Assembly: GCA_963833095.1 (NCBI GenBank)
Contig: CAWHWQ010000008.1
Span: 165,906-229,905, forward strand
Direction of reading: 5' to 3'
DNA length: 64,000 bases
From: Vulcanimicrobiota bacterium
GTDB lineage: Bacteria > Vulcanimicrobiota > Vulcanimicrobiia > Vulcanimicrobiales > Vulcanimicrobiaceae
Shown here: positions 1 to 64,000 of the stretch, piece after piece
Numbering within the stretch: position 1 is the stretch's first letter
Layout of the letters: each line of letters begins with the position of its first letter
The notes under the pieces: model-generated
What the model was told of the DNA's origin: nothing
The model's input: the letters and a program-made list of their open reading frames with translations, nothing else
The model's database searches: none
Position numbers and translations under genes: made by a program

Positions 1-1519
1 GAACGCGCGCGCGCAGCACGAAGCGGCGCTGGCTGTACGGATCGATCGTCCCGATCTCCGCGGTGTCGCCGTCGAGCGAGACACGCGACGACTTTTCGAA
101 GAGGCGTACTTCATCCAGAGCCGGATCGATGCGCAGGTGCAGCACCATGTCGGTTGCGCTGGTGCTGCCTTCGTTGGCGACGGTGATGGTCGCTTCGATC
201 TCTTCACCCGGCTTGACCACCTCGCCGTGCATGCGAGCGATCGCGTTGCGTCGCGAGGGCAGCGACGGTTCGGAGTGGATGGCAACCGTGCGCTCGAAGC
301 GGCGCTGTGAATCGTCGCCGCGCGCCGGCTCCCACGCAATTGTCGCGGCAATTTCGATGCTCGAACCATCGGCGAGCGGCGAGATAACGATCGCTTCGCA
401 AAGGAGATCCACGCGCTCTTCTGCATCAATGCGGCCCAAATCGAAGGTCAGCGTCTCGCGTTTCTTCGCTTCGTTAATTGGGCGTCCGTCGATCAGCGTC
501 GCGCCGCGCACCAGTACCAGCGTATCGGGCAGCTCGAGCGATGCGGTGACGTTCTCGGCGGCGGCAGAACCGGCGTTGAACGCGCACAGCGTCATCGTGA
601 TGCGCTGCCCCGGACGCACGTCGTAGCGACGGCTCGACCGAAAACGTCGTGCGGTCGTCGTCAAAATCCGGCGTGGACCGGACCACCATCGAGGCCGGCT
701 CGAGTGCGAACGCCGCGGTCTCTTGCGAGGCGATATGGGCGTGCGCGACGATGGCCGTGCCGTCGTGCAGCGGCGACGCGATCTGCACCCGGTAGACCAG
801 GGTCGAGCTGGCGCTCGCGGCCAGGTGGGGGTGACGATCGGCGCGTGAATCCGGTCGAAGGGACTGCCCAAGATCGCGTTCGATTTCGCGCCCGTTGACG
901 CGAGCCGAGCTGGGGACGTAGCGCGTGTGCTCCGGAATCGGCGACACCACGACCACGTCGTGCGCGCTCGACTCGCCCGCGTTGTGGATGCCTAACGGTA
1001 ATCGTCGCCTCGGCCCCGGGCACCGGTTCCGAGCGGGCCTCGATCGCGATGCCGGTCAAGGTATTTTGGAGGAGCGGGCTTGCTGCGGGCAATCAGGCGG
1101 ACGATGTTCGAGCCGACCGGCGGCACTTCAAAGGAAGCGACGGCGGCCTGCAGCTCGATCATCGTGCCGTTCTCGATCGCGCCGGCCACACTATAGGAAA
1201 TTTCGATGCGCCGCTCTTCGCCCGAATCGATATCGCCGATGTGGGCTCCGCTGCGTGAAAGAAGCGGCGAGTTGCCTTGCTCGTCGTCGAGGCTTGCGCT
1301 ATCGAGCTGCCCGGTACCGACCAAGTAGACCAGGCCGTCGGGAAGGTTGAAGCGCACACGCACGCCGGTCGCCGGTGCGCCGCCTTGATTGCGGAACGTG
1401 AAGGTCGCGCGTACCGTCATCCCAGGTTCCAACTCGCGGTCGGGCGAAACGACGAGCGTCCGGAGTCCTTCCGGCAATGTCGGTGCTCCCGGCGCAAAAA
1501 CTTCAGATAAGGTGCGCAT
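1..1519 (-). CDS. DUF11-repeat (Ig-like) protein; frameshifted, runs off the left edge
   Basis: Fragments 992..1519, 661..1092 and 474..956 join into repeated DUF11-type units (TFTFRNQGGAPATGVRVRFNLPDGLVYLVGT; PIPEHTRYVPSSARVNG; LVYRVQIASPLHDGT). Frame breaks near 1070, 960 and 625. Confidence 0.7.
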
Positions 1520-1601
1520 GACGCGGTGAACGTTCGCCGTGCGCGGGTGGCCACCTTGACGGTGATAATTCCGTTATGCTCGCCACGAAGGAAAGCCTAC
1601 G

Positions 1602-2811
1602 ATGCTTGCGTCACGAAGACGAATTGCCGCTGCCGTCGCCGCCTCGGTTCCGAGAACGCGTTCGAAGTTCTTGCAACGCGCACGCGCAGACTCGAAGCGA
1701 ACGGCCGGCGCGTGGTCCACATGGAGATCGGCGAGCCGGATTTCGATACGCCGGAGCACATCAAAAAAGCGGCGATCGAAGCGTGTTGGCGACAATCACA
1801 CGCACTATACGCCGTCGCAGGCATGCTTGAGCTGCGCGAAACGATCGCCGACTACGCCACGCCGCTTCCGCAAGCGTGACGCCGCCGTAGACCGCTGACG
1901 AACGTCGTGATCTCACCGGGCGCAAAGCCGATCATCTGGAACATCCTCTGCGCGCTTCTCGATCCGGGCGACGAGTTCGTCTACTTCGATCCCGGCGTAT
2001 CCGGCGTACGCCTCGTGCCGCGAGCTACCTGCAAGCCAACGTCACACGCCGATTCCGTTGCTCGAAGCGCGCAACTGGCGCATGGATCTCGACGAGCTCG
2101 ACGCGCGCGTGTCGGCCGAAAACGAAAGCGATGATGATCAACTCGCCGCACAATCCGACCGGCGGCGTGCTGCTCAAGAGCGATCTCGAACGCATCGCCG
2201 AGCTGGCGCAAAAGCACGACTTCATCGTGATCGCCGACGAAATCTACAGCCGCAACTTCTATTTCGATTCGGCGATTACGTCTCGATCGCCGCGCTGCCC
2301 GGCATGCAGCGAGCGCACGATCATCGTCGACGGCTTCTCGAAAGCGTACGCGATGACGGGCTGGCGCCTGGGCTACGCGATCATGCCGGAGCGATTTGGC
2401 AAAGACGGTGACGCTGTTCAACAACAACACGTTCAGCTGCGTCGCGACTTCGTGCAGCAGGCGGGCATCGCCGCGCTGACCGGACCGCGATACTGCGGTG
2501 CGTGCGCATGAACGAGATCTTCCGCCAGCGCCGCGACCGTCTGGTCAACGGCCTCAACGCGATTGCCGGGCGTGTCGTGCACGATGCCCGAAGGCGCGTT
2601 CTACGCTTTTCCCAACGTGTCGCAGATCACGAAGGACGACAAAGCGCTCGCGAGCTTCATTTTAGAGGAAGGCAGCGTCGCATGCGGCGGCGGCTCGAGC
2701 TTCGGTCCGGCCGGCGCAGGCTACTTGCGTTTTTCGTACGCGGCGTCGCTCGCAGATATCGACTACGCGCTACACCAGCTCGCGGAGTACTTACCGAAGT
2801 ACAAGGGCTAG
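1602..2811 (+). CDS. Class I/II PLP-dependent aminotransferase (aspartate aminotransferase family); apparent frameshifts
   Basis: Motifs across fragments: VVHMEIGEPDFDTPEHIK, ISPGAKPII, INSPHNPTGG, IADEIY, DGFSKAYAMTGWRLGY (PLP lysine), PEGAFYAFP, GYLRFSYA. Confidence 0.9.
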
Positions 2812-3107
2812 TGCAGCCGCTCGCCATCGCTTTGTGTCTCGCCGCAACGGCGCTCGCCGCAGCGATCGTTCGGCTCTGGGTCGGCGTCACGCTGATGACC
2901 AACTACAAGGTCGACGAGTATTTGACCACGCCGCGCGCGCGAAGGCTCTATTGGACCGGGATTGCGACGCCGTTCGTTATGGTCGGCGCCCTCATCGCGC
3001 TCGCAAGCATGACCGGAATCTGGTGGGTGACGCTGCCGCCGTGCCTGCTCGCAGCCTTTGTTGTCTGGAAGACCTCATGGGTGCTGCGCATGCGATTCAG
3101 TGGTTAA
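2811..3107 (+). CDS. Small membrane protein (about 3 TM segments)
   Basis: GTG at 2811 overlaps the aminotransferase TAG; hydrophobic segments LAIALCLAATALAAAIVRLWVG, WTGIATPFVMVGALIALA, IWWVTLPPCLLAAFVVW. Confidence 0.6.
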   Translation: MQPLAIALCLAATALAAAIVRLWVGVTLMTNYKVDEYLTTPRARRLYWTGIATPFVMVGALIALASMTGIWWVTLPPCLLAAFVVWKTSWVLRMRFSG

Positions 3108-3145
3108 TACCGCGAATTCTACCGCGACATGCAGTGGCGTTAAAG

Positions 3146-3523
3146 TCAGCGCCTCGGGTGTCGCATCGAGAGCGGGACATCGCTGTAGCCGCTGTACGGG
3201 CCGATTTCAAGCAGACGGCGGCCGCCGATTCCGGATGTGCTCCCGCAATTATACATGTACGCCAGTAAGTCGAACGCGCGATTCTTAGCGGCGACGTCCT
3301 GTTGCACGGTCATCGCGATCGGCCAATGGCGTCGCGGAATCTTTGCGACACAGTTCGTGTAGTCGGCGTACCACTCGGCGACCAGTTGCGCGTGCTTCGT
3401 TTGATTGTCTTCAAATTTATATCCAATTTTATATCCGACTTTATAGCCAACGGCGAAGCCGATCGACGTGCCCATCAGCAAACCGATTACAAGCCCAAGC
3501 ACAAGTTTCACAGCTGGGTTCAC
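3146..3523 (-). CDS. Hypothetical protein with N-terminal TM anchor
   Basis: 125-aa ORF with hydrophobic N-terminus followed by GYKVGYKIGYKF; GAGGG upstream. Confidence 0.5.
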   Translation of the reverse strand: MNPAVKLVLGLVIGLLMGTSIGFAVGYKVGYKIGYKFEDNQTKHAQLVAEWYADYTNCVAKIPRRHWPIAMTVQQDVAAKNRAFDLLAYMYNCGSTSGIGGRRLLEIGPYSGYSDVPLSMRHPRR

Positions 3524-3799
3524 TATTATCCCTCGCTAACTTAAGGGGTAAGTTCCGGGAAACGCTTGAGTGTTAACGGGCCGGTGTGGGCATAACCGCT
3601 CGCAGGCCGATAAGCAGAAAACGGCGCCGATTGAGCGCCAAAATGAGATCGCAGCCCTGCAACTCATACGCACCCTCCGCAATGAGTAGTACCTCGGGAT
3701 GTTATTCTGAGGACCCGTTCCGCAGAAATCTTTCGAAGCCTCGGCGCTCCTGCCTGCGTAGTCCTAGCGGTTCACGACTAGTCTGCCGATAAAATTCTC

Positions 3800-4846
3800 G
3801 TGATACGCCGCTTCTTGGGTCTGGCAGCGTTTGCGTTGCTCTCCCTCCCGCTCTTGAACGTAACGACGGTGACAACGGCACCGGCGATTCACGTCTTCTC
3901 TTGTCAGGTCGTCTCCAGCACCCTGTATTTCCCGGCCGATCAGGTCGGTCTTGCGGTGCGATTTCGAAACGATGCCCCGCAAGATCTTGCGTCGATCGTC
4001 TGGCGGGCACCGTACGAGCTTGGCTACGTCGATTTCACCGACGAAGGATCGTTTGCGCAGGGTCTACGCATCGACAATTTTGTGATCTTCGAAGCCGGCA
4101 AGTTGAAGGCAAACTGGGGGAACATCATCAACGATGTGGTCAACGCGCGCAGCAAGTACTATCCCGATCAGCCGTTCGTGACGGCCAACATGAATCTGCC
4201 AATATATACGGGCACGGAAGATCCGGAGAATTGCACGGTCGTGCGCACGATTGCCAAGGATGGTACTCTCTGGCTCAACCCAGCGGTCTCGCAGTCGCCA
4301 CCGCCGTTTCTGGTTCCAACGCCGCATCCAATCCGTAAGCGCGGCGAGGCCGTGCCCACGCCGGAACCGACAGCGACTCCGAGTTCTGAGGGCCCGGTTC
4401 TGCTTTACCCGTGTTTCGTCGGCGTGGATAGCACGCGCAGCTATCTCACGGTGCACTTCGCGAACCAGTCAATTAAACCGATGACCGATGTCGTGTTTCG
4501 CGCGCCCTACGGTTCCGGAACGCTGGATTTTGAAGATAGCGGTTCGTTCGCGCCGGGAATCGATATCAACCATCGCGAGCACGGCACGCAACTCGACGCG
4601 CTTCACGGGCGAGAACTCTACGCGCCGAGCACGCCGCAACAGTGCGCGGTCGTTCACGTCACATTTTCCGACGGTACCGCGTGGCAGAATCCCGCGATTA
4701 CCGGCGCGGCAATTGCACCGACGCCGATTCCGGATCAACTCGTTTTGCCGGCGCCTGCGTGGATACGTTGGACGAGCCGCCACACCTACCCGACACCGTT
4801 TCCATCACCGACGGCATCGCCCGGCGAAACACCCTCACAACGATAA
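3800..4846 (+). CDS. Secreted protein with two copies of a cysteine-bracketed beta-sandwich-like domain
   Basis: Signal peptide; internal duplication (WRAPYELGYVDFTDEGSFAQG vs FRAPYGSGTLDFEDSGSFAPG; CTVVRTIAKDGTLWLNP vs CAVVHVTFSDGTAWQNP); Pro/Thr linkers. Confidence 0.75.
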   Translation: MIRRFLGLAAFALLSLPLLNVTTVTTAPAIHVFSCQVVSSTLYFPADQVGLAVRFRNDAPQDLASIVWRAPYELGYVDFTDEGSFAQGLRIDNFVIFEAGKLKANWGNIINDVVNARSKYYPDQPFVTANMNLPIYTGTEDPENCTVVRTIAKDGTLWLNPAVSQSPPPFLVPTPHPIRKRGEAVPTPEPTATPSSEGPVLLYPCFVGVDSTRSYLTVHFANQSIKPMTDVVFRAPYGSGTLDFEDSGSFAPGIDINHREHGTQLDALHGRELYAPSTPQQCAVVHVTFSDGTAWQNPAITGAAIAPTPIPDQLVLPAPAWIRWTSRHTYPTPFPSPTASPGETPSQR

Positions 4847-4867
4847 CGCTCGGGATGACAGGGACGG

Positions 4868-6457
4868 CTACAACGATAGCCATGTTGCCGTTGCCATTGC
4901 GCCGAGCAGTTGGCCATTGGCATGCGCGATGTCTTTGTCGTCGTAGATGCTGCTCTGCCCTTGCGTGCGATTGATGTAGAAGGCAAACGCCACGTGATGA
5001 CCGCTGCGCGTGGTCATATAACCAGCCAGACCTTTGGCGGTGATGATCGCGTTGTCGTTGAGCTCGTTGGGGCCGCCGAACGTTCCCGTCTTCGCAAAGA
5101 CCTTGCCTGCCGCGGGCGAGTCGTTTTGAATGTTGAAGAGCGTGCCGTCGACGCCCATGACCGGCAAGCCGTTGTGGAAATCGTCGTACCAGGGCTGCGT
5201 GCGCACCCAGGCGAGATAGTGCACCATGAAATCCGGCGTGAAGAAAGCCGATACGCCAAGGCCGTCGGTCATCGACGCGCTGTACACGTCGAGCCCCGCA
5301 TTCTGCAACATCTTGCGTTCCAGCGCGAAGCCTTGGGCGAGTAGATCGGTGTGCGGCGACGGCGCGAGATGAATGGCCCAGGTGTACGGCCCCATGGCCG
5401 CATGAAGATTGTCGCTGAGTTTGAGCGTGATGCGCACGTCCTGCGCGAGCGGAGGCGACGTGTGCGATGCGACCAGATTCGCGGCGGTGTAACTCACTTT
5501 CGCCGTGGCCGGATCGAACGGTTCGGCATCTGCCGGAACGGTCACCGTAATCCCAGCGTCCTGCAAAACACTCGCGAACGCCATCTGCGCGAAGACGTCC
5601 GGATTTGGAACGCGATAGGCAAAGAGTATCGTCGGTCCCGCCGGGATTGCACCGTTGATGGTCACGATGTGCGAACCGTTTGGTTGGGTAACGTCGTTGC
5701 TCATGTCGATCGTCGGCTCGCCACCTGCCGCGCTCGTCGTTGCGTGGTTGACGAAGCTTACGTACGGCGTTTGCGGCGAGACGGAAATGCTTGCAGCATC
5801 GCCGGCGCGCGCGCCCGGCGCGATCGTGACGTCGACGACGTTATCGTTGAGGATCATCGGCGAAACCATCGTTCCCGTGCCGCCCTCGGGGCCCGGACTT
5901 GCAAAGAGCGATGCGTCGACCGCGACGCGACCGTGGATCGCTTTCACGCCGCTCGCCTTTACTTGCGCGGCGAGCTGACGCAGCACGATCAACGAATCGC
6001 CCGGCACCGCCTTCGTGTGCGGCAAACCGTCATACGCGTGATCTTCGTTCTCGAACGCCAACGTGCCATCGGGCTGGATGCGCTGCGAGATGTTCGGATC
6101 GCCGCTCGCGACCAAAACCACATCACCCTGCAGCGTGCCGGCCGCATCGACCGGACCGGTGCGATAGACCGGCGTCGTCCAGCGGAATCCCGGACCAAGC
6201 AACGCAAGGCTCGTGCCTTCGGTGAGCAGCTTGGTCGTCGACGCGGCCTCCATATACGTTTGCGCGTTACGCGCAAAGAGCACGCGGTGTGTGTCGAGGT
6301 CGTAGACCTCGCCCGCGACGATCGCATGGCGCAGAAGCGGTGTGGCAAGGATTTGCCTCATTGTTACAGGCGGCGTGTTGTCCACCGCAGCAACGAGGGC
6401 GCTCAAAGCAAGCAGCAGCACAAGCAATCGCTGGTTCATCTGGCGGTGGTTCTCCAA
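4868..6457 (-). CDS. dacB: D-alanyl-D-alanine carboxypeptidase/endopeptidase (peptidase S13, PBP4)
   Basis: SxxK (ASTTKL), SxN (LSDN) and KTG (AKTGT) motifs; LVASGDP; signal peptide (start may be 6439). Confidence 0.9.
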   Translation of the reverse strand: MENHRQMNQRLLVLLLALSALVAAVDNTPPVTMRQILATPLLRHAIVAGEVYDLDTHRVLFARNAQTYMEAASTTKLLTEGTSLALLGPGFRWTTPVYRTGPVDAAGTLQGDVVLVASGDPNISQRIQPDGTLAFENEDHAYDGLPHTKAVPGDSLIVLRQLAAQVKASGVKAIHGRVAVDASLFASPGPEGGTGTMVSPMILNDNVVDVTIAPGARAGDAASISVSPQTPYVSFVNHATTSAAGGEPTIDMSNDVTQPNGSHIVTINGAIPAGPTILFAYRVPNPDVFAQMAFASVLQDAGITVTVPADAEPFDPATAKVSYTAANLVASHTSPPLAQDVRITLKLSDNLHAAMGPYTWAIHLAPSPHTDLLAQGFALERKMLQNAGLDVYSASMTDGLGVSAFFTPDFMVHYLAWVRTQPWYDDFHNGLPVMGVDGTLFNIQNDSPAAGKVFAKTGTFGGPNELNDNAIITAKGLAGYMTTRSGHHVAFAFYINRTQGQSSIYDDKDIAHANGQLLGAMATATWLSL

Positions 6458-6640
6458 GCGGTTCCTCAGTCCGGCCTAATGCACGGGCCGCGAGAATAGC
6501 GATACGATTGCCAAACGTTCCCGTTGCTACGCGAAGACCCCGGCGGTTACTAGCCTGCCGGGGTCCATCGTTTTGGAGGTTTAGCCTCCGCTCGACCGCG
6601 GTATCATTTAGCGGGTACACGAAGAATGCGCCCGATAAAC

Positions 6641-6677
6641 AAGGCCCGGTGTGAGTAAGCGCCGGGCCTTTCATTTT
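6641..6677 (+). terminator. Intrinsic terminator-like hairpin
   Basis: AAGGCCCGGTG-tgagtaag-CGCCGGGCCTT followed by TCATTTT. Confidence 0.55.
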
Positions 6678-7230
6678 GGTAAGATGGCGGCAAGGAGGCG
6701 CTACTTTGACTGTCTTGCGTTGTTTTGCAGCTTTTCTTGCGCTGGCCGTCGCCGTTGCGTGCTCCGGCAATTCAGGGTTTGTCGCCGCGCGCCAGTCGAG
6801 CGCGCCCGGTGCAGGCGCTCCATCAAACTACGTCGGTACGTTTCCGATCGCGTACACGAGTCCGGCCGGAACATGCGGCACCTCGGTCCTGCCGACGGCA
6901 TTGAAGATCACCGGCACGGCGACCGGCAGCGGAGGGGCGGTGCTGCTGAGCGGGTCGATCGTCGGCGGGAGCGCGGCATTCAACGGGAGCAGTTTGCAGT
7001 CGAGTGGTGACAGCGCCGACCCGCAGTATCCGTCGGCGTTTGTCTTCGATAATTCGCTCGCGATTCTCTCTGCCGCGGGAACGTTACCGGGACCGCTGTT
7101 CCAATTAGAGATCGACGTCGCCGCCTGGAATCCGCCCGCGACCACCGGCCCGAACGTTTTGGTCTGGTTTAACTCTACGGCTTGCAGCGAATCCGACGAG
7201 TTCGCGATTCTCGGTACGCCGGCACCGTAA
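6676..7230 (+). CDS. Putative lipoprotein
   Basis: Hydrophobic signal ending LAVAVAC-SG (lipobox-like); no recognised domain; exact start uncertain. Confidence 0.6.
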   Translation: MVRWRQGGATLTVLRCFAAFLALAVAVACSGNSGFVAARQSSAPGAGAPSNYVGTFPIAYTSPAGTCGTSVLPTALKITGTATGSGGAVLLSGSIVGGSAAFNGSSLQSSGDSADPQYPSAFVFDNSLAILSAAGTLPGPLFQLEIDVAAWNPPATTGPNVLVWFNSTACSESDEFAILGTPAP

Positions 7231-7233
7231 GAC

Positions 7234-8238
7234 TTAGAGCAGACGCATCGCGCGTTTGACGTCGGCCAATACCACGGCGGCAATCTCGCGCGTGCGTGCC
7301 GTCCCTTCCTCGATGATCCGCTCGACCTGCATTGGATCGGCGCGATAGATCGTGAGGCGCTCGCGCACCGGACGCAGATACTCGTTGAGTTGTTCGGCAA
7401 AGTCGCCCTTATCCGCGACGCATCCAAGCGCGCCTGAGCGGCACTCTGCGGCGATACCGTCGACCTTGAGCGGATTGACGAATTTCCACAACGCAAAGAC
7501 CGGGCAGACTTCGGGACGGCCGGGATCGCCGCGCCGAATTTTTTGTGGATCGGTAACCATCGAGCGGACTTTTTTCGTCGTCGTTTCGTCGTCGTCGGCG
7601 ATGAGGATTGCGTTGTCGTATGATTTCGACATCTTGCGCCCGTCGGTGCCGGGCACTTCGGCAAATTCGGTCAGCGTCGGATGCGGTTCCACGAGCACCT
7701 CCGCGCCGTTGCCGTAAAGATAATTGAAGCGCCGCACGACTTCGCGCCCGAGTTCGAGGTGCGCGACTTGATCGCGACCGACCGGCACGCGTTCGCCGCG
7801 CACGATCGCCACGTCGCACAATTGTAGCAGCGGATAGCCCAAGAAGCCGGCGGTGGCAATCTGCGCGCCGAGTGCCTCGATCTGACTTTTGAACGTCGGC
7901 ACGCGCTCGAGCCACGAGATCGGCGTGATCATCGAGAGCAACGTGTACAGTTCGGAGATCTCGGGCACTGCCGATTGCAAAAAGATCGTCGACTTGTTGG
8001 GATCGACGCCGGCGGCGAGCCAGACCGCGACCATCTCGTTGCGCGCATCGCGAATCGCTTGCGGGTCTTCAAAGCCGGTCGTATACGCGTGCAAATCGGC
8101 GATTTCGAAATAGGCGTCGGCCGTATCGCAATAATTCGCCCATTGGGTCAGCACGCCCACGAGATGGCCGAGATGTAGTCCGCCGGTCGGGCGCATACCC
8201 GACATCACGCGTGGTTTAGCTTCAGTCGCGCTCGTCAT
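7234..8238 (-). CDS. trpS: Tryptophanyl-tRNA synthetase
   Basis: SGMRPTGGLHLGH (HIGH-like), YPLLQ, VPVGRDQVAH, GRKMSKS. Confidence 0.97.
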   Translation of the reverse strand: MTSATEAKPRVMSGMRPTGGLHLGHLVGVLTQWANYCDTADAYFEIADLHAYTTGFEDPQAIRDARNEMVAVWLAAGVDPNKSTIFLQSAVPEISELYTLLSMITPISWLERVPTFKSQIEALGAQIATAGFLGYPLLQLCDVAIVRGERVPVGRDQVAHLELGREVVRRFNYLYGNGAEVLVEPHPTLTEFAEVPGTDGRKMSKSYDNAILIADDDETTTKKVRSMVTDPQKIRRGDPGRPEVCPVFALWKFVNPLKVDGIAAECRSGALGCVADKGDFAEQLNEYLRPVRERLTIYRADPMQVERIIEEGTARTREIAAVVLADVKRAMRLL

Positions 8239-8244
8239 CGGCGC

Positions 8245-9003
8245 TCAATACGCCGCGCGCATGCCGTCAACTTGCACGGCGTGCGCAATTCGCTCGCGCA
8301 CGAATGCGCGCGCAAAGCGTACGGCGGCGCGCAGTTCGTCGCCTCGAGCAAGTGCAAAGGCCAGCGCCATCGCAAGCGTGCAGCCCGTGCCGCGCATCTC
8401 GCCGCTGATGCGCTGGCCCGAAAACGTCTCGACGCCGTCGCGATCGGCCAGCACGTCGGACGGTTCCCCAGCGAGGTGGCCGCCTTTGAGCAGCACCGCG
8501 CGAGCGCCGCGCGAGCGAAGTTCCACGGCGGCGTCCACGAGCTGCGCGCGGCCGATCTCGCGTCCGAGCAAGGCCACGGCTTCATCGAGATTCGGGGTCA
8601 GCACCACCTGTGGCAGAATCAGCAGCTCCGCGCCGATTGCGCCCAGCGTCCCCTCGCCGGCGAGCGCACCGCTTCCGGTCGCGGAGACGACCGGATCGAC
8701 AACCACGGGAAGCTCTCTGACGGCAAGGGCCGCGGCGACGGCATGTACCGCATCCGGCGAACCCAGGGCACCGACGCGAACCGCGCCCACGAGGTTCCAC
8801 GGGATCGCCTCGAGCTGCGCTTGCACCGTCGTCCGCGAGAGCGGTTCGAGGGCATGCACCCCGCGCGCATCCTGCGCGCTGATCGCGGCAAGTACGCTGA
8901 AGACGCGCGCGCCAAGCGCGGCGCCGATCCGCAGATCGAGCCCGACGCCCGCGACGTTCCACGGATGTGTCGTCCCGATGGTTAGGACGGTCACTTCACC
9001 CAT
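8245..9003 (-). CDS. thiD: Hydroxymethylpyrimidine/phosphomethylpyrimidine kinase (divergent N-terminus)
   Basis: VVVDPVVSATGSG, LTPNLDEA, VLLKGGH, RGTGCTLA. Start 9003 (ATG) or 8994 (GTG). Confidence 0.85.
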   Translation of the reverse strand: MGEVTVLTIGTTHPWNVAGVGLDLRIGAALGARVFSVLAAISAQDARGVHALEPLSRTTVQAQLEAIPWNLVGAVRVGALGSPDAVHAVAAALAVRELPVVVDPVVSATGSGALAGEGTLGAIGAELLILPQVVLTPNLDEAVALLGREIGRAQLVDAAVELRSRGARAVLLKGGHLAGEPSDVLADRDGVETFSGQRISGEMRGTGCTLAMALAFALARGDELRAAVRFARAFVRERIAHAVQVDGMRAAY

Positions 9004-9362
9004 CCGAGACGCTCGTATACACCGAAGCCGGCGTCGACCAACGCCGAAAGTTCCACGAGCAGCTCGCGCTCGGGGCGCACGAAATTGAAGCACGAACGGC
9101 CGTGCAAGCGCTTTTTGAGCGCATCGCTCACGCTGCCGAGCAGTTCGGGATGCGAGTAGACCGGCGAGAGATGAAAGCTCACGAAGGCGCGGCGGATCTG
9201 CACGCCGGCAAACGGCATCGCGCGTTTGAACTCGGAGACGTACTCGCCGTCGAGCATGTAAAACGTGGCGGTGTCTTGCGCCGCGTGCAGCCGCGACGCG
9301 TACGGTGCGAGCAATCCCTTGAGCACCGCAAACGTGCCGGCAAAATCACGCGCCGCCGGCAT
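8991..9362 (-). CDS. Conserved small protein, DUF1801/YdhG-like
   Basis: FAGVQIRRAFVSFHLSPVY...LKKRLHGRSCFNF pattern; overlaps thiE and thiD ends. Confidence 0.55.
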   Translation of the reverse strand: MPAARDFAGTFAVLKGLLAPYASRLHAAQDTATFYMLDGEYVSEFKRAMPFAGVQIRRAFVSFHLSPVYSHPELLGSVSDALKKRLHGRSCFNFVRPERELLVELSALVDAGFGVYERLGWVK

Positions 9363-10005
9363 TCCACCGCTCCACTAGCGCACGTGCGGCCGCACCCGGA
9401 TCCGGAGCGCTCGCAACCGCCGAGATCACCGCCGCCATGCTCACGCCGGTTGCGCGCACCGCGTCGAGCTGAGCCAGGCCAATCCCGCCGATCGCTGCCG
9501 CCGGCAACCAACTCTCGGAGGCGATGTCGCGCAATCCCTCGATGCCGATCGGTATCCCCGCGTCGTCCTTGGATGCAGTCGCGTACACCGCGCCGATCCC
9601 GACGTAGTCGACGTCCTCGACGTTCGCGTAGCGGACTTCGTCGACGTTGCCGCACGAGAGGCCGACCAGACGATCGGCGAGCGCCTTACGCACCGGTGCG
9701 ACCGCGGCGAAGCCCTCGTCGTCGGGGCCGAGGTGAACGCCGTCGCACTGATATTTGAGCGCTGCACGCCAATCGTCGTTGACAATCAATAGCGCCCCGT
9801 GCGCGAGCGTCTGCTGGCGCAGCAATTGCAAATGTCCGACGTTCACGCCGTCTTTGGCGCGATATTGCAGCACCTTCACCCCCGCCTCGAGCGCCGCGCA
9901 ACCGATCTCGAGCACGCGTGCATCTTCGTTGACGATCACATAGATGCCGCGTAGCCGCTCGGCGCGACGGGTTCGCGCTAGGAGCGCTGCTTCATCCGTC
10001 GCCAT
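9346..10005 (-). CDS. thiE: Thiamine phosphate synthase
   Basis: Real start ATG 10005 (MATDEAAL); LQYRAK, LIVNDD, DGVHLGPDD, DYVGIGAVYATASK, AIGGI, AVISAV. Confidence 0.93.
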   Translation of the reverse strand: MATDEAALLARTRRAERLRGIYVIVNEDARVLEIGCAALEAGVKVLQYRAKDGVNVGHLQLLRQQTLAHGALLIVNDDWRAALKYQCDGVHLGPDDEGFAAVAPVRKALADRLVGLSCGNVDEVRYANVEDVDYVGIGAVYATASKDDAGIPIGIEGLRDIASESWLPAAAIGGIGLAQLDAVRATGVSMAAVISAVASAPDPGAAARALVERWNAGGA

Positions 10006-10157
10006 AGCACGATATTCGCGAGGAGATAGATCGCAAAGACGACGGGGATGCCGACGGCGATAGCGGTGTTGTGACGTTGCAGCGCGATCGGCACGATCAA
10101 CACGAAACACAACACGCCGAACATCAACATCGTGATGAGGCGCGTGAACGGCATCAT
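9978..10157 (-). CDS. Small 2-TM protein (59 aa; below the ORF-track cutoff)
   Basis: Hand translation [63 protein letters not shown] overlap with the parB stop. Confidence 0.65.
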   Translation of the reverse strand: MMPFTRLITMLMFGVLCFVLIVPIALQRHNTAIAVGIPVVFAIYLLANIVLWRRMKQRS

Positions 10158-11010
10158 GGTTCGAGCAACAGATCCGAGAGGCGCAAGAGTTCGGTTTCGT
10201 TGGCGAAACGGAACTCGATCTTGCCGCCTCTGTTGCCGCGCACCAGCGCCACGTGCGTGCCGAACCGCTCGCGCAGGCGCGACTCGAACTCAGCTTCGTC
10301 GGGCGAGAGGTCGCGGACGCGCCCAGTTGCGGCCGGCGTTTTGACTGCACCGGTGATTTTCTCGAGCGCCCGCACGGAGAGACCATCTTTGAGGGCGCGC
10401 TGCGCCAGCTTGAGACGGTCGCTCGCTGGAGCGGCAAGCAGCGCACGGCCGTGTCCGGCGGATAGGCGCCCGTCGACCAGCATCACCTTGATCGCGTCAG
10501 GCAGCGCGAGCAGTCGCAGGGAATTGGCGATCGCCGGACGGCTGCGTCCCAGGCGCCCCGCCAGATCTTCCTGCGTGAAGCCATACTCATCCATCAAGCT
10601 CGAAAAGCCGGCAGCTTCTTCGATCGGATTGAGGTTCTCGCGCTGGAGATTTTCGATGATCGCGACTTCGAGCGAATCACGGTCGTCGGATTCGCGCACG
10701 ATCGCCGGAATCGTCGGCCGCTGCAGTGTTGCGCACGCGCGCCAACGCCGTTCGCCCGCCACGAGTTCGAAGTTCTCGCCGCGTTTGCGCACAATGATCG
10801 GCACCAGCACGCCGTACTCGCCGATCGACACGCGCAGATCGTCCATCGCGGCTTCATCGAAATGTTTGCGTGGCTGAAACGGATTGGGGGTGATGCGCGC
10901 TACCGGAATTTCTCGCAGCGCTTCTTGCGCCGCGGGCGAGGTCGGAACCGGTGCGTCGCCGAGTAGCGCGCCCAGTCCCCGGCCCAATCCGCGCTTGGGT
11001 GCTGACTCAT
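10154..11010 (-). CDS. parB: Chromosome partitioning protein ParB/Spo0J
   Basis: [13 protein letters not shown]-terminal peptide, [20 protein letters not shown] (CTP-binding box II), [14 protein letters not shown] with [12 protein letters not shown]; one indel near 11003. Confidence 0.96.
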
Positions 11011-11779
11011 ACCGATGCGCGGTGCTCCGAGCAATTCTTTCGCGAGCGAAATATAGGCTTGCGCGCCGCGGCTCTTTACGTCGAAGAGGATGACCGGTTT
11101 GCCAAACGACGGCGCTTCAGAAAGACGGATGTTGCGCGGAATCTGTGTTTTGAACATCTGCTGCGGGAAGAATTTTTCAAGCTCGTCGAGCACTTCCATC
11201 GCCAGGCGCGTGCGGCCGTCGAACATCGTCACCAGGACGCCGCTGACGTGCAGGGTGGGGTTGAGCGCTTCGCGCACGCGGCGGACCACGGCGGTGAGCT
11301 GCGAGAGACCTTCGAGCGCGTAATACTCGGCTTGCACCGGAATGATCGCTTCTTCCGCCGCGGTGAGCGCGTTAATCGTGAGAAGCCCGAGCGACGGCGG
11401 GCAATCGATCAAGATGAAATCGTAGCGTGAGGCGACCGGTAAGAGTGCTTGGCGTAGACGCGTTTCACGCGAAAGCAAAGAGACAAGCTCGATCTCGGCA
11501 CCGGCCAGATTGATCGTTGCGGGCACGAGCGTAAGTGTGTCGATCTCCGTGCGCACCGCGACATCGTCGATGCTCGCTTCCTGCAACAAGACGTCGTAGA
11601 CATCGCGTTGCAAGCCGTGCTTGTCGATACCGAATCCCGTCGTCGTGTTGCCTTGCGGATCGCAATCCACGACGAGCACGCGCCGGCCTTCAACGGCAAG
11701 CGCAGCACCGAGATTAACGGCTGTCGTGCTCTTTCCGACGCCGCCTTTTTGATTTACGAGGGCGATAATGCGACGTCAA
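11005..11779 (-). CDS. parA: Chromosome partitioning ATPase ParA/Soj
   Basis: [21 protein letters not shown] lies in frame upstream of the tracked [47 protein letters not shown]. Both ends affected by indels. Confidence 0.95.
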
Positions 11780-13167
11780 CCGATGGCTCTGTCAACAACG
11801 GCGAGATGGCCGTCCAGTAGTGCGAGGAGAACTTCGCGCTCGTTACGCTCGGGGCGCTCTGTAACCTGCTCGAACAGCCAGTGCAGCGCTGCGCCGACGC
11901 GTGCATCACCGCGAAATTCGCTCGGCGCCAAACCGTGGCGCACCATCGCTGCAATGACGTCGCCGCCGCTGATTGCAAGGTCGGCAACCGAGAACGCGGG
12001 CTTGCGTTCTACTTCCTCCCAGACCCGTGCTTCGAAGCGCTCGTTCGAATCGTCGCGCTTGGGCAAACCCGAACCCGCGATATCGGCGTGGCGCACGGCG
12101 AACTGGCGCTGCAAATGCTCGAGGCCGATGCGGCGGATGAAACGGCGAATCGCCGCGTCGCTGAGCTCGGGGTCCTGCACGTACATGTGCTGGCGGATCA
12201 GGTGCTCAACCGTGTCGACCGTCTCGTTGGAAAAGCGCAACCGCTGGAGCATCGCGGCCGCCATGTCGGCCCCGACCTGCTCGTGGCGATAGAAATGCGG
12301 GCCTTCCTTCGTTCGGGGCTTGCCAACGTCGTGGAGTAGTGCAGCCAAGCGAAGAGTCGCATCCCTCGGTGGAATTGCATCGAGGGTCGCTAGGTTGTGT
12401 TGCCAGACATCGTAAGCATGCCACTCGTTCTGCTCGACGCCGGCACCCTCGAGCAGCTCCGGCCAGAACCGCGCGAGCACCCCGGTATCCGCCAGGAGGC
12501 GCAGCCCAATGGAGGGCTTGGGCGCCAGGCCGAAGAGTTTTTGCAATTCGTCGTGGATACGCTCGGGCGCGACGCTGCTCACCAGAGGAGCGGCCGCGCG
12601 CATCGCCTCGATCGTGGCTGGCGTGGGCTCATAGCCGAAGCGTGCGGCGAACTGTGCGGCGCGCAGCATGCGCAGCGGATCTTCTTCGAAGGCGACCGGG
12701 GTAAGGATATCGATTCGGCGCGCGCGGATGTCAACCGCGCCGCCATAGGGATCGACGAGCTCGGCGCCCGGAAGCGCACGGGCGATCATGTTCATCCGGA
12801 AGTCGCGCCGAGCCAGGTCGTCCTCGAGGGGGATCTCCGGCCCGCTCTGGACCTCGAAATCGCGGTGTCCATGGCCGGTTGAGCGCTCGCGGCGCGGCAA
12901 CGCCACGTCGACGACCAGGCCGCCGACCGTCAGCTTGGCCACCGCAAAGGCGGCGCCAACGAGATCGACCCGTCCCAGCGTCTGGAGGCGCGCGGTCAAC
13001 GCCTCGAGCGTCAGGCCAGTAACGACATAGTCGAGATCCTTGGCCGGCACGTCGACCCCTTCGAGGTCAGCACGAAGCTCGTCGCGCACCCGACCGCCGA
13101 CGGCAAAGAGCCGGCCGGGCGCGAGCGCCTCAGCCAGCCGGGCGTCGAGCGGATGAGACTGGTACAT
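11776..13167 (-). CDS. cca: Class II tRNA nucleotidyltransferase (CCA-adding family) with HD domain
   Basis: AVGGRVRD...DLDY, LARRDFRMN, EDPLRMLRAAQFAARF, ERIHDEL, ALLHDVGKP; AGGAGG RBS. Confidence 0.9.
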   Translation of the reverse strand: MYQSHPLDARLAEALAPGRLFAVGGRVRDELRADLEGVDVPAKDLDYVVTGLTLEALTARLQTLGRVDLVGAAFAVAKLTVGGLVVDVALPRRERSTGHGHRDFEVQSGPEIPLEDDLARRDFRMNMIARALPGAELVDPYGGAVDIRARRIDILTPVAFEEDPLRMLRAAQFAARFGYEPTPATIEAMRAAAPLVSSVAPERIHDELQKLFGLAPKPSIGLRLLADTGVLARFWPELLEGAGVEQNEWHAYDVWQHNLATLDAIPPRDATLRLAALLHDVGKPRTKEGPHFYRHEQVGADMAAAMLQRLRFSNETVDTVEHLIRQHMYVQDPELSDAAIRRFIRRIGLEHLQRQFAVRHADIAGSGLPKRDDSNERFEARVWEEVERKPAFSVADLAISGGDVIAAMVRHGLAPSEFRGDARVGAALHWLFEQVTERPERNEREVLLALLDGHLAVVDRAIG

Positions 13168-13261
13168 CGCCTCCTATCGTATCAGGACGGTTCCATGCCG
13201 CTTCGCGGCGCCGCACATCCTGTGCTCGGAACCTTCCTCACCATCCTGGCGATCGCGAAAA

Positions 13262-13277
13262 TGTTCCCCGTGAAACA
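13262..13277. promoter_or_regulatory. parS site 1
   Basis: TGTTCCCCGTGAAACA, 14/16 to the consensus TGTTTCACGTGAAACA; upstream of cca-parA-parB. Confidence 0.8.
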
Positions 13278-13443
13278 TTTGGTGATTATCCCTTGACCGC
13301 ACGTATCCGGCGGAAAGGATTTTTCGCCATTCCAGGTTGGAACGGCGCTGAAAAGCGACTCATCTGAGAGGATTCTCACTCCTGTTGAAACCGAAATTGG
13401 ACCAACGTAGACTTGAGGCATCAGGGCTAAGGAGGCCCAAGCT

Positions 13444-13632
13444 ATGATGCCCGCAGACGAACCCTTCGCTGTGACCAGAGTGATCGGCACCGCCCACGAT
13501 TTGGTTCAAATGCTTCGTGGCTACGGTCAACCCGCAGTTACTCCAAGCGCGGTCGTTGACGGCAAGAGCCTCAAGGACGCGCTGCTGGGCCTGCGGAGCG
13601 TTATCGACGAATTCTTAGCGGGGAAGCTCTAA
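13444..13632 (+). CDS. Small hypothetical passenger protein (62 aa)
   Basis: AAGGAGG RBS upstream; amphipathic C-terminal helix LKDALLGLRSVIDEFLAGKL. Confidence 0.6.
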   Translation: MMPADEPFAVTRVIGTAHDLVQMLRGYGQPAVTPSAVVDGKSLKDALLGLRSVIDEFLAGKL

Positions 13633-13750
13633 GAATCGCGTTCCGATTCCGCCTTAGCTACCTCTGCCGCCGCAAGCTTGCCGTACCAGGTAAGGAACTC
13701 CTCGCTGTGCTCGACGCCGAAAGCGATGATCGACCTCGGCGACAGCCTTT

Positions 13751-13903
13751 TTACTCAGCCGTTTCTTTAACGCGGAGCCGGATTGCGAGCAGCTTGCGGT
13801 TCTCGTCCTCAGTAAGTTCGGGACGGCTAATCTCGACGAGATTTTCAAGTTCGTCCTCATCCGGATCGCGAGCTTTGCGCGTTCGTTTGGCCTTCTCTTC
13901 CAC
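13751..13903 (-). CDS. Small charged hypothetical passenger protein (50 aa, possibly longer via indel)
   Basis: Hand translation MEEKAKRTRKARDPDEDELENLVEISRPELTEDENRKLLAIRLRVKETAE; a protein-like frame (LSPRSIIAFGVEHSEEFLTWYGKLAAAEVAKAESERDS) continues past an A5 run to about 13629. Confidence 0.4.
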   Translation of the reverse strand: MEEKAKRTRKARDPDEDELENLVEISRPELTEDENRKLLAIRLRVKETAE

Positions 13904-14103
13904 GGGAAGGCCACTATAGCACGTTGATCCGCGAATTTGCTTCGATCATCCGCAAAAAGAGCAGGATAGCGGATTTTCCTCGGGGAACAGCATCGAACAC
14001 ACGGTCGCGAGGATGAAGCCTACGCTTCGCCCAAACGGCCAAGTCCCGAAAGGGAAGGGCGCCAACGTTGCAACGCTGACGCCCATTGGACCGGTTCTGG
14101 GAC

Positions 14104-14176
14104 CTCCCGGGGTCGGAATCGAACCGACAGCCTGACCATGGACAGTGGACCGCTCTACCATTGAGCTACACCGGGA
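14104..14176 (-). tRNA. Atypical tRNA-like gene, anticodon GTC (Asp), inside the transposon
   Basis: Minus strand TCCCGGTG-TA-GCTC-AATGGTA-GAGC-G-GTCCA-CTGTCCA-TGGTC-AGGCT-GTCGG-TTCGATT-CCGAC-CCCGGGA-G. Canonical D and T arms; bulged acceptor stem, T-T mismatch in the anticodon stem, C37, no encoded CCA. Confidence 0.8.
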
Positions 14177-14268
14177 TCAAGGAACGAGGGCGAGGCCGCC
14201 AGCCTCGCCTTTTCCTATCCAAGGGTCCCGTTGCGTCGTTACTCTGCCCGAGTGCCCACTCCTTGTGA

Positions 14269-14296
14269 TCGACCTGTGGATAGACCGCAATATAAT
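14269..14296 (+). promoter_or_regulatory. Candidate sigma70 promoter for the transposase
   Basis: TCGACC (14269-14274), 16-nt spacer, TATAAT (14291-14296), about 110 bp upstream of the transposase ATG. Confidence 0.45.
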
Positions 14297-14408
14297 GTGC
14301 ACGTTGTGTGCAGGAGCTTCAAAAACACAAGATATAGCGGGTCGATTTTCTCCCTGACCGCACGTAAAATGCCAACCAGGTGGCATGTCGGCCACCTAGC
14401 TTAGAAGC

Positions 14409-15329
14409 ATGGCTTCTAAGACGAACCTGGCCCCCGTGCAAAAGTATACGTTCAAGGATTTCGAGCAAGACTTCCCAACCGAGCGCGCATGCATGGAATG
14501 GCTGCTGGAGCACTTCTATCCCTACGGCATCCATTGCCTGACCTGCGGTGAGGTCCGGCCTCACCATCTGCTCAAGACTCGCCCGAAGGTCGCCTCATGC
14601 GACTACTGCGGGTCGCACACACATCCGACAGCCGGTACGATCTTCCACAAGTCGCGCACGTCGCTGCGGACGTGGTTCCACGCGATCTTCCTGATGAGCG
14701 CCACCCGATGCGGAATCTCGGCCATGCAACTAATGCGCGAAACCGGCGTCACCTACAAGACTGCCTGGCGCATGTTCAATCAGATTCGCGCCATGCTCGC
14801 CGAGAACGTCGTGCTCGAAGGCAAGGTCGAAGCGGACGAGACCTACATGGGCGGCTACAAGCGCGGCAAGAAGTATCGCGCCGGTGTCGGCAAGACCGTT
14901 GTCGCTGGTGCGGTCGAACGTGGCGGCAAAGTGTTCGCGTACCTGCCGAAAGACGGACGCGATGGCTACGAATTAACCGAGAACATTCGAGCGCGCGTGA
15001 TGCCCGAAACAATGATCTTCACGGACGAGGCGCTTCAATACAGTCGTCTGTCACGCATGGGCCAAGGCTATCTTCACCGTCGCATCCATCACGCGCAAAA
15101 AGTATATGTGCGCGGCGACGTGCATACGAATACGATCGAGGGGTTCTGGTCGTTAGTAAAAGGCGGGATTCGCGGGGTGTATCACTCGGTCTCCGCCAAG
15201 CATTTGCAAGGGTACCTGAACGAATACACCTTTCGCTACAATCACCGCGACGACGCGCGTCCTATGTTTAGGACTTTTTGCTCGAACGTCCGGAAGGACT
15301 TTGTGGCGATTCGCCGTCGCGTCGTCTAA
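14409..15329 (+). CDS. IS1595-family DDE transposase (ISXO2-like) with N-terminal zinc ribbon
   Basis: CLTCG...CDYCG, TAGTIFHKSR, GISAMQL..GVTYKTAW, VEADETYMGG, FTDE, HTNTIEGFWSLVK, YLNEYTFRYNHR; uninterrupted. Confidence 0.96.
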   Translation: MASKTNLAPVQKYTFKDFEQDFPTERACMEWLLEHFYPYGIHCLTCGEVRPHHLLKTRPKVASCDYCGSHTHPTAGTIFHKSRTSLRTWFHAIFLMSATRCGISAMQLMRETGVTYKTAWRMFNQIRAMLAENVVLEGKVEADETYMGGYKRGKKYRAGVGKTVVAGAVERGGKVFAYLPKDGRDGYELTENIRARVMPETMIFTDEALQYSRLSRMGQGYLHRRIHHAQKVYVRGDVHTNTIEGFWSLVKGGIRGVYHSVSAKHLQGYLNEYTFRYNHRDDARPMFRTFCSNVRKDFVAIRRRVV

Positions 15330-15453
15330 CAGCCTTACCGAGATCACGCATGAAATCCTCACGCGTGAACGATTCTAGACCTTGCGTTTTCATAGCAGCC
15401 AACGAATCCTTACTTGTTGCCGAATTGCTGCCTTGGTTTATGAGGTCTGTCAT
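15268..15453 (-). CDS. Small convergent passenger ORF overlapping the transposase 3' end
   Basis: 61 aa with AGGA RBS; amphipathic FTREDFMRDLGKAVRR; directly downstream of the Ntn-hydrolase gene. Confidence 0.5.
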   Translation of the reverse strand: MTDLINQGSNSATSKDSLAAMKTQGLESFTREDFMRDLGKAVRRRDGESPQSPSGRSSKKS

Positions 15454-15461
15454 AATGGTTC

Positions 15462-16269
15462 CTAACTTCTCTTCTCACCGAGTATTTGCTTTATTTGCAC
15501 GGGTTTGAAAGCCATCCATCCGCGTGATGGTCGCGACGTCTATGGCCCCTCCAACCCCGCGAACTCCGATCATCCACTGCTGTAGTGTTATCGTCACCCG
15601 AAGCATAGAAATAACTACGTCGATGCAGTCCTGAAGGGGAAGAAACTGCCAAGGGATAGGTAAGGCGAACTGCTCCTTAAGCTTCTTTTCAAGGTCAGGG
15701 TCGTGCTTTCCGAGGATGTTCTCTACCACTTCAGGTAAGCGGAAATCGAAGCCCTGAATCAGCCGATCTACCACCTCGCGTTGACCGCCCCACTGCACCC
15801 CAAAGTCCGGTAGGCTTTCCACGGGCTTGAGATTTATTGGGACCTTCACCTCAAATGCGCGCCCGTATGGAGCGCCTTCGTCATAACCGGCCACGAAGAA
15901 AATCATCTCTTGGCCTTGCGGGGGGTTCGGGTCCATGCCCGCTTTCTTCCATTGCTTATCAAAGAAAGCGCCAAGGCGCTCGGCGAATTGTTCGACGGAG
16001 AGCCGCTGCGCCCCGATTTCAGTGTCGAACTCGGGCATAAAGCTGACTGCCGTTCGAGGCTCATTTTGACCGATGACCCCGGCGCCAAAGGTGACCGCAG
16101 CCACATACGGCTGAGCCTTTGAGGTTAGCAGCTTACTCGCGTGGTCGTAGGTCGCAGGAATGAGGACCTGTTGTCCATTTGGCAGTTGCTGCATTACCGT
16201 TAAGGTGACCCGGCTGTCGGCGGCGAGCACGATCCCTTCCGGGCCTTTAAACACAAGTCCGAGAGACAT
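15462..16269 (-). CDS. Proteasome-beta-like Ntn-hydrolase (passenger gene)
   Basis: Real start ATG 16269: M-SLGLVFKGPEGIVLAADSRVT...KL, FFVAGYD, LQDCID, GVGGAIDVATIT. As read it stops at 15475; one indel near 15510 would give GFKPVQIKQILGEKRS* ending at 15462. Confidence 0.75.
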
Positions 16270-16368
16270 GGGCGGGTATTGTAGCACGGCACGCTCGGCG
16301 GCTGCCATGGGCCGTAGGTCGGTGCGGTTACGTGCCGTGCGGGGATAATCACCAAACATTTTCGCAAT

Positions 16369-16384
16369 TGTTTCACGGGGAACG
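16369..16384. promoter_or_regulatory. parS site 2
   Basis: TGTTTCACGGGGAACG; reverse complement CGTTCCCCGTGAAACA, 15/16 identical to parS site 1. Confidence 0.75.
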
Positions 16385-16432
16385 TGGCGGACGGCCAGCC
16401 TTCGAGGTTCCGCCGAGCGGGTTAGCCGGGCG

Positions 16433-17218
16433 ATGAGCACCCCGACTGCGTCGCCTGTGCGAAGCGCGAGGCGCTTAGCGAGGCCGAATGTCGAAGGCGG
16501 CCCTGTGCCGAAGTTGCGCAGCGTGAAGATCGGGCTGAGCTACGATCAGGGGTCGCCCAAGTATCGCCTTTATACCGGGGCGCTTATGGCTGCCGCGGAG
16601 CAGGCCAATATCGATGTTCAACCCTTTTGGCTCGCCGGCGCGGACCGGGAAACTGACTGGACCGCGATCCAGACGATGGACGGCCTGTTGCTTACCGGCG
16701 GAGCCGACATCGAGCCGCAGCGCTATGGTCTGAGCGACGCCGCCGGCGTTTGCTCGACGTATCCGGGGCGCGACGACATTGAATGGTCAATTCTCGAGGC
16801 CGCGATGGCGCGGCGTTTGCCGATGCTTGCGATTTGCCGCGGCATGCAGCTCATCAACGTATACCACGGCGGGACGCTCCATCCCGACCTCGTGACCGTT
16901 GAGAACCATCAGCTCGACGATGACCGGCGACACGCCGTGATGTGCGAGGCGACGGCGGCATTGCCCATTCTCATCGGCCAACTCGAGGGCGAGGTCACCT
17001 CGACCCATCATCAGGCCGTCGCAAAGCTCGGGCATGGGCTTCAGATTGCCGCGCGCCACGCGGACGGGACGGTCGAAGCGATCGAATGGACCCGCCCGAT
17101 GCGCCGCCCGTGGCTAGCCGCTGTACAGTGGCATCCGGAGCGCATGGGGCTCGATGAACCATTTTCGGGCGGACTTTTCCGCGGGTTTCTACAGGCCGTC
17201 TCGCTCGCGCGCGACTAA
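16433..17218 (+). CDS. Peptidase C26 / gamma-glutamyl-gamma-aminobutyrate hydrolase family
   Basis: DGLLLTGGADIEP, LAICRGMQLINVYHGGTL, STHHQAV, AVQWHPE (class I GATase triad). True start probably a GTG near 16505-16523. Confidence 0.88.
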   Translation: MSTPTASPVRSARRLARPNVEGGPVPKLRSVKIGLSYDQGSPKYRLYTGALMAAAEQANIDVQPFWLAGADRETDWTAIQTMDGLLLTGGADIEPQRYGLSDAAGVCSTYPGRDDIEWSILEAAMARRLPMLAICRGMQLINVYHGGTLHPDLVTVENHQLDDDRRHAVMCEATAALPILIGQLEGEVTSTHHQAVAKLGHGLQIAARHADGTVEAIEWTRPMRRPWLAAVQWHPERMGLDEPFSGGLFRGFLQAVSLARD

Positions 17219-17231
17219 GCCGACCCCGCGC

Positions 17232-17909
17232 CTACCAGCAGAGCGGGCGTTTCTCCGGAACGCCCGTCCGCCGTGGGAAACGGCTCGGGGTGGGCCCGAT
17301 TTTCCGCACCACAATGACGCGACGGTCGCCTTCGAGCGGCGTTTCGCTCTCGACGTGACCGCCCAGCATCACGGCCGCATCGCTGAGCGCATGGCGCTCG
17401 CGCGCGTCGATCGTGCCGCGTTGCAAGAGCGCTTTGCCGCCGACGGCCACGAACGGCAACAACAATTCGACCACGGTCGGACCGCCGGCGACCGCACGTG
17501 CCGTCCCGGTTGCAAATTGGTCCCGCAGCCGGGTATCGTGCCCGGCGACTTCGGCGCGCTCGGGTACCACCTCGCCCGCGAGTCCCAGTTCGCCCAACAT
17601 CCGCTCGAGGAAACGCGCCTTCTTCACGGTGGCCTCGATCAGGGTCACGGGGACGCCGGTTACGATCGCGAGCGGTATCGCCGGCAGGCCACCGCCTGAG
17701 CCGATGTCGACCAGCGATTCGCCGAGGTCGGCCGCAATCGTGAGGCTGTCGAGGATGTGCGGCGCAAACTCAGCCGCCGACTTCGCCCCGGTGAGATTGA
17801 ACTGACGGTTGGCCTCGAGCACGGCTTCACCATAGCGCACGAGGCGATCGAGGTGCTCGGGCGGTGCCCCGGACGCCTCAAGAAGCGCGCGAAGTTGCGG
17901 GTCACTCAA
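17232..17909 (-). CDS. rsmG: 16S rRNA G527 N7-methyltransferase
   Basis: [43 protein letters not shown]; follows mnmG. Confidence 0.95.
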
Positions 17910-19780
17910 CGTATGTTGCTGCTTACTTTAGGTAGCCTCCCACGCTCGATGAAAAGCCCAACGATCGCAACGTCGGCCGGCGTGACGCCCGGGATCCGGC
18001 CTGCTGCGCCGAGCGTGCGCGGCCGTTGCGCGCTCAATTTCTCGCGTGCCTCGCGCGAGAGTGCCGAAATATCGGCATAATCAAAGTCCAGAGGAATGAG
18101 GGCGCGCTCCGCTTTGGCCGCGCGTTCGATCGCGATTTCCTGACGCCGCACGTACCCGGCGACTTTGAGTTGAATCGTGATGCGCTCGCCGATCTCAGGC
18201 GCAAGCCGCGGTTCGAACCGTTCCGCTATATCACCAAACTCCAGCGTCGGACGGCGCAAGGCGTCAGCTAGCGTTGCCCCCGCATCGAACTCCTGATCTT
18301 TGACGCGCTCGGCTCCGACGCGTGTGCGTTCGGCGCGGGTAATGCCCGCGTGCAACGACGCCTGGCGCACCTCGTAGGCCTCCCACGCAGCGTCATCGAC
18401 CAGGCCGATCTCGCGGCCGATCGGCGTCAGGCGCGTATCAGCGTTGTCGTGCCGCAGAATCACGCGATGTTCGGCGCGCGAGGTCAACATGCGATAGGGT
18501 TCGTCGACACCTTTGGTCACGAGATCGTCGATCAACACCCCGATGTACGCTTGACTGCGCGAAAGGCGTAGCGGCTCGCGTTCTTGCACCGCGCGCGCGG
18601 CGTTGATTCCCGCAAGCAACCCTTGCGCGGCGGCCTCTTCGTAGCCCGACGTCCCATTGAGTTGTCCGCAGTGATACAGCCCGGCGATGCGCTGCGTTTC
18701 GAGCGTATCGCGCAATTCGGTCGGCGGCACCATGTCGTATTCCACCGCATATCCGGCGCGCAACATCACACAGTCTTCCAACCCGGGCAGCGTATGCAGC
18801 ATTTGGATTTGAATTTCAGCCGGGAGCGAGGTCGAAAATCCGCCGACGTAGAGTGTGGGTTCGTTCCAGCCTTCGGGTTCGATGAAAAGTTGGTGCGACG
18901 GATTGTGGGCGAACTTCACCACTTTATCTTCGATCGACGGACAATAGCGCGGACCGATGCCTTCGATCAAATCGAGGCCGTACAGCGGCGAATACAAGAG
19001 GTTGTCGCGCACGAGTTTGTGCGTGCGCTCGTTGGTTTCGGTGACATAACACGGTAATTGCGGGCCGTTGAACGTTGCGTCGCTCGTGTAGGAAAACAGC
19101 AACGGCGTTGCGCTCGGCGGCTGCATGAGCATGTCGTCGTAATTGACGCTGGTTTTATCGATGCGCGGCGGCGTGCCGGTTTTGAGTCGTTTGGTCGGAA
19201 ACCCTAAGCGGCGCAGCGCATGCGCGAGACCGATCGCCGGCGCTTCGCCGAAACGTCCTTCGGCTTGCACGACGCTTCCGCGAAAGGTTTTACCGCCCAG
19301 AAACGTGCCGGTGGCGAGCACGACGCTGCGCGCGTAATGGCGCGCGCCGCCGGCGCATGCCACGCCACGAATGCGGCCGTCTTCGACGATGAGATCGTCA
19401 ACCAGGCCTTGCACGATTGTCAGGTTCGGCTGCGCGCGTAGCACGTCGATTGCAAGCCGCGCGTAGGCAGGCTTGTCCATGAGTTGACGCAGCGCGCGCA
19501 CCGCCGGACCCTTGCTCTCGTTCAAAAAACGCGCGTGCAGACTGCAACGATCGGCCATGCGCGCCATCGCACCGCCCAGCGCATCGATCTCGCGCACGAG
19601 TTGTCCCTTGGCGCTGCCGCCGATCGACGGATTGCACGGCAGCGTGCAGATCTTGTCAGGGTCGCCCGTGACCAGCATCGTTGGGACGCCCAGGCGCGCG
19701 GATGCGAGCGCCGCTTCAATGCCCGCATGACCCCCACCAACGACGATGACACCCGCGTCATCATTGTGTCCATTCTGCAT
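17906..19780 (-). CDS. mnmG: tRNA U34 carboxymethylaminomethyl modification enzyme GidA
   Basis: [72 protein letters not shown]. Confidence 0.98.
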
Positions 19781-19821
19781 GCCAGGCGAGCGCTTTAAGA
19801 AGTTCGAAGCAAATACCTACT

Positions 19822-20199
19822 ATGAAGACGCTTCCAATGACGTTGGCCGCGCTCTTGAGTGTTGCGGCCCTCCTTATCGCACCTGCGGTCGCCCAGACGA
19901 TCAGCGTGAACCACGCGACTATGGCCATGACCGTCGGCCAGACCGCCGAGATCTACGTGGAATCGCACGGTGGCAGCGCGCCGGGCATCGCCGGCGGCAC
20001 ATGCGGGAGCTATCCGCCTGGGAAGCCCTCAGACATGGTCGCGATCACGCACTTCCACCAGTACAAGGTAAGCATCGGGGGCACGCTGACCCTCGACGTG
20101 AAAGCCCAGCATCCGGGGCGGTGCTATGTTCGCTATAGCACGAGTGGCAATAATGGCCGTCAAGCATTGACCCAGACGGACTTCACGGTGAAGCCATGA
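19822..20199 (+). CDS. Secreted hypothetical protein
   Basis: Signal peptide ending AVA-Q; beta-rich mature part with two Cys. Confidence 0.6.
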   Translation: MKTLPMTLAALLSVAALLIAPAVAQTISVNHATMAMTVGQTAEIYVESHGGSAPGIAGGTCGSYPPGKPSDMVAITHFHQYKVSIGGTLTLDVKAQHPGRCYVRYSTSGNNGRQALTQTDFTVKP

Positions 20200-20534
20200 C
20201 GAACGGACTGCGCATTAAAGCGCTGGCGAGCTTCGTGCTGGCATTCGCCACCTTTTCGGGCACGCTCGTCGATCGAACCACCGGGCAGCCCCTCACCCAC
20301 GTGCACGTGTACGTCGCCGGCCCAAGCGCCGAGGATGACATCACCGACGCTCACGGCCAGTTCACGCTCAAGAACCTCAAGCCGGGAAGCTACACGGTCA
20401 CGGTCGAGTCGAACGACGTGCCGCAGCAGACCTTCAAAGTGACGCTCTCCCATCGGATCACCGTCCTCACGATCAAGGCCTGCAGCACGACCCTCGACTA
20501 TCATTGCGCTGCGCCCGGCAGCGGTCCCGGCTAG
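20196..20534 (+). CDS. Carboxypeptidase-regulatory-like domain protein
   Basis: SGTLVDRTTGQPL...TDAHGQFTLKNLKPGSYTVTV. Confidence 0.8.
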   Translation: MTNGLRIKALASFVLAFATFSGTLVDRTTGQPLTHVHVYVAGPSAEDDITDAHGQFTLKNLKPGSYTVTVESNDVPQQTFKVTLSHRITVLTIKACSTTLDYHCAAPGSGPG

Positions 20535-21070
20535 GCCGTCGCGTGCGCGCGTAGCCGGAACGAAAACGCGATCATGATGATGCCGAAGAGAATCGCGTAG
20601 AAGCCGATCAGATAGATCACCGTGAGGATGCCGATCATCGGATAGATGATCAGCAGCACGCCGAAGACGATCGACAGGATTCCGCCCAGGATCAGCATCC
20701 ATTCGTTGGGGACTAGCGCGCGCAATTGGAAGGCCGCAATGAGTTCGAGGATCCCGGTGAGGATGGCCCAGATGGCGATCGCAAAATAGATCGAGAGTCC
20801 AGCCAGCCCCGGATAGAACACGACAAACGCCGCGACCACGATGCCGACGATGCCCTCGACCACGAAGGCGATCCAGCGTTCGTGCGCTTGTGCGGCGCGA
20901 AACGCCGAAACCAGCGCAAAAACGCCGTCGACAAACGCGTAGGCGCCGAATAAAAAGATCAGCGCCACGGCCGTTATGCCCGGCCAGAAAATCGCCAGAA
21001 GACCGAAAATCACCGCGGCAATACCGCGGATCAGCAACGCCCACCAGTTCCGTGCCAAAACTCCAAGCAT
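20531..21070 (-). CDS. HdeD/DUF308 family membrane protein
   Basis: NWWALLIRGIAAVIFG, LFGAYAFVDG, IAIWAILTGILELIAA, LIGFYAILFG; start ATG 21070. Confidence 0.88.
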   Translation of the reverse strand: MLGVLARNWWALLIRGIAAVIFGLLAIFWPGITAVALIFLFGAYAFVDGVFALVSAFRAAQAHERWIAFVVEGIVGIVVAAFVVFYPGLAGLSIYFAIAIWAILTGILELIAAFQLRALVPNEWMLILGGILSIVFGVLLIIYPMIGILTVIYLIGFYAILFGIIMIAFSFRLRAHATA

Positions 21071-21081
21071 GTCGTTCTCCC

Positions 21082-22422
21082 TCACTTGCCGATACAGAAG
21101 CGACCAAAGACGCCGCTGAGCACCTCGTCGGCGGCGACGTCTCCGGTGACGTGCCCGAGGGCAGCGTAAGCCTCCTGCAGGTCACCGACGATCAAATCAA
21201 CCGGCTCGCCAGCCCGGAGCGTTGCACTCGCCGCGTCGAGGGAACCGAGTGCCGCGCGTACGGCGTCGAACTCGCGCGCCGAGGCCAGGTGCGGCCGCTC
21301 GAGATCCGGTTGCTCGCCGCCCCAACCGACGCGGGCCAAGGAGGTGCGCACCGCGCGAATCGTGCCCGGCTCGTAGACGCTGCCGCTGATCGCGTCGGCG
21401 ATCCCGGCCTCGCGCGCCCCCGCTTCGCCCAGATCGGCCTTGTTGAAAAAGACGACGCGGTCGGCTGCTTTGGTTCGCGCGAGCAGCGCACGCGCGGCGT
21501 CCGAGAGCGGAGCGGACCCGTCGAGCACGAGCAGGGCGACGCGTGCGGATTCGAGCGCGCGCTGCGACCGTTCGATACCCGCGGCTTCCAAACGATCGGC
21601 ATGTTCACGAATGCCCGCGGTATCGACCAGGCGAACGCGCACGCCGTCGATGGCAATCGACTCCTCGATGGTATCGCGGGTCGTGCCCGCAATCTCGGAG
21701 ACGATTGCGCGTTCCTCGCCGAGCAACGCGTTGAGCAGCGAGGATTTCCCGGCGTTGGGTGGACCGACGATCGCTACCGTCACGCCTTCGCGCACCAGTC
21801 GCCCCACTTCGCCGTCGTGCTGCAGGCGCTGTAATTCGGCGACGATCGCGTCGAGTTCGTGCAACACGTGCGCGCGATCGGGATCGGGCACTTCTTCGGG
21901 AAAGTCGACCGCGCCGCTGCAATCTTCGACGATAGCCGTCAAACGCGCGCGAAGCGCGTTGACCTCGCCTGCAAGGCCACCGCCGAGATTGGCGAGTGCG
22001 GCACGTGCTGCCGAACGCGTCTCAGCGTCGATGACGTCGGCGACGGCCGCGGCGGCGTGCAGATCCATCTTGCCGTGCATAAAAGCGCGACGTGTAAACT
22101 CTCCGGGCTCCGCGAGACGCGCGCCCACCGCAAGCAACGCGCGCAACACCTCGCGCGCTACGATCGGCGAACCGTGAATCTGCAGCTCGAGCGTATCCTC
22201 GCCGGTGTAGCTGTGCGGTTGCGGCGAAAAGATCGCAACACCGCGATCGATCTGCGCTCCGCGCTCGTCGACGATGCTGGTATAGTGCGCGTAGCGCGGA
22301 CGCAGTCGCGCCGACGGCACGATCCGCGCGGCAATCGCGCGCACATCCGGTCCGCTGATGCGCACGATCGCGATCGCGCCGCGTCCCGGCGGCGTCGCGA
22401 GCGCAGCAATCGTCTCGCTCAC
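21082..22422 (-). CDS. mnmE: tRNA modification GTPase MnmE/TrmE
   Basis: TIAALATPPGRGAIAIVRISG, SYTGED, AEPGEFTRRAF, GPPNAGKSSLLN, DTAGIR, NKAD, FCIGK. Confidence 0.98.
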   Translation of the reverse strand: MSETIAALATPPGRGAIAIVRISGPDVRAIAARIVPSARLRPRYAHYTSIVDERGAQIDRGVAIFSPQPHSYTGEDTLELQIHGSPIVAREVLRALLAVGARLAEPGEFTRRAFMHGKMDLHAAAAVADVIDAETRSAARAALANLGGGLAGEVNALRARLTAIVEDCSGAVDFPEEVPDPDRAHVLHELDAIVAELQRLQHDGEVGRLVREGVTVAIVGPPNAGKSSLLNALLGEERAIVSEIAGTTRDTIEESIAIDGVRVRLVDTAGIREHADRLEAAGIERSQRALESARVALLVLDGSAPLSDAARALLARTKAADRVVFFNKADLGEAGAREAGIADAISGSVYEPGTIRAVRTSLARVGWGGEQPDLERPHLASAREFDAVRAALGSLDAASATLRAGEPVDLIVGDLQEAYAALGHVTGDVAADEVLSGVFGRFCIGK

Positions 22423-23965
22423 GGCAACGACCAGTCTTGCGTCTGACTGAAATTGTAGAGCATGTTCGGTGCAAAACCTTGCAGCGCTGGATTGATCGCT
22501 TCGAACTCTTCGCGCTCCACCAGAAAGGTCACCGGAAGTTCGGTCGCGATGCGCGTTTGCATGATCCAGAATTGCTTTGTGCGCGCCGGCGCGTCGAGCG
22601 CGCGCTGCTGCGCGCTAAAAGCTGCATCGTAGCGTGCGTCGCACCAGCGCGCGACATTGGGACCGTTGGGTGCGCGGTTGGCGCAGATCCAGGGCTCCGA
22701 GGCTTCTGGATCGAGCCCGCCGTACCAGCCGCCGACCTCCAGATCGAACTTGCCGTCGTAGAGCACTCCGCCTTGGGCCGGCGGGGCGTAGAGCAAACTC
22801 GGCGTTGCGCCGTCCAGCGTCGCATCGATGCCCACCGCGCGCAGATTTTCTTGGATCACCGTCGCCACGCTCTTATAGATGTTCTCCGAGAGATTGAACG
22901 TAATTCGTACGGCGATGTGCCGGCCGGCGAGCATCTCGCGCGCACGCACCGGATCGAACCTTGGCGCAGCGATCGTTGGATCGTGCTGCGCAAAGAGCGT
23001 CGCTATTTCGGTGGTCGCAAGCGGGCTATAGCCATGATAAACGGTGCGCGCGATCGTCGAGCGGTCGATCGCGAAGGCAATGGCCCGGCGCACGACGCGA
23101 TCGGGAAGACGCTGCGTTTGCATTTCGACGAAGTCGATCTCATTGCGCCGCACACCCACGACCCCGGTGCCCGCGACGCGGCGCGATTGCGCAACTTGAT
23201 CGTAGGTAACGTCCGTAAAATCGATGGAATGCGCAAGCAGGTCGATATATGCCGTATTTTCGTCGGCGATCATCTTCACGACGATCCGGTGAAGCAGCGG
23301 TTTTTGCCACGCGTACGGATTGGCATCCAAGATGACGGAATCGCCGCGATTCCATTGCGCGACGCGAAATGGTCCCGTGCCAAAGGGCCGTTCGTTCCAC
23401 GCGGTCGCGTGCGCGAGATCGGTAGCTCGTAAACGCGTGGGCCGGCAAAATGCCGAAGATATAATCGCTCGCCGCGAACAACTCGTAGAGCGCGCCCGAC
23501 CACGGATGTCGAGCCGAATGCGGACGGTGTGGGGTCGGGCGTCTCCAGCGCCGCGATACGCCGATAGGGTCGGCTTCGGTGACCGGATTACGCGCGTCGA
23601 GAATCGCACGGTAGGTGAAGGCGACATCGCGCGACGTGAACGGCACGCCGTCGGCAAATTCACGCCCGGCCGCAAGTGGTAGATGATCGTCAATCCATCG
23701 CGCGAAATACCGCCGTTTGCAACGCTGGGCACGGCTTCGCAAAGGACCGGAATCGGTTTGTTTGCGGGACTGAGCCGACTAACGGCTGCGTGTAGAGTTG
23801 CGTAAGATCGATCAGGCGTTGCCCGAATGCAATCAGCGGATCGAGCGTATAGATCGTGCCGAGATACCCGATGCGCACCTCGCCCGGCATGCCCCATTGC
23901 GCACCGCTGCGCGCGCAGGACGGCGAGGCGAGGAGCAAGAGCGCGAGTCGGGCGTTACGCAGCAC
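22419..23965 (-). CDS. Peptide ABC transporter substrate-binding protein (SBP family 5); apparent frameshifts
   Basis: GGISRDGLTI.YHLRPG, DGVPFTSRDVAFT, PFGTGPF, VRRAIAFAIDR, IQENLRAVGID; N-terminal signal. Confidence 0.85.
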
Positions 23966-24412
23966 CCTTGCGGAATCGTTCGATCGCCCGCAGAGTCCTT
24001 GCGGATCATCGGTCCCCAGTGTCACACGATCGCCGTCATAGTAAAAATCTCCACCGCTCGAACCGCCCACGTTCCACAGCCAACCATGCCAGATTGTCCA
24101 GTGGAAGCCGGCGCTGCCGAGCTCCGTCAGATTCAGCTTGACCTGTTCCGCACGCGCGATCCGATCGAATGAGATCCGCCCGCCCGGCCAGCCCCAGGTA
24201 AACGACCACGCCACGCCCATTGCGTCGACGTGCGTGATCAACGTGGAAACCATCCACCACACGGTCCCCACGATGGCAATGGTGATCCAGGGGACCCACA
24301 TGCCCGGCTCGCCGCGAACGACAACCACCACAGCGATATCGACAGCCACCACGACGCCCATGAGCAGGTCCATCCAGCGCGCCACACGTTGGCGATGCAC
24401 GTACGGTTGCAT
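23955..24412 (-). CDS. Membrane protein (2 TM plus PH-like C-terminus); apparent frameshifts
   Basis: Two TM helices, then GFHWTIWHGWLWNVGG and RVTLGTDDPQGL. Confidence 0.6.
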
Positions 24413-24427
24413 ACGGCGCTCTACTGA

Positions 24428-24454
24428 GAAAAACGGCGCGGGTTACGCGCCGTT
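24428..24454 (-). terminator. Intrinsic terminator after jag
   Basis: Minus strand AACGGCGCG-taacc-CGCGCCGTT followed by a T run. Confidence 0.7.
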
Positions 24455-24459
24455 GTCGT

Positions 24460-25158
24460 TTACGTCGGGTGGATGACCACGCAGCGTTCGGGCTCTTCGC
24501 CCTCGGATTCGGTTCGGACCGCAGCGGATTGTCGGCGATCGCGAGATGCACGATCTTGCGTTCCGACGGGAGCATCGGTTCGAGCTTGTGCGGCTTGCCG
24601 TCGCGCAGCACGCGCTCGGCGGTCGCCAGCGCGAGCTCTTTGAGCTGATCGGCGCGACGCGCGCGATAGCCCTCGGCATCGATCGTGTAGTAGCGGCGGT
24701 TGTTACGCACGCCGGCGTTGATGATGTTGTTGAAGATCAGGTTGAGCGCTTCGAGCGTGTTGCCGTGGCGGCCGATCAGCATCGCAAGATCGGGGCCGGT
24801 CACTTCGAGATACTCGCCCTCTTTGCGCGGAATGTAACCGATGTCGACGTGGTCCATGCCCATGTGCGTTAGAGTATCGAAGCGAGCAAATCGCGCGCCG
24901 GTTTGGCGTCGTCGGGGAACTCGAGCGTCGATTTTATCGTAGCGCGCGCGACGGTGCGCCGCGGCTCGGCCACCGCCGCCGCCAATCCGCCGCCGCGCCG
25001 CCGCCGCCGTCCGCCGCGTGCCGTCCGCCGCCGCCGCCGCGGCGTCCGCCGCCCGTGCCGGTGCCGGTGGTGCGTTCACCGGTCGTCTTGCCGGGAATCT
25101 GCCGGTCGCGAATGTTGGCCGGCTGTTCTTCGAATTCGTAGTCATCTTCGTAGAGCAT
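24460..25158 (-). CDS. jag: Jag/KhpB (EloR) KH + R3H RNA-binding protein; apparent frameshifts
   Basis: DLAMLIGRHGNTLEAL, IDAEGYRARR, LEPMLPSERKIVH; located downstream of yidC. Confidence 0.88.
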
Positions 25159-25159
25159 G

Positions 25160-26006
25160 TTAGGATTTCGCGCCTTTCTTCGTTTCTTGCGCTTTCGAAG
25201 TGCCGTTGCCGCCTGTCAGCGCCTGCCGCTGGAGCTGCTGCGGACGACGTCGTCGGTAATCACGTGCGTCGCTGTCGATGAAACGACAGCGGTTCGTGGA
25301 AGCGCCGCAGCATGTAGAACTGTTGCGCCATCGTGAAAAAGGTTGGAGCAGAGCCAGTACAGCACCATGCGCCGACGGCCACGCGTATTGAAAGCCGATG
25401 ACGAAAAGACATCACCGGCGAGAGAATCGGCATCATCTTCTGCGTTTGCGCCTGCGCCGGATCGGTCGCGGGCATCGTGCCAAAGCGCACGCTGATGTAC
25501 ATCGAAATGCCGTAAAGTCACGAGCAGGATCGCGTCGGCCTGCGCAAGGTCTGGCGCGATCAGCGCGATTTTCCCGAAAAGGTGCGGCGCGATCGCCACA
25601 GACCGACCCACAAGAAATGCTGGTTCGCGTACAGTTCCTTGTTCTGCGTGACCACGTAGAAGACGCTGATGATGAACGGGTACTGCACGAGCAGCGGCAG
25701 GCAGCCGCGAGCGGATTGACGCCTTCGCTCTTGTAGAGCGCCATCGTCTCTTGCTGCAAGCTTCGTCTGATCGTTCTTGTACTTGGCCTGCAGCGTTTTT
25801 ATCTTGGGGGCGATTTTTTGCATCGCCATCATCGACTTGAACTGCTGCGCGTTGAGCGGCCAGAAAAGCACGCGGAACAGCAGCGCCAGCACGACCAGGC
25901 TCAAGCCCAGATTGTGCAGCGGAATGATTGATGTAGGTGACGATCACCGCGAGCCAGTGAACGATGGGATCGAGCACACGGGTTCGATCGCGAGTAGGAA
26001 GTGCAA
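25160..26006 (-). CDS. yidC: Membrane protein insertase YidC; apparent frameshifts
   Basis: LFWPLNAQQFKSMMAMQKIAPKIKTLQAKYKND, LYKSEGVNP, GCLPLLVQYP, QKMM, LYW; canonical position. Confidence 0.92.
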
Positions 26007-26009
26007 CGG

Positions 26010-26249
26010 TTACCTTTCGACGGAGCGAAGCGCACGCGTCGGGCACAAGGTCGACGCCGCCCGGGTGCCACGGGTGGCAGCGCAGCAGGCGCGCAGCGCG
26101 AGCCGCGATGCCCCGCAGATCGCCCCGTGTTTCTGGATCGCCTCGGCCGCATACTGCGAGCAGCTCGGATAGAACCGGCAACGCCGGCCTAACAGCGGCG
26201 AAATCGTCACCTGGTAGAGACGGATCAGCAGAAGGAGGGGAGTCCGCAT
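26010..26249 (-). CDS. yidD: Membrane protein insertion efficiency factor
   Basis: [35 protein letters not shown], then [17 protein letters not shown] in a shifted frame. Confidence 0.93.
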
Positions 26250-26255
26250 GGGCGC

Positions 26256-26575
26256 CTATACCAGCGCCCGTTCGAGTTCGTTTCGCAGCTGCGCGAACGG
26301 CGCGACTGCGGCAGCGGGCCGCGCCACCACGAGCAGTCCGTAGCCGGCGACCGGCGAGAGCATGCTGCAAAATCGCCGCCACCCGGCGGCGAATTTTATT
26401 CCGAACGACGGCTTTGCCGACGGGTTTGGCCACCGTGATGCCGACGACCGCGCGTCCGGTCCGCCTGGAGCGGCTCGGCCCGGTAGACGGTGAGCGCGCC
26501 GGCTGTATAGCGCCGGCCACGCTGGCGCAGACGGGAAAACTCCGCAGCGCGCCGCAGGCTGGCATAGCGGCGCAT
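26256..26575 (-). CDS. rnpA: Ribonuclease P protein component; apparent frameshifts
   Basis: [22 protein letters not shown] and VGITVAKPVGKAVVRNKIRRR; abuts the rpmH stop. Confidence 0.92.
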
Positions 26576-26709
26576 CAGGCGCTGAGGCGGTGACGCCCCT
26601 TCTTGCGGCGGCGCGCGAGAACCGCGCGACCGTTCTTGGTGCTCATCCGTTCAAGGAAGCCGTGGACGCGCTTGCGTCGGCGGTTGTGCGGCTGAAACGT
26701 CCGCTTCAT
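26575..26709 (-). CDS. rpmH: 50S ribosomal protein L34
   Basis: Hand translation [52 protein letters not shown]. Confidence 0.98.
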
Positions 26710-26875
26710 GGTCGATAGCTCCTAAAGAAAATATAGCCGCACAGCCGGCGGCAGACAGCGCCTTAGTATAGGGGAGGCCCACCCCGCCCGTCAACCGCGT
26801 TGGCCGGTTCGGATTCTCGGCAAACTCCAATTTAGCCGACGTTTCGCCTATCTGCCGGCGCGGCACAATCCAAGC

Positions 26876-27193
26876 ATGGAGGTCTTATTCATGCTTCGTC
26901 GTTCTCTCGCACTCTTAGCCCTCGCAGCGTGCGCGGGATTTAGCGGTCTCGGCGCTTCGGCGCAGGGCTACGGTCCGCGCTACGCCCCACCGCCTCCCCG
27001 TTATGAACGCCACGGGCCGCCGCCGCATTCCGGCTACGTCTGGGTCGGCGGTTACCATCGCTGGAACGGCCACGCCTACATTTGGATCGGGGGCGGATGG
27101 CAACGCCCGCCGCGCTACGGTGCGGTTTGGATCCCGGGTCGCTATGTCAACCGCGGCGGCTACTACGTCTGGATCCCGGGCCACTGGAGCTAG
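26876..27193 (+). CDS. Secreted YXWGXW-repeat protein
   Basis: Signal peptide, APPPPRYE, GYVWVGGYHRWNGHAYIWIGGGW, AVWIPGRY...YVWIPGHW; start 26876 or 26891. Confidence 0.88.
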   Translation: MEVLFMLRRSLALLALAACAGFSGLGASAQGYGPRYAPPPPRYERHGPPPHSGYVWVGGYHRWNGHAYIWIGGGWQRPPRYGAVWIPGRYVNRGGYYVWIPGHWS

Positions 27194-27207
27194 TTGACGC
27201 AAAACGC

Positions 27208-27237
27208 GCTGCGGCGGCGGCAATCGACCGCCGCAGC
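27208..27237. terminator. GC-rich hairpin after the YXWGXW gene
   Basis: GCTGCGGCGG-N10-CCGCCGCAGC; weak U-tract. Confidence 0.4.
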
Positions 27238-27367
27238 AATCCTTAATAATGCGCAAGCGAGGCGGCTCCACGAAACTCGTGGGCGGCCAAGTTTACCTAG
27301 CGCTCGGTCAGCCGAGCACGCCCGGCTGCGGGCATGATCCGCATGGTCGAGAGCAAAAACCGATGCG

Positions 27368-27545
27368 CTTTCCACACGTGTGGATAGCGTTGTGGACAAC
27401 CGCTTTCTAAAGGGTTGCCCAAAACGCGAATTTCCGGCGTCGGACCGGGCTATTTCCAGGCTGTCAAGGGGTCGTTTTGATGAGTGCCTGATGCAGCGAA
27501 AAGCCCCGAAAAACCGCGTTGCTCGCCTTGTGGATAAGTGCATAA
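27368..27545. promoter_or_regulatory. DnaA-box cluster upstream of dnaA (oriC part 1)
   Basis: CTTTCCACA 27368, TGTGGATAG 27379, TGTGGACAA 27391, perfect TGTGGATAA 27529-27537, AGTGCATAA 27537. Confidence 0.85.
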
Positions 27546-27684
27546 AGTCGTGGAAGAAATTCGCAGGAGCACCGCCTGATTAAGCCAACCGATTGCGTCC
27601 TCACCGAGCGCACGCATTTGTGACTATCAGTCGCACTTCCGGGCGGATCGGACTTCGTTACTCGACGCACGGAGCACGCATAGG

Positions 27685-29048
27685 ATGGCGCTTGCGGTTG
27701 GCAATTCGGACATCTCGAATCAACTGTGGCTTTCGGCACTGGAGGCCCTCGAGCGGAAATTCTCCAAGCCGATCTTCGAGATGTGGATCAAGCCGATCCG
27801 CCTGGTTTCGATCAGTGGGGACGCGCTCGTCCTCTCGGTTCAGAGCAACTTCGCCCGGGATTGGGTCGAGCACCGCCTCAAGACCCAGATCGCCGAGGTG
27901 CTCTGCGAGGTCTTCGGCGCGTCCTTGGATTTGCAGTTCACCGTAGCCGAGCCGGATAACGCGCCCGCCGGGGCCGCCCCGGTCGCTCAGAGCCCGATGC
28001 GGGCCCACGAAGAGCTGCGAGCTCGAACCTCAACGCGCGCTACACCTTCGAAGAGTTCGTCATCGGCAATTCCAACCGGTTCGCCCACGCGGCCGCGCAA
28101 GCCGTCGCCGAGCGCACCGGCGCGCGCCTACAACCCGCTCTTTCTGTACGGCGGCGTGGGACTGGGCAAGACGCACTTGATGCACGCGATCGGCCACCGC
28201 GTGCTGCATCGACAATCCCAGCGCCAACGTCGTGTACGTCTCGTGCGAGAAGTTCACCAACGAATTCATCATCGCGATGCAGAACAACCACACGCCTGAG
28301 TTTCGCAACCGATACCGGCACGTCGACGTGCTGCTGATCGACGACATTCAATTTCTCGCAGGCAAAGAGACGACGCAAGAAGAGTTCTTCCACACCTTCA
28401 ACGCGCTGCACGAGTCGGGCCGCCAATTGATCATCAGTTCCGATCGGCCGCCCAAAGAAATTCAAACGCTCGAGTCGCGCTTGCGTTCGCGGTTCGAATG
28501 GGGCTTGCTCACCGACATTCAAGCGCCCGATCTTGAAACGCGCGAAGCGATTCTGCGCAAGAAAGCCGAGAGCGAGAAGATTCCCGTGCCCGACGAAGTG
28601 ACGTCGTTCATCGCCAAAGTGATTCCCTCGAACATCCGCGAGCTCGAAGGCGCGCTGATCCGCGTCGTCGCGTTCGCGTCGCTGACGAAATCGCCGATCA
28701 CGGTCGACCTCGCCGCCGAAGTGCTCAAGAGCGCGGTCGCGCAGGCGCCGCTGCAGCGCGTCACGATCGGCAAGATCAAAGAGAAGGTGGCCGAGCGCAC
28801 ATGGGCTTACCGTCAAGGAGATGGACAACGGCCGGCGCGATCAGCGCCTGGCGGCGCCGCGGCAGATCGCGATGTACATCGCGACCGAACTGACCGACTA
28901 CTCGCTGCCGCAGATCGCGCGCGAGTTCGGCAAGAAAGACCACACGACGGTCATGTATGCGCGCGACAAGATCAAGGACCAGATGCAGCGCGACGAAGCC
29001 TACCGCAATAAAATCCGGCAACTCATCGCCATGTGTCAGTCACCCTAG
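27685..29048 (+). CDS. dnaA: Chromosomal replication initiator; apparent frameshifts
   Basis: [70 protein letters not shown]...KDHTTVMYA. Confidence 0.97.
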
Positions 29049-29055
29049 CGCGAGC

Positions 29056-29086
29056 GGCCGGGACGAAAATCCCGGCCTTCTTTATT
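29056..29086 (+). terminator. Intrinsic terminator after dnaA
   Basis: GGCCGGGA-cgaaaa-TCCCGGCC-TTCTTTATT. Confidence 0.75.
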
Positions 29087-29119
29087 ACCATTGCTCACCG
29101 AAGGCCACACAAGGGCGCG

Positions 29120-29300
29120 CCTTTCCGAGTGGATAACAGGCTCGGGGTCGGAAGCGGTGGAAATGTGTATCGACCGGCGGCGATCGATCCACAGCTTATT
29201 CCAAGCGGAAACCCGCGCCAGAACAAGCAAAAAGGCACTTATCCGCGGAATACACCGCCCTACTACTGTTACGGCTCTATTTATATAACTTACTACGAAC
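29120..29300. promoter_or_regulatory. oriC part 2: degenerate DnaA boxes, DnaA-trios and AT-rich unwinding element
   Basis: AGTGGATAA, GATCCACA, then TTATCCGCG-GAATACACC-GCC-CTACTACTGTTAC...CTATTTATATAAC (29239-29290) in the dnaA-dnaN spacer. Confidence 0.8.
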
Positions 29301-29326
29301 CACGACGACGCTCGGATCGGTGGAAG

Positions 29327-30443
29327 ATGAAGTTTACCTGTAACACCAAAGACATCGCCTCGGCGGTCGGCGCCGCCAGCAAGGTGGTCAACGCGCACAC
29401 GACGGTGCCGATTCTCTCGAACGTGCTCTTGCAAGCCGACGACGGTAAGATCGCGGTCCGCGCGACCGATCTCGAGCTGACGCTCGAACACGCGTTCCCG
29501 GCCGAAATCGCCGAAGGCGGCTCGGTCACGGTGCCGGCCAAGCTGTTCTCGAGCTACCTCGGCAATTTGCCGGCGGGACTGCTCGAGCTCACCGGCACGC
29601 CGACGCGGGCCTGCGTCAAGTGCGAACGCTGCAACTACGATTTTCACGCGCTGCCGCCGGACGAGTATCCGCCGCTGCCGGCCGCGACCAGAGGCTCGCA
29701 CTTCACGATCGCCGCCAAAAAGTTCCGCGACGGCATCGACGCGACGATCTTCGCCGCCTCGAGCGAAGAGGCGCGCGGCGCCGTGCTGATGGGGACGCTG
29801 CTCGAACTCGAAGGCAACTCGCTCACGATGGTCGCGACCGACGGATATCGTCTGGCGAAGTACCGACCACGCTCGACGACGGCCTGACCGGCGCCGCAAA
29901 ATACATCGTGCCGTCGCGCGCGCTGGCCGAAGCGGCGCGCAACCTCGGGCGGCGGCGATCAGATCGAGGTCAGCGCGCTCGGCGCGCAGAGCAATCAGCT
30001 GCAGATGACTTCCGGCGACACCTCGATCACGGTGCGTCTGGTCGACGGGCAGTACCCGAACTACGGGCAAGTCATTCCGGCGAAGTTCGACCGCTCGCGT
30101 CACGGTCAACACGCAGCGCTGATCGGCGGCCTGCGCCGCGCCGAACTCGTCGCCGGCGACCGCGCCTCCATGGTCAAGCTCGCGGTCGCCAATCAAACGC
30201 TGATCATCACGGCCAGCTCCGACGTGTCCGGCAACGCCTACGAAGAACTCGAAGTCGAACAGACCGGCGAAGATCTGACGATCGCGTTCAACGCGCGCTA
30301 TCTCGTCGAGATCCTCAACCACATCAAGAGCGCGCAGACCGTGCATCGAATTTCTCGGGCCGCTCTCGCCGGCCGCGATCCGTCCGCTCGAAGCCGATCG
30401 AAGGCGCGCAGCAGCTCTACGTGCTGATGCCGCTGCGCAATAA
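29327..30443 (+). CDS. dnaN: DNA polymerase III beta sliding clamp; apparent frameshifts
   Basis: MKFTC...PILSNVLL, ATDLE, VATDGYRL, RLVDGQYPNY, IAFNARYL, YVLMPLR. Confidence 0.96.
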
Positions 30444-30448
30444 GCTCG

Positions 30449-31550
30449 GTGCTCGACTCACCGCGCTGCTGGCGCTTTCGAACTTTCGCAACTACGCGGA
30501 GCTCGATTTCGAGCCGGCGCCGGGGCTGAACGTCTTCGTCGGCGCGAACGCGCAGGGCAAGAGCAACCTGCTCGAAGCGATCGCGATGCTCGGGACCGGC
30601 AAATCGTTTCGCACCAGTCGCGATGCCGACGTGGTGCGCGAGGGGCTGGAACTTGCGGTCGTGCGCGGCGAAGCGCGCGATGCGCGCCGGCAGCGTGAAT
30701 CTCGCGTGCACGATCGTGCGCACCGGCAGCGGCACGCGCAAGACCTATACGCGTCAACGGGCGCGGCGTCCGCTACGCGCGTTTCTCGGCAGCATTCGCG
30801 TCGTCACGTTCGTCCCGGCCGATCTGCAGCTCGCGCCGGCGCGCCGTCGCTGCGGCGCGCGCTTCTCAACGTCGCGCTGGCGCAAGACGACCCGCACTAC
30901 TATCGCGATCTGGCGCGCTACCGCAAGACGCTGCAGCAGAAGAACGCGCTGCTGCGCGGCCGACCGCGCCCGACCCCGAGTTGCTCGCGATCTACAACGA
31001 GACGCTGGTCGAAGCCGGCACGAGCTTGATGCTGGCGCGCAAGCATTTCGTGCGCGATCGCGCGCGAGGCGCGAGCGATGCACGCGCGCTGGACCGGCGG
31101 CGCGAACGCCTGTCGGTGAGCTACGCACCGAACGTCGCGTTCGAAGCGCCGACGGCCGAAGCGGTCGCGGGCGCGCTTGACGCGCGCTTGCGCGACCGTC
31201 GCCGAACCGAGCGCGCGCGCAAGAGCCGCGTCGCCGGGCCGCATCGCGACGACTCGAAGCTCACGCTCGACGGCCACTCGCTCGACGCCTACGGTTCGCA
31301 AGGGCAGCAGCGCACGGCGGTGCTCGCGCTCAAGGTTGCCGAATACGCGGTCATGCGCGAACGGGCCGGCGAAGCGCCGCTGCTGCTGCTGGACGACGTG
31401 CTCTCCGAACTCGATGACGAGCGCGCGGCGGCATTTCTGGCCGGCGTCGGCGCGTACGAGCAAGCCTTCGTCACGGCGACCCATCTGCCGGCGGGACTCC
31501 CGGCCGCGGCGCGGATCTACCGCGTCGAGCGGGCGGCGGTGCTCGCGTGA
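30449..31550 (+). CDS. recF: DNA replication/repair protein RecF; apparent frameshifts
   Basis: NFRNY...GANAQGKSNLLEAI, KSFRT, GPHRDD, GSQGQQRT, LLLDDVLSELD. Confidence 0.95.
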
Positions 31551-31556
31551 GACGGC

Positions 31557-32381
31557 TTGCTGAAGCCCTTGGCGGCGTGGGCACCGGCCGAGGGCGCCGG
31601 GTCGCGGATCCGATGGTGCTGCTCGGCGCCGCCTGGCCGGAGATCGTCGGCGAAGACGTCGCGCGAACTCGCATCCGGCGCAGCTCGACCGGCGACACGC
31701 TGTCGTCGTGACGCGCGTCGAGCGCGTGGAGCCAGCAACTGAGCTTCCTGTCCGAGCAGATCGTCGCGCCGCTGGCGCGCGGCTGCCGCACGCCGGCATC
31801 GAGCGCGTGCGCTTTCGCGTCGGGAAGCTGCCGGTTCGCAGCAGCCGTCGCGCGCGACGCGGGTTGAAGAACGCCGTGGCGACCGCGTCTGCGACGCGGC
31901 CGGCCGGCGACGCGCGCGAAGCGCTCGGGCGCTTTCGCGACCGAGCGTCGACGCCGCCGCAGCGGGCCAAACGAGCTCGCGGGTGGAAAGATTGTACGGG
32001 ATGCGGAGCCTTGATTGCGCCCGTTCCGGCGCTCTGTACGTCGTGCGGAACGCCGCGAGGCCGAGCGGGAACGAGCGATCGCGCGGCTGCTCTTCGAAGC
32101 GCCGTGGCTCGGACGCCGGGACCGCAGAGCTGGTCGAGGGTCTGCGTCAGGAAGAGTACGACGTCATCCGCCGCCGGTTGCTCGCGCGCTGGTGGGATCG
32201 GCTGCGCCGTGTGCGGCTGACGCGGAACTCTCTCGCGAGACGGCGCTGAGCGGCTGATCGCGAGTTCGTACGTTTTGCTCAAGAGCGAACTGGCACCCGA
32301 ACGGCTCACGCCCGCGACGGTGCGCAACGTGCTCGGCGACGAGTTGCACGACTTTTATACGGAACGGAAGAACGAAAACGA

Positions 32382-32390
<9 letters not shown>
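31557..32390 (+). CDS. DUF721/DciA-family protein with C-terminal CxxC..CxxC extension; heavily frameshifted
   Basis: [44 protein letters not shown]...[12 protein letters not shown]; between recF and gyrB. Confidence 0.7.
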
Positions 32391-34293
<1,903 letters not shown>

Positions 34294-34314
34294 TAGATTA
34301 GCCGGGAGGCCCCG

Positions 34315-37300
34315 GTGCCATCGGTGGGTATTTACCTTCTGATGCGCAGGCGGGCGGCTTTGGTCGTGGCGGCAATCGTTCTGGTGGCCGCGGGCGTGCT
34401 CGCGGTGAGCGGTCGCGCTGTCGTGGCCTGGGTCTTGCCCGGCCTGCTTGGTCTTGCAATCCACGGGAACGTCACCGTCGCGCAGGTCCACATCGGCGAC
34501 GGGCACCTTATTCTGCGCGGCGTGCACGCAACAAAGAACGGCGATCCGCTCTTCGATGCGCCCCAAGTTGAGGTCGACTATTCGTTGCGCGATCTGCTCC
34601 CGGGCAGTCACCATCGCTACGGCCTGCTCGGCGTTCGGATCGATCGTCCGGTCTTCACGCTCTTCCGGCGCGCCGACGGCAGCTACGATATTGCGCTTGG
34701 ATTCGCGACGCCGGCCGTGCAGCAAGCGCCCAACCGCCTCAACCCGGTGCCGATCGCGTTCTACCTCAACGTGCACGATGGGTCGGTTGCGCTACGCGAT
34801 CCGGCCGCGCTCGATCGACAAGCGCGCGCGATCAACATGCACGGCATCGAACTGCTCGGCACGATCAACACCGCGACGCGCACGCACTACAGCCTTATCG
34901 GGCTCTTTGCCGGCGCCAAACCGCAGCCGTTCTCGATAAAAGGAACGATCGACGAAACGCGCGGCTGGGCGATGCATCATGCGTGCGCTGCTGAGATTCC
35001 GCTGCGTCCGCTCGCGAATTTCTTCATCAATAATCGCGCGGCGCAGATCTTGGCCGGCCGCGCGACGGGCATCGATCTTCGCTATTATGGCTTGCGCGGC
35101 GCCGATCCCAACGGTCCGCTCGACCAACATCTCGGCGGCCAAGTGCGCATCTCCGGCACGGCTCTCCAGTTGGTCGGTCTCGCCCAACCGGTGCGTAACG
35201 TCGACGGCTATGTGGAGATGGTCGACGATCAGGTCTTCTTCCGCGGCTTGCATGCGCAGGTTGCGAACATTCCGCTCGAGGCGACCGGTGCTATGTTCGA
35301 TTTTGCCGCGCCACAGTTTCACATCGGCGTGAGTGCGCATGGAGATCTCGCGAACCTGCGTACGCTCTTTGTCTTTGCGCGCGATCAGGACGTCGAAGGC
35401 GCAGCGACGATCGGTATCGTCGTCGATGGCCCAGTGGGATCGCCGCGCGTGCGCGCAAGCGTCGAGGCACCCCGCGCATCCTATCGCGGCATCGCCTTCG
35501 AGCGGCTGCATGCCGATGTGCTTTACAGCAACAGCGTCGTCGCGCTCATGCCGCTCGAAGCGCGCGCGCAAGGCGCCGACTTCATCGTGCGCGGTGCGCT
35601 CGAGATCGGCGATCGCGTGCACTCGCGCTTGGCCCTGCACGTCAACGCGCCGGCCGACACCCTGCCGTACGCCGGCGAGCTAATGGGCACCGAACCGCTG
35701 GTCGGCGACTTCATGCTCGACGGCGAGGATACGAACTTTTATGGCTACGGCGCAATGCAATCAACGCGCGGAATCGCGCGGATGGCGGCAGTCGCGCATG
35801 CCGATCCGGGAGGAGTTCTCGACGTCGGGCCGCTGTGGATCGCAACCGGGCAGGGCACGCTCTACGGCGGCTATCATCTCGATCGCACGCGCGACGCCAG
35901 CAGCTTTTGGATTCACGCGCGGCATCTCGCGCTGCGCACGCCGGCACGCGCCACATTCTTGGGCGTCGCACTGCCGGCAATGCCCGCGCTCGACGGTATC
36001 GTCGATGACGCTACGATCGTTGGCGGCGGCCCCAGCGGCAATCACGCCTTGCTCGCCGGGTCGGTGCGCGCGCACGCGACGACGATTGCGGGCGTACGGC
36101 TGGACGCCGTGCAGGCACGTTTTGCCGGAACTTTAGCCAACGCAGCAATTGACCCGATCGTTGCGAGCGGACCGTGGGGATCGCTCTCGGGAAGCGGGGC
36201 GCTCTCGCTGAACACGATCGCCGTCCACGGAACGTATCGCGGCACGCTCCAAGGGCTGCGCCCGTTCATGAATGAGTTGCCGGCAAGCGGCGACGTCGCC
36301 GGCACGGCGTCGCTTGCGATCGGATCGCAAGGCATCATCGTGCAAGCCGACAACGTGCAACTGCGCAATGCGAACGTGCGCGGGATTCCAATCGAATCCG
36401 CGAGTGGAACGTTGGCGATTCGCGGCGGCATGCTGCGTGTCGAGAGTGCGCGCGCGCAGGTCGCCGGCGGAACGGTGGTTGCAGCGGGCGCGTACAATCG
36501 TGGCATCTCGCTCATCGCAACTCGACTTGACGGAGCGCACCTTCGTTCGCTCGGCGTGCCGCTCGAAAGCGGCGCGGTCGATGCGGACGGAACGCTCGGC
36601 GCCGGCTCACCGTTACCAACGTTCAATGGCGGCGTGGTGCTTGCCGGCGGGCATGTGCAGCGATTGGCGGTTGCCGGAAGCGGCCTCGTGGCGCTGCACG
36701 GGGACGGCGCGCGCCTCGATCACGTGGTCGGCGGAGTCGACGGAATCTACGCCGTCGCGTCGGGGAACCTTGCGGCGCTCACGTCGGGCGCGCCGCAGTA
36801 TCAGGTGAACGCGAATGTGCCGGCGGGCGATCTCAAGACGGCGATTGCGGATCTCGGCATCGCGGGCCACTACAGCGAGGGCACTTTTAACGCCGAACTC
36901 AACGTGCATGGCGCCGGACTCGACCCGCAGGTGAAGGGACCGATTGGGGTGCCTGCCGGCTCAATCAACGGATTATATTACATCGACGCAAGCGGCATCA
37001 TCGCCGCGGATCGCAGCGGTGTGATTCTCAACGACGGCGCAGTTAACGTCGGCACGACGCAGGTTGGTTTCAACGCGGCCGAGAGTCCCTCCGTGAGCGC
37101 ATTGCAACTTAACGCCGGACGCACCAATCTCTCCGATTTCAACAACTTCTTTGATACCGGCGACACGCTCGAGGGAAGCGGCAGCGTGCGCTTCGACGTG
37201 ATTTCGCAGGCGCACCGGCTTTCGAGCAACGGCAATATCTCGATCGCGCATTTCCGCTATCGCAATCTGCCGATCGGCGATACCAATGCGGTCTGGTCGA

Positions 37301-39492
37301 GCGCGCACAATGTGGTGCAGGGATCGCTCGACGTCGCCGGCGCGCAAGGCTCACTCCACTCGCGAGGCTCCATTGCGCTCGCAAGCGAGAATGAGTTTCT
37401 CCACATCCTGCGTGACTCGAAGTACACGATCAGCGCGGAGGTCGCGCAGCTCGATCTCTCCACCTGGGTCGCGGCGCTGGGTTATCCGCAAGTGGCCGTC
37501 ACCGGGTATGTCAACGGCAACGCGACGATCGACGGGCGCTATCCGACGATGCAGATGCGCGCGACCGCGAGCCTGGACCACGGAACGGTGTGGCGCTTGC
37601 CGATCGATGACGCGAGCGGAACGTTCTCATCCAACGGCGGGCGTCTGGTCATCGACCGGTTCGATCTTTCAGCGCCGGGTCTACAAGCCAGCGCGAGCGG
37701 AAGTCTGGGCTTTTCACGCGACGCTGCGCTAGCGGTCACGCTTCATGGAAGTTCTAGCGACTTGCCCACCCTTGTCGCGCAACTTTGGCGCGTGCAACTT
37801 CCCGTCAAGGGGACGTTCGAATCGACGTTGAGCATCGGCGGATCGATCGCCAACCCTACGTACGAAGCGGCGTTCGACGCGAAGAACGCGGTGCTCAACG
37901 GTGTCGCCGTGCCGTCGCTTTACGGCGCGCTGCAGTTGCACGGCAACGACATCGTCTTGCACGATGCGGGCGTCACGCTCGCGAAGGGCACGATCGCCAT
38001 TGCCGGCTCGGCGCCGATTCGCGTCAACCCGTTCGGCATCGGCCCCGCCGGCAAACCGATCAGCCTCGATGTGGACGTCAAAGGTGTCGATCCGAGCGCC
38101 TTTGATGCGCTCGTCGGGAACAACACCAAACTCGGCGGCACGATCGACGGATCGCTCGGCATTTCCGGCACGGTCGCAGAGCCGCGCATCACCGGAAAGT
38201 TCAGTGTGACCAAAGGCAGCTATGCAAGTGATTTTGAACGCACGCCGATAACCGCGATCGAAGCGTCAATGACCTTCGACCGCACCGCGGCCTCGGTCGA
38301 TAAGTTGCAGGCACGCTTCGGCAGCGGTACGGTTTCGGGTTCGGGACACGTCACACTCGGAGCCGGAGGAAGTTTCGCGGTAAACCTCGTCGCCAAGGGC
38401 GCGCAGCTCGATCTTCCGCAGTTCGGGAGCGGCGCGATCGATGCGAATCTCGCGCTGACGCGCGAGGCCTCCCACGACGCGCTGCTCAGCGGCACCGCGC
38501 AACTCTCAAACGCCACCATCCCTTTCGCCGCGTTTCTTGCCGCGACGCAGAAAAGCGCGCAGATCGGCGCTTCCCCGCTCCCGCTCGACTTTGACGTCCA
38601 GATGCGCGCCGGGAAAAATGTGCGGGTACGCGGTTCGGGTTTTGGCGCGGGCTTGGACATCGGGGCCACAGGCGGCGTCCATTTGGCGGGTAGCCTCGCT
38701 TCGCCCACGCTTTCCGGGAGCTTCGCCGCGACGACCGGCACCTTGACCTACTACGATCGCGCCTTTCGGGTGCAGCAAGCCAAGGTGACCTTCGACCCCG
38801 ACGCCGGGATCATCCCGACCCTCCATGCCACCGGCACCACCCACGTCTCCAACCCGGACCCCTACAGTGCCTACGGGTCAGTCGACGTCACCGTCGCGGT
38901 CAACGGTCCGGTGACGAACCCCCAGGTCACCTTCTCGTCGAGCCCGCCGGGCTATTCCAACGAACAGATCCTGGCAATGATCGCCCCCTTCGGCGGGGTG
39001 CTCCTCAGTGGTCTTTCCTACGCCCCCACCCAGCCGGGCGGCGGCGCGGTGGTGACGCCGGGGGTCACACCGGTCGGTTCGACCGCGAACCCGATCTCAG
39101 CCGGTCAGGAGGCCTTCAATATCCTCAACGCCCAGTTTTCTGCCGGCTTGCTTTCGCCGCTGGAGGGTGCGCTTTCACAGAGCCTCGGCAACGTCAACCT
39201 GACGATGGACTATTACGGGAACGTCGGGTTCTCCGCGTCACGTTTCCTCGGTAAGACCGTGAACTTCTTATATGCAGCGACCTTCGGGGTCCCGGAGCGA
39301 ACATCGTTCGGCTTACAGCTGGTCGGCGAGCGGTCGACGAGCGCCCAACTCTCCTTCTACTTTACGAACGGACCGCAACGGCTCGTTGAGACCCCGGTTG
39401 CCAACACGTCATCCAGCAACCGTCTCTCGGCGGGTCTGCCGGTACAAGGGGAGCAAGGCTTCGCATTCACGTTACAGCACCTTTTTTGGTAG
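34315..39492 (+). CDS. tamB: TamB/AsmA-like translocation and assembly module protein
   Basis: 1725 aa, N-terminal TM, repeated beta-taco-like segments, TamB-like C-terminus (VAVNGPVTNPQVTFSSSPPGYSNEQILAMI); directly upstream of bamA. Confidence 0.82.
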   Translation: MPSVGIYLLMRRRAALVVAAIVLVAAGVLAVSGRAVVAWVLPGLLGLAIHGNVTVAQVHIGDGHLILRGVHATKNGDPLFDAPQVEVDYSLRDLLPGSHHRYGLLGVRIDRPVFTLFRRADGSYDIALGFATPAVQQAPNRLNPVPIAFYLNVHDGSVALRDPAALDRQARAINMHGIELLGTINTATRTHYSLIGLFAGAKPQPFSIKGTIDETRGWAMHHACAAEIPLRPLANFFINNRAAQILAGRATGIDLRYYGLRGADPNGPLDQHLGGQVRISGTALQLVGLAQPVRNVDGYVEMVDDQVFFRGLHAQVANIPLEATGAMFDFAAPQFHIGVSAHGDLANLRTLFVFARDQDVEGAATIGIVVDGPVGSPRVRASVEAPRASYRGIAFERLHADVLYSNSVVALMPLEARAQGADFIVRGALEIGDRVHSRLALHVNAPADTLPYAGELMGTEPLVGDFMLDGEDTNFYGYGAMQSTRGIARMAAVAHADPGGVLDVGPLWIATGQGTLYGGYHLDRTRDASSFWIHARHLALRTPARATFLGVALPAMPALDGIVDDATIVGGGPSGNHALLAGSVRAHATTIAGVRLDAVQARFAGTLANAAIDPIVASGPWGSLSGSGALSLNTIAVHGTYRGTLQGLRPFMNELPASGDVAGTASLAIGSQGIIVQADNVQLRNANVRGIPIESASGTLAIRGGMLRVESARAQVAGGTVVAAGAYNRGISLIATRLDGAHLRSLGVPLESGAVDADGTLGAGSPLPTFNGGVVLAGGHVQRLAVAGSGLVALHGDGARLDHVVGGVDGIYAVASGNLAALTSGAPQYQVNANVPAGDLKTAIADLGIAGHYSEGTFNAELNVHGAGLDPQVKGPIGVPAGSINGLYYIDASGIIAADRSGVILNDGAVNVGTTQVGFNAAESPSVSALQLNAGRTNLSDFNNFFDTGDTLEGSGSVRFDVISQAHRLSSNGNISIAHFRYRNLPIGDTNAVWSSAHNVVQGSLDVAGAQGSLHSRGSIALASENEFLHILRDSKYTISAEVAQLDLSTWVAALGYPQVAVTGYVNGNATIDGRYPTMQMRATASLDHGTVWRLPIDDASGTFSSNGGRLVIDRFDLSAPGLQASASGSLGFSRDAALAVTLHGSSSDLPTLVAQLWRVQLPVKGTFESTLSIGGSIANPTYEAAFDAKNAVLNGVAVPSLYGALQLHGNDIVLHDAGVTLAKGTIAIAGSAPIRVNPFGIGPAGKPISLDVDVKGVDPSAFDALVGNNTKLGGTIDGSLGISGTVAEPRITGKFSVTKGSYASDFERTPITAIEASMTFDRTAASVDKLQARFGSGTVSGSGHVTLGAGGSFAVNLVAKGAQLDLPQFGSGAIDANLALTREASHDALLSGTAQLSNATIPFAAFLAATQKSAQIGASPLPLDFDVQMRAGKNVRVRGSGFGAGLDIGATGGVHLAGSLASPTLSGSFAATTGTLTYYDRAFRVQQAKVTFDPDAGIIPTLHATGTTHVSNPDPYSAYGSVDVTVAVNGPVTNPQVTFSSSPPGYSNEQILAMIAPFGGVLLSGLSYAPTQPGGGAVVTPGVTPVGSTANPISAGQEAFNILNAQFSAGLLSPLEGALSQSLGNVNLTMDYYGNVGFSASRFLGKTVNFLYAATFGVPERTSFGLQLVGERSTSAQLSFYFTNGPQRLVETPVANTSSSNRLSAGLPVQGEQGFAFTLQHLFW

Positions 39493-39598
39493 AAACCCCA
39501 GCATTTATGCGGTGGCAAGGACCGTCGGCAAGTAACGCGAACCTCGGCCCGCTGACCCTGTCACCCCACACACCCACAGTTAGGACACCAAGAATCGC

Positions 39599-41883
39599 AT
39601 GATCTTCGACCTTCGGCGCGCGCCACGCGCTCTGGTGCGTAGCGCGGGAGCCGTGCTCGCCCTCGTCGTCGCGTTTTCGATCGTCGCGCCTCCGGCGGCC
39701 CTTTCGGCCAATGCGCCCGAGATCGTTTCCGTTGACATGACGGGCAATCTGCACGTGCCGACGGCCACGATCATGCAAGTGGTTCAGGCGCGCCCGGGAG
39801 AGGTGTACGACCCGAAGATCGTTCAAGGTGATTTGCAGCGCATCAGTGCGCTTGGGTATTTCGCCGACATCGCTGCGCCGCTCATCCGCGCGCGGCCCAA
39901 CGGCGTGGCGATCACCTATCGCGTGATCGAATATCCGGTCATCACGAAAATCTCCTTTACCGGCGACAAGGCCGTGCCGCCGGACACGCTGCTCGCGCTG
40001 ATGGATTTGTCGGTCGGTCAAGTCTTCAATAGCAACACGTTCCGCTCCGACGTGCTCAAAATCAACAATTACTACGAGCGCATCGGATACGGCGGTCAAG
40101 TTGCCACGCACATCAAGAACATCAACTTCGATCCCAAGACCGGTGCGCTGGCGCTGACGATTCTAGAAGGGCTGACGGTCGCAACATCATTATCGGTGGC
40201 GACCCGGTGCTTCCGCCGAAGCTGGTCGTCAAGCAGCTTGCGCTCAAGCCCGGCATGCAGTACTCGGACCAAATCCGCGACCAAGGACCAAAAGCGCTTA
40301 AGAATTCTACGAAGAGAAGTGGCATATCGAAGTCGGTAATTTCGAGGGCGGCATCGAACCGTCTTCGATCGACGAAAAGAACGACACCGCCGACATGAAG
40401 TACAACATCTACGTAGCGCGCGTCGCCGCAGTGCAGATTACCGGCAACACCCGCACCAAGGACAAAGTGATCCGTCGCTTGCTGCGCGTTACTCCGGGCA
40501 TGGTCGTCAACACCGATTGGATCAAGGCTGACTACCAGCGCCTTAACGCGACCGGCTATTTCTCCAAGGTCAATCCAGACATTAAAGACGGTCCGGATCC
40601 AAAGAAACAGCAGGAAGTCACGATCGTGTGGCAAGTTACCGAGCAGCGCACCGCGCAAGCTTCGGTCGGCTTCGGGTACTCGGGCGGTATCACCGGCGAA
40701 GGGCTCTACGGAACGCTGGGCTTCCAAGACAAGAACCTGCACGGCACCGGCAACACGGCGTCGATTCAGTTCCAAAAAGGTGCGCGCACGGCGTCAGATA
40801 CGCTCTCGGGCACGATTCCGTATCTCGGGAGACACGCCGCAAGCTCGAAAAGTATTCGCTGAGCGCGAGCATCTTCTCGAAAAGTCGACCTACTATTATC
40901 CGGTCTACGGCATTACGTCGAATTCCATCGCGACCGGTCCCGTCGTCGGCGGAACTCCGGTTCCCATTCCCGTGACGCTGTATGCAACCAGCAACGCATC
41001 GCTAGTCGGCGACGTCGTCTCGACCAGCGAGTCGGCGCAGCGGCTTAGCGATGAGCCTGGGCCGCCGTCTTTAGCGACTACATGACCGCGTCGATCATCC
41101 GGCGATCTCGCAGATGAAGTACTCGACGACCGTGCCTAGCCCGTATTTCTTCCAGGGCTCGCAGCCCAACATGTTGGTCGGGCCGACGCCCAGTCCGCTC
41201 AAGTCGACGACCAAACGTTAACGGCATCTTCGGCATCGCCGCATCGTCGATCGCCAACGTCAACACGGGGCAATCCCTATCAACCTCAACACCGATCGCG
41301 ATTGAACCTAGGCACGTCGCCGATTACCGCTCGACGATCCGTACAATCCGCGGCGCGGCGTCAATGCCTCGTTCAGCGGAACGGTGTCGGTCGCCGGCGA
41401 TCGACTCGAACTTCAGTTCACCAAGGGACGCTCGAATGTAGCGCAAGTTCTTCCCGGTGTTGGTCGGCGACGCTCGGCTTTCCACGGGCTCGTACGAGAA
41501 TTCGACCGGCGTGATTCCACCGAATGAGCTCTTCACTTTCTCCGATCAGCAGATGCGCGGGTACAATACAGGTCTTCTACGCGACCGGCGCGTTCCTCGG
41601 ACAAGTCGAATTGCGGCAACCGCTCGACCGCGGATCGCAAACTCTCAGCGTGGCGTGTTCGTCGACGAACTCGACTATCCGCATCCGCGGCGCGTACCCG
41701 CTGCTCAATCCATACACCAACCGCATCATCGGATATCCCGGCAATTGGGTCGTTGTACGGCGACTTACGGCGCGGGCATCCGGTTCGACGTTCCGCAGCT
41801 CGGCCTTGCGCACGATTCGCATCGACTTCGCAAAGGGCGTGAACGGCACGCACACGAGCTTCGGCATCGGACAAAGTTTCTAG
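39599..41883 (+). CDS. bamA: Omp85/BamA outer-membrane assembly factor; apparent frameshifts
   Basis: Signal peptide, POTRA repeats (DLQRISALGYF; ITGNTRTKDKVIRR), barrel entry DKNLHGTG, MRGY loop, IRIDFAKG...FGIGQSF C-terminus. Confidence 0.88.
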
Positions 41884-41911
41884 TCATCACCCGTCGACTT
41901 AAGGAACAACC

Positions 41912-42718
41912 ATGAAACCGGTACGTATCGACCTTCTTCGCCGCGGCGTTGATCGCGTCTCGTTCGCGACCGGCTGCGATCGCCGCCGACGTCGCCGACG
42001 TCGGCCTCCTCGACCAGGCGGAGCTGGGCAATCCTGCCCGCATTCGTCACCGCGAACAAACAGCTGGCCGGCGTATAAGAGCCAGCTCGACGGCCAGTTC
42101 AACAACCAGATGAAAGGCGCCAGGACCGACGCCGACAAGCAGCGCATCCAGATCGAATTCCAGCAAGCGTCTCCAGGACAAACAGCACGAAATCGTCGGC
42201 CCGATCTTCAGCGCGCGCAACTCGCGATCGCGCAAGGTTAGCGTCGACGCAAGAAACTCTCGGTCGTCGTCGACAAGCGCATCGTGATCTACGGCGGCCA
42301 AGACATCACCAAGGACGTCGATCGCTGTTCCTGAGCTCGCAGGCGATCAATCCGCCGCACGGCGTCGCCGCGCCGTCGACAATCGGCTTCGTCGATCAGA
42401 ACGTGCTCGACAGACTCGCCGAAGGTGAAGAACGCGCAGCGATGCGCTGCAGAAGTTCAAACCGCGCCGCAGCGGTCTACGCGGCGATCGCTTCAAAAGC
42501 GCCACCAACGACGAAGCCAAGCAGCAGGTGTACGCGCGGATTCCAAGAAGACCGTCAAGGACAAAGAGAACAAACTGCTCAAGCCGCTCGTCGATGCAAA
42601 CCAAAGCCGCGACCGCCACGTGGCCGAAGAAGAACTGATCCTCGTAGTGGATCGTGCCGACGTGCTCTACGGCGGCACGGACATCACGACCGACGTCCAG
42701 AGTGAACTCAGTAAGTAG
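41912..42718 (+). CDS. Skp/OmpH-like chaperone with two tandem OmpH domains; apparent frameshifts
   Basis: Repeated termini VVVDKRIVIYGGQDITKDV and LVVDRADVLYGGTDITTDV; VGLLDQ / IGFVDQ domain starts. Confidence 0.75.
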
Positions 42719-42779
42719 ACTTCATCTGCCAAAGCTGAAGCTTTGTCAGTTAAAGTCGCGCGGCTTCGCTCGCGCCTGC

Positions 42780-44049
42780 GTAATAACGGCCGCAGCCTAT
42801 TGTGCGGCTGTTCGCATGTCGACGTTCACTCGGAGCAGGTGCGCGGAATCGCATACGTGCGCTCGACGAAGTGGTGAAACACCATCCGCTCTATCCGCAG
42901 CTCTCGCAGCTCGAACGACGCCATCGCCGCGATCAACTCTGAGGCGTCGGGTCCGCACGTGCCGCTGTCGGCCGCGCAAATGCGGCAGCAGGTCAAAGCC
43001 CTGAAGCGCAGCTACAAGCCGCGCAGAATCGCGCCAACTAAGATCTTCGGGGCAAACGCAGAGCAAGTACGCAGGAACTCGAAGCGCAGACCGTCGCGGC
43101 GGCGCTGGCCGCCGCCGGCGTCGATCCGGCTGCAGCCGGCCTCGGCCAAGCGATGAATGCTACCTCGCAAGCGCAGGCGCAAGCCGCCGCCGCCGCCGCC
43201 AACAAATTTCATGAGCTATCAGCAGAGCGTGATCGCGCAAGACAACGCGGCCGCGCAAGGCATCGCGCGCCAGCTGAGCAAACGCGAGCCGACGCAAAAA
43301 TTTCGCGCGAAGCGCCGAAGAACTGCAGCAGAACGAAACCGATCTCTCGCTGCGCCTCACGCAGCAGGACGCGGCGCAGCGGCTCGCCATCAAGACGCAC
43401 GCTTCCGACCTGGCAATGGACGACCACGCGCAACGAGCTGACCGACCAGCTGGCCGGCATCGACGCGAAAGAGGCCGAAGGTGAGACCGTTGCAGCGCCG
43501 CCGACGCAGGCGGCGCTGGCGACCTATCCAGGCCAGCTCAGCGCGCAAACCGCGGCGCGATCCGAGCGCAGCGATCGACCGTCCAGTCGCAGACCGGGCG
43601 CTAAGCTCGAAGAGCGGCGGAACAGGTCGGGCCGCAGATGCAGGGGCTCGGCGGTCCGCCGGTCGCGACGGCGAATCTGCCGGCCGGACCTGCGCCAAGC
43701 GTCTGCGGGCAAATTCACAAGCAATACGCGGCGCAGTTCCCGGCCGACTCGCAAAAGGCGGTCGAAGAGTACCAGGCGACGAAGAGCGGATCTCGACGAG
43801 CAGTTTGCGGCGCTGCACGGGCGGGCGCCACCGCGACCGGCGCGGCCGCAAAAGAACTCGACGACCTGCAAAAGCGACGTCAACGATCCTACAGAGCAGA
43901 TCCGGCGACCAGATCAAGCGCGAAACCAATGCGGATCGCGAAGGAGCAGGGATTCTCCATCGTCTTCGTAGACATCATGGCCGGCCGCAAACGGCGGCTA
44001 CGATATGACTAACGAACTCATCCAAGATGTCGAAAGCCTACACGAGTGA
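42780..44049 (+). CDS. Long coiled-coil protein with OmpH-like C-terminus; heavily frameshifted
   Basis: Ala/Gln-rich helical fragments ending RIAKEQGFSIVFVD...GYDMTNELI; start uncertain. Confidence 0.5.
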
Positions 44050-44463
44050 AAAAACAGCATACTTCATTAGCATTGCCGTCCGACCGCGACGCTGCTCGCA
44101 GGATGCGGCACGCCGAGCCCGGTGGGCACCGTCGACGTCGCAGCGCATCGTCGCGAACTGGCCGGAATATCAGCCGACCAGCAGCAATTGCTCGCTGACG
44201 AACAGGCCATTGCGCAGAGCAAGGCTGGCAAGCCGACAAGCAGCGCCAGGCTGCCGCGCTGCAAGCGAAATATGCCGGCATCACCGATCAGCTGACCAAG
44301 CAGCAATCAAGGACGCGGCGGGCAAGGTCGCGGCAAGATGAGCAGCTCAAGCTGGTCGTCACGCAAGAAGGCGTCGGATACGGCGGCTCGGACATCACGG
44401 CCGACGTCGAAAAAGTAATGAACATCACGGAGAAGCCGACTCCAGTCCGCAGTCCGTGGCTAA
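44046..44463 (+). CDS. Short Skp/OmpH-like protein; apparent frameshifts
   Basis: VGTVDV.RIVANWPEY...LKLVVTQEGVGYGGSDITADVEK. Confidence 0.6.
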
Positions 44464-44467
44464 GCGC

Positions 44468-45507
44468 ATGCTCGGCACGCTGCAGGAGTTGGCGGCCCGC
44501 GTCGGCGGGCGCGTCGTCGGCGACGGTAAGGTCGTGATCGCGCGCGTGACGGCGGTCGACGAAGCGGCTCCCGATGCGCTGACGTTTGCCACCGACGAAC
44601 AGTACTCGCCGCCGCGCTTGCAAGCGCGAGCGGCGGCGGTGCTGGTCGACGCGGCGTTTCACTCGACGAAAGCGCGGCGAACAAACCATTGCTGGTGGTC
44701 GAGAACGCGCGCGTCGCACTCGCCAGCTGCTTGCCTCGCTCCGACCGCCGATGTCCGCGCGGCCCATTTCGCCATCCGACCGCGGCCATCGAACGAGGGC
44801 CGACAGTCGCCGCCGACGCGTATGTCGGCGCGCACGCTTACGTCGGTCGCGGCGCGCGCGTCGGGACGCGGAAGCGTGATCGACGCCGGCGCGTACGTCG
44901 GCGCTGACGCGCGATCGGCGAGGATCGACCTGGCTGCACCCGCGCGCGACCGCTCATGGAACGCTGCGTCGTCGGGATCGCGTCGTGCTGCATCGGGCAT
45001 GCGTGATCGGCAGCGAGGGTTTCGGCTGGGCGTTCCTCGACGGCCGGCTCGAACGCATTCCGCAGGTCGGCAACGTCGTGCTCGACGACGAAGTCGAGAT
45101 CGGCGCGAATAGCTGCGTCGATCGCGCGCAGACCGGCAGCACGCGCATCGGCACCGGCACGAAGATCGACAATCTGGTGCAGATCGGCCACAACTGCCGC
45201 ATCGGCAAACACTGCGCGATTGCCGCGCTAACCGGCCTCGCGGGCTCGACCACCGTCGGCGACTACGTGAAAATCGCCGGCCAAGTCGGCACGCGCGGCC
45301 ACATGACGATCGGTTCGCGCGCAACGATCGCCGGGACAAACCGGCGTTTGGGGCGACGTACCTGACGGCGCGATGATCTCCGGCAATCCGGCGCGCGACC
45401 ATCGCGAGAAGCTGCGGCGACGAGGTGATGATGCGCAAGCTGCCAAAGCAAGTGCTCTATCAACGCGTCGGAGCGCGAGCGTGCGCAAGAGACGCGATGC
45501 ACCGTAG
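44468..45507 (+). CDS. lpxD: UDP-3-O-acylglucosamine N-acyltransferase; apparent frameshifts
   Basis: [24 protein letters not shown]...[35 protein letters not shown]. Confidence 0.93.
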
Positions 45508-46315
45508 AAGCAGGCGACGCTGGCGCGCCGCTGCGTTTCGAAGGCGTCGGTTTGCATACCGGCGCGCCGGCGGCGATGGACGTCCGGCCGGCGAATGCCG
45601 GTGACGGCTTCGCTTTCGTTGCTCGGACGGCGTGCGCATTCCGGCGACCGCCGAGTACGTGATCGATACGCGCGCGCGACCGTGCTCGGTCGCAACGGAA
45701 CGCGATTTCGACGATCGAGCACGTGCTCTCGGCGCTCTTCGCGCTGCGGCGTCAGCAACGCGGAGATCGCCGTCGACGGTCCGGAGATCCCGGTTCGCGA
45801 CGGCAGCGCCGCCGATTCGCCGACGCGATCGAAGCGGCCGGCCTGGTCGAGTTCGACGCGCCGCGCGCGCGTCTTGCGCCGCGCCGGCGATGGTGTTTCG
45901 GGACGGCGACCGCGCGGTGATCGTCCTGCCGGCGGACGAATTTCGCGTGCGCTTCGTGGTCGATTTCCCGGCGCCGGTCGGCACGCAGTACTTCGATACG
46001 GCGATCGACCCCGCGGACGTATCGCGAGCAGATCGCCGCAGCCGCACGTTCGGCTATCTGCACGAAGTCGAAGCGCTGCGCGCGCGGGGACTCGCGCTGG
46101 GCGGGAGTCCTCGACAACGCGGTCGTGTTCGACGAGGACGGGCCGATGCAGCCGCTGCGTTGGCCCAACGAAGTGGTGCGCCACAAAGTGCTCGACCTGA
46201 TCGGCGATTTCGCATTGCTGGGCGCGTGGCCGCAGTGCGAGGTCATCGCGATCAAGAGCGGGCACGCGCTGCATGCGCAAGCGACGCGCGATTACACGCG
46301 CACATGCCCGGCTAG
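45497..46315 (+). CDS. lpxC: UDP-3-O-acyl-GlcNAc deacetylase; apparent frameshifts
   Basis: [54 protein letters not shown]. Confidence 0.92.
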
Positions 46316-46327
46316 CGACGGAACGCG

Positions 46328-46808
46328 ATGGCTGAACATCGACATCCGCGAGATCATGGAGATCTTGCCGCACCGCTATCCGATGCTGTTGATCGATCGC
46401 ATCCTGGAACTGGAGACCGATGAGCGTGCGCGCGCGGCTTACAAGAACATCACCGCCAACGAGCCGATGTTCACCGGACACTTTCCGGGCAATCCGGTGT
46501 TTCCCGGGGTGTACATGATCGAGGCGATGGCGCAGCTCGGCGGCGCGACGTGTGCTCGAGCCGGGCGAGTTGGCGCGCAAGATGCCGTATCTGGCCGGCA
46601 TCGACAAAGTGCAAGTTCCGCCGTCCGGTCGTTCCGGGCGACCGTCTCGAGATGGAAGTCGCGCTTGATGCGGCACAAGCGCAACATCGGTTGGGTCGCA
46701 CGGCGAAGCGACCGTCGACGGGCAGTTCGTCTGTTCGGCCGAGCTGATGTTTTCGATCGCCGCCGATCCGCGCAGCTTCGCCTCGATGCGCCGGTCCTGC
46801 ATGCGTGA
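46328..46808 (+). CDS. fabZ: 3-hydroxyacyl-ACP dehydratase; apparent frameshifts
   Basis: [55 protein letters not shown]. Confidence 0.95.
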
Positions 46809-47573
46809 TTCACCCCACCGCCATCGTTCATCCGAGCGCCAACATCGCGCGGGGTGCCGAGATCGGCCCGTATTGCGTCGTCGGCGAGAACGTCACGATC
46901 GGTGCGGGCACCGTGCTGCAAGCGCACGTGGTCATCAACGGCTGGACGACGATCGGCGAAGACTGCGAGATCTACCCGTTCGCGTCGATCGGCGCTTCGT
47001 CGCAGGACCGCAAGTACGCCGGTGAGCGCGCGTACACGAAGATCGGCAACCGCACGGTGATGCGCGAATACGTGTCGGTCCAGCGCGCGACCGGCGAAGA
47101 CCAGGTAACGGCCGTCGGCGACGAATGCCTACTGCTCGCTTACGTGCACATCGCGCACAACTGCATCGTTCGGCAACGGCGTGACGATGTCCAACCTCGC
47201 GCAGCTCGCGGGCCACGTGGAGATCGGGGATCACGCGACGATCGGCGGGCAGGCCGGCGTGCATCAATTTACGCGCATCGGCGCTACGCGATGGTCGGCG
47301 GCGCGAGCAAGATCGCCAAAGACGTGCCGCCGTTCTTTTTGATCGAAGGCAACCCGGCCGAACCCTACGGGCTCAACTAGCGTCGGATTGCGCCGCGCCG
47401 GCTTCAGCGTCGAGGAGCGCAACGAGATCAAGAAGTTCTACAAGATCCTCTATAACCCAAAACTCAACGTTTCACAGGCGGTCGAGGAGATGAAGGCCGA
47501 AGCTTCGAGCGATCCGGGACGCGAATTGGTCGCGTTTCTCGAGGCCCCGTCGCAGCGCGGCATTTTGAAGTGA
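46805..47573 (+). CDS. lpxA: UDP-GlcNAc O-acyltransferase; apparent frameshifts
   Basis: [12 protein letters not shown], hexapeptide repeats, [36 protein letters not shown]...RGILK. Confidence 0.95.
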
Positions 47574-47600
47574 TGGCTGGCTTCGCTCACACTAGGTGAT

Positions 47601-48729
47601 ATGCGTTATTTTTTCTCCACAGGGGAAGCCTCCGGCGAACTAAACGCGGTGCTGCTCGCTGCGGCGATCGAAAGCCGCGATGCGCAAGCGCAGTTCGAGG
47701 GCATCGGCGCCGAGCGTATGCGCAGCAAGCTTCACGCTTTGGCGCGATCACACCGGCTGGGCGAGCATGGGACCGCTCGCAGCGATTCCGCGCATTCCGC
47801 AGCTGCTCGTAACGATGTGGCGCACCGCGGCGCATCTGGCCGCCGAAAAACCCGACCTCATCGTGCTCGTCGACTTCGGCGCGTTCAACATGCGCTTGGC
47901 TAAGACGCTGCGCACGCGCCTGAAGTATGCCGGCCCCATTATCTACTTTTTCCGCCGGCAACGTGGCTCGACAAAGAGGGCGTCGCGCGCGCGGTCGGCG
48001 CGATGACGGTGCCGCTGACGGCGTTCGCGCATCAGTACGAGTTTTACAAATCGCACCGTCTTCCGATCATGTACTTCGGACATCCGCTCGCGGGACAGTA
48101 TGCGTTGCGTCCGCCCCAGCCCGCGCCGCCGCCGGACGGCGGAACGATCGCGCTCTTGCCGGGCAGCCGCGCCGGCGAATTGAAATATCACGTGCCGGCG
48201 CTGCTTGCCGCGCTGAAGATTTTGCGCGCGACCCGCCCGCGGCTGCGAGCCGTGTTCGGCGCGGCGGGCGCTCCGAGCGAGCGGATTATTGCGCGCGCGC
48301 TCAAGCGCGCCCGCGTTGAAAACGTGACGATCGCGCCCGGCGTCGCAGCCGCGATCGCGGGCGCCGATGCGGCGTGCGTCGCCTCGGGCACGGCGGTGCT
48401 CGAGACGGTGCTCGCCGGGGTTCCGGCGGTCGCGCTCTATATCGTCAATCCGATGGTGGCCGGCTACGGGCGGCGAATGCAAAAGAAGATCTTCAAAGCC
48501 CGCTACATCACGCTGCCGAATCTCGTGCTCGAGCGCGAACTCGTCCCCGAGCTATTGCAGGACGATGCGACGCCGCAAGCGCTCGCCGCCGCGATGGAGA
48601 CCGTGCTACGCGATCCCTCGCGACAATACGAGCAGTTTGCGGAGGTGCGCGCGCGCTTGGGTCCGCCCGACGCGCTTGATGATGCGCGCGAAATTCGCGG
48701 TTGCGCTAGCCAAGGCGGGACAGCGCTGA
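47601..48729 (+). CDS. lpxB: Lipid-A-disaccharide synthase; apparent frameshifts
   Basis: FSTGEASGEL, PDLIVLVDFGAFN, YFGHPL, ALLPGSRAGE, ASGTAVLE, ITLPNL...VPELLQ. Confidence 0.92.
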
Positions 48730-49454
48730 TGCGGCTCTATCACACCTCGGATCTGCACGACCATCGCGGTTTCGTCGCGCGGCTGCGCGCGTTGCGCGAC
48801 GAGCGACCCGGCTTGCTCTTCGACTGCGGCGACTCGCTGCGCGGAAGCCAGACGGTGTATCATCGACGCGAGCCGATCATCGACGAGATCGATGCGGCCG
48901 GCTACGACGCGCAGGCGATCGGCAACCGCGAATTCCACTATCTGTATCCGCTGCTGCGCGCTCGCGCGCGTAAGATGATGCATCCGCTGGTGTGCAGCAA
49001 CTTGCTCGACACTAAGGGACGCGAACTGCCGTTTCTGCAGTCGATGACGATGCGTTTCGAGGACGTGACCATCCACGTCGTCGGGCTCCTGATCATGCAA
49101 TATCCGGTGGGCAGCCCTTGGGAGCGGATTTTCGGCTGGCGCTTTCTCGATCCGTGGGATGCGCTAGCGCCGCATGTCGAGCGTGTGCCCGACGGCGACA
49201 TGCTGGTCGTGCTTTCGCACGTCGGGCTTTCGCTCGATCGCGAGCTCGCGCAGCGCGTGCCGCGCATCGATCTGATCTTGGGTGGCCACAGCCACGACAC
49301 GCTCTTTGCGCCCGAGGTGGTCAACGGCGTGCCGATCGTGCACGCGGGACCGTACGGACAATACGTCTCGCGCACCGAGCTTGGGTACGATGCCGAGCGC
49401 AAACGCTTCGCGATCGACGATTTCGAACTCGTGCCGTTGCTCGGCGCGCCATGA
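48729..49454 (+). CDS. Stand-alone calcineurin-like metallophosphoesterase (5'-nucleotidase N-terminal-type)
   Basis: HTSDLH, DCGDSL, AIGNREF, LSHVG, GGHSH; overlaps the lpxB stop and the next start. Fusion to LpxB in the ORF track is due to an indel. Confidence 0.85.
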   Translation: MRLYHTSDLHDHRGFVARLRALRDERPGLLFDCGDSLRGSQTVYHRREPIIDEIDAAGYDAQAIGNREFHYLYPLLRARARKMMHPLVCSNLLDTKGRELPFLQSMTMRFEDVTIHVVGLLIMQYPVGSPWERIFGWRFLDPWDALAPHVERVPDGDMLVVLSHVGLSLDRELAQRVPRIDLILGGHSHDTLFAPEVVNGVPIVHAGPYGQYVSRTELGYDAERKRFAIDDFELVPLLGAP

Positions 49455-50605
49455 GCTCTCGGCTGTTATTCATTACAAACGGGCATGGGGAGATTGCAAT
49501 AGCCGATCGCATCGCGCAGGAAGTGCACGCGCTCGACGGTGCGATTGCGATCGATCACTTTCCGTTGGTAGGCGATAGCCGTTCGGCGATCATGCGCGAG
49601 GTTGGGCCGCGACGGGTCATGCCAAGCGGCGGTCTGCTCGCGATGGGCAACCTGCGCAACATCGCGCGCGACGTGAGCAATGGTCTTTTGACGCTCACCT
49701 TTCGTCAGCGGCGCTTTTTGCAACGCGCGCGCGGTGAGTATGCGCGGGTCGTCGCGATCGGCGATGTGTTCGCGCTGCTGATGGGCCTTACGGTTCGCGC
49801 GCCGCTGACCTACGTTGGAACGGCCAAGAGCGTGCGCGTTGCGCCGTATGGTTTTTTCGAACGGCGCGCGCTGCGCCGCGCGGACGAGATCTTCGTGCGC
49901 GACGAACCGACGGCGCAGCGGCTGCGCGAGCAAGGAGTTGACGCCCGAGCGCCGGGCAATGTGATCGTCGATCTTTTCGGCGAGGACGATCCGCGAGCCG
50001 ATATCGCGGCGCAAGGTTTTGTGCCGATGCTCGCGGTCTTCCCCGGTAGCCGGCAGAGTTCGTATCCCGATGCGCGCTTTTTGCTCGAGGTCGTGCGTCG
50101 CGTGGCCCAGCATCGTCCACAGTTGGGCGCGGTCGTCTCGATTGCGCCGCTGCTGGATGCCGCAACCTTTGCGCGCGGATTTCGCGACGATGGGTGGGAG
50201 GTTGACGAACTCTCGGACGCGCGCGTTCCGTTTACTCTGCGGCAAAACGGCCGCGTCGTTGCGCGCGCGTGGAACGGTCCGATCGGTCCATTGCTGGCGC
50301 GGGCGCAGGTCGTGATGGGCCAAGCCGGTACCGCGAATGAAGCCGCCGCGGCCGCGGGCGTGCCGGTGGTCGCCTTCGAACGCAACCGCGATCGCAAGAC
50401 GACGTGGTATCGCATGCGCCAACACGGCTTGCTGGGCGAAGCGCTGGCGGTGTTGCCGGGAGATTTGTCACAGGCAGCGGCCAGTTTAGAAGCGCTGCTC
50501 GACGACGCGCCGCGCCGCGCGGTGATGGGTGCGCGAGGTCGCGAGCGGATGGGTGGGCCAGGCGGCGCGCGAGCCATCGCGCGCGAGATCGTCGAGCGGC
50601 TGTAG
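49451..50605 (+). CDS. Lipid-A-disaccharide synthase-related protein (TIGR03492-like GT-B)
   Basis: LLFITNGHGE, FPLVG, MPSGG, VGTAKS, FVRDE, PGNVIVD, FPGSR, GQAGTANE, GRERMGGPG. Confidence 0.8.
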   Translation: MSSRLLFITNGHGEIAIADRIAQEVHALDGAIAIDHFPLVGDSRSAIMREVGPRRVMPSGGLLAMGNLRNIARDVSNGLLTLTFRQRRFLQRARGEYARVVAIGDVFALLMGLTVRAPLTYVGTAKSVRVAPYGFFERRALRRADEIFVRDEPTAQRLREQGVDARAPGNVIVDLFGEDDPRADIAAQGFVPMLAVFPGSRQSSYPDARFLLEVVRRVAQHRPQLGAVVSIAPLLDAATFARGFRDDGWEVDELSDARVPFTLRQNGRVVARAWNGPIGPLLARAQVVMGQAGTANEAAAAAGVPVVAFERNRDRKTTWYRMRQHGLLGEALAVLPGDLSQAAASLEALLDDAPRRAVMGARGRERMGGPGGARAIAREIVERL

Positions 50606-51813
50606 TGACGCGATTCGAACGACTCGAGGTTGGCGCAAACGCTGCGGCGTTCGCCTGCGTGCCGTTCTTTCCGAGCTTTATCACGCTGACCAACGTCGCA
50701 TTTCCGGGGGTTTCGATCGTTCCTCTGCCGCTGGCGCTTGCGCTACTGTGCGCGATGCTCGTGCTGGCGGTGGTCGCTGCCATCGGCATGCTGCGCCCAC
50801 CGCGCTATGAGCCGGTGCTGTTGCGGCCGATGCTGCTTTGGCTTGGTGCCTGTTTGGTCTCGCTCGCGCTAGGATTCAATGTGCGTGACGGCGCGGTGTT
50901 CATTCTCATCTTTGCGCTCACCGTGCTCTGGCACGCGAATATCGATCGCTACTACGCGCTGCCGGGGATGTCGCGGGCAATTTGGTGGGCGTACCTGCTC
51001 TCGGGCACGCTTGCGAGCATCGCGGCAATTGCTATGGTCGTGACGCGCATTCCGGCCGTCCAATATACGATCGCCAACGGTCGCGCGGTCGGAACGTTCG
51101 TCTTGCCCGGTGAGCTCGCGGGCTATTTGCTCTTCTTTCTTCCAATTGCGTTTGCGCTTGCGCGCAGCGCGCATGGCGCAGCGTTGCGCGCGCTCGGGTG
51201 GATCGGGTGCGTCGCCGGGTCGATCGCAATGATCTTGACCTTCTCGCGCACCGGCTGGGTGGGCTTCGCCGCCGGAATTGCCTTCTTGATCGTTCTGCGC
51301 TCGAACGCCGCTCGGGCGCGCGTCGTGCAAGGGATCGCGATCGTCGTGGCCGCGGTGGCGTCGTGTTGCTGACCTTCAACGAACACCACAATCCGAGCGA
51401 GAACTACACGCGGCTTTCGATCTGGCAGGCGGCGCTCGGACGTGATCGAGCGCTTTCCGCTCACCGGCGTCGGTCCGTTCGAATTTTCGAGAATCTACCC
51501 GTTCGTGCGTGTACCCGACGGTGATGCGACGCATATCATGCGCACAGCATGTACCTGACGATTTTAGCTGAGCTCGGGATCGTCGGATTTCTGGCATTTT
51601 GCTGGGTGATCTGGAGCTTTGCGCGCGAGTGGTTCCGGCGTTTTCGCGCGCTGCCTGCGCCGCGTCCTGCTGGCCAGCGCGATTGCAGCGGGACTCGTGG
51701 GCGTCGCCGTGCAAGGCCTGATCGATACCGTGAGCGTCGTGATCTTCGGCCTGCTGCTTCCCATGCTCGCGCTGGCTCTCGCCACCGCGCGCAGCGGCAC
51801 AGGTGATGCATGA
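50605..51813 (+). CDS. O-antigen ligase (Wzy_C/WaaL) family protein; apparent frameshifts
   Basis: Many TM helices; RAVGTF..PGELAGYL, LTFSRTGW, TRLSIW, PLTGVG, HAHSMYLTILAELGIVG. Confidence 0.85.
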
Positions 51814-52355
51814 GGCGACGGGTCGTTCTTGCAGCCGCGTGCTGGCGCTACTTTGCGCCTGCAATCCGAAGCGCCCAAAGCTCATCCGACGGCCGCTCCC
51901 AGCCCAAGCCCAACATCGACCTCGCTTTCGCTCAAGATCACCGGGCAGCGGCACCTCGGCGCAGCCGGTGCGCTTCGTAGCGCAGCAAGCGCGGAAATCG
52001 CGTCGAATACGATCTGCTGGCGCGCTCCTTCGAGAGCATCGGCGCCCAGGGCAATGCTCGCGTGAGCTTCGAGCGCGTACGCATCACCTTTCACGGAAAG
52101 GACGGGTCGACGTTGGTGGCCGATGCGCCGCAAGCGATTGTGGACCAGGTGACGAATACGATTGAAATGGTCGGACGGCGTGCGCGCGAAAAACAACGGG
52201 CACGGCGCTGTCATGCGACTCGCCTTCAATACGATCATCAAACGGAGATGATCTACGGCACAGGACATGTGTTGATTCGATAGCAAGAACGGTTTTCGAG
52301 CCACCGGGAGCCGATTCGAATCGGACATCTCTCTGACGCACACAGAATGCAATGA
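51810..52355 (+). CDS. LptC-like LPS export protein (lipoprotein); apparent frameshifts
   Basis: LCAC lipobox, beta-jellyroll-like ITFHGKDGSTLVADAPQAIVD; directly before lptB. Confidence 0.6.
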
Positions 52356-53098
52356 ACGAAAACGACACTCGATAAAACTTCGCGGCCTGGTGAAGACACT
52401 ACGGCGAACGCACCGTCGTCAACGGCGTGAGCGCCGAAGTGCACCGAGCGAAGTCGTCGGGCTTGCTCGGACCCAACGGCGCCGGAAAGACCACGACGTT
52501 CTACATGGTCGTTGGGCTTGGTGAAGCCCGACGGCGGCGCGCGTCGTGCTCGATCGCGACGGCGACGAGATCGAGTCTCGGGGCGGCCGATGTACGCGCG
52601 CGCGCGCAACGGCATCGGATATCTGGCGCAAGAGAACTCGATCTTTCGCAAGCTCTCGGTCGGCGACAACATTCGGCTTATTTGGGAGCAGAACGGCGTT
52701 TCGCACGACGAACAGGAGCGCGTCTTCCCGCTTTGCTTGAAGAGTTCGGGCTGCGTGAATTCATCAACGCGCGCGGCGATAGCCTTTCGGGCGGCGAACG
52801 CCGGCGCGTAGAAATCGCGCGAGCGATCGCGACGGAGCCGGCCTTTCTCTTGCTCGACGAACCGTTCACCGGCATCGATCCGATTGCCGTCGCCGACATT
52901 CAAGCGATGATCCGCCAACTGCGCGATCGTGGTATCGGCATCTTGATCACCGATCACCAAGTTCGCGAGACGCTTGCCATCGTCGATCGCGCGTACATCA
53001 TGAACAACGGGCGCATCGAAGTTTCTGGTACCGCGCACGACGTGCTCGAGTCGCCGATCGCGCGCACGTTCTATCTGGGAGAGGGCTTCCGGCTCTAG
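52352..53098 (+). CDS. lptB: LPS export ABC transporter ATPase; apparent frameshifts
   Basis: GLLGPNGAGKTTTFYM, GIGYLAQENSIFRKL, LSGGERRRVEIARA, LDEPFTGIDPIAV, ITDH, YLGEGFRL. Confidence 0.95.
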
Positions 53099-54233
53099 TG
53101 TCGCTCGTGCTCCGCCGGGTGCGCCGTTACTCGCGCCTCTTGATCCTCGACCGGTACATGCTCACCGAACTCGCCGGTCCGGTCGGATTCGGCGTTTCGG
53201 CATTTTTGCTGATCATTGCCGCAACGCAGCTTCTCGCGATCGGGCGCTGGTCTCCAACGATCACATACCGCTGTGGGCCGCAATCGCGATCTTCGTCTGG
53301 CAGGTCCCGGGTGACATCGTCCTGGTCATCCCAATGGCGCTGTTGCTTGGAACGTTGCTCTCGATCCAACGGCTTTCGGGCGAGAGCGAGATGACCGCGA
53401 TGAAGGCCGGCGGCATCAGCTTCGTTCGTATGACGATTCCACTCTTGGCGGCGGGCCTGGTGATGTCGCTGGTCACGTTCGTCGTGCAAGAGTTCGTCAC
53501 GCCGTTCGCGGCCGATCAAGTGGCACAGATCGAAAACCAAGTGCTCACGCGCGCAAGCGCCTTCAATCGCGATCTCACCGTCTCCGCGCCGCTTCCCGGT
53601 GGGGGCAAGCAGATCACCGTCGCGACGTCGTACGAACAGCACTCGCAGGCGCTGCTGCATGTGACCCTGATTCAGTACGACCGCAACGATGTCGCGACGC
53701 AGATCATCTTCGCCGACCGTGCCGACTTCGCGGCCGATCGCTGGCTGCTCGAAAATGCAAGCCTGTACCGGTTCAATCCCGACGGCACCCTGATCTCCGA
53801 GCCGCGCGTTGCCCAACAGCAGGTTGAAATGGGCGAGAATCCAACGGACATCGTCAAACGCTTAAGCCAAAACGATCCTGAGAATTTGAGCCGTGCAGAG
53901 ATCGCGGATATCGTCCACTCGGGCCAACTTACCCAGACCGAGTTGCGCAAGTATGTCACGACCTACCAAGAGAAGCTCGCGCAGCCGTTTGCGTGCTTTG
54001 TCTTCGTGCTGATCGCGATTCCGTACGGTTTGCGCGCAGCGCGTAGCGGCGGCGGCACCAGCGTCGGTTTTGGCCTGGCAGTCGCCATCATCTTTGTGTA
54101 CTACATCGTGCTGATGGCCTTCTCGTTCGTTTCGGAAGCTTTCATCGGCCTTGCACCGCTGTGGGCATGGATGCCGAACATTATCTTTACCGCGATCGGC
54201 GTAGCTCGATTGCGACGCGCGGCTGCCGTATGA
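53098..54233 (+). CDS. LptF/LptG family permease
   Basis: ILDRYMLTEL, PMALLLGTL...RLSGESEMTAMKAGGIS, KLAQPFACFVF, AWMPNIIF; one indel near 53260. Confidence 0.92.
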
Positions 54234-55177
54234 ATTGGGTCGATCTTTTCCGCGGAAGCGGCACGGTGCTGCTTATCATGATCGTGGCCGGCGGCATCGC
54301 TTACGTGGGCGATCGCGTTGGGCATCAGGTCGGGCGCCGGCGCCTCACGCTCTTTGACATACGACCGCGCTACACGTCGACCATCATTGCAATCGGTACC
54401 GGCATGTTGATCGCGCTGAGCGTGACGCTCGTCGCGCTGCTACTGTCGCGCGAAGTCCGCACAGCGTTCTTCCGTATGAATCAAATCACGACGCGAATCT
54501 CGCAGCTCGAGACGCAACAGCGCGATCTGGAAGCCAAGGTCAATACCGGCGAGCTCATCGTTCCGGTCGGCGCCCTGCTCGTGCCGTTCTTCCAATCGAT
54601 CAAACAGGGCGAGCCGGTCGACGAGCGACTGACACAAATCAGGAAGTTCTATCACGAGTCGGTCGACTACATCAACGAAACCTGGGCGCAACGCGGCCTA
54701 AAACGTTATAGCGTTCCCGCGGACATCGACAAAAAGCTCACCGACGAGTTCGGCAGTCCCAATGTGACCGAAGCCTCGCTCTCCGGCAACCTCTTGATGT
54801 TCGTGACCGCGCCGCAGAATCTGTATAAGAATGACGAGATTCACTTTGAATTGCGGCTCTTTCCCGATGCGTTGCTCGTGAAGAAGGGCGGCAAGATTGC
54901 TTCGCTGGTGATTCCCGCGAGTGCGCATGCCAATCCACAGTTGGCCGTCAACGAATTGCAGCAGTACGTGGCGAGCATCGCGCGGTCGCAGCTTGGACTT
55001 CCGCCCTTCCTGGCTGACAACGTGCAAGTGGTGCAAGCTTTCCCCACACCCGATGAAATGGCGCGGCAGCTCTCCGGTGGGAGCGGGAACTTCGTGATGA
55101 CCGCGTTTGCTGCCGAAGACGTCTATCCGCACGTGGGCGGCATGCCGATTGTCGTAACGTTGACGCAGGCGAAGTGA
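54230..55177 (+). CDS. DUF3084 domain protein
   Basis: GGIAYVGDRVGHQVGRRRLTLFDIRPRYTS. Confidence 0.85.
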   Translation: MNWVDLFRGSGTVLLIMIVAGGIAYVGDRVGHQVGRRRLTLFDIRPRYTSTIIAIGTGMLIALSVTLVALLLSREVRTAFFRMNQITTRISQLETQQRDLEAKVNTGELIVPVGALLVPFFQSIKQGEPVDERLTQIRKFYHESVDYINETWAQRGLKRYSVPADIDKKLTDEFGSPNVTEASLSGNLLMFVTAPQNLYKNDEIHFELRLFPDALLVKKGGKIASLVIPASAHANPQLAVNELQQYVASIARSQLGLPPFLADNVQVVQAFPTPDEMARQLSGGSGNFVMTAFAAEDVYPHVGGMPIVVTLTQAK

Positions 55178-55584
55178 CGATACTCGGCGTCGATCCAGGC
55201 ACGCGCAAGGTTGGTTACGCGGTTGTCGACGACCAGGGAGAGGCGCACGACATGGGCATCGAGGCGATCGCCGACTTTGTCGCGCGGGTTCTCGCGCTCA
55301 AAGAGCGCTGGGCATTTGAGGCCATCGCCGTCGGAACCGGTACCAACGCGCGGACGCTGGCGACCGACCTTGCGGGTCTAGGCGTACCGCTAACCTACGT
55401 GGATGAGCGCGAAACGACCCTGCGAGCTCGCTCGCTCTACTTTGCTGACCATCCGCCGCGCGGCTGGCGCCGGCTGATTCCGCTTGGGATGCAACTGCCC
55501 CCGCGTCCCATCGACGATTACGCTGCGGTCCTGATCGCGCGCCGGTACCTTGCGGACGAAGGCAACCACGGCACCAAGGGCTAA
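55174..55584 (+). CDS. YqgF/RuvX-like RNase H-fold nuclease
   Basis: ILGVDPGTRKVGYAVV, AVGTGT, VDERETTLRAR..YF, PRPIDDYAAVLIARRYL. Confidence 0.85.
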   Translation: MTILGVDPGTRKVGYAVVDDQGEAHDMGIEAIADFVARVLALKERWAFEAIAVGTGTNARTLATDLAGLGVPLTYVDERETTLRARSLYFADHPPRGWRRLIPLGMQLPPRPIDDYAAVLIARRYLADEGNHGTKG

Positions 55585-55665
55585 CTGAAACGTTCCCCCA
55601 TTTTGGACGATATTAAAAGTCGCCTGCGGTAGAAGGGGTGGTCAGCCGCAGATGACGGAGGGACC

Positions 55666-56766
55666 ATGCGTCGGTGGCTCTGCGCGATGCAGATTGGAGT
55701 GCTGACTTCAGCGCTTGGGAGCGGTGTTGCCTCCGCTGCTTTGAGTGGCGCGAACAGCGCATTTGCACCGCCGGCCGTCGATTTCACGTCAACGCTCTTC
55801 TCGCGCCTCTTCGGTGAATCGACCGATCGCCAGGCCTCGTTCAAAGCGGTCGCGGGCGATCCGATGGCCGAGACGCCGCTGCGCGACCTGGCATTCCGGG
55901 TGAATCCCGTTGCGCAAACGGTGACGGTCGAAACCGTCGCGTCGCAATTGCCGGCGCCGAGCCTCAATCTCTCCGATCCGTCGTTTGCGCCGCCAAACCA
56001 GCCGCGAGCATCGCTGGCCGATTTGAGCGCGCAGCTACGCATACCCGCAGTTGAGTATTACGAAAGCGCCGAGCCCGTCCCCACCGATGCGCCCGCGACG
56101 CAACGTTTCGATCTTGACGGCTTCCACGTGAGCTCGACGCAGGTCAGCGACTTCGTGCCCGGAGCGCAGCAGCCGGCCGCTTCGGATAACGCGCAAGGCG
56201 CAAGCGTGTCGATTCCGCTGCATCTCGGCAAAGTGCGCTTTTCACCGCATGCCGAAGCGGCGCAAACGCAAGCCGCGCAAACGATGTTCGCAACCGGCGC
56301 GCTCGCCGCGGGTGCGACACTGAACGTGCGCGCGGGTTCGCGCAACCTTGGTGTGGATCTCTCGAGCGCGCTCGAACATTCGACGCTAACTGCGCCGCAG
56401 TTCTCGGCCGCAGGCACATCGCCGGTGCTCGGCCTTGCGGGCAGCAACGTGCCGGTGTTCGTTCCTGCGTATGCCGACGTAAGCACGCATACCCTTTCGA
56501 CCGGACTCACCGTTCCGGTTACGCGCGCCTTGACTGCCAACGTGCAAATCAACTCGCAGCATTTGCTCGGCGGGTACGGCGTTCCCGGCGTCTCGGCGCT
56601 GGATGCGAACAACACGATCTATGGCGCGCAACTGACCTACAATCTGCCGAGAAGCTCGAGTGCGATCTCGTTCTCGGCTAGTCAGTACCACTTCCAAGAC
56701 AATTTGGTGCCGGCAAACGCGCTGACCCAAACCAACGCAAACGTCAATTTCACCATCAAGTTCTAA
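55666..56766 (+). CDS. Exported protein with probable C-terminal outer-membrane beta-barrel
   Basis: Alternating beta-strand patterns and C-terminal NANVNFTIKF (beta-signal with terminal Phe). Confidence 0.55.
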   Translation: MRRWLCAMQIGVLTSALGSGVASAALSGANSAFAPPAVDFTSTLFSRLFGESTDRQASFKAVAGDPMAETPLRDLAFRVNPVAQTVTVETVASQLPAPSLNLSDPSFAPPNQPRASLADLSAQLRIPAVEYYESAEPVPTDAPATQRFDLDGFHVSSTQVSDFVPGAQQPAASDNAQGASVSIPLHLGKVRFSPHAEAAQTQAAQTMFATGALAAGATLNVRAGSRNLGVDLSSALEHSTLTAPQFSAAGTSPVLGLAGSNVPVFVPAYADVSTHTLSTGLTVPVTRALTANVQINSQHLLGGYGVPGVSALDANNTIYGAQLTYNLPRSSSAISFSASQYHFQDNLVPANALTQTNANVNFTIKF

Positions 56767-56770
56767 CCCG

Positions 56771-57574
56771 GTGCCTCGCTCGAACCGCCTCCCGCGCGCG
56801 ATCGTCGGGGTGGTTGTTCTGTGCGTGACCCTCGTGCTTGCGCTCGTGCAGTTGGCTTCGGGAGCCATCTACGGGCATGGATCACGCGCTTTCGGTATGG
56901 GTGTGTACCGGGCGATCGATGCGATCGCTCCGGCTGCCTACGTGAACGATACGCTTGCTTCCGCCGAGCTTATGCAAGGTGACGCTTCGGCCGCGCAGCG
57001 CTACGCGCTGCGAATGCCGGCCGGCCCCCGCCGTGACGACCTCTTAGCGCAAGCCGCTGCCGCGCAAGGACAGACGGTGCTCGCGCGCGAGTATTATTTT
57101 GCCGCTTACGACGTGGCTGCGGTGCAACGCGCGATTGCGGAACTGGCGCGCACCGATCTACCGGCTGCAATGCAATTAGAGGACCGTCTGCGCGAGCGCT
57201 TGCTGTTGCTCGGCGCGCATCCCGACGCTGTAGCGGATTCCTATTTCAGCAGCGCAAATTACGAAGCGTGGCTGCATCACTATCTCGCCGGGTTCGCGCT
57301 GGATGAACGCGCGCTCGCGCTTGCCCCGATGAATATGGGGTACTTACTTTCGGCTGCGAACAATGCGTATCTGGGTGGAGATCTCACCGACGCTCGGCGG
57401 CTTTTCGAGCGCGGCATCGCGATCGACCCGGCCGGCGGCAATTCCTATGCCGGGTTGGGATTGATTGCGCTGCGCGAGGGGCATCGCGATCGCGCTCAGA
57501 CATATCTGCAGCAGGCGCGCGCAGTCGATCCCAGCGCGCAGATGATTCCGGCACTCGAGGCGGCGCTGAAGTGA
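56771..57574 (+). CDS. Membrane-anchored tetratricopeptide repeat protein
   Basis: N-terminal TM; ARRLFERGIAIDP, SYAGLGLIALREG, YLQQARAVDP. Confidence 0.8.
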   Translation: MPRSNRLPRAIVGVVVLCVTLVLALVQLASGAIYGHGSRAFGMGVYRAIDAIAPAAYVNDTLASAELMQGDASAAQRYALRMPAGPRRDDLLAQAAAAQGQTVLAREYYFAAYDVAAVQRAIAELARTDLPAAMQLEDRLRERLLLLGAHPDAVADSYFSSANYEAWLHHYLAGFALDERALALAPMNMGYLLSAANNAYLGGDLTDARRLFERGIAIDPAGGNSYAGLGLIALREGHRDRAQTYLQQARAVDPSAQMIPALEAALK

Positions 57575-58599
57575 AAGTTGCGGTCGACGCGCAGCTTGCC
57601 GTCGGCACCGCGACCGGAATCGGCGAATACGTCCGAGGTTTAATCGATGCGCTGCGCGCCGATGGACTCGACGTGATCGAACTTTCCGAGCCCAAGCTGG
57701 ATCCCTGGCGTTTCGACCGCCGGGTGTTTTGGGATCAGGTGCTCTTGCCGCAACGCGTGCGCCAAGTAGCGCCCGATGTGGTGCATTGCGCGTCGGGCAC
57801 GGTGCCGATGGGCCTGACGGTGCCGTATGTCGTGACGGTGCATGACGTCGCATGGCTGCGGGTGCAATCGCACGCCCGTCCTTACGCGCGCTATTACTTC
57901 GGGCGCTTTTCGATCGACCGCTATCGCGATGCGTCGGCGATCGCGGTCGATTCGGCTTTTTCGCGCGATGAATTGCTCGCGGTGATGCCTGAGCTCGATC
58001 CGGCGATCGTGCGCGTGGTGTATCCCGGGGTTGCCGCCGACTACTGCACGCTTCCGCGACGCGCCGGCGACGGCCGCACGATTCTTGCGATCGGCACCGT
58101 GGAGCGGCGCAAGAATCTCGAAACGCTGATCGAGACGCTGCCATTCTTGGAAGAGGCGCGGTTGGTGTCGGTGGGACCCTACACGAGCTATCAAGATGAA
58201 TGCCTGGGCATCGCGCGCTCGCTCGGCGTCGAGGATCGCGTAGAGTTTCTCGGCTACGTGCCGCGCGAAGAGGTGCTCGAATTGTGCGCGCACGCTGCGG
58301 TCATCGCGGTGCCGTCGCTGTACGAAGGCTTCGGGTATGCAGCGGCGCAGGCGATGTGCGCGGGCGTTCCGGCCGTGGTGTCGGATCAGGCTTCCTTGCC
58401 GGAGATCGTCGGCGATGGTGCGCGCGTCGTTGTGGCGACCGATATAAAGCGGTGGATCGAAACGCTCGGCGCGGCGCTACGGGGCGAGGACGACGCGCGC
58501 GCGCAGGGCGGCCGCGCTGCGGCGATCGAGCGCTTTTCGTGGGCCAATAGCGCTCGCGAGATGCTCGCTGCTTATGAAATGGCGCTCAACCTAGGTTAA
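57571..58599 (+). CDS. Glycosyltransferase family 4 (MtfB-like)
   Basis: TGIGEY, VVTVHDV, GTVERRKNL, PSLYEGFG, SLPEIVGD, FSW. Confidence 0.92.
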   Translation: MKVAVDAQLAVGTATGIGEYVRGLIDALRADGLDVIELSEPKLDPWRFDRRVFWDQVLLPQRVRQVAPDVVHCASGTVPMGLTVPYVVTVHDVAWLRVQSHARPYARYYFGRFSIDRYRDASAIAVDSAFSRDELLAVMPELDPAIVRVVYPGVAADYCTLPRRAGDGRTILAIGTVERRKNLETLIETLPFLEEARLVSVGPYTSYQDECLGIARSLGVEDRVEFLGYVPREEVLELCAHAAVIAVPSLYEGFGYAAAQAMCAGVPAVVSDQASLPEIVGDGARVVVATDIKRWIETLGAALRGEDDARAQGGRAAAIERFSWANSAREMLAAYEMALNLG

Positions 58600-60036
58600 G
58601 CTGCACTGCTCGATTCGAGGAACAGCCGGACCAGTTCGGCGCGGCTTTCGACGTTCAGGATCTTATTCATATGCTTGATGTGAACGCGAACCGTCCCCTC
58701 AGCCATCCCAAGTGCCTCGCCGATTTCGCGCGCCGTCTTGTTGCTGGTGACCAGCAGTTCAGCCACCTCACGCATGCGACCGCGAACGCGAGCGATCGGC
58801 GCTGTCATGTGCTCATACTGACGAGCAGCGAGCGAACGCGGATAGGCGGCGACGAGACGTTCGACGCGTTCGCGCCAGCGGACACCTCCGCCGAGTTCGA
58901 CTGCTCGAAGCGCGCAGCTCGCCGCGCGATGCGTGTATTTCAGCTGCTTGAATATCTTGTATGCGTTTTGCGCATGCTGCAGCGCTTCATCTCCGTCCGT
59001 GAGTTGCGAGAGGGCGAAGGTTTGAAAGCTTCTAGGCGGCGCCCGTGAGCTGCCGCCGCACATCTTCGAGACGCTTGACGCCTGGCGCACGAGCAAAAAG
59101 AGCGCTGTGCCCGGGTTGGATCGGAGCGCAATACGTCCACGGCCGCGAAAACGCCCATTGCCGCCTCCTCATTTTGATCGCGCTCCCAATCGATTTCGGA
59201 GAAGCAATCTAACGCGTTGGCGCAGGATGAAGGCGCTGGAAATGCTTTCGCCGATCGCATGACTGATTCGGGCGCGGTCCGCAAAAATAAGACCGCGTCG
59301 CATGGCGTCCGGGGCAAGCCCAAAGGCGCCGTCCAAAAGATGCATGGCGGTAATCCAGTCGCCGCGTAACGCTTTTCGCCACGCTAGAGCGCGCTGCGTA
59401 TAGAAGCGAGAGTCGTCGAATCCTCGGGCCACGCGAACTGCTCTAGCAGTTCTTCGGCGCGGAGGCCGAGGTCACCGAGTTCGATTTCTCGCACGAGGTC
59501 CGAGGGTTCTGCAATTCTGCGATCAGCCGCGGTCTACGTTTTCCTTAAGTCCCAGCGAAAGAGCGTGCATCAGATATGCGGCTTGCTTCTCAAATTGTTC
59601 GTAAAGCCCGTTGATCCAGGCGAAGTGCCGCGTACCGAACGCGCTGTTCCGAACCTGCGGCAACGCTTTCGAAAGTTCTTCCCGTACCTTTTGCGGAGCA
59701 TCGGTCGATAAAGGCGATAAGCGCGAGCGTAACGCAACTTCCGCCTGCGCCCATTGTGAAGTTGCCGGCAGCCATGGCTTTAGCGGGAGGACCAGCGCCG
59801 CAAGCGCAGCGTTTTCGTGCGCGCGGCCAACGGAGCAAGTTTTGCATCTCCGATTTCCGCAAGAGATGCGCTGAGCGCTCGCTTCGCCGCGATATCGCCA
59901 CGGCGAAACGCTACCCAGAGTCGGAGGCGAAGTGCCTCAGGGTCGTCGACAAAAGGGGAAACAAAAATTCCACCTCGGCGAAGGCGCCAAGGTGGAAGAG
60001 ATCCCACGCCCGAGCGACCTCGACTCTCGAACCCAT
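58596..60036 (-). CDS. LuxR-type C-terminal HTH regulator with helical-repeat N-terminus; several frameshifts
   Basis: C-terminal REVAELL...TAREIGEALGMAEGTVRVHIKHMNKILNVESRAEL; upstream helical fragments; probable ATG at 60036. Confidence 0.75.
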
Positions 60037-60048
60037 CAAAGAGCGAGT

Positions 60049-60270
60049 TTAACGTCGGCGAGCCCGCCCTTTGGTCGCCGGGGTTCGGGGGCCGAAAAGA
60101 CTACTAGGTGCTCGGGGGGCGACCCCGTTGCGTCCATTTTGTGCATGTTGTGCCCGGGGAGCGACGGGCGCCTGAACCACCGCGCGATCAACTAACCCAC
60201 CCCCAGCGGTGGCCGAGACGCCCGAATTCCCGAAAAAATGGAAGAGAAGTGCCAGGAAAATCGACAGCAT
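60049..60270 (-). CDS. Small secreted peptide candidate
   Basis: AAGGAG RBS 6 nt before ATG 60270; MLSIFLALLFHFFGNSGVSATAGGGLV; 3' end uncertain. Confidence 0.45.
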   Translation of the reverse strand: MLSIFLALLFHFFGNSGVSATAGGGLVDRAVVQAPVAPRAQHAQNGRNGVAPRAPSSLFGPRTPATKGRARRR

Positions 60271-60431
60271 CAGAGGCTCCTTCCGAAAGGGAGAAGACGC
60301 GGAGATACCCGCTACCGGGTAGTGTTTCTGCACTTTTTGGCGATTACTCCTGATCCTATCGCAAAAGGGACTTTTGATCTACTTAAATCCCCTTATGGTT
60401 TGGCTGATCCCCCTCGGATACGCTTGGGCCA

Positions 60432-60955
60432 TGGATACGGAACTCACCCTTCATGAGCTGTCGCGCCTGGAAGCCCAGCGGAAGCTCCGGGACCTGCCGT
60501 CGGCGGTCGTCGAGACCGCTTGGGTCCGCGAGGCCCAGATCGAGGCGGTTATCGACGCCGTCCTCGCCGTAGCCCTCGGCGGGGATGCCGAGGCAACGGC
60601 CCGCGCCCGGCATACCGGAGAGTGGTGCGCCCGCATCGCCGCCACGCTCCCGAACGGACCAGAGCCGTCGCTTGCGCGCCGGTTTGGTGTTTTGAGCAAT
60701 ATCGATCCCGCCACGCTGGGGCGCATCGCCGAGCTGCGCCATATCGCGCAGCACGCGCTTGACGGCCCGCTGCGGAGGATCGCAACTGTCGCGCGCGAGT
60801 TCGACGCATGGATTTCGCCCGACGAATTCGGTCGCGCAAAATCGCCGCATATTGTCTTGTCTGCAATGCTTTCAAAAGCAGAAGATTCGACGCGCCCGAT
60901 CATCGAGGCATTGGGAAATGCTCTGAACGCAACGAGCCATGCGCGAGTCGCTTGA
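60432..60955 (+). CDS. Hypothetical protein with degenerate HD-GYP-like pattern
   Basis: RHTGEWCARIAATL...RIATVAREFDAWIS...IIEAL spacing resembles HD-GYP, but HD and GYP residues are absent. Confidence 0.45.
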
Positions 60956-61310
60956 CCATCCGTATTCACCAGCGGACGCTGCGATTCGCACCCAACTTGG
61001 GGCGATCATGAAGAACGTGTCCACGTATGCTCGGGCTGCGCGCCAGCTCGGCGTCGTCGACAAGGTCGGTCTCGAGGAGTCACTCGGCTGGCTGAACGAG
61101 TATCTACGCACAGCCGAAGTTTTTGGCGCGCTCAAAGACTTTCAAGCAGAAGCGCTCTACGATGCGGGTATCGCGCTGAACGCTGCCTACAAGGTCGCGG
61201 CAGCCGACGGTAGCGATAGCAGCGTGGCCACGAAGGAAGCGTTCGGGCGCGCGTGCGAGTCGCTACGGAAATTCTGGGCGAGCATGGGCGAGGTCTCTAG
61301 CGCGCCGTAG
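60939..61310 (+). CDS. Hypothetical helical protein
   Basis: 123-aa ORF between two plus-strand genes, host-like codon usage; start uncertain. Confidence 0.55.
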   Translation: MRESLDHPYSPADAAIRTQLGAIMKNVSTYARAARQLGVVDKVGLEESLGWLNEYLRTAEVFGALKDFQAEALYDAGIALNAAYKVAAADGSDSSVATKEAFGRACESLRKFWASMGEVSSAP

Positions 61311-61328
61311 TCGGGTACTGTCCCGTGC

Positions 61329-63451
61329 ATGCGCGCACGCGAAGCGGGATTCACGTTGCTCGAAATGGTCGTGGCGGTCGGCATCGCCGTGATTTTGCTG
61401 GCGGCCGGGGGCTATTGGATGCTTTCAATGCGGCCGGCGGCACTCCGCGGAGCGCTCGACGACTTCGATTCGAACCTAGCGGCGGCAAAAGCGCTCGCAG
61501 CAAGCAGCGGCAACGGCGCGACGCTTGTCTTCGCTCCGCAAACGGGCGGCGCACCCGGCTTCACGCTTCGGGTGTATTCGGGACGACCGACTGCCTCTGG
61601 TGCGGTGACGACGACGAATACGATGGCGGCGATCAGTGCGACGAGCGTAAGCGAAGCGCACTTTGGTAAACCGCCCTTTGCGATATTCTTAAACAGCGCC
61701 GGTTACCCGACCGGCTCCGCTAACTATCCCTCGCTCGACGCGCAGGAGAATCCGACGTTCAACGTCATCGCGCAGCAACCGCCGTGCCCGAGCGGTGGCA
61801 TCGTGCTGACGTTTACGAATCCTCAAGGTGTTAGTGCGACGCGCACGTTGCCGTGCAACACCGACGTTGCGTTTGCAGCCGGCGCCGACCCGACGCCGAC
61901 ACCCAATCCACCGCATGTTTCGCCGACGTATCTGCTCGCGCATTACACCACCGACAGTGGTCCGCTGAAATTCAAGGCAGCGGAATACGGCTACTATCAT
62001 TGGTACGCGTCGACGGCGAACGGCGCGCCCTGTCAAACGCAGTCGTCGGATACGGGAGCGGCGCCTGCGACATTTGCAAGTCCGTGGCCGTACGCGCAGC
62101 CGAGCCCATCGAGCCAGAGCGGCGCCGCGCCAGCGCCGCCCGAGTTCGCACCCTACACCTGGCCGGTCGGAGATCCAAACGATCCGCCGGCGTGGTTCCA
62201 ACTTGCGCCGGTCTTACACAACGGCGGCATGTGCACGGTGACGGTCGCCGACGATTACAATCAAACGGGCGGCGTAACGGTGCAAGTGATGGGGGATCTC
62301 ACGCCGTCGACAACGTCGCTCACACTCACTGTCGGTAAAGGCGGCGGCGCGGTCAACTTCTCAAAGACGTTTGATACCGAGCAGCTTTTGCTTTCCGCCG
62401 GTGGCCACTGTTTGGGAATCGTGACGGCCCAGCCGCAAAACGGCAGCACGCCGAATGGGCCGCCATCGCACGCGCCGGCGACCGCGAGCGTTGCGGTGAC
62501 GCCTGTCGCGCAAGGATCGTGCGCGATGATCGTGCAGGATCAATACGGCGAGCAAGTGCAGATCGGTATCAACGTTGTAGCGCCGCCGCGGCAGAATTTC
62601 AGCACGTGGCCGGCATCGCTCGTGTTGGGCGCGGGCGGTACGCCGGTAGCTTCGAGTACGAACGGCATCATACAAATCTCCGATCGCAAAGCTTCCTTCA
62701 CGGTAGCGATCGGCCCCGTGCTCAACGCATTGCTCGCCGGCGGCGTCGCACGCGCGCAAACGATGCCGTACACTGGGCCGTGCTATGCGCAAGCCTTTCT
62801 TTCGGGAGCGAGCGGGCTGATCGATGCATCGTTACCTGGAAACGTTGCGGGTGCGCTCGGCGTAAGCGTGACGACCGACGGCTGTATTCTTAATGCGGAC
62901 GGAAGCGCGCCGTACGGCGGCGTCGACAGCGGCGGTGCGATAATAGCGTACGAGCCAAGCGGACAAACGGGAAGCTTTGCACCGGTCTCGGAGTGCCAAA
63001 ATGTCGCGTAGGCTCATGGAATCCGCCTAGTGCGAGCGGCGCCATGCGTCGCTGTCCGGCAGTGGGCAACGATACCAGGCACTTGCACGATCGATTTCAC
63101 TGACGGCACTTCGACGCAAACATCGATGCCCGACGCGGGCAAGTCGCGGTTATCGTTCTACCGACTGGCACCATAACGATCACCACGCACGGATGCACCT
63201 TCATCGGATCAACCGGAACGACGGTTTGTAGTTTCGAAGTGAGCGTCGTCATCGACGGCAACGGAGCCTGCAGCGCGTATGGACCCGGCGCTCAGCCGGA
63301 TGCGGAACCGGGCGATGGTACGACGGTCTTTAGCGTGGCGCCGCAAAATAGCGCGAGCGCGTGGGCGACATACTTGAAAGGGATCACGCAGAGCGCGGGA
63401 GCAACGATGGCGACGGTCTCGGTGGCTACGTCCGGATGTCCGTTGAGTTGA
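61329..63451 (+). CDS. Large prepilin-type N-terminal cleavage/methylation domain protein with Ig-like repeats; broken near 63010
   Basis: EAG-FTLLEMVVAVGIAVILL type IV pilin leader; repeated PV..G.C...V.D.Y units; similar sequence continues to TGA 63451. Confidence 0.78.
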
Positions 63452-63454
63452 ACG

Positions 63455-64000
63455 TTACGGCCACGTCGGATGATTGGGATCCGTGTAGGAGCGTGGGTCG
63501 ATCGGGAACTCCGCAAGGCCCATCGCGCTAACCGAAGCTGGCGCTAAAGGGAGCGTATTGCCCCGCAAACCATAGTCGCTTGCGGTCAGTTGCGTAGCGT
63601 CGAAGCCTGTTGCGAATTGTGGGTCGATGAGCCCCGCGCAGGAGACCCGCCGCTTGTGTTGTACCGGCCGTCTCGATTTCATAGGAAATAAGCGATGTGC
63701 CGCGGGTTACAGCGACGGCTGATAAGCGTTATTGTCGCGTACATTCTTCCACCAACCACTCGTCTATCGTCCCGCCGGCAAGGTTGTTTTGCGCGCGTTC
63801 ATATTGCCACGCGATGTAGCATGGCATTTCTGTCGTTGCATTCAGCGTCGCGAGGCGATAGTTGCCGTTTGTTTCCCACGTCGGCGCGGTGTAGCCCGCG
63901 GGTACCGTCGGCAACGTCGGCGCTACGAGCGTTTGATTTCCGCCCGTCAACGTCGCATTGTCGTGCACGGTCGCCTGCACGGTGAAATTTACCGGCGATG
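63455..64000 (-). CDS. 3' part of a probable secreted protein entering from the right edge; frameshifted
   Basis: Fragments 63729..63980 and 63455..63682 look like consecutive Thr/Gly/Pro-rich coding pieces. Confidence 0.4.

Follow-up and report, generated by a model that had tools for sequence, protein, structure and literature searches.

A passenger-bearing IS1595-family element in the cca-amidotransferase spacer

In the window (the whole 64,000-nucleotide stretch of DNA analysed here), the spacer that separates cca from the amidotransferase gene is interrupted at an AT-rich 8-mer by an insertion with a transposase gene in its middle, two small ORFs and a tRNA gene on the left and a small ORF and an Ntn hydrolase gene of the proteasome-beta fold on the right (Table 1). 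Reverse-complemented, the right inverted repeat (IRR) is identical to the outer left one (IRL) at 21 of 25 positions, as seen by reading and by repeat comparison, and the outer IRL is identical at 23 of 24 positions to the IRL of a typical relative (the G225 element). The same 8-bp sequence adjoins both ends. On these points the original prediction, which had described the repeats, the perfect target-site duplication, an uninterrupted transposase and passengers on both sides of it, was accurate. GC content is 0.51-0.60 within the element compared with 0.62-0.69 outside, and the element is present as a single copy in a genome of 80.7% completeness.

Table 1. Positions in the window of the IS1595-family element, its parts and its target site.
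Feature	Position	Strand	Details
Left parS-like 16-mer	13262-13277		Overlaps target duplication by 5 bases
Left target-site duplication copy	13273-13280		Exact 8-bp AAACATTT
Complete IS1595-family element	13281-16353		3,073 bp
Outer left inverted repeat (IRL)	13281-13305	+	Sequence GGTGATTATCCCTTGACCGCACGTA
ORF62	13444-13632	+	62 aa, small passenger ORF
ORF50	13751-13903	-	50 aa, small passenger ORF
Terminator-like hairpin	14057-14084	-	Directly 3' of tRNA; 12 pairs, T-rich tail
Passenger tRNA	14104-14176	-	Anticodon GUC, U1-A72, G73, C37, no encoded CCA
Hairpin followed by TTTT	14188-14213	+	Between tRNA and transposase promoter region; by reading
Transposase promoter-like site	14269-14296
Inner decayed IRL copy	14340-14366	+	43 bp before transposase ATG; 14/15 match
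IS1595-family DDE transposase	14409-15329	+	Intact, 306 aa
ORF61	15268-15453	-	61 aa, small basic protein, TRxxF helix motif
Ntn hydrolase, proteasome-beta fold	15475-16269	-	264 aa, starts MSLG
Right inverted repeat (IRR)	16329-16353	-	Reverse complement GGTGATTATCCCCGCACGGCACGTA
Right target-site duplication copy	16354-16361		Exact 8-bp AAACATTT
Right parS-like 16-mer	16369-16384		Beyond insertion

The transposase matches PF12762 (7.2e-34; 117.4 bits, cut-off 27) and the NCBIfam model NF033547 (186.8 bits, cut-off 75), which confirms its predicted membership of the IS1595 family. Across 23 transposase relatives D143, D206, E244, K251 and four Cys residues are invariant; the N-terminal zinc-ribbon model PF12760 reaches 19.9 bits, short of its 25.4-bit cut-off, with C43, C46, C64 and C67 invariant in the alignment. 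Both ends of the element begin with GGTGATTAT, and those of delimited relatives with GGnnAnTATCCC. Such ends are of the GGnnATTAT type, the ISfinder consensus for the ISNwi1-type group, to which the element would belong.

The interval 13281-16353 is likely to be an intact, recently mobile transporter IS (that is, a passenger-bearing one) of the IS1595 family with three layers. Its DDE transposase would act on the outer IRL and IRR and thereby insert all 3,073 bp. The putative first layer is the core of the lineage: the IRL, the transposase gene and, convergent with the latter and overlapping its 3' end, the gene of a small basic TRxxF-motif protein. The second would be a cargo slot reaching from the small gene to the IRR, occupied here by a promoter-bearing Ntn hydrolase gene, and the third an extra left arm of 1.06 kb, from the outer to the decayed inner IRL, that holds the tRNA with its terminator and the two small ORFs.

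The insertion is recent and polymorphic

Two congeneric genomes, G016 (locus L125) and G010 (L129), have the target intact: the 8-mer occurs once, and the surroundings match both window flanks. Moreover, public contigs join position 13272 to 16354, skipping 3,081 bases with 8 letters shared. This empty-site joint is found in contigs of metagenome runs X1, X3 and X4, all of one study, and run X1 also holds the filled site with all 30 bins covered. The insertion is thus recent, as originally predicted, and still polymorphic in the population. Since the joint takes out the whole cargo together, the passengers move with the element, and the empty sites and the contig joint show that the element boundaries are more than chance.

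Only two parS-like sites (at most 3 mismatches to the parS consensus) occur in the window, one on each side of the element; the scan of two strands found 4 matches compared with 0.88 expected by chance. Repeated independent insertions within approximately 20 bp, between these two sites near rsmG/mnmG, suggest a target choice finer than AT-richness.

A transposon lineage with a small convergent ORF and a protease-rich slot

Among 81 relative loci, 32 were delimited by GGnnAnTATCCC-type inverted repeats (at least 14 of 20 positions matching) together with an exact 8-bp target-site duplication. These elements span 1,620 to 4,554 bp, a size range that implies cargo in every one. In 29 of them the IRL precedes the transposase match by 38-106 bp, in the other three by more than 700 bp, and the inner IRL of the window element is positioned where relatives keep their only copy. 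A double IRL with a left arm is therefore unusual even inside the lineage, and the arm was most likely captured through use of a second, more outward IRL copy.

Pfam matches were obtained for 20 of 53 convergent downstream ORFs, and 12 of the 20 are to protease families: Trypsin_2 in nine cases (five above and four below the Pfam cut-off) and Asp_protease, Proteasome and ClpP-like SDH in one each, the cargo protein of L028 matching PF00227 at 6.1e-7. Other slot cargo comprises DUF3800 (three), NYN nuclease (two), a Dam-type methylase and a GNAT protein.

ORF61 and the transposase gene are convergent and overlap at the 3' end of the latter. The ORF61 motif was found in convergent orientation, at most 250 nt past the transposase match, in 39 of the 81 loci (HMM E<=1e-3), with no match in 19 and weak matches alone in 20. 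Codon entropy of the small ORF across the lineage is highest at the third position (1.80 compared with 1.35 at the first and 1.19 at the second); the 31 seeds of the motif HMM came from the same loci, so that both the counts and this codon-position signal are partly circular. In five loci a long open frame (237-390 aa) has the motif close to its C-terminus, with three sub-threshold Trypsin_2 matches among them, and the G017 protein is their homologue. An ORF of the ORF61 type is a conserved feature of the transposon lineage, either free or fused to the C-termini of passenger proteases. These in-frame fusions suggest, tentatively and with somewhat more doubt than confidence, that the small protein may be a constant accessory factor with which the slot protease works. 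That the two would have the element's own transposase, or its transposition complex, as their target is conceivable but rather unlikely.

The cargo protein is a Ser-type relative of proteasome beta subunits

The hydrolase ORF can be extended to 16440; an alignment of 24 homologues sets its start at MSLG, so that the gene lies wholly inside the inverted repeats, and by reading we found a promoter-like TGCTACAAT box at 16278-16286, 8 nt before its ATG. The protein matched no Pfam family at E<=0.1, PF00227 included, and no PDB sequence at E<=10. Its AF2 model (pLDDT 83.7) gave at least 500 Foldseek matches at E<=0.001, all of those listed being 20S proteasome entries (best E 5e-9), and VIA Z scores of 18.2 to 20S beta (rmsd 3.0, 184 aligned), 17.1 to Anbu, 12.5 to BPH and 11.5 to HslV. 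The description of the gene as proteasome-beta-like therefore holds at the level of fold.

Residue 2 of the model aligns with residue 1 (Thr1) of mature beta subunits, and S2, K8, D18, S19, R20, T22 and K46 are invariant in 36 hydrolase sequences. D18 and K46 lie in matching sequence contexts and are thereby candidate counterparts of Asp17 and Lys33, the partners of the proteasome nucleophile. Proteasome beta subunits use an N-terminal Thr nucleophile that is usually bared by autocleavage of a propeptide. Here, Ser replaces Thr1 and the propeptide is absent, so that the predicted nucleophile would be exposed by plain removal of the initiator Met. The protein thus shares the Ntn alpha-beta-beta-alpha fold and the aligned N-terminal residue with 20S beta, Anbu, BPH and HslV, but differs from the bacterial proteasome-beta homologues in its Ser, its lack of a propeptide, an additional helical insert of approximately 70 residues (helices 164-234) and its solitary gene, near which no alpha subunit, HslU or Anbu-operon partner was found.

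A homologue search with the hydrolase returned 1,686 matches, with 'hypothetical protein' for all names listed. Relatives occur in at least five other such IS1595 elements (L051/L053, and L181, L184, L200 and L217 with a convergent transposase gene). Most homologues are not beside a transposase: in 80 metagenome Ntn loci, many of them on short contigs, a transposase match was present in six, directly convergent in four, and the tail ORF stood directly 3' of the Ntn gene in seven. The IS-borne copies are scattered in a quick preliminary tree, where at least five changes are forced, which points to repeated capture or loss and to no fixed partnership of the Ntn gene and the IS.

The left arm carries an unusual tRNA

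ARAGORN calls the passenger tRNA as an Asp/GTC cloverleaf and the Rfam tRNA model scores it at 49.2 bits (gathering score 29), compared with 67.6-72.4 for three host tRNAs; the tRNA-like structured RNA noticed earlier is hence a tRNA by both programs. Its anticodon stem includes a U-U pair, its acceptor stem is irregular (mismatched or bulged) at the base, and the tRNA is without the canonical tRNA-Asp marks, having U1-A72 and C37 where the host tRNA-Asp (C4:94258) has G1-C72 and A37. The closest host tRNA is tRNA-Asn (77% identity), whose 5' acceptor strand UCCCGGU is identical. No promoter-like site was detected upstream of the gene in the promoter scan. In G017 a hairpin of other sequence occupies the same place behind the tRNA, and the stems of the two tRNAs differ by paired changes while the adjoining spacer is ~93% identical as counted in the alignment; in G017 the tRNA carries A33 and the anticodon GCU. 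That the passenger tRNA goes back to a gene of the tRNA-Asn type and continues to be produced in folded form is possible, though on balance doubtful. The + strand hairpin at 14188-14213 keeps its stem in G017 with a different loop, and is absent from the terminator scan listing.

Both small left ORFs of the original prediction are present. ORF62 has an AAGGAGG-type ribosome site, a promoter-like site at 13385-13413 and a single homologue (66% identity). A TATAGT box lies just upstream of ORF50, and in G017 the same box precedes a different small ORF. Neither ORF62 nor ORF50 has a family in Pfam, NCBIfam, PADLOC or PHROG.

The original prediction had suggested that the cargo may be one undescribed mobile module, for defence, translation or transposition control, and asked whether the RNA or the hydrolase recurs. 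Hydrolase or protease cargo does recur, and tRNAs are present in a minority of the delimited elements (4 of 32), several with mismatched identity marks, as in L013, where a G3:U70 pair accompanies anticodon CUA (62.9 bits), and in L009, where anticodon GCC comes with A73 and a long variable arm (60.8 bits). The tRNA arm is combined with a trypsin-like protease as right-hand cargo in G017 and with an aspartyl protease and a DUF3800-like gene in L009/L116, and relatives with an Ntn gene are without a tRNA. As the four parts do not co-occur and the tRNA-arm and Ntn relatives differ, the single module is not supported: the cargo parts recur separately.

What the cargo might do

One possibility is that the cargo is a host-conflict module (defence or addiction) riding on the IS, in which the protease would be an effector of the abortive-infection type, with the tRNA serving as a spare or as a decoy for anticodon nucleases. 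Around Ntn homologues outside such elements (41 neighbour ORFs in 16 loci) we found MazF toxins, SocA and CopG antitoxins, a restriction-modification methylase, transposases and phage head genes; the DUF3800, NYN nuclease, methylase and GNAT genes of the slot elsewhere and the cargo's own promoter-like boxes are also consistent with such a role. However, the defence-database check revealed no known defence family: none of the six element proteins had a credible match in PADLOC-DB 2.0 at E<=1, the sole row being WYL (E 0.009) on the transposase. The dominance of proteases in the slot and the constancy of the tail protein argue for a link to the element itself over a random defence assortment, and we consider a conflict module unlikely.

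We give similarly little credence to the view that the cargo is mere neutral baggage. In that case, chromosomal DNA beside earlier insertion sites would have been taken along and would now be drifting, and the tRNA would be turning into a pseudogene. The arm is flanked by two IRL copies, the tRNA is less canonical than those of the host, ORF62 has its lone homologue and IS1595 relatives often lie directly beside host tRNA genes (L056, L059 and L086). Furthermore, the branch of the window Ntn protein is long (0.85 compared with a median of 0.28) and its last ~10 residues deviate from the family consensus. Nevertheless, all of its catalytic-type residues are kept, the window and G017 have both preserved the tRNA cloverleaf and its terminator across ~40% divergence, the small tail ORF has a coding signature across the lineage, and one slot has repeatedly received protease cargo.

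A working recoding tRNA, charged with Asp on the strength of its anticodon GUC and G73, amidated by GatCAB and placing Asn at Asp codons, appears improbable, although several observations fit it. In addition to its resemblance to tRNA-Asn, asnS was above cut-off in none of 18 genus genomes (11 of them at least 90% complete) compared with 6 of 14 controls, and gatB is present; a genus without AsnRS would make Asn on the tRNA. According to Bailly et al. 2006 (PMC1635274), U1-A72 promotes amidation whereas G1-C72 and U20A prevent it; the host tRNA-Asp has G1-C72. With its U1-A72 and short D-loop, the passenger tRNA would have its Asp amidated by GatCAB. The mismatched marks in L013 and L009 and the paired stem changes relative to G017 likewise favour function. 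On the other hand, C37, A38 in place of C38, the U-U pair and the irregularity at the acceptor base could prevent the tRNA from being charged or from decoding, the scan found no promoter-like site upstream, and D-to-N mistranslation would be costly with no evident benefit. In addition, A33 with anticodon GCU in the G017 counterpart fits no charging rule known to us.

Finally, a shorter IS at 14340-16353 that merely adjoins unrelated host DNA, as the IRL-like sequence at the usual distance before the transposase gene might suggest, is contradicted by the congeneric empty sites and the contig joint, which remove exactly 13281-16353, and by the target-site duplication adjoining the outer IRL, the better of the two copies, leaving this reading virtually no probability.

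Relation to known elements and significance

The transporter IS of 13281-16353 belongs to a kind already known, since cargo-carrying IS1595 elements have been described as tIS (Siguier, Gagnevin and Chandler 2009, as cited in PMC3129680). It resembles these in its ISXO2/IS1595-type DDE transposase with a putative N-terminal four-Cys region, GGnnATTAT-type ends, 8-bp target-site duplication and passengers inside the inverted repeats. Unlike them, it has a transposase at most 39.9% identical to plasmid-borne IS1595 transposases (367 records, every one below 60%), and our literature searches found no description of the constant convergent small ORF, the protease-rich slot or the tRNA cargo of this lineage.

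Naturally mistranslating bacterial tRNAs include tRNA-Pro variants with non-proline anticodons in Streptomyces and relatives. As in those variants, the body marks and anticodon of the passenger tRNA indicate different amino acids, but its gene is transposon-borne, it has no dedicated synthetase and its proposed route would be the indirect Asn pathway of the host. Phages and other mobile elements carry tRNA genes, and the passenger tRNA is likewise encoded in a mobile element with its own terminator; it differs from those genes in travelling on a DDE insertion sequence of 3 kb, and the tRNAs are single, non-canonical and endowed with anticodons that differ between close relatives.

Insertion sequences are usually viewed as a bare transposase with an end on either side. 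The present lineage, which is common among uncultured bacteria of soil and groundwater, always brings extras along: a tiny protein that is conserved, and a slot into which proteases of unrelated fold have repeatedly entered. The Ser-type proteasome-beta relatives, a large unannotated family, thereby gain their first recurring genomic context. At its most speculative, and with a correspondingly slim chance of being right, the lineage would comprise no chance carriers of cargo but transposons with a built-in accessory system, in which the constant TRxxF protein recruits an interchangeable protease and several branches add a recoding tRNA. In this host without AsnRS, the tRNA, with its Asn-type body and Asp anticodon, would be aspartylated and then amidated by GatCAB, and the transposon would in this way impose Asp-to-Asn mistranslation. 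The oddly built tRNAs, if functional, would be the first transposon-borne recoding tRNAs, and a lineage equipped with them would, if this is true, be a mobile device that alters decoding.

A 3,073-bp IS1595-family transposon with co-existing filled and empty alleles

The original prediction described an intact, recently inserted IS1595-family cargo transposon, and its coordinates and features proved correct, with the ends, the target-site duplication (TSD), the 306-aa transposase frame and the tRNA all recovered. The left and right inverted repeats (IRL and IRR, the latter as its reverse complement) are identical at 21 of 25 positions.

Features of the IS1595-family element and its cargo, in window coordinates
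Feature	Position	Strand	Details
TSD	13273-13280 and 16354-16361		AAACATTT; immediately outside both ends
IRL	13281-13305		GGTGATTATCCCTTGACCGCACGTA; read from sequence
ORF62	13444-13632	+	left arm
ORF50	13751-13903	-	left arm
tRNA (Asp, GTC)	14104-14176	-	ARAGORN; Rfam tRNA 49.2 bits, gathering score 29
Transposase ORF	14409-15329	+	open frame, 306 aa
ORF61	15268-15453	-	AGGA site 7 nt ahead of ATG; read from sequence
Ntn hydrolase	15475-16269	-	264 aa
IRR	16329-16353		reverse complement GGTGATTATCCCCGCACGGCACGTA; read from sequence

The transposase matches Pfam DDE_Tnp_IS1595 (7.2e-34) and the NCBIfam model 'IS1595 family transposase' (186.8 bits, cut-off 75). In an alignment made without locus L061, whose row has an in-frame stop, D143, D206, E244 and K251 are invariant in 23 relatives, as are four cysteines; the zinc-ribbon model itself scores 19.9 bits, under its cut-off of 25.4. 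With its GGnnATTAT ends, 8-bp TSD and E-x6-K spacing, the element resembles the ISNwi1 group of ISfinder, the longer members of which carry passenger genes. The nearest plasmid-borne transposases reach up to 39.9% identity.

The element is present once in the host MAG (2.8 Mb, 8 contigs, 80.7% complete), and its G+C content is 0.51-0.60, against 0.62-0.69 in the flanks. The flank containing cca was located in 16 of the 17 other genomes of the genus, and the spacer between cca and the amidotransferase gene was readable in nine. Two of these congeneric genomes, G016 (locus L125) and G010 (L129), have an empty site, in which both window flanks are matched and the 8-mer is present as a single copy. 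Contigs from four public DNA runs of one study were also compared with the element region. Those of run X1 cover all 30 bins of the filled site, and the joint of position 13272 to 16354 is found in contigs of X1, of X3 (record 18, matching without a difference) and of X4 (record 25), which skip 3,081 bases and have 8 letters common to both sides. Since X1 covers the filled site and X1, X3 and X4 carry the empty joint, the two alleles co-exist, which shows recent insertion, or else precise loss; the predicted structure and recency were largely right. These data show that an IS1595-family DDE transposon of 3,073 bp entered an AT-rich 8-mer as a single unit.

Repeated insertion next to cca

Related elements occupy the same cca spacer in two other genomes. 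The element of genome G017 has its IRR-type end against the cca side and its IRL against the amidotransferase side, opposite to the orientation in the window, and its junction is shifted by about 1 base relative to the window's (L127 about 380-395, L120 about 2102). The second, at locus L009/L116, lies between rsmG and cca with the TSD GAATTGTT (L116 2884 and 6856), and a contig of run X3 joins IRL to yet another flank, giving a fourth junction. These insertions are independent events within about 20 bp, in three species plus the fourth X3 junction.

Each of these junctions falls between the members of an adjacent pair of parS-like sites or next to that pair, in the cca spacer near rsmG-mnmG. 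The 64-kb window holds only two such 16-mers, at 13262-13277 and 16369-16384, one on each side of the element, and they are spaced 10 bp apart in the empty site; the scan with the parS consensus found 4 matches over the two strands where 0.88 were expected by chance. As the TSDs of relatives are mostly AT-rich, an AT-rich target alone may suffice as an explanation in a genome of 62-69% G+C near the element; the parS-like pair may also be favoured at a finer scale. A separate motif, about 25-60 nt long and situated upstream of cca (window 13184-13250, core 13212-13236), is repeated many times in the host genome and the genus at 91-96% identity, with some copies directly after tRNA genes (C6:22752, C6:23446 and C3:162928, on contigs of the host) and three tandem copies of 69-nt period at C5:214218-214380; it may be a REP-like or array repeat.

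Rightward cargo and an added left arm

The scan for relatives, using one genome per species, found 105 and kept 80, which with the window locus gives 81 loci. By the rule of GGnnAnTATCCC-type inverted repeats (at least 14 of 20 matching) and an exact 8-bp TSD, 32 of these could be delimited; they measure 1,620 to 4,554 bp, and there is accordingly no bare IS among them. IRL lies 38-106 bp ahead of the transposase match, with all cargo rightward, in 29 of the 32. The window element has a decayed IRL copy at this usual place (14340-14366) and a better copy 1.06 kb further out, which is the end used and is identical at 23 of 24 positions to the IRL of the element in genome G225. The left arm, comprising ORF62, ORF50 and the tRNA, is therefore an add-on bounded by two IRLs, and would have been captured through use of the outer copy. 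When 301 genomes from the order were searched at the DNA level for its source, the matches were all short and weak, and no inner IRR was seen by eye past the transposase stop. For loci L051 and L053, which have more than 7.5 kb in common at 98.7% identity, comparison with each other does not delimit the element since the shared stretch is so long.

ORF62 has a strong ribosome site, a promoter-like site and a single homologue. ORF50 is preceded by a TATAGT box, which in G017 stands ahead of a different small ORF. ORF62, ORF50 and the right-hand ORF61 have no family match in four libraries, and a reading of 13640-13914 as a toxin-antitoxin remnant was dropped for want of family support.

The transposase gene of G017 has lost about 205 bp, corresponding to window 14529-14733 and including the Cys region, and is broken into ORFs of 45 and 207 aa (L120, that is G017:C65, 1244-1363 and 651-1274). 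With its gene split in this way, the G017 element has lost its autonomy.

A protease slot and a convergent small protein

Scanning 53 convergent ORFs downstream of the transposase in relatives with Pfam gave matches for 20, of which 12 belong to protease families: Trypsin_2 in nine (five over the cut-off), Asp_protease (L009), Proteasome PF00227 (L028) and a ClpP-like SDH protease (L052). The remaining eight are DUF3800 (3), NYN (2), a Dam-type methylase, a GNAT and an ATP-grasp enzyme. Four unrelated protease folds thus occupy one slot, and the slot protein of the window shares the proteasome-beta fold with the L028 cargo. The proposal that the four cargo parts form one module did not hold, since the tRNA-bearing relatives carry other right-hand cargo.

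ORF61 runs, on the opposite strand, across the final 62 bases of the transposase gene, and just past the transposase stop it encodes ..FTREDFMRDLGKAV..., a motif of the type T-R/K-x-x-F followed by L and a K/R-rich stretch, often with AAQP at the end, that recurs at the same place and strand in many relatives. With an HMM made from 31 seed stretches picked from the loci by a short pattern (E<=1e-3), the motif was found convergent and no more than 250 nt from the transposase match in 39 of the 81 loci; it lies further off in 3, 20 have weak matches only and 19 have none. Codon-position entropy over 41 distinct coding stretches is 1.80 at the third position, compared with 1.35 and 1.19 at the others; these values and the motif counts share the weakness of resting on an HMM built from the same loci.

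The motif takes two forms, a free, very basic protein of 39-96 aa and a segment near the C-terminus of a long open frame (five loci, frames of 237-390 aa); in a sixth long-frame locus, L038, it is N-terminal. The long frames of L011, L020 and L046 match Trypsin_2 under Pfam's cut-off, a weaker copy of the motif is present in four further Trypsin_2 proteins (L017, L018, L042 and L075), and the G017 cargo protein groups with these, matching the L046 protein at E 5e-22 in a similarity that extends to the Ser motif and the tail. In-frame fusion to cargo frames argues that the peptide is translated and would act together with the neighbouring cargo.

A predicted proteasome-beta-type Ntn hydrolase

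Alignment of 25, then 36 family members fixed the start of the Ntn protein at MSLG, and S2, K8, D18, S19, R20, T22 and K46 are invariant among the 36. A TGCTACAAT box read from the sequence 8 nt ahead of the ATG suggests that the gene may have its own promoter and a leaderless or near-leaderless message. The protein has no match in Pfam, NCBIfam or PADLOC, nor by sequence in the PDB; it has a single weak match in PHROG, to a PHROG of unknown function, and its ESM Atlas clusters are named 'hypothetical protein', one with PF00227 on 15% of its members. Its AlphaFold model (mean pLDDT 83.7) gave at least 500 Foldseek matches in the PDB at E<=0.001, and among the matches listed all are 20S proteasome (best E 5e-9). 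In an all-against-all structural alignment Z was 18.2 to 20S beta subunits, 17.1 to Anbu, 15.6 to mycobacterial PrcB, 12.5 to BPH, 11.5 to HslV and 7-11 to other Ntn hydrolases, and residue 2 of the model aligned with residue 1 of the mature enzymes. From the structural matches and this residue alignment, the protein is thus predicted to work like a proteasome-beta-type Ntn hydrolase. It falls outside peptidase family T1 as defined, having Ser in place of Thr1, lacking a propeptide and carrying a helical insert some 70 residues long; the Ser would be exposed by ordinary Met removal.

The family is large (1,686 matches at 52-61% identity, with all names among the matches listed 'hypothetical'). 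Among 80 metagenome loci encoding it, a transposase match is nearby in six and directly convergent in four, L181 and L200 additionally show both IS-type ends, and the tail ORF, of the ORF61 type, follows the Ntn gene in seven. Neighbours at other Ntn loci include MazF, SocA, CopG, an R-M methylase, IS1-like and other transposases, phage head genes and a ClpP-like protease. At L172 (2773-7116) the family gene is flanked by a phage major capsid gene on one side and a DUF4054 gene on the other, in a prophage-like head module. At L165 (5555-6379) and L208 (5776-6624) the family gene precedes a convergent ORF of about 280 aa that has weak DDE matches of the IS1/IS240 type; this ORF may encode a more distant transposase, arranged in the same way. 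Loci L051 and L053 have the same gene order, with the Ntn gene interrupted by another IS; in L051, from Longimicrobiales, a different repeated element breaks the IS-borne gene near codon 80, and two direct copies of about 690 bp, 97.5% identical, lie at 5681-6374 and 7465-8150. A quick tree scatters the IS-borne copies, forcing at least five changes and placing the window copy on a long branch, which speaks for a gene that was probably captured repeatedly.

Passenger tRNAs with mismatched identity marks

Of the genome's 41 tRNAs, the nearest to the passenger is tRNA-Asn (77% identity, 5' acceptor strand identical), with which it has U1-A72 and G73 in common; the host's own tRNA-Asp has G1-C72. 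The passenger's anticodon loop reads CUGUCCA, with C37; its anticodon stem contains a U-U pair, and its acceptor stem has either a mismatch or a one-base bulge at the base. Directly downstream is a terminator-like hairpin of 12 pairs, and a consensus scan found no promoter-like site upstream.

The tRNA at the same place in G017 has different stems, all paired, and the loop CAGCUAA, and the spacer toward the transposase gene is about 93% identical between the two (our own count of the alignment); the differing stems beside a conserved spacer would reflect selection on the fold, or else exchanges involving other tRNA genes. The G017 tRNA keeps a perfect cloverleaf in a defective element. Tracking of each host's tRNA-Asn by the IS tRNA was rejected, because the tRNA-Asn of G017 is 100% identical to that of the window host and the acceptor stems of the two IS tRNAs nonetheless differ.

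At a relaxed threshold tRNAs were called in five of the 32 delimited elements, and four were taken as credible, including a weak call at L045; a 'tRNA-SeC' at L075 falls within the transposase gene and was taken as false. Bit scores are 49-63 for the passenger tRNAs and 68-72 for three tRNAs of the host. That of L009/L116 has the anticodon GCC, A73 and a long variable arm. The tRNA of L013 (5673-5744), inside the inverted repeats of a delimited IS1595 element in a Dehalococcoidia MAG, has the anticodon CUA and G3:U70, the alanine mark, and might act as an amber suppressor that inserts alanine. About 1 kb past the right end of this element is a SAM riboswitch.

An Asn-type body with an Asp anticodon could, through a chain of inferences, deliver Asn at Asp codons. 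No asnS over the cut-off was found in any of the 18 genomes of the genus, gatB is present in the host, and Bailly et al. (2006; PMC1635274) describe U1-A72 as promoting amidation of Asp on tRNA, and G1-C72 and U20A as preventing it. Against such delivery stand C37, A38 and the stem defects, and we regard it as quite improbable. The gatB match itself (G000:C1:131262-132686, in the host genome) is split into four pieces in different frames, which suggests frameshifts or assembly errors.

Relation to known elements and possible role of the cargo

Cargo-carrying IS1595 elements are an already known kind: PMC3129680, citing Siguier et al. (2009), treats those with passenger genes ('transporter IS') as established, and in PMC9569102 IS1595 appears only in a census. 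Our literature search found the convergent small ORF, the protease slot and the mismatched tRNAs undescribed, provisionally, as the founding 2009 paper and ISfinder lay outside the search.

In the mechanism that we propose, the lineage would have a constant accessory factor in the small TRxxF protein, with which the slot protease would act. Neutral baggage seems unlikely, and a role of the cargo in host conflict is just as doubtful; both rank below a putative role in handling the element's own transposase or transposition complex, which we tentatively favour because the constant partner of the cargo is the element itself.

Follow-up and report, generated by a model that had tools for sequence, protein, structure and literature searches.

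A tRNA-like passenger gene in an IS1595-family transposon inserted upstream of the gene for the CCA-adding enzyme

An IS1595-family transposon of 3,073 bp (13281-16353) lies in the stretch of DNA analysed here (the window, 64,000 nucleotides at full length, from the genome referred to as G000) and encloses, on the strand opposite to its transposase gene, a tRNA-like gene together with all of the sequence around it. On balance, we lean towards the view that this region is a set of adjacent passenger-module signals built around a tRNA-like RNA that is selected for its shape and does not decode. The initial annotation had described a single structured RNA of ~300 nt surrounding a tRNA-like core. 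The core is real, with an Rfam tRNA match of 49.2 bits and an ARAGORN call of Asp with a GUC anticodon, and its placement opposite to, and divergent from, the IS1595 transposase (14409-15329) was described correctly. The single ~300-nt RNA was not supported, and in its place we find several adjacent elements with no demonstrated common fold. The positions of all features are collected in Table 1.

Table 1. Features of the transposon and its surroundings, with comparable features at the loci of relatives (positions refer to the window unless a locus is named).
Feature	Position	Strand	Remarks
Target-site duplication, left copy, 8 bp, AAACATTT	13273-13280		single copy in uninterrupted relatives
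Outer left terminal inverted repeat, GGTGATTATCCC...ACCGCACGTA	13281-13305	+	same end type in relatives' elements
Small passenger ORF, 50 aa, GTG start	13751-13903	-	no family match
Extended -10-like promoter (putative), TGCTATAGT	13913-13921	-	9 nt 5' of the small ORF GTG; motif in four modules
Invariant 21-nt box, TCCTCGCGACCGTGTGTTCGA	13993-14013	-	common to G000, G017, G084, and G402
Other helices named in the initial annotation	UCCC/GGGA 14055-14044; CCUCG/CGAGG 14012-14008 + 13982-13978; AUCCGC/GCGGAU 13974-13969 + 13953-13948	-	
Intrinsic terminator (predicted) of the tRNA-like gene: 12-bp hairpin 14084-14057, then UUCCCUUUCG	14047-14084	-	terminator scan
Non-canonical tRNA-like gene	14104-14176	-	anticodon loop CUGUCCA (GUC, C37), irregular acceptor stem, no encoded CCA
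8-bp GC hairpin, GGCGAGGC/GCCTCGCC	14189-14209		13 nt upstream of the tRNA-like gene
130-nt non-coding stretch	14210-14339		~93% identical to G017
Internal copy of left inverted repeat	14340-14366	+	orientation as left end, just 5' of transposase gene
IS1595/ISXO2-type DDE transposase, 306 aa	14409-15329	+	Pfam PF12762, 117.4 bits
321-aa ORF, in-frame TGA, then 61-aa ORF	15268-16440	-	antisense to transposase 3' end
Right terminal inverted repeat	16329-16353	-	inverted copy of left end, ends at 16353
Target-site duplication, right copy, AAACATTT	16354-16361		joint in empty-site contigs
Insertions in the cca-C26 spacer	window 13232-13280 and 16354-16409; L005 376/4348; L087 1925/4253; L187 ~380 with L085 ~2102; L222 3589/7364		
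Body/anticodon-mismatched tRNAs in relatives' loci	L005 1002-1083; L220 190-283; L009 4173-4245; L098 3705-3777; L159 3466-3540; L165 2847-2920		

The borders and the mobility of the element are established by its inverted repeats (IRs), by an 8-bp duplication, and by contigs that carry the empty site, all of which bear out the earlier suggestion that the tRNA-like gene is transposon-encoded. Contigs from two of the four DNA runs join 13272 directly to 16354, with 8 letters common to both sides; these contigs were matched at ≥80% likeness and may stem from relatives and not from the same strain. In all four of the same-genus genomes examined (G009, G002, G006, and G010), the gene for the CCA-adding enzyme (cca) directly neighbours a peptidase C26 gene in divergent orientation, at a distance of 200 to 530 bp, with neither an insert nor a tRNA, and it is between these two genes that the 3,073-bp insert is found in G000. 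The element is single-copy in that genome, which is 81% complete. The element has the terminal IRs and the 8-bp direct target repeat of an IS1595 transporter IS, and the elements of relatives have the same type of IR and direct repeats of 8 to 9 bp. The passengers within the IRs are the tRNA-like gene, small ORFs, and the 321-aa ORF. Related elements at three loci (L005, L087, and L008) resemble the window only from the internal IR (14340) onward. The element thus runs from the outer IR through a passenger module that holds the tRNA-like gene to the inner IR, the transposase, more passenger ORFs, and the last IR.

The transposase matches PF12762 (DDE_Tnp_IS1595) over profile positions 2-153 of 153, and a candidate N-terminal zinc ribbon (PF12760) scores 19.9 bits, below the cut-off of 25.4 bits. 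Homologues of the 321-aa ORF, with 43-51% identity, stand 3' of the transposase in L098, L095, and L047/L049, and the tail of the 61-aa ORF, FTRE(D/A/N)F..L.K, shows codon-level conservation in four elements (alignment A3). No Pfam or NCBIfam match was obtained for the small ORFs or for the 321-aa ORF, and no homology was detectable among the ORFs that occupy the small-ORF position in the four modules described below. A hairpin of the form UGCCA-N6-UGGCA was seen in the transposase leader just inside the left IR (14367-14408, plus strand), and its sequence is kept in G000, G017, L005, and L087 (alignments A2 and A4).

The cca-C26 spacer is occupied by elements of this lineage in G000, in the relative G017, in L005/L089, and in L087/L088, with four different duplications and in both orientations. 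All of these insertions fall in a palindrome of the TGTTTCACGGnGAAACAAT type, which occurs once in G000, and they represent at least four independent insertions of the lineage at one palindrome upstream of cca. The pattern has the appearance of a DDE transposon that is highly selective in its target site. The element in L087 sits at the same locus and is without any tRNA. IS1595-type elements were seen in the cca-C26 spacer of five species, in both orientations and in four cases inside the palindrome, and the 8-bp duplications differ among these five spacer insertions (AAACATTT, AACATTTT, GAATTGTT, AAACAATC, and CAAAAAGT).

A search against Rfam recovered the tRNA core and no other family: the tRNA-like gene is the sole match in the 64 kb. 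The gathering score of the tRNA family (RF00005) is 29, and the gene ranks 38th by Rfam score among the 40 tRNA matches of the genome. A regular tRNA has an acceptor stem of 7 bp, a connector of 2 nt, U33, and a purine as residue 37. The G000 copy departs from these rules in C37 and in an irregular acceptor stem, which contains an extra nucleotide or gap and a U-C mismatch, and the G017 copy departs from them in A33; a U-U pair is also present in G000. Among the tRNAs of the host, tRNA-Asn is nearest in the acceptor stem, and a normal tRNA-Asp is encoded elsewhere in G000 (C4:94258-94334).

When 60 relatives and G000 were searched by blastn, the region had one homologue, in G017, at 77% identity; the second match covered 57 nt of an ordinary tRNA-Arg. 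In G017, the composite occupies the palindrome that is also used in G000, but it is inverted and its duplication is shifted by 1 bp. The passenger ORFs of its element other than the tRNA-like module differ from those of G000. The composite as a whole seems to have been inserted independently in G017. The transposase gene of G017 (L085 611-1392) is without 205 bp that correspond to window 14529-14733, and on account of this missing segment the G017 copy of the element is probably non-autonomous.

From the transposase start to the upstream hairpin, G000 and G017 are ~93% identical, and the tRNA-like part is much more diverged. The G017 copy scores 53.9 bits with the Rfam tRNA model. Of the 42 letters in the cloverleaf stems, 20 differ between the two copies, and still 19 of 21 stem pairs are intact in G000 and 21 of 21 in G017, with double compensatory changes at eight of the 21 pairs and one further change from G-C to G-U. 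Random change at equal divergence retains 9.6 ± 2.1 pairs, and 19 pairs were reached in ~1 of 100,000 simulations. In the D- and T-loops, the canonical letters of the elbow are retained. The anticodon loops disagree, with CUGUCCA (GUC, C37) in G000 versus CAGCUAA (GCU, A33) in G017, and the conservation of the anticodon that could be looked for between positional homologues is thus absent. Within the two sequences on which the pattern rests, then, compensatory changes preserve the cloverleaf, and the anticodon varies. No tRNA of G017 or G000 is more than 75-76% identical to the G017 copy, which therefore has not been newly copied from a host tRNA. Should the two copies descend from different working tRNAs through cassette replacement, the compensatory pattern would be uninformative on selection.

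The predicted terminator starts ~20 nt 3' of the tRNA-like gene. Its 12-bp hairpin contains two G-U pairs when read on the minus strand and C-A when read on the plus strand, which argues that the hairpin works as RNA on the minus strand, the strand that had been favoured from the start on the grounds of such pairs. A hairpin and a T-tract are present in four of four module homologues with differing stem sequences, and this compensatory change is in keeping with a terminator. The 21-nt box is exact in 4 of the 348 genomes of the family, and the four modules have a common order, namely a strong hairpin with a T-rich run, the invariant box TCCTCGCGACCGTRTGTYCGA, ~80 variable nt, and a TGnTAT..T motif ~10 nt before a start codon. 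Judged by its sequence, this extended -10-like motif would function as a promoter. The 3' part of the region (13945-14013) belongs to the conserved unit of box, promoter, and small ORF.

The 3' module is found in other company in two of the four genomes. In G084, it stands behind an ordinary-looking tRNA-Leu(UAA), upstream of dnaA. In G402, it is present without a tRNA in a different IS1595-type element between the C26 gene and cca, with 23-nt IRs, the duplication CAAAAAGT, and a transposase that is only 38% identical. A 72%-identical transposase was seen in G084 at the end of one contig (L216, C63), and the tRNA-Leu and the module lie at the start of another (L206, C54), just upstream of dnaA; these two pieces may be one element. 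The tRNA-Leu of G084 prompted us to consider an integrase attachment site at the tRNA, and this candidate was rejected: an integrase was not observed, and in G000, G017, and G402 the module is enclosed by IRs of the IS1595 type.

On the other side of the tRNA-like gene, the 8-bp GC hairpin is followed by a T-run on the plus strand in both G000 and G017, and it is absent from the list of the terminator scan. Given the T-run, the hairpin could be either a plus-strand terminator or a leader hairpin. The adjoining 130-nt stretch contains a sigma-70-like plus-strand site, TCGACC-16-TATAAT (14269-14296), that faces the transposase gene, and this promoter match would explain the conservation of the stretch. 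Beside the site, CTATCCACA (14275-14283, minus strand) agrees in 8 of 9 letters with the DnaA-box consensus.

A direct check of the sequence confirmed that all helices named in the initial annotation are present on the minus strand. The whole 331 nt fold only modestly better than shuffled sequences, with z = -2.96 for the minus strand and z = -2.28 for the plus strand. The three-way junction that had been drawn immediately 3' of the tRNA does appear in the minimum-energy fold of G000 and does not appear in the folds of G017, G084, and G402; its closing stem sits in sequence that is conserved as such and thus shows no covariation. No ORF is conserved across the region, in agreement with the initial annotation, since G000 and G017 differ there by indels of 1, 3, and 4 nt. 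With the junction in G000 only, a closing stem without covariation, and no ORF, the claimed unit is best described as several adjacent elements. The hairpins that resemble terminators can be explained as independent signals and covariation is confined to the hairpins and the tRNA core, which is one of the outcomes that had been named as contrary to a single RNA. The minimum-energy folds of G000, G017, and G402 have no common long-range helix. RNAalifold, run with G000 and G017, can also join the conserved 5' stretch to the 3' box by long-range pairs that are without exception invariant, and these leave room for a larger fold.

Our current proposal is that the core is a tRNA-derived gene (14176-14104, minus strand) that would end at its own intrinsic terminator (14084-14047). 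Downstream would lie a separate unit consisting of the 21-nt box, the extended -10 promoter, and a small ORF with almost no leader, and upstream would lie the GC hairpin and the conserved 130-nt stretch, the latter probably serving the transposase promoter. The transposon carried all of this into the palindrome upstream of the gene for the CCA-adding enzyme. The RNA would first arise as a short precursor; RNase P cleavage, trimming, and CCA addition would follow, and the product would act by its tRNA shape without decoding. The most likely single reading of that action, offered tentatively, is that the RNA presents itself to a tRNA-binding host factor as a mimic or a decoy. The tRNA-like gene is known from one close homologue besides G000, and the two broken pairs and the extra acceptor nucleotide of the G000 copy would fit early decay as well.

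Several other explanations have to be weighed against this proposal. We regard it as unlikely that the region is, as originally suggested, one ~300-nt structured transposon ncRNA whose tRNA fold is an RNase P/Z cleavage signal that frees functional 5' and/or 3' fragments. Such an RNA would be in keeping with the ~93% conservation of the upstream 130 nt and hairpin in G017, but the plus-strand promoter match otherwise explains the conserved 130 nt. The GC hairpin would cap the 3' end of the leader after the RNase P cut, and both the minimum-energy fold and RNAalifold permit 5'/3' pairing, whereas the three-way junction is a feature of the G000 fold only and no long-range helix is common to G000, G017, and G402. 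In G402, a related 5' stretch joins the terminator directly with no tRNA between, which fits a modular small-RNA gene; in G084, however, the 3' box follows the tRNA-Leu with no 5' partner visible on the contig. In addition, the predicted terminator intervenes ~20 nt after the tRNA, and a transcript that extends to 13945 would therefore require read-through.

An equally unlikely explanation is that the gene is a captured host tRNA gene in decay, a hitch-hiker without function. The intact pairs (21 of 21 in G017 and 19 of 21 in G000 despite half of the stem letters differing), the canonical elbow letters, and the recurrence of odd tRNA-like genes in related elements all speak against it, even though the third-lowest Rfam score of the 40 tRNA matches in G000, the U-C mismatch, extra acceptor nucleotide, U-U pair, and C37 of that copy, the A33 and the shortened transposase of G017, and the insertion of L087 at the same locus without a tRNA speak for it. 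A working decoding tRNA of altered identity, either charged by AspRS or deliberately mistranslating in the manner of the mismatched tRNAs of related elements, strikes us as improbable and as the weakest of these candidates. G000 does present the GUC anticodon with G73 and G10, presumably the identity features of AspRS, yet U33 and a purine at 37 are near-universal rules of decoding and are broken by the pyrimidine 37 of G000 and the A33 of G017, and the two positional homologues do not agree in their anticodon. In relatives, GCC or UGG occurs on class-II bodies and CUA, ACC, or GUC on G3:U70 bodies, and the synthetases of such bodies are not known to read the anticodon; the G000 and G017 copies, by contrast, have neither G3:U70 nor a long variable arm, and the acceptor stem is irregular.

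The distribution of the region was followed at several levels. Among the loci of transposase relatives (80 from genomes and 80 from metagenomes, plus other loci), blastn found DNA of the tRNA side only at the G017 locus; the one additional match covered 57 nt of an ordinary tRNA-Arg gene in L004. Scans of the genome contigs with 20-nt and 21-nt patterns returned G017, one more true locus (L207), and one chance match only. A DNA search of the phylum gave matches in 36 of 401 genomes, and beyond G000, G017, and G084 the inspected matches proved to be either ordinary tRNAs or brief coincidental similarities within coding DNA. The pattern search of the family gave 12 of 348 genomes, with four exact and true matches, and the inspected matches with two mismatches looked like chance in coding DNA, except for a doubtful one at L228. 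The unpublished genome G363 is counted only in these two tallies (36/401 for the phylum and 12/348 for the family).

tRNAs in which body and anticodon do not match were found at the loci of relatives, and they are of three kinds: class-II bodies with GCC or UGG, a single G3:U70 body that recurs with CUA, ACC, or GUC, and a class-I body whose anticodon is GCU. The element in L005 (3,973 bp, perfect 25-nt IRs) lies directly upstream of cca and has a tRNA of class-II type whose anticodon is GCC. In G084:C67, a broken IS1595 transposase has beside it a class-II body that bears the anticodon UGG and is followed by box-like CCTCGCGAGCG and a TGCTATAT motif. L009, L098, and L159 have one common G3:U70 body with the anticodons CUA, ACC, and GUC, and an IR beyond the tRNA was observed only for L009 of these three. 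A wider and more doubtful proposal is that IS1595 transporter ISs of several phyla deliberately carry shape-selected tRNA mimics that serve the element, with fast-changing anticodon arms, perhaps through mistranslation or suppression or by acting as decoys for host enzymes directed at tRNAs, and that these elements home to the palindrome before cca in the Eremiobacterota lineage. If this were true, these RNAs would be a new class of transposon-associated RNA. In two genomes of the same family, the loci L195 (G357:C29) and L201 (G373:C83) were seen to have dense arrays of 17-18 tRNA genes in ~2 kb, one of which ARAGORN calls tRNA-Pyl(CUA).

IS1595-family transporter ISs (tIS) carry passenger genes (Siguier, Gagnevin & Chandler 2009, as cited in PMC3129680). 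The element described here is like them in its DDE_Tnp_IS1595 transposase, terminal IRs, 8-bp duplication, and passengers between the IRs, and it differs from their portrayal in that source in its tRNA-shaped gene, its internal left IR, and the at least four insertions at one palindrome before cca. Abstracts and PMC3129680 yielded no description of tRNA-like passengers in IS1595 elements. Passenger-carrying IS1595 elements are thus on record, whereas for a tRNA-shaped RNA passenger that keeps its fold while its anticodon drifts no description was found in these sources.

With the tRNAs of phages and other mobile elements, the gene shares a tRNA-type layout and its own (here predicted) terminator on a mobile element. 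Phage tRNAs are generally normal decoders, whereas the G000 and G017 copies break the U33/R37 rules and have no common anticodon. YrlA and other Y RNA-like RNAs (RF02553) are likewise non-coding RNAs with a tRNA-like module beside other helices, but the tRNA-like RNA here has a full anticodon arm. An RNA of this type was rejected, as RF02553 scored only 17 bits against a gathering score of 69 and there were no TROVE/Ro60 matches in G000 (81% complete). Processing linked to a tRNA is known from mascRNA/MALAT1 and from bacterial external-spacer sRNAs, and the tRNA fold here could similarly direct RNase P/Z cuts that free flanking RNA; the difference is the predicted terminator directly after the tRNA.

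Transposon guide RNAs include the bridge RNA of IS110 and the omega RNA of IS200/IS605. The present case is like these in having a structured RNA gene beside a transposase and site-specific insertion, and unlike them in that the transposase is of the DDE type and the RNA is absent from the 160 loci of relatives except G017 and from L087 at the same target. A guide RNA was rejected on the basis of shuffled sequences, which match the reconstructed target as well or better in 49/300 (G000), 90/300 (G017), and 58/300 (G402) cases. A 17-nt match of 82% between 13262-13278 and 13973-13989 is no better than expected by chance and has no counterpart in G017. A general companion RNA of the transposase was also rejected, since only the G017 locus shares the region among the 160 loci of relatives and the other loci searched.

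If the RNA is functional, it would be a tRNA mimic among the few RNAs carried by transposons to their own benefit, and its association with repeated insertion before cca would make a simple system in which to study the action of such mimics. The product of cca is the enzyme that would finish such tRNA-shaped RNAs. If the gene is only a captured tRNA in decay, the locus remains a clear-cut case of a DDE transposon that is site-specific and has nested ends.

A further observation concerns the dnaA gene of G000 (window ~27685-29045, G000:C8:193590-194950), which appears as three pieces in different frames when compared with the DnaA of a relative; these pieces could be due to frameshifts or to assembly errors.

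What the first reader, a model, noticed from the sequence alone, without database searches (positions are those of the whole stretch)
14104..14176. Non-canonical tRNA-Asp(GTC)-like gene carried inside an IS
Seen: perfect D arm and T arm, but a bulged T in the acceptor stem (or one missing base), a T-T pair in the anticodon stem, loop CTGTCCA with a pyrimidine at 37, and no CCA. It is internal cargo about 800 bp from the IR, not an attachment site. Known: position 37 is almost always a purine in decoding tRNAs. Inference: a tRNA mimic (processing tag, anticodon-nuclease decoy or nuclease-resistant variant) rather than a normal decoder.
Basis: partly seen in the sequence, partly recalled or inferred. 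Interest (0 to 1): 0.75.

Follow-up and report, generated by a model that had tools for sequence, protein, structure and literature searches.

The report
Odd tRNA-shaped gene beside a transposase
A real but irregular tRNA-shaped gene sits next to a jumping-gene enzyme in a soil-type bacterium; its cloverleaf is intact in both known copies but its anticodon differs, so it is probably not an ordinary decoding tRNA.

Summary
The tRNA-like gene at 14104-14176 (minus strand) is real. ARAGORN calls it Asp(GTC) and Rfam scores it 49.2 bits, against 63-72 bits for host class-I tRNAs. All the listed oddities are there: an extra base in the acceptor stem, a U-U pair, C37 and no CCA. The host has a separate, canonical tRNA-Asp.

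The gene lies 168 bp outside the usual left end of an IS1595-family element, so it is not inside the element. It does belong to a 1.38-kb unit (tRNA-like gene, two hairpins, control region, transposase). One other genome of the genus has the same unit, and a soil contig has part of it. The unit sits in a 3.1-kb insertion between two parS-like sites.

The two full copies keep 20 and 21 of 21 cloverleaf pairs, with 8 double changes. Their anticodon loops differ: GUC with C37, against GCU with A33. The hosts' tRNA-Asn genes are identical.

Best reading (0.45): an element-borne, tRNA-shaped RNA kept for its shape, not an ordinary decoder.

More distant relatives of this element carry irregular tRNAs just downstream of the transposase. 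Four of them are paired with a co-varying small RNA antisense to the anticodon arm. The window's copy has no such partner.

The parts
14104..14176 (-). Irregular tRNA-shaped gene. Anticodon GUC, C37, U28.U42, an extra base at the acceptor/D junction, no CCA.
   Evidence: ARAGORN; Rfam tRNA 49.2 bits; bases confirmed in an X1 contig.
14057..14084 (-). Terminator-like hairpin 19 nt after the tRNA-like gene, followed by a U-rich tail.
   Evidence: Its G017 counterpart has a different sequence but the same hairpin.
14187..14215 (+). Hairpin (arms GGCGAGGC/GCCTCGCC) followed by TTTT on the plus strand. It faces the transposase promoter and lies just 5' of the tRNA-like gene on the minus strand.
   Evidence: Read. 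The G017 counterpart is listed as terminator-like. The window's copy was not listed by the scan.
13993..14056 (.). Left end of the unit shared with G017 (75% identical). It abuts a degenerate parS-like sequence at 13973-13989.
   Evidence: pair I5.
14216..14342 (.). Non-coding control region, 87% identical to G017 (fourfold-degenerate sites of the transposase: 59%). Holds a plus-strand promoter-like site at 14269-14296.
   Evidence: The ORFs here are not kept in frame between the two genomes.
14344..14366 (+). Usual left end of the IS1595-type element, where homology to the five closest relatives begins. It contains a minus-strand, outward-reading promoter-like site (-35 at 14375-14370, -10 at 14350-14345).
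   Evidence: family-wide CCCTTGACA motif.
14409..15329 (+). Transposase of 306 aa, DDE_Tnp_IS1595. The zinc-ribbon match is below Pfam's cut-off.
   Evidence: PF12762 at 117.4 bits; PF12760 at 19.9 bits against a cut-off of 25.4.
15341..15372 (.). Right-end region of the element. Homology to G017 stops at about 15369-15372.
13284..13305 (+). Remnant copy of the element's left end, 6 bp from the parS-like site at 13262-13277.
   Evidence: (family D4).

Best explanation
This is a genuine tRNA-shaped RNA gene that belongs to a mobile unit, not to the host's translation set.

What is shown:
- The unit runs 13993-15372. It consists of a terminator hairpin, the tRNA-like gene, a second hairpin, a conserved control region and an IS1595-family transposase.
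- The cloverleaf is intact in both known copies, while the anticodon loop and the anticodon differ.

What I infer:
- The RNA is kept for its tRNA shape and is not an ordinary decoder of Asp codons.
- It is transcribed on the minus strand, from the outward-reading promoter-like site in the element's left end or by read-through.
- It is trimmed like a tRNA precursor and ends at the hairpin at 14057-14084.
- What the shape is used for is not shown. The window's copy has more defects than its two relatives and no antisense partner, so it may be an orphan that is losing function.

Irregular tRNAs with unrelated anticodon arms recur as cargo in wider relatives of this element. In four of those the anticodon arm is matched by a co-encoded antisense small RNA. 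That points to RNA-RNA or RNA-protein recognition of the arm rather than codon reading.
For: 1. Real and irregular.
- ARAGORN and Rfam both find it.
- It scores 49.2 bits. Seven class-I tRNAs of this genome and its relatives score 63.2-72.4 bits.
- The host has a canonical tRNA-Asp(GTC) with CCA elsewhere.

2. Linked to the element.
- G017 has the same unit at 79-87% nucleotide identity by BLAST, in the opposite orientation to the neighbouring C26 peptidase gene.
- 7 of 7 genus relatives with the interval on one contig have an empty site.

3. Stems intact in both copies, anticodon different.
- 20 of 21 pairs are intact in the window's copy and 21 of 21 in G017.
- 8 pairs are changed on both sides. 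In 200,000 random-change trials, none kept 20 or more pairs.
- The loops are CUGUCCA and CAGCUAA.
- By segment, identity is 59% for the tRNA-like gene and 50-55% for the hairpins, against 87-92% for the control region.
- Fourfold-degenerate sites of the transposase are 59% identical.
- The two hosts' tRNA-Asn genes are identical over 73 nt.

4. A third variant. An independent soil run (X6) has a 352-nt contig on 14033-14337 with 40 differences and 6 gaps. The listed differences cluster in the anticodon arm.

5. A plausible transcription unit.
- A promoter-like site on the tRNA-like gene's strand is the only one found in the G017 region. The shuffle expectation was 0.1. The window has the same site with a 19-nt spacer.
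- Terminator-like hairpins follow the gene in both genomes.

6. A family trait. Relatives with 52-56% identical transposases carry irregular tRNAs within 155-1179 bp downstream. Four have a co-varying antisense partner.
Against: - There are no expression data. No RNA run was available to test expression.
- Only two full copies and one partial copy exist, so covariation rests on one pair of sequences.
- The 8 double changes could come from swapping in a different tRNA cassette rather than from selection in place. Relatives whose element DNA is 89-91% identical (L131, L166, L172) carry tRNA-likes that do not align at all.
- The window's copy is the most defective of the three, which fits decay.
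- Thermodynamic folding does not favour the cloverleaf (z = -0.67).
- The window's promoter-like site has a poor 19-nt spacer, and the standard scan did not list it.
- The listed X6 differences would give a regular Asp-type loop. That suggests the ancestor may have been a working decoder. Only 17 of the 40 differences were listed.
Confidence: 0.45

Rival explanations
1. It is a spare tRNA-Asp gene, weakly working or recently disabled, and a passenger. The element once sat next to a tRNA gene and now moves that gene along by using a surrogate left end. The oddities are early decay.
For: - It has G73 (in ARAGORN's reading), G10 and GUC. As I recall, these are AspRS identity elements.
- The listed X6 differences give a regular CUGUCAC loop.
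- The left boundary of the shared unit is well conserved: 13993-14056 is 75% identical, with a near-identical 21-23-nt stretch.
- Other relatives sit within about 100 bp of ordinary tRNA genes (L036, L061).
- The window's copy has more defects than G017's.
Against: - G017's copy has A33 and anticodon GCU on a body without the long arm that bacterial tRNA-Ser needs, yet all 21 of its pairs are intact. That is not what decay gives.
- No target duplication and no clear terminal repeat were found for the long unit.
- The host already has a canonical tRNA-Asp.
Confidence: 0.25
2. One reading: it is a decoy for, or a variant resistant to, an anticodon nuclease or another tRNA-targeting enzyme. That conflict would drive change in the anticodon arm.
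For: - Differences among the three variants concentrate in the anticodon arm.
- The insertion site is a variable hotspot with defence-type cargo. G017's neighbouring protease matches PADLOC PDC-S45 (E = 3.1e-12), and the Cybelea locus has a DUF3800 protein.
Against: - No nuclease or tRNA-targeting gene lies next to it in either genome.
- The cargo genes differ between the two genomes, while the tRNA-like gene stays with the transposase.
- C37 and A33 would cripple a 'resistant but working' tRNA.
Confidence: 0.1
3. It is a processing or insulating module. The tRNA shape serves only as an RNase P / RNase Z cutting signal that ends outward transcripts from the element. Together with the two hairpins it shields the transposase from outside transcription.
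For: - The gene is sandwiched between two hairpins that act as terminators in opposite directions.
- An outward promoter-like site lies in the element's left end.
- A function that depends only on structure fits a free anticodon.
Against: - A plain terminator would do the same job.
- The 5 closest relatives of the transposase other than G017 lack any tRNA-like gene at this position.
- Processing was not tested.
Confidence: 0.12
4. It is a chance or assembly artefact: a false tRNA call, or an ordinary tRNA spoiled by sequencing errors.
For: Its score is below that of the host class-I tRNAs scored. The genome is a metagenome-assembled draft, 81% complete.
Against: - Two programs agree, and E = 1.7e-7 for the whole window.
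- A homologous tRNA-like gene lies at the same place in G017.
- An X1 contig matches exactly.
- The extra base and the base opposite U7 are not homopolymer-length errors.
Confidence: 0.03

Closest known systems
Irregular and allo-tRNAs of soil bacteria (Mukai et al., Nucleic Acids Res 2017, PMC5389517: section 16 read, and term searches of the main text; review by Krahn et al. 2020, PMC7609411: passages read)
   Same: - tRNA-shaped genes from soil and peat bacteria with non-standard stems and unexpected anticodons.
- Some overlap or adjoin transposon-related ORFs or toxin-antitoxin genes.
- Some are charged but not used in translation, or are inactive.
- The authors suggest an association with transposable elements.
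- An 8/4 fold can be drawn for the window's copy.
   Different: - Allo-tRNAs have a long variable arm and Ser/Sec-like identity. This one has a 5-nt variable loop and a class-I body.
- The 8/4 drawing needs a U.C mismatch.
- The passages I read say nothing about IS1595 linkage, a parS-side location or an antisense partner. Supplementary figures S5-S7 were not looked at.
Host tRNA-Asp(GTC) and tRNA-Asn(GTT) of the same genome
   Same: It shares the anticodon with tRNA-Asp. It shares six acceptor pairs (U1-A72, then C-G x3 and G-C x2) and G73 with the host tRNA-Asn. The host tRNA-Asn also lacks CCA.
   Different: - Global alignment score to the best host tRNA (Asn) is 27; its score against itself is 73.
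- It has an extra base, a U.U pair and C37.
- It scores 49.2 bits. G017's tRNA-Asn, which has the same sequence as the host's, scores 72.4 bits.
- The host tRNA-Asn is identical between the two genomes; the tRNA-like gene is 59% identical.
tRNA genes of phages and mobile elements with altered anticodon loops that escape anticodon nucleases
   Same: Element-borne tRNA whose anticodon loop departs from the host's.
   Different: Those tRNAs still decode and sit in phage tRNA arrays. Here U33 or purine-37 is lost and the anticodon itself changes between copies. No nuclease context was found.
IS elements that carry or capture passenger genes
   Same: A transposase with extra DNA that stays linked to it. 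Relatives here have repeated units of 1.8 to at least 3.4 kb that extend past the transposase gene.
   Different: In those relatives the cargo lies downstream. In the window, the extra DNA is upstream of the usual left end. Neither a surrogate end nor a target duplication could be shown.
YrlA / bacterial Y RNA (a tRNA mimic), Rfam RF02553
   Same: A bacterial RNA with a tRNA-like domain that is not a decoder.
   Different: The Rfam match is 17 bits against a gathering score of 69. No Ro/Rsr gene was noted among the ORFs examined in 7000-22000; none was specifically searched for.

Membership tests
Canonical elongator tRNA (tRNA-Asp) | Matches the general tRNA covariance model above threshold | tested here: met
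   49.2 bits against a gathering score of 29. This is below the 63.2-72.4 bits of seven class-I tRNAs of this genome and its relatives.
Canonical elongator tRNA (tRNA-Asp) | Regular 7-bp acceptor stem with a 2-nt connector | tested here: not met
   One base is missing on the 3' strand (Infernal). ARAGORN instead draws a U.C pair and a 3-nt connector.
Canonical elongator tRNA (tRNA-Asp) | U33 and a purine at position 37 | tested here: not met
   U33 is present but position 37 is C. The G017 homologue has A33.
Canonical elongator tRNA (tRNA-Asp) | Anticodon conserved among homologues | tested here: not met
   GUC in the window and GCU in G017. GUC in the partial X6 variant, as far as the listed differences show.
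Canonical elongator tRNA (tRNA-Asp) | Aminoacylation and use on the ribosome | not testable with these tools
   Needs tRNA-seq, acid gels or charging assays.
IS1595-family insertion sequence, with the tRNA-like gene as internal cargo | DDE_Tnp_IS1595 transposase | tested here: met
   PF12762, 117.4 bits, E = 7.2e-34.
IS1595-family insertion sequence, with the tRNA-like gene as internal cargo | The feature lies between the element's terminal inverted repeats | tested here: not met
   - Homology to the five closest relatives starts at 14343-14353.
- Repeated units in multi-copy relatives start 47-66 bp before the transposase match.
- The tRNA-like gene ends at 14176.
IS1595-family insertion sequence, with the tRNA-like gene as internal cargo | The longer unit (13993-15372) has its own terminal repeats and a target duplication | tested here: inconclusive
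   Only a weak shared motif is seen at both ends, and no duplication. The unit is, however, shared by two genomes in opposite orientation.
IS1595-family insertion sequence, with the tRNA-like gene as internal cargo | Several copies in the genome | tested here: not met
   One copy in the 2.8-Mb assembly, which is 81% complete.
Allo-tRNA / irregular 8/4 tRNAs (Mukai et al. 2017) | 12-bp acceptor-T branch split 8/4 or 9/3 | tested here: inconclusive
   An 8/4 drawing is possible with G8-C65 and a U7.C66 mismatch (my own reading). G017's copy is a plain 7/5.
Allo-tRNA / irregular 8/4 tRNAs (Mukai et al. 2017) | Long variable arm with Ser/Sec-type identity | tested here: not met
   The variable loop is 5 nt.
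tRNA-like plus antisense small-RNA module (seen here in relatives L105, L172, L131/L133, L166) | A promoter-led transcript whose 5' end is complementary to the anticodon arm | tested here: not met
   - No complement with up to 2 mismatches in 16 nt anywhere in the assembly.
- The best duplex within 13200-15500 is no better than shuffles: 6 of 40 shuffles were as good.
- G017 has none either.
YrlA (Y RNA-like tRNA mimic) | Rfam RF02553 at or above its gathering score | tested here: not met
   17 bits against 69.

The most novel reading that the evidence does not exclude
The window's gene would be an orphan member of an undescribed two-RNA module of IS1595-family transposons. In that module a co-encoded antisense small RNA, not the ribosome, reads the anticodon arm of a tRNA-shaped RNA.

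In four related elements the predicted 5' end of the small RNA pairs with 12-14 nt of the arm, and it co-varies with the arm. The module could be an RNA-RNA addiction or immunity pair, or a control of transposition. The arm would then vary because it sets the specificity.
Probability: 0.3. Interest if true: 0.85.

Novelty: new variant of a known kind. Interest (0 to 1): 0.6.

Why it matters
Irregular tRNAs near transposon genes have been noted in soil bacteria, but their purpose is unknown. Three things here bear on that question:
- One such gene is tied to a defined transposase lineage.
- Comparison shows intact stems in both copies while the anticodon differs.
- Related elements pair the anticodon arm with a matching antisense RNA, which can be tested directly.

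If the pairing is real, tRNA shape is being reused by mobile elements for RNA recognition rather than for decoding.

The same lineage sits beside parS sites in five lineages of one bacterial family. That would be an unusual target choice for an insertion sequence.

Tried and rejected
- Expression: no RNA holder was listed for 13900-14500, so expression could not be tested.
- Reads: runs X2 and X5 gave no usable cover of the tRNA-like gene. X5 has only a short look-alike.
- YrlA: 17 bits against 69, rejected.
- Guide-RNA idea (the anticodon arm matching the element's ends or flanks): the longest match is 9 nt in the window and 7 nt in G017, no better than shuffles (103 of 300 and 298 of 300). 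The duplex scan is no better than shuffles either.
- A protein-coding reason for the conserved 14216-14342: the ORFs there are not kept in frame between the two genomes.
- Thermodynamic support for the cloverleaf: none.
- More homologues:
  - BLAST of 401 genomes of the phylum found only G017. Four further hits were ordinary tRNA-Thr(CGT) genes.
  - Two pattern scans of the species-representative genomes found only G017's record.
  - The viral contig scan found 0.
- An 18-nt motif of the relatives' module gave 17 loci. None of the 17 had a tRNA or the transposase. About 17 hits are expected by chance.
- Vertical inheritance of the unit: fourfold-site identity equals that of host genes. Against it, 7 of 7 contiguous genus relatives have empty sites, and only 4 of 151 family genomes have the transposase. 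This is left open.
- Earlier notes of this scan near this place: none.
- Literature: searches found no description of an IS1595-linked tRNA-like gene, of the antisense pairing, or of parS-side insertion.

Full report
**The feature.** ARAGORN finds a single tRNA in the 64-kb window, at 14104-14176 on the minus strand, and calls it Asp(gtc). The Rfam tRNA model matches 14105-14175 at 49.2 bits (gathering score 29, E = 1.7e-7).
- D arm and T arm are perfect.
- The anticodon stem has a U28.U42 pair.
- The loop is CUGUCCA, with C at position 37.
- There is no CCA.
- There is one base too many at the acceptor/D junction.

The extra base can be drawn in three ways. Infernal leaves a gap opposite U6. 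ARAGORN draws a U.C seventh pair and a 3-nt connector. My own reading is an 8/4 fold with one U.C mismatch.

A Logan contig of run X1 covers 14075-14407 without a single difference. X1 may be the source sample, so this is not independent confirmation. Missing CCA is not odd here: 15 of the genome's 41 tRNAs lack it, this one included.

**Not a host tRNA.** The assembly has 2.8 Mb in 8 contigs and is 81% complete. It holds 41 tRNA genes, among them a canonical tRNA-Asp(GTC) with CCA on another contig. The nearest host tRNA to the tRNA-like gene is tRNA-Asn. They share six acceptor pairs and G73, but the global alignment score is only 27, against 73 for the gene against itself. Seven class-I tRNAs of this genome and its relatives score 63.2-72.4 bits. 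The tRNA-like gene scores 49.2 and its G017 homologue 53.9.

**Where it sits.** The neighbourhood is the par/gid region: trpS, thiD/E, parB, parA, the CCA-adding enzyme, then a C26 peptidase, rsmG, mnmG and mnmE.
- In 7 of 7 genus relatives that have the interval on one contig, the CCA-enzyme gene and the C26 gene are neighbours. Two parS-like palindromes lie between them in the relatives whose spacer I read. The parS consensus is recalled.
- The window has about 3.1 kb inserted between these two sites (13262-13277 and about 16354-16384).
- The insertion holds a 22-bp remnant of an IS left end, two small ORFs without family matches and a degenerate parS-like sequence. It also holds the tRNA-like gene with its flanks, an IS1595-family transposase (PF12762, 117.4 bits) and a 321-aa ORF without family matches.

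**Inside the IS?**
- Homology to the closest relatives of the transposase (L094/L095, L014/L096, L117) begins at 14343-14353, about 55-65 bp before the ATG.
- Repeated units in multi-copy relatives begin 47-66 bp before the transposase match.
- A motif, CCCTTGACA, marks that position in most of the 160 related loci by my reading of the listing.

The tRNA-like gene therefore lies 168 bp outside the usual left end.

Even so, the stretch 13993-15372 is shared with one other genome of the genus. That genome is G017, a record named Candidatus Aquilonibacter sp.. Its copy lies in the opposite orientation to the C26 gene and has a 205-bp deletion in the transposase. I found no target duplication and only a weak shared motif at the two ends. 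The long unit is thus linked DNA, not a proven transposable unit.

**Comparison of the copies.** By segment, identity between the window and G017 is as follows:

| Segment | Identity |
|---|---|
| tRNA-like gene | 59% |
| Two hairpins | 50-55% |
| 14216-14342 | 87% |
| Left end to ATG | 92% |
| Transposase | 88% |

- Transposase codon position 3 is 69% identical. Its fourfold-degenerate sites are 59% identical, the same as in the host genes mnmG, rsmG and C26 (57-60%).
- G017's tRNA-like gene has a perfect 7/5 cloverleaf, but its loop is CAGCUAA: A33 and anticodon GCU on a class-I body.
- In homologous register, 20 of 21 pairs are intact in the window and 21 of 21 in G017. Eleven pairs are identical, one differs on one side and eight differ on both sides. 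In 200,000 trials with the same number of random changes the mean was 9.9 intact pairs, and no trial reached 20.
- The two hosts' tRNA-Asn genes are identical over 73 nt.
- Both hairpins also keep their structure with different sequences.

An independent soil run (X6) holds a 352-nt contig on 14033-14337 with 40 differences and 6 gaps. Only 17 of the differences and 5 of the gaps are listed. As far as they go, they rebuild the anticodon arm as a different stem with a regular CUGUCAC loop (my hand reading).

**Reading.** The stems are intact in both copies, while the anticodon loop and the anticodon differ. That fits an RNA used for its tRNA shape. It does not fit an ordinary decoder or a decaying relic.

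The caveat is cassette exchange. Among relatives whose element DNA is 89-91% identical (L131, L166, L172), the tRNA-likes are not alignable at all. The double changes between the window and G017 might therefore reflect a swap rather than compensation in place. Even then the swapped-in genes are irregular.

A plausible transcription unit exists. A promoter-like site on the tRNA-like gene's strand lies inside the element's left end. It has an 18-nt spacer in G017, where it is the only promoter-like site found (0.1 expected), and a 19-nt spacer in the window. Terminator-like hairpins follow the gene in both genomes. Expression itself could not be tested.

**The wider family.** ARAGORN at default settings found 23 tRNAs in 160 loci around relatives of the transposase. 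Several lie 155-1179 bp downstream of the transposase on the same strand and are irregular:

| Locus | Irregular feature | Rfam bits |
|---|---|---|
| L105 | Anticodon ACC, U.U pair | 62.2 |
| L172 | GCU on a class-I body, C33 | 64.1 |
| L166 | GUC with discriminator A | 62.5 |
| L018 | Anticodon CUA | 62.9 |
| L131 (= L133) | CGG, 70 nt | not found at E <= 0.05 |
| L046/L048 | 98 nt, inside a 1791-bp unit present twice in one genome | 46.2 |

In L105, L172, L131 and L166 a strong promoter-like site (10-11 of 12 matches) lies after the tRNA-like gene. The sequence that starts 6-8 nt after its -10 hexamer is complementary to the 5' strand of the anticodon stem plus the loop. The complementary run is 14 nt in L105 and 12 nt in L172, both perfect. 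It is 14 bp in L131 and 12 bp in L166, each with one G.U pair. Ordinary tRNAs in the same loci show runs of at most 8.

The arms differ between elements and the partner follows them. This is a lead to a tRNA-like plus antisense small-RNA pair. The window and G017 have no such partner.

**Known relatives.**
- Mukai et al. 2017 (section 16 read) describe irregular and allo-tRNAs of soil bacteria. One overlaps a transposon-related ORF, others lie near toxin-antitoxin genes, and some are charged but not used in translation. Passages of the 2020 review repeat this.
- The window's gene resembles these in habit but lacks their long variable arm.
- My searches found nothing on IS1595-linked tRNA-likes, on the antisense pairing, or on parS-side insertion.

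**The site.** Five lineages carry the transposase in the same interval between the CCA-enzyme gene and rsmG, with a parS-like site at distances from 6 bp to about 1 kb. They are the window, G017, L094/L095, L097 and L014/L096, and they share 71-96% transposase identity. Orientation flips among them. Only 4 of 151 family genomes have the gene at all, and three further copies lie elsewhere. Targeted insertion beside parS is the simplest reading, but it is not shown.

**Verdict.** The feature is real and irregular, and it is linked to the element but not inside it. It is probably not an ordinary decoder. Its function is open, and the window's copy may be an orphan.

Noticed in passing
L105:3705-3913; L172:2847-3050; L131:2719-2940 (= L133); L166:3466-3660: Relatives of the transposase carry a three-promoter module: an irregular tRNA, then a small transcript whose predicted 5' end is complementary (12-14 nt) to that tRNA's anticodon arm, then cargo. 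The complement co-varies with the arm in four elements.
   Followed up: partly
window 13262-13305 and about 16354-16384; L094:1905-1946; L097:1422-1468; L014:4353: Five lineages have this transposase in the interval between the CCA-enzyme gene and rsmG. In three of them the left end lies 6 bp from a parS-like site. Orientation differs between genomes. This may be an insertion sequence that targets parS.
   Followed up: partly
L014:1002-1083: An 82-nt tRNA with anticodon GCC and an 11-13-nt variable region (Rfam 60.8 bits) lies between rsmG and the related transposase in a Candidatus Cybelea record. It is followed by a DUF3800 gene.
   Followed up: partly
L018:4173-4312: A CUA-anticodon (amber-reading) tRNA lies 800 bp downstream of a related transposase in a Dehalococcoidia record. 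A 17-nt direct repeat of its D/anticodon arm lies 109 nt further on.
   Followed up: no
L046:3513-3651 (= L048): A 98-nt tRNA-like sequence (46.2 bits) is enclosed by perfect 15-nt inverted repeats. It lies inside a 1791-bp unit present twice in one genome.
   Followed up: no
window 13212-13236; G000:C5:214218-214380: A 25-nt motif just upstream of the CCA-enzyme gene recurs at 96% identity in several genomes of the genus. Three copies are spaced 69 bp apart on contig C5. It could be a repeat family or a small array.
   Followed up: no
window 14400-14420: The transposase start codon sits in the loop of a perfect 9-bp inverted repeat (CTTAGAAGC / GCTTCTAAG). This may hide the start codon from ribosomes. 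It is conserved in G017.
   Followed up: no
L002:2-715; window 15268-15453: G017's neighbouring trypsin-like ORF matches the candidate defence family PADLOC PDC-S45 (E = 3.1e-12). Its last 35 or so residues are encoded by the element's right end. The window keeps only a 61-aa ORF with that tail.
   Followed up: partly
window 14103: Logan contigs of two runs (X1 and X2) both end at 14103, the 3' border of the tRNA-like gene. This could be strain variation there, or low depth.
   Followed up: no
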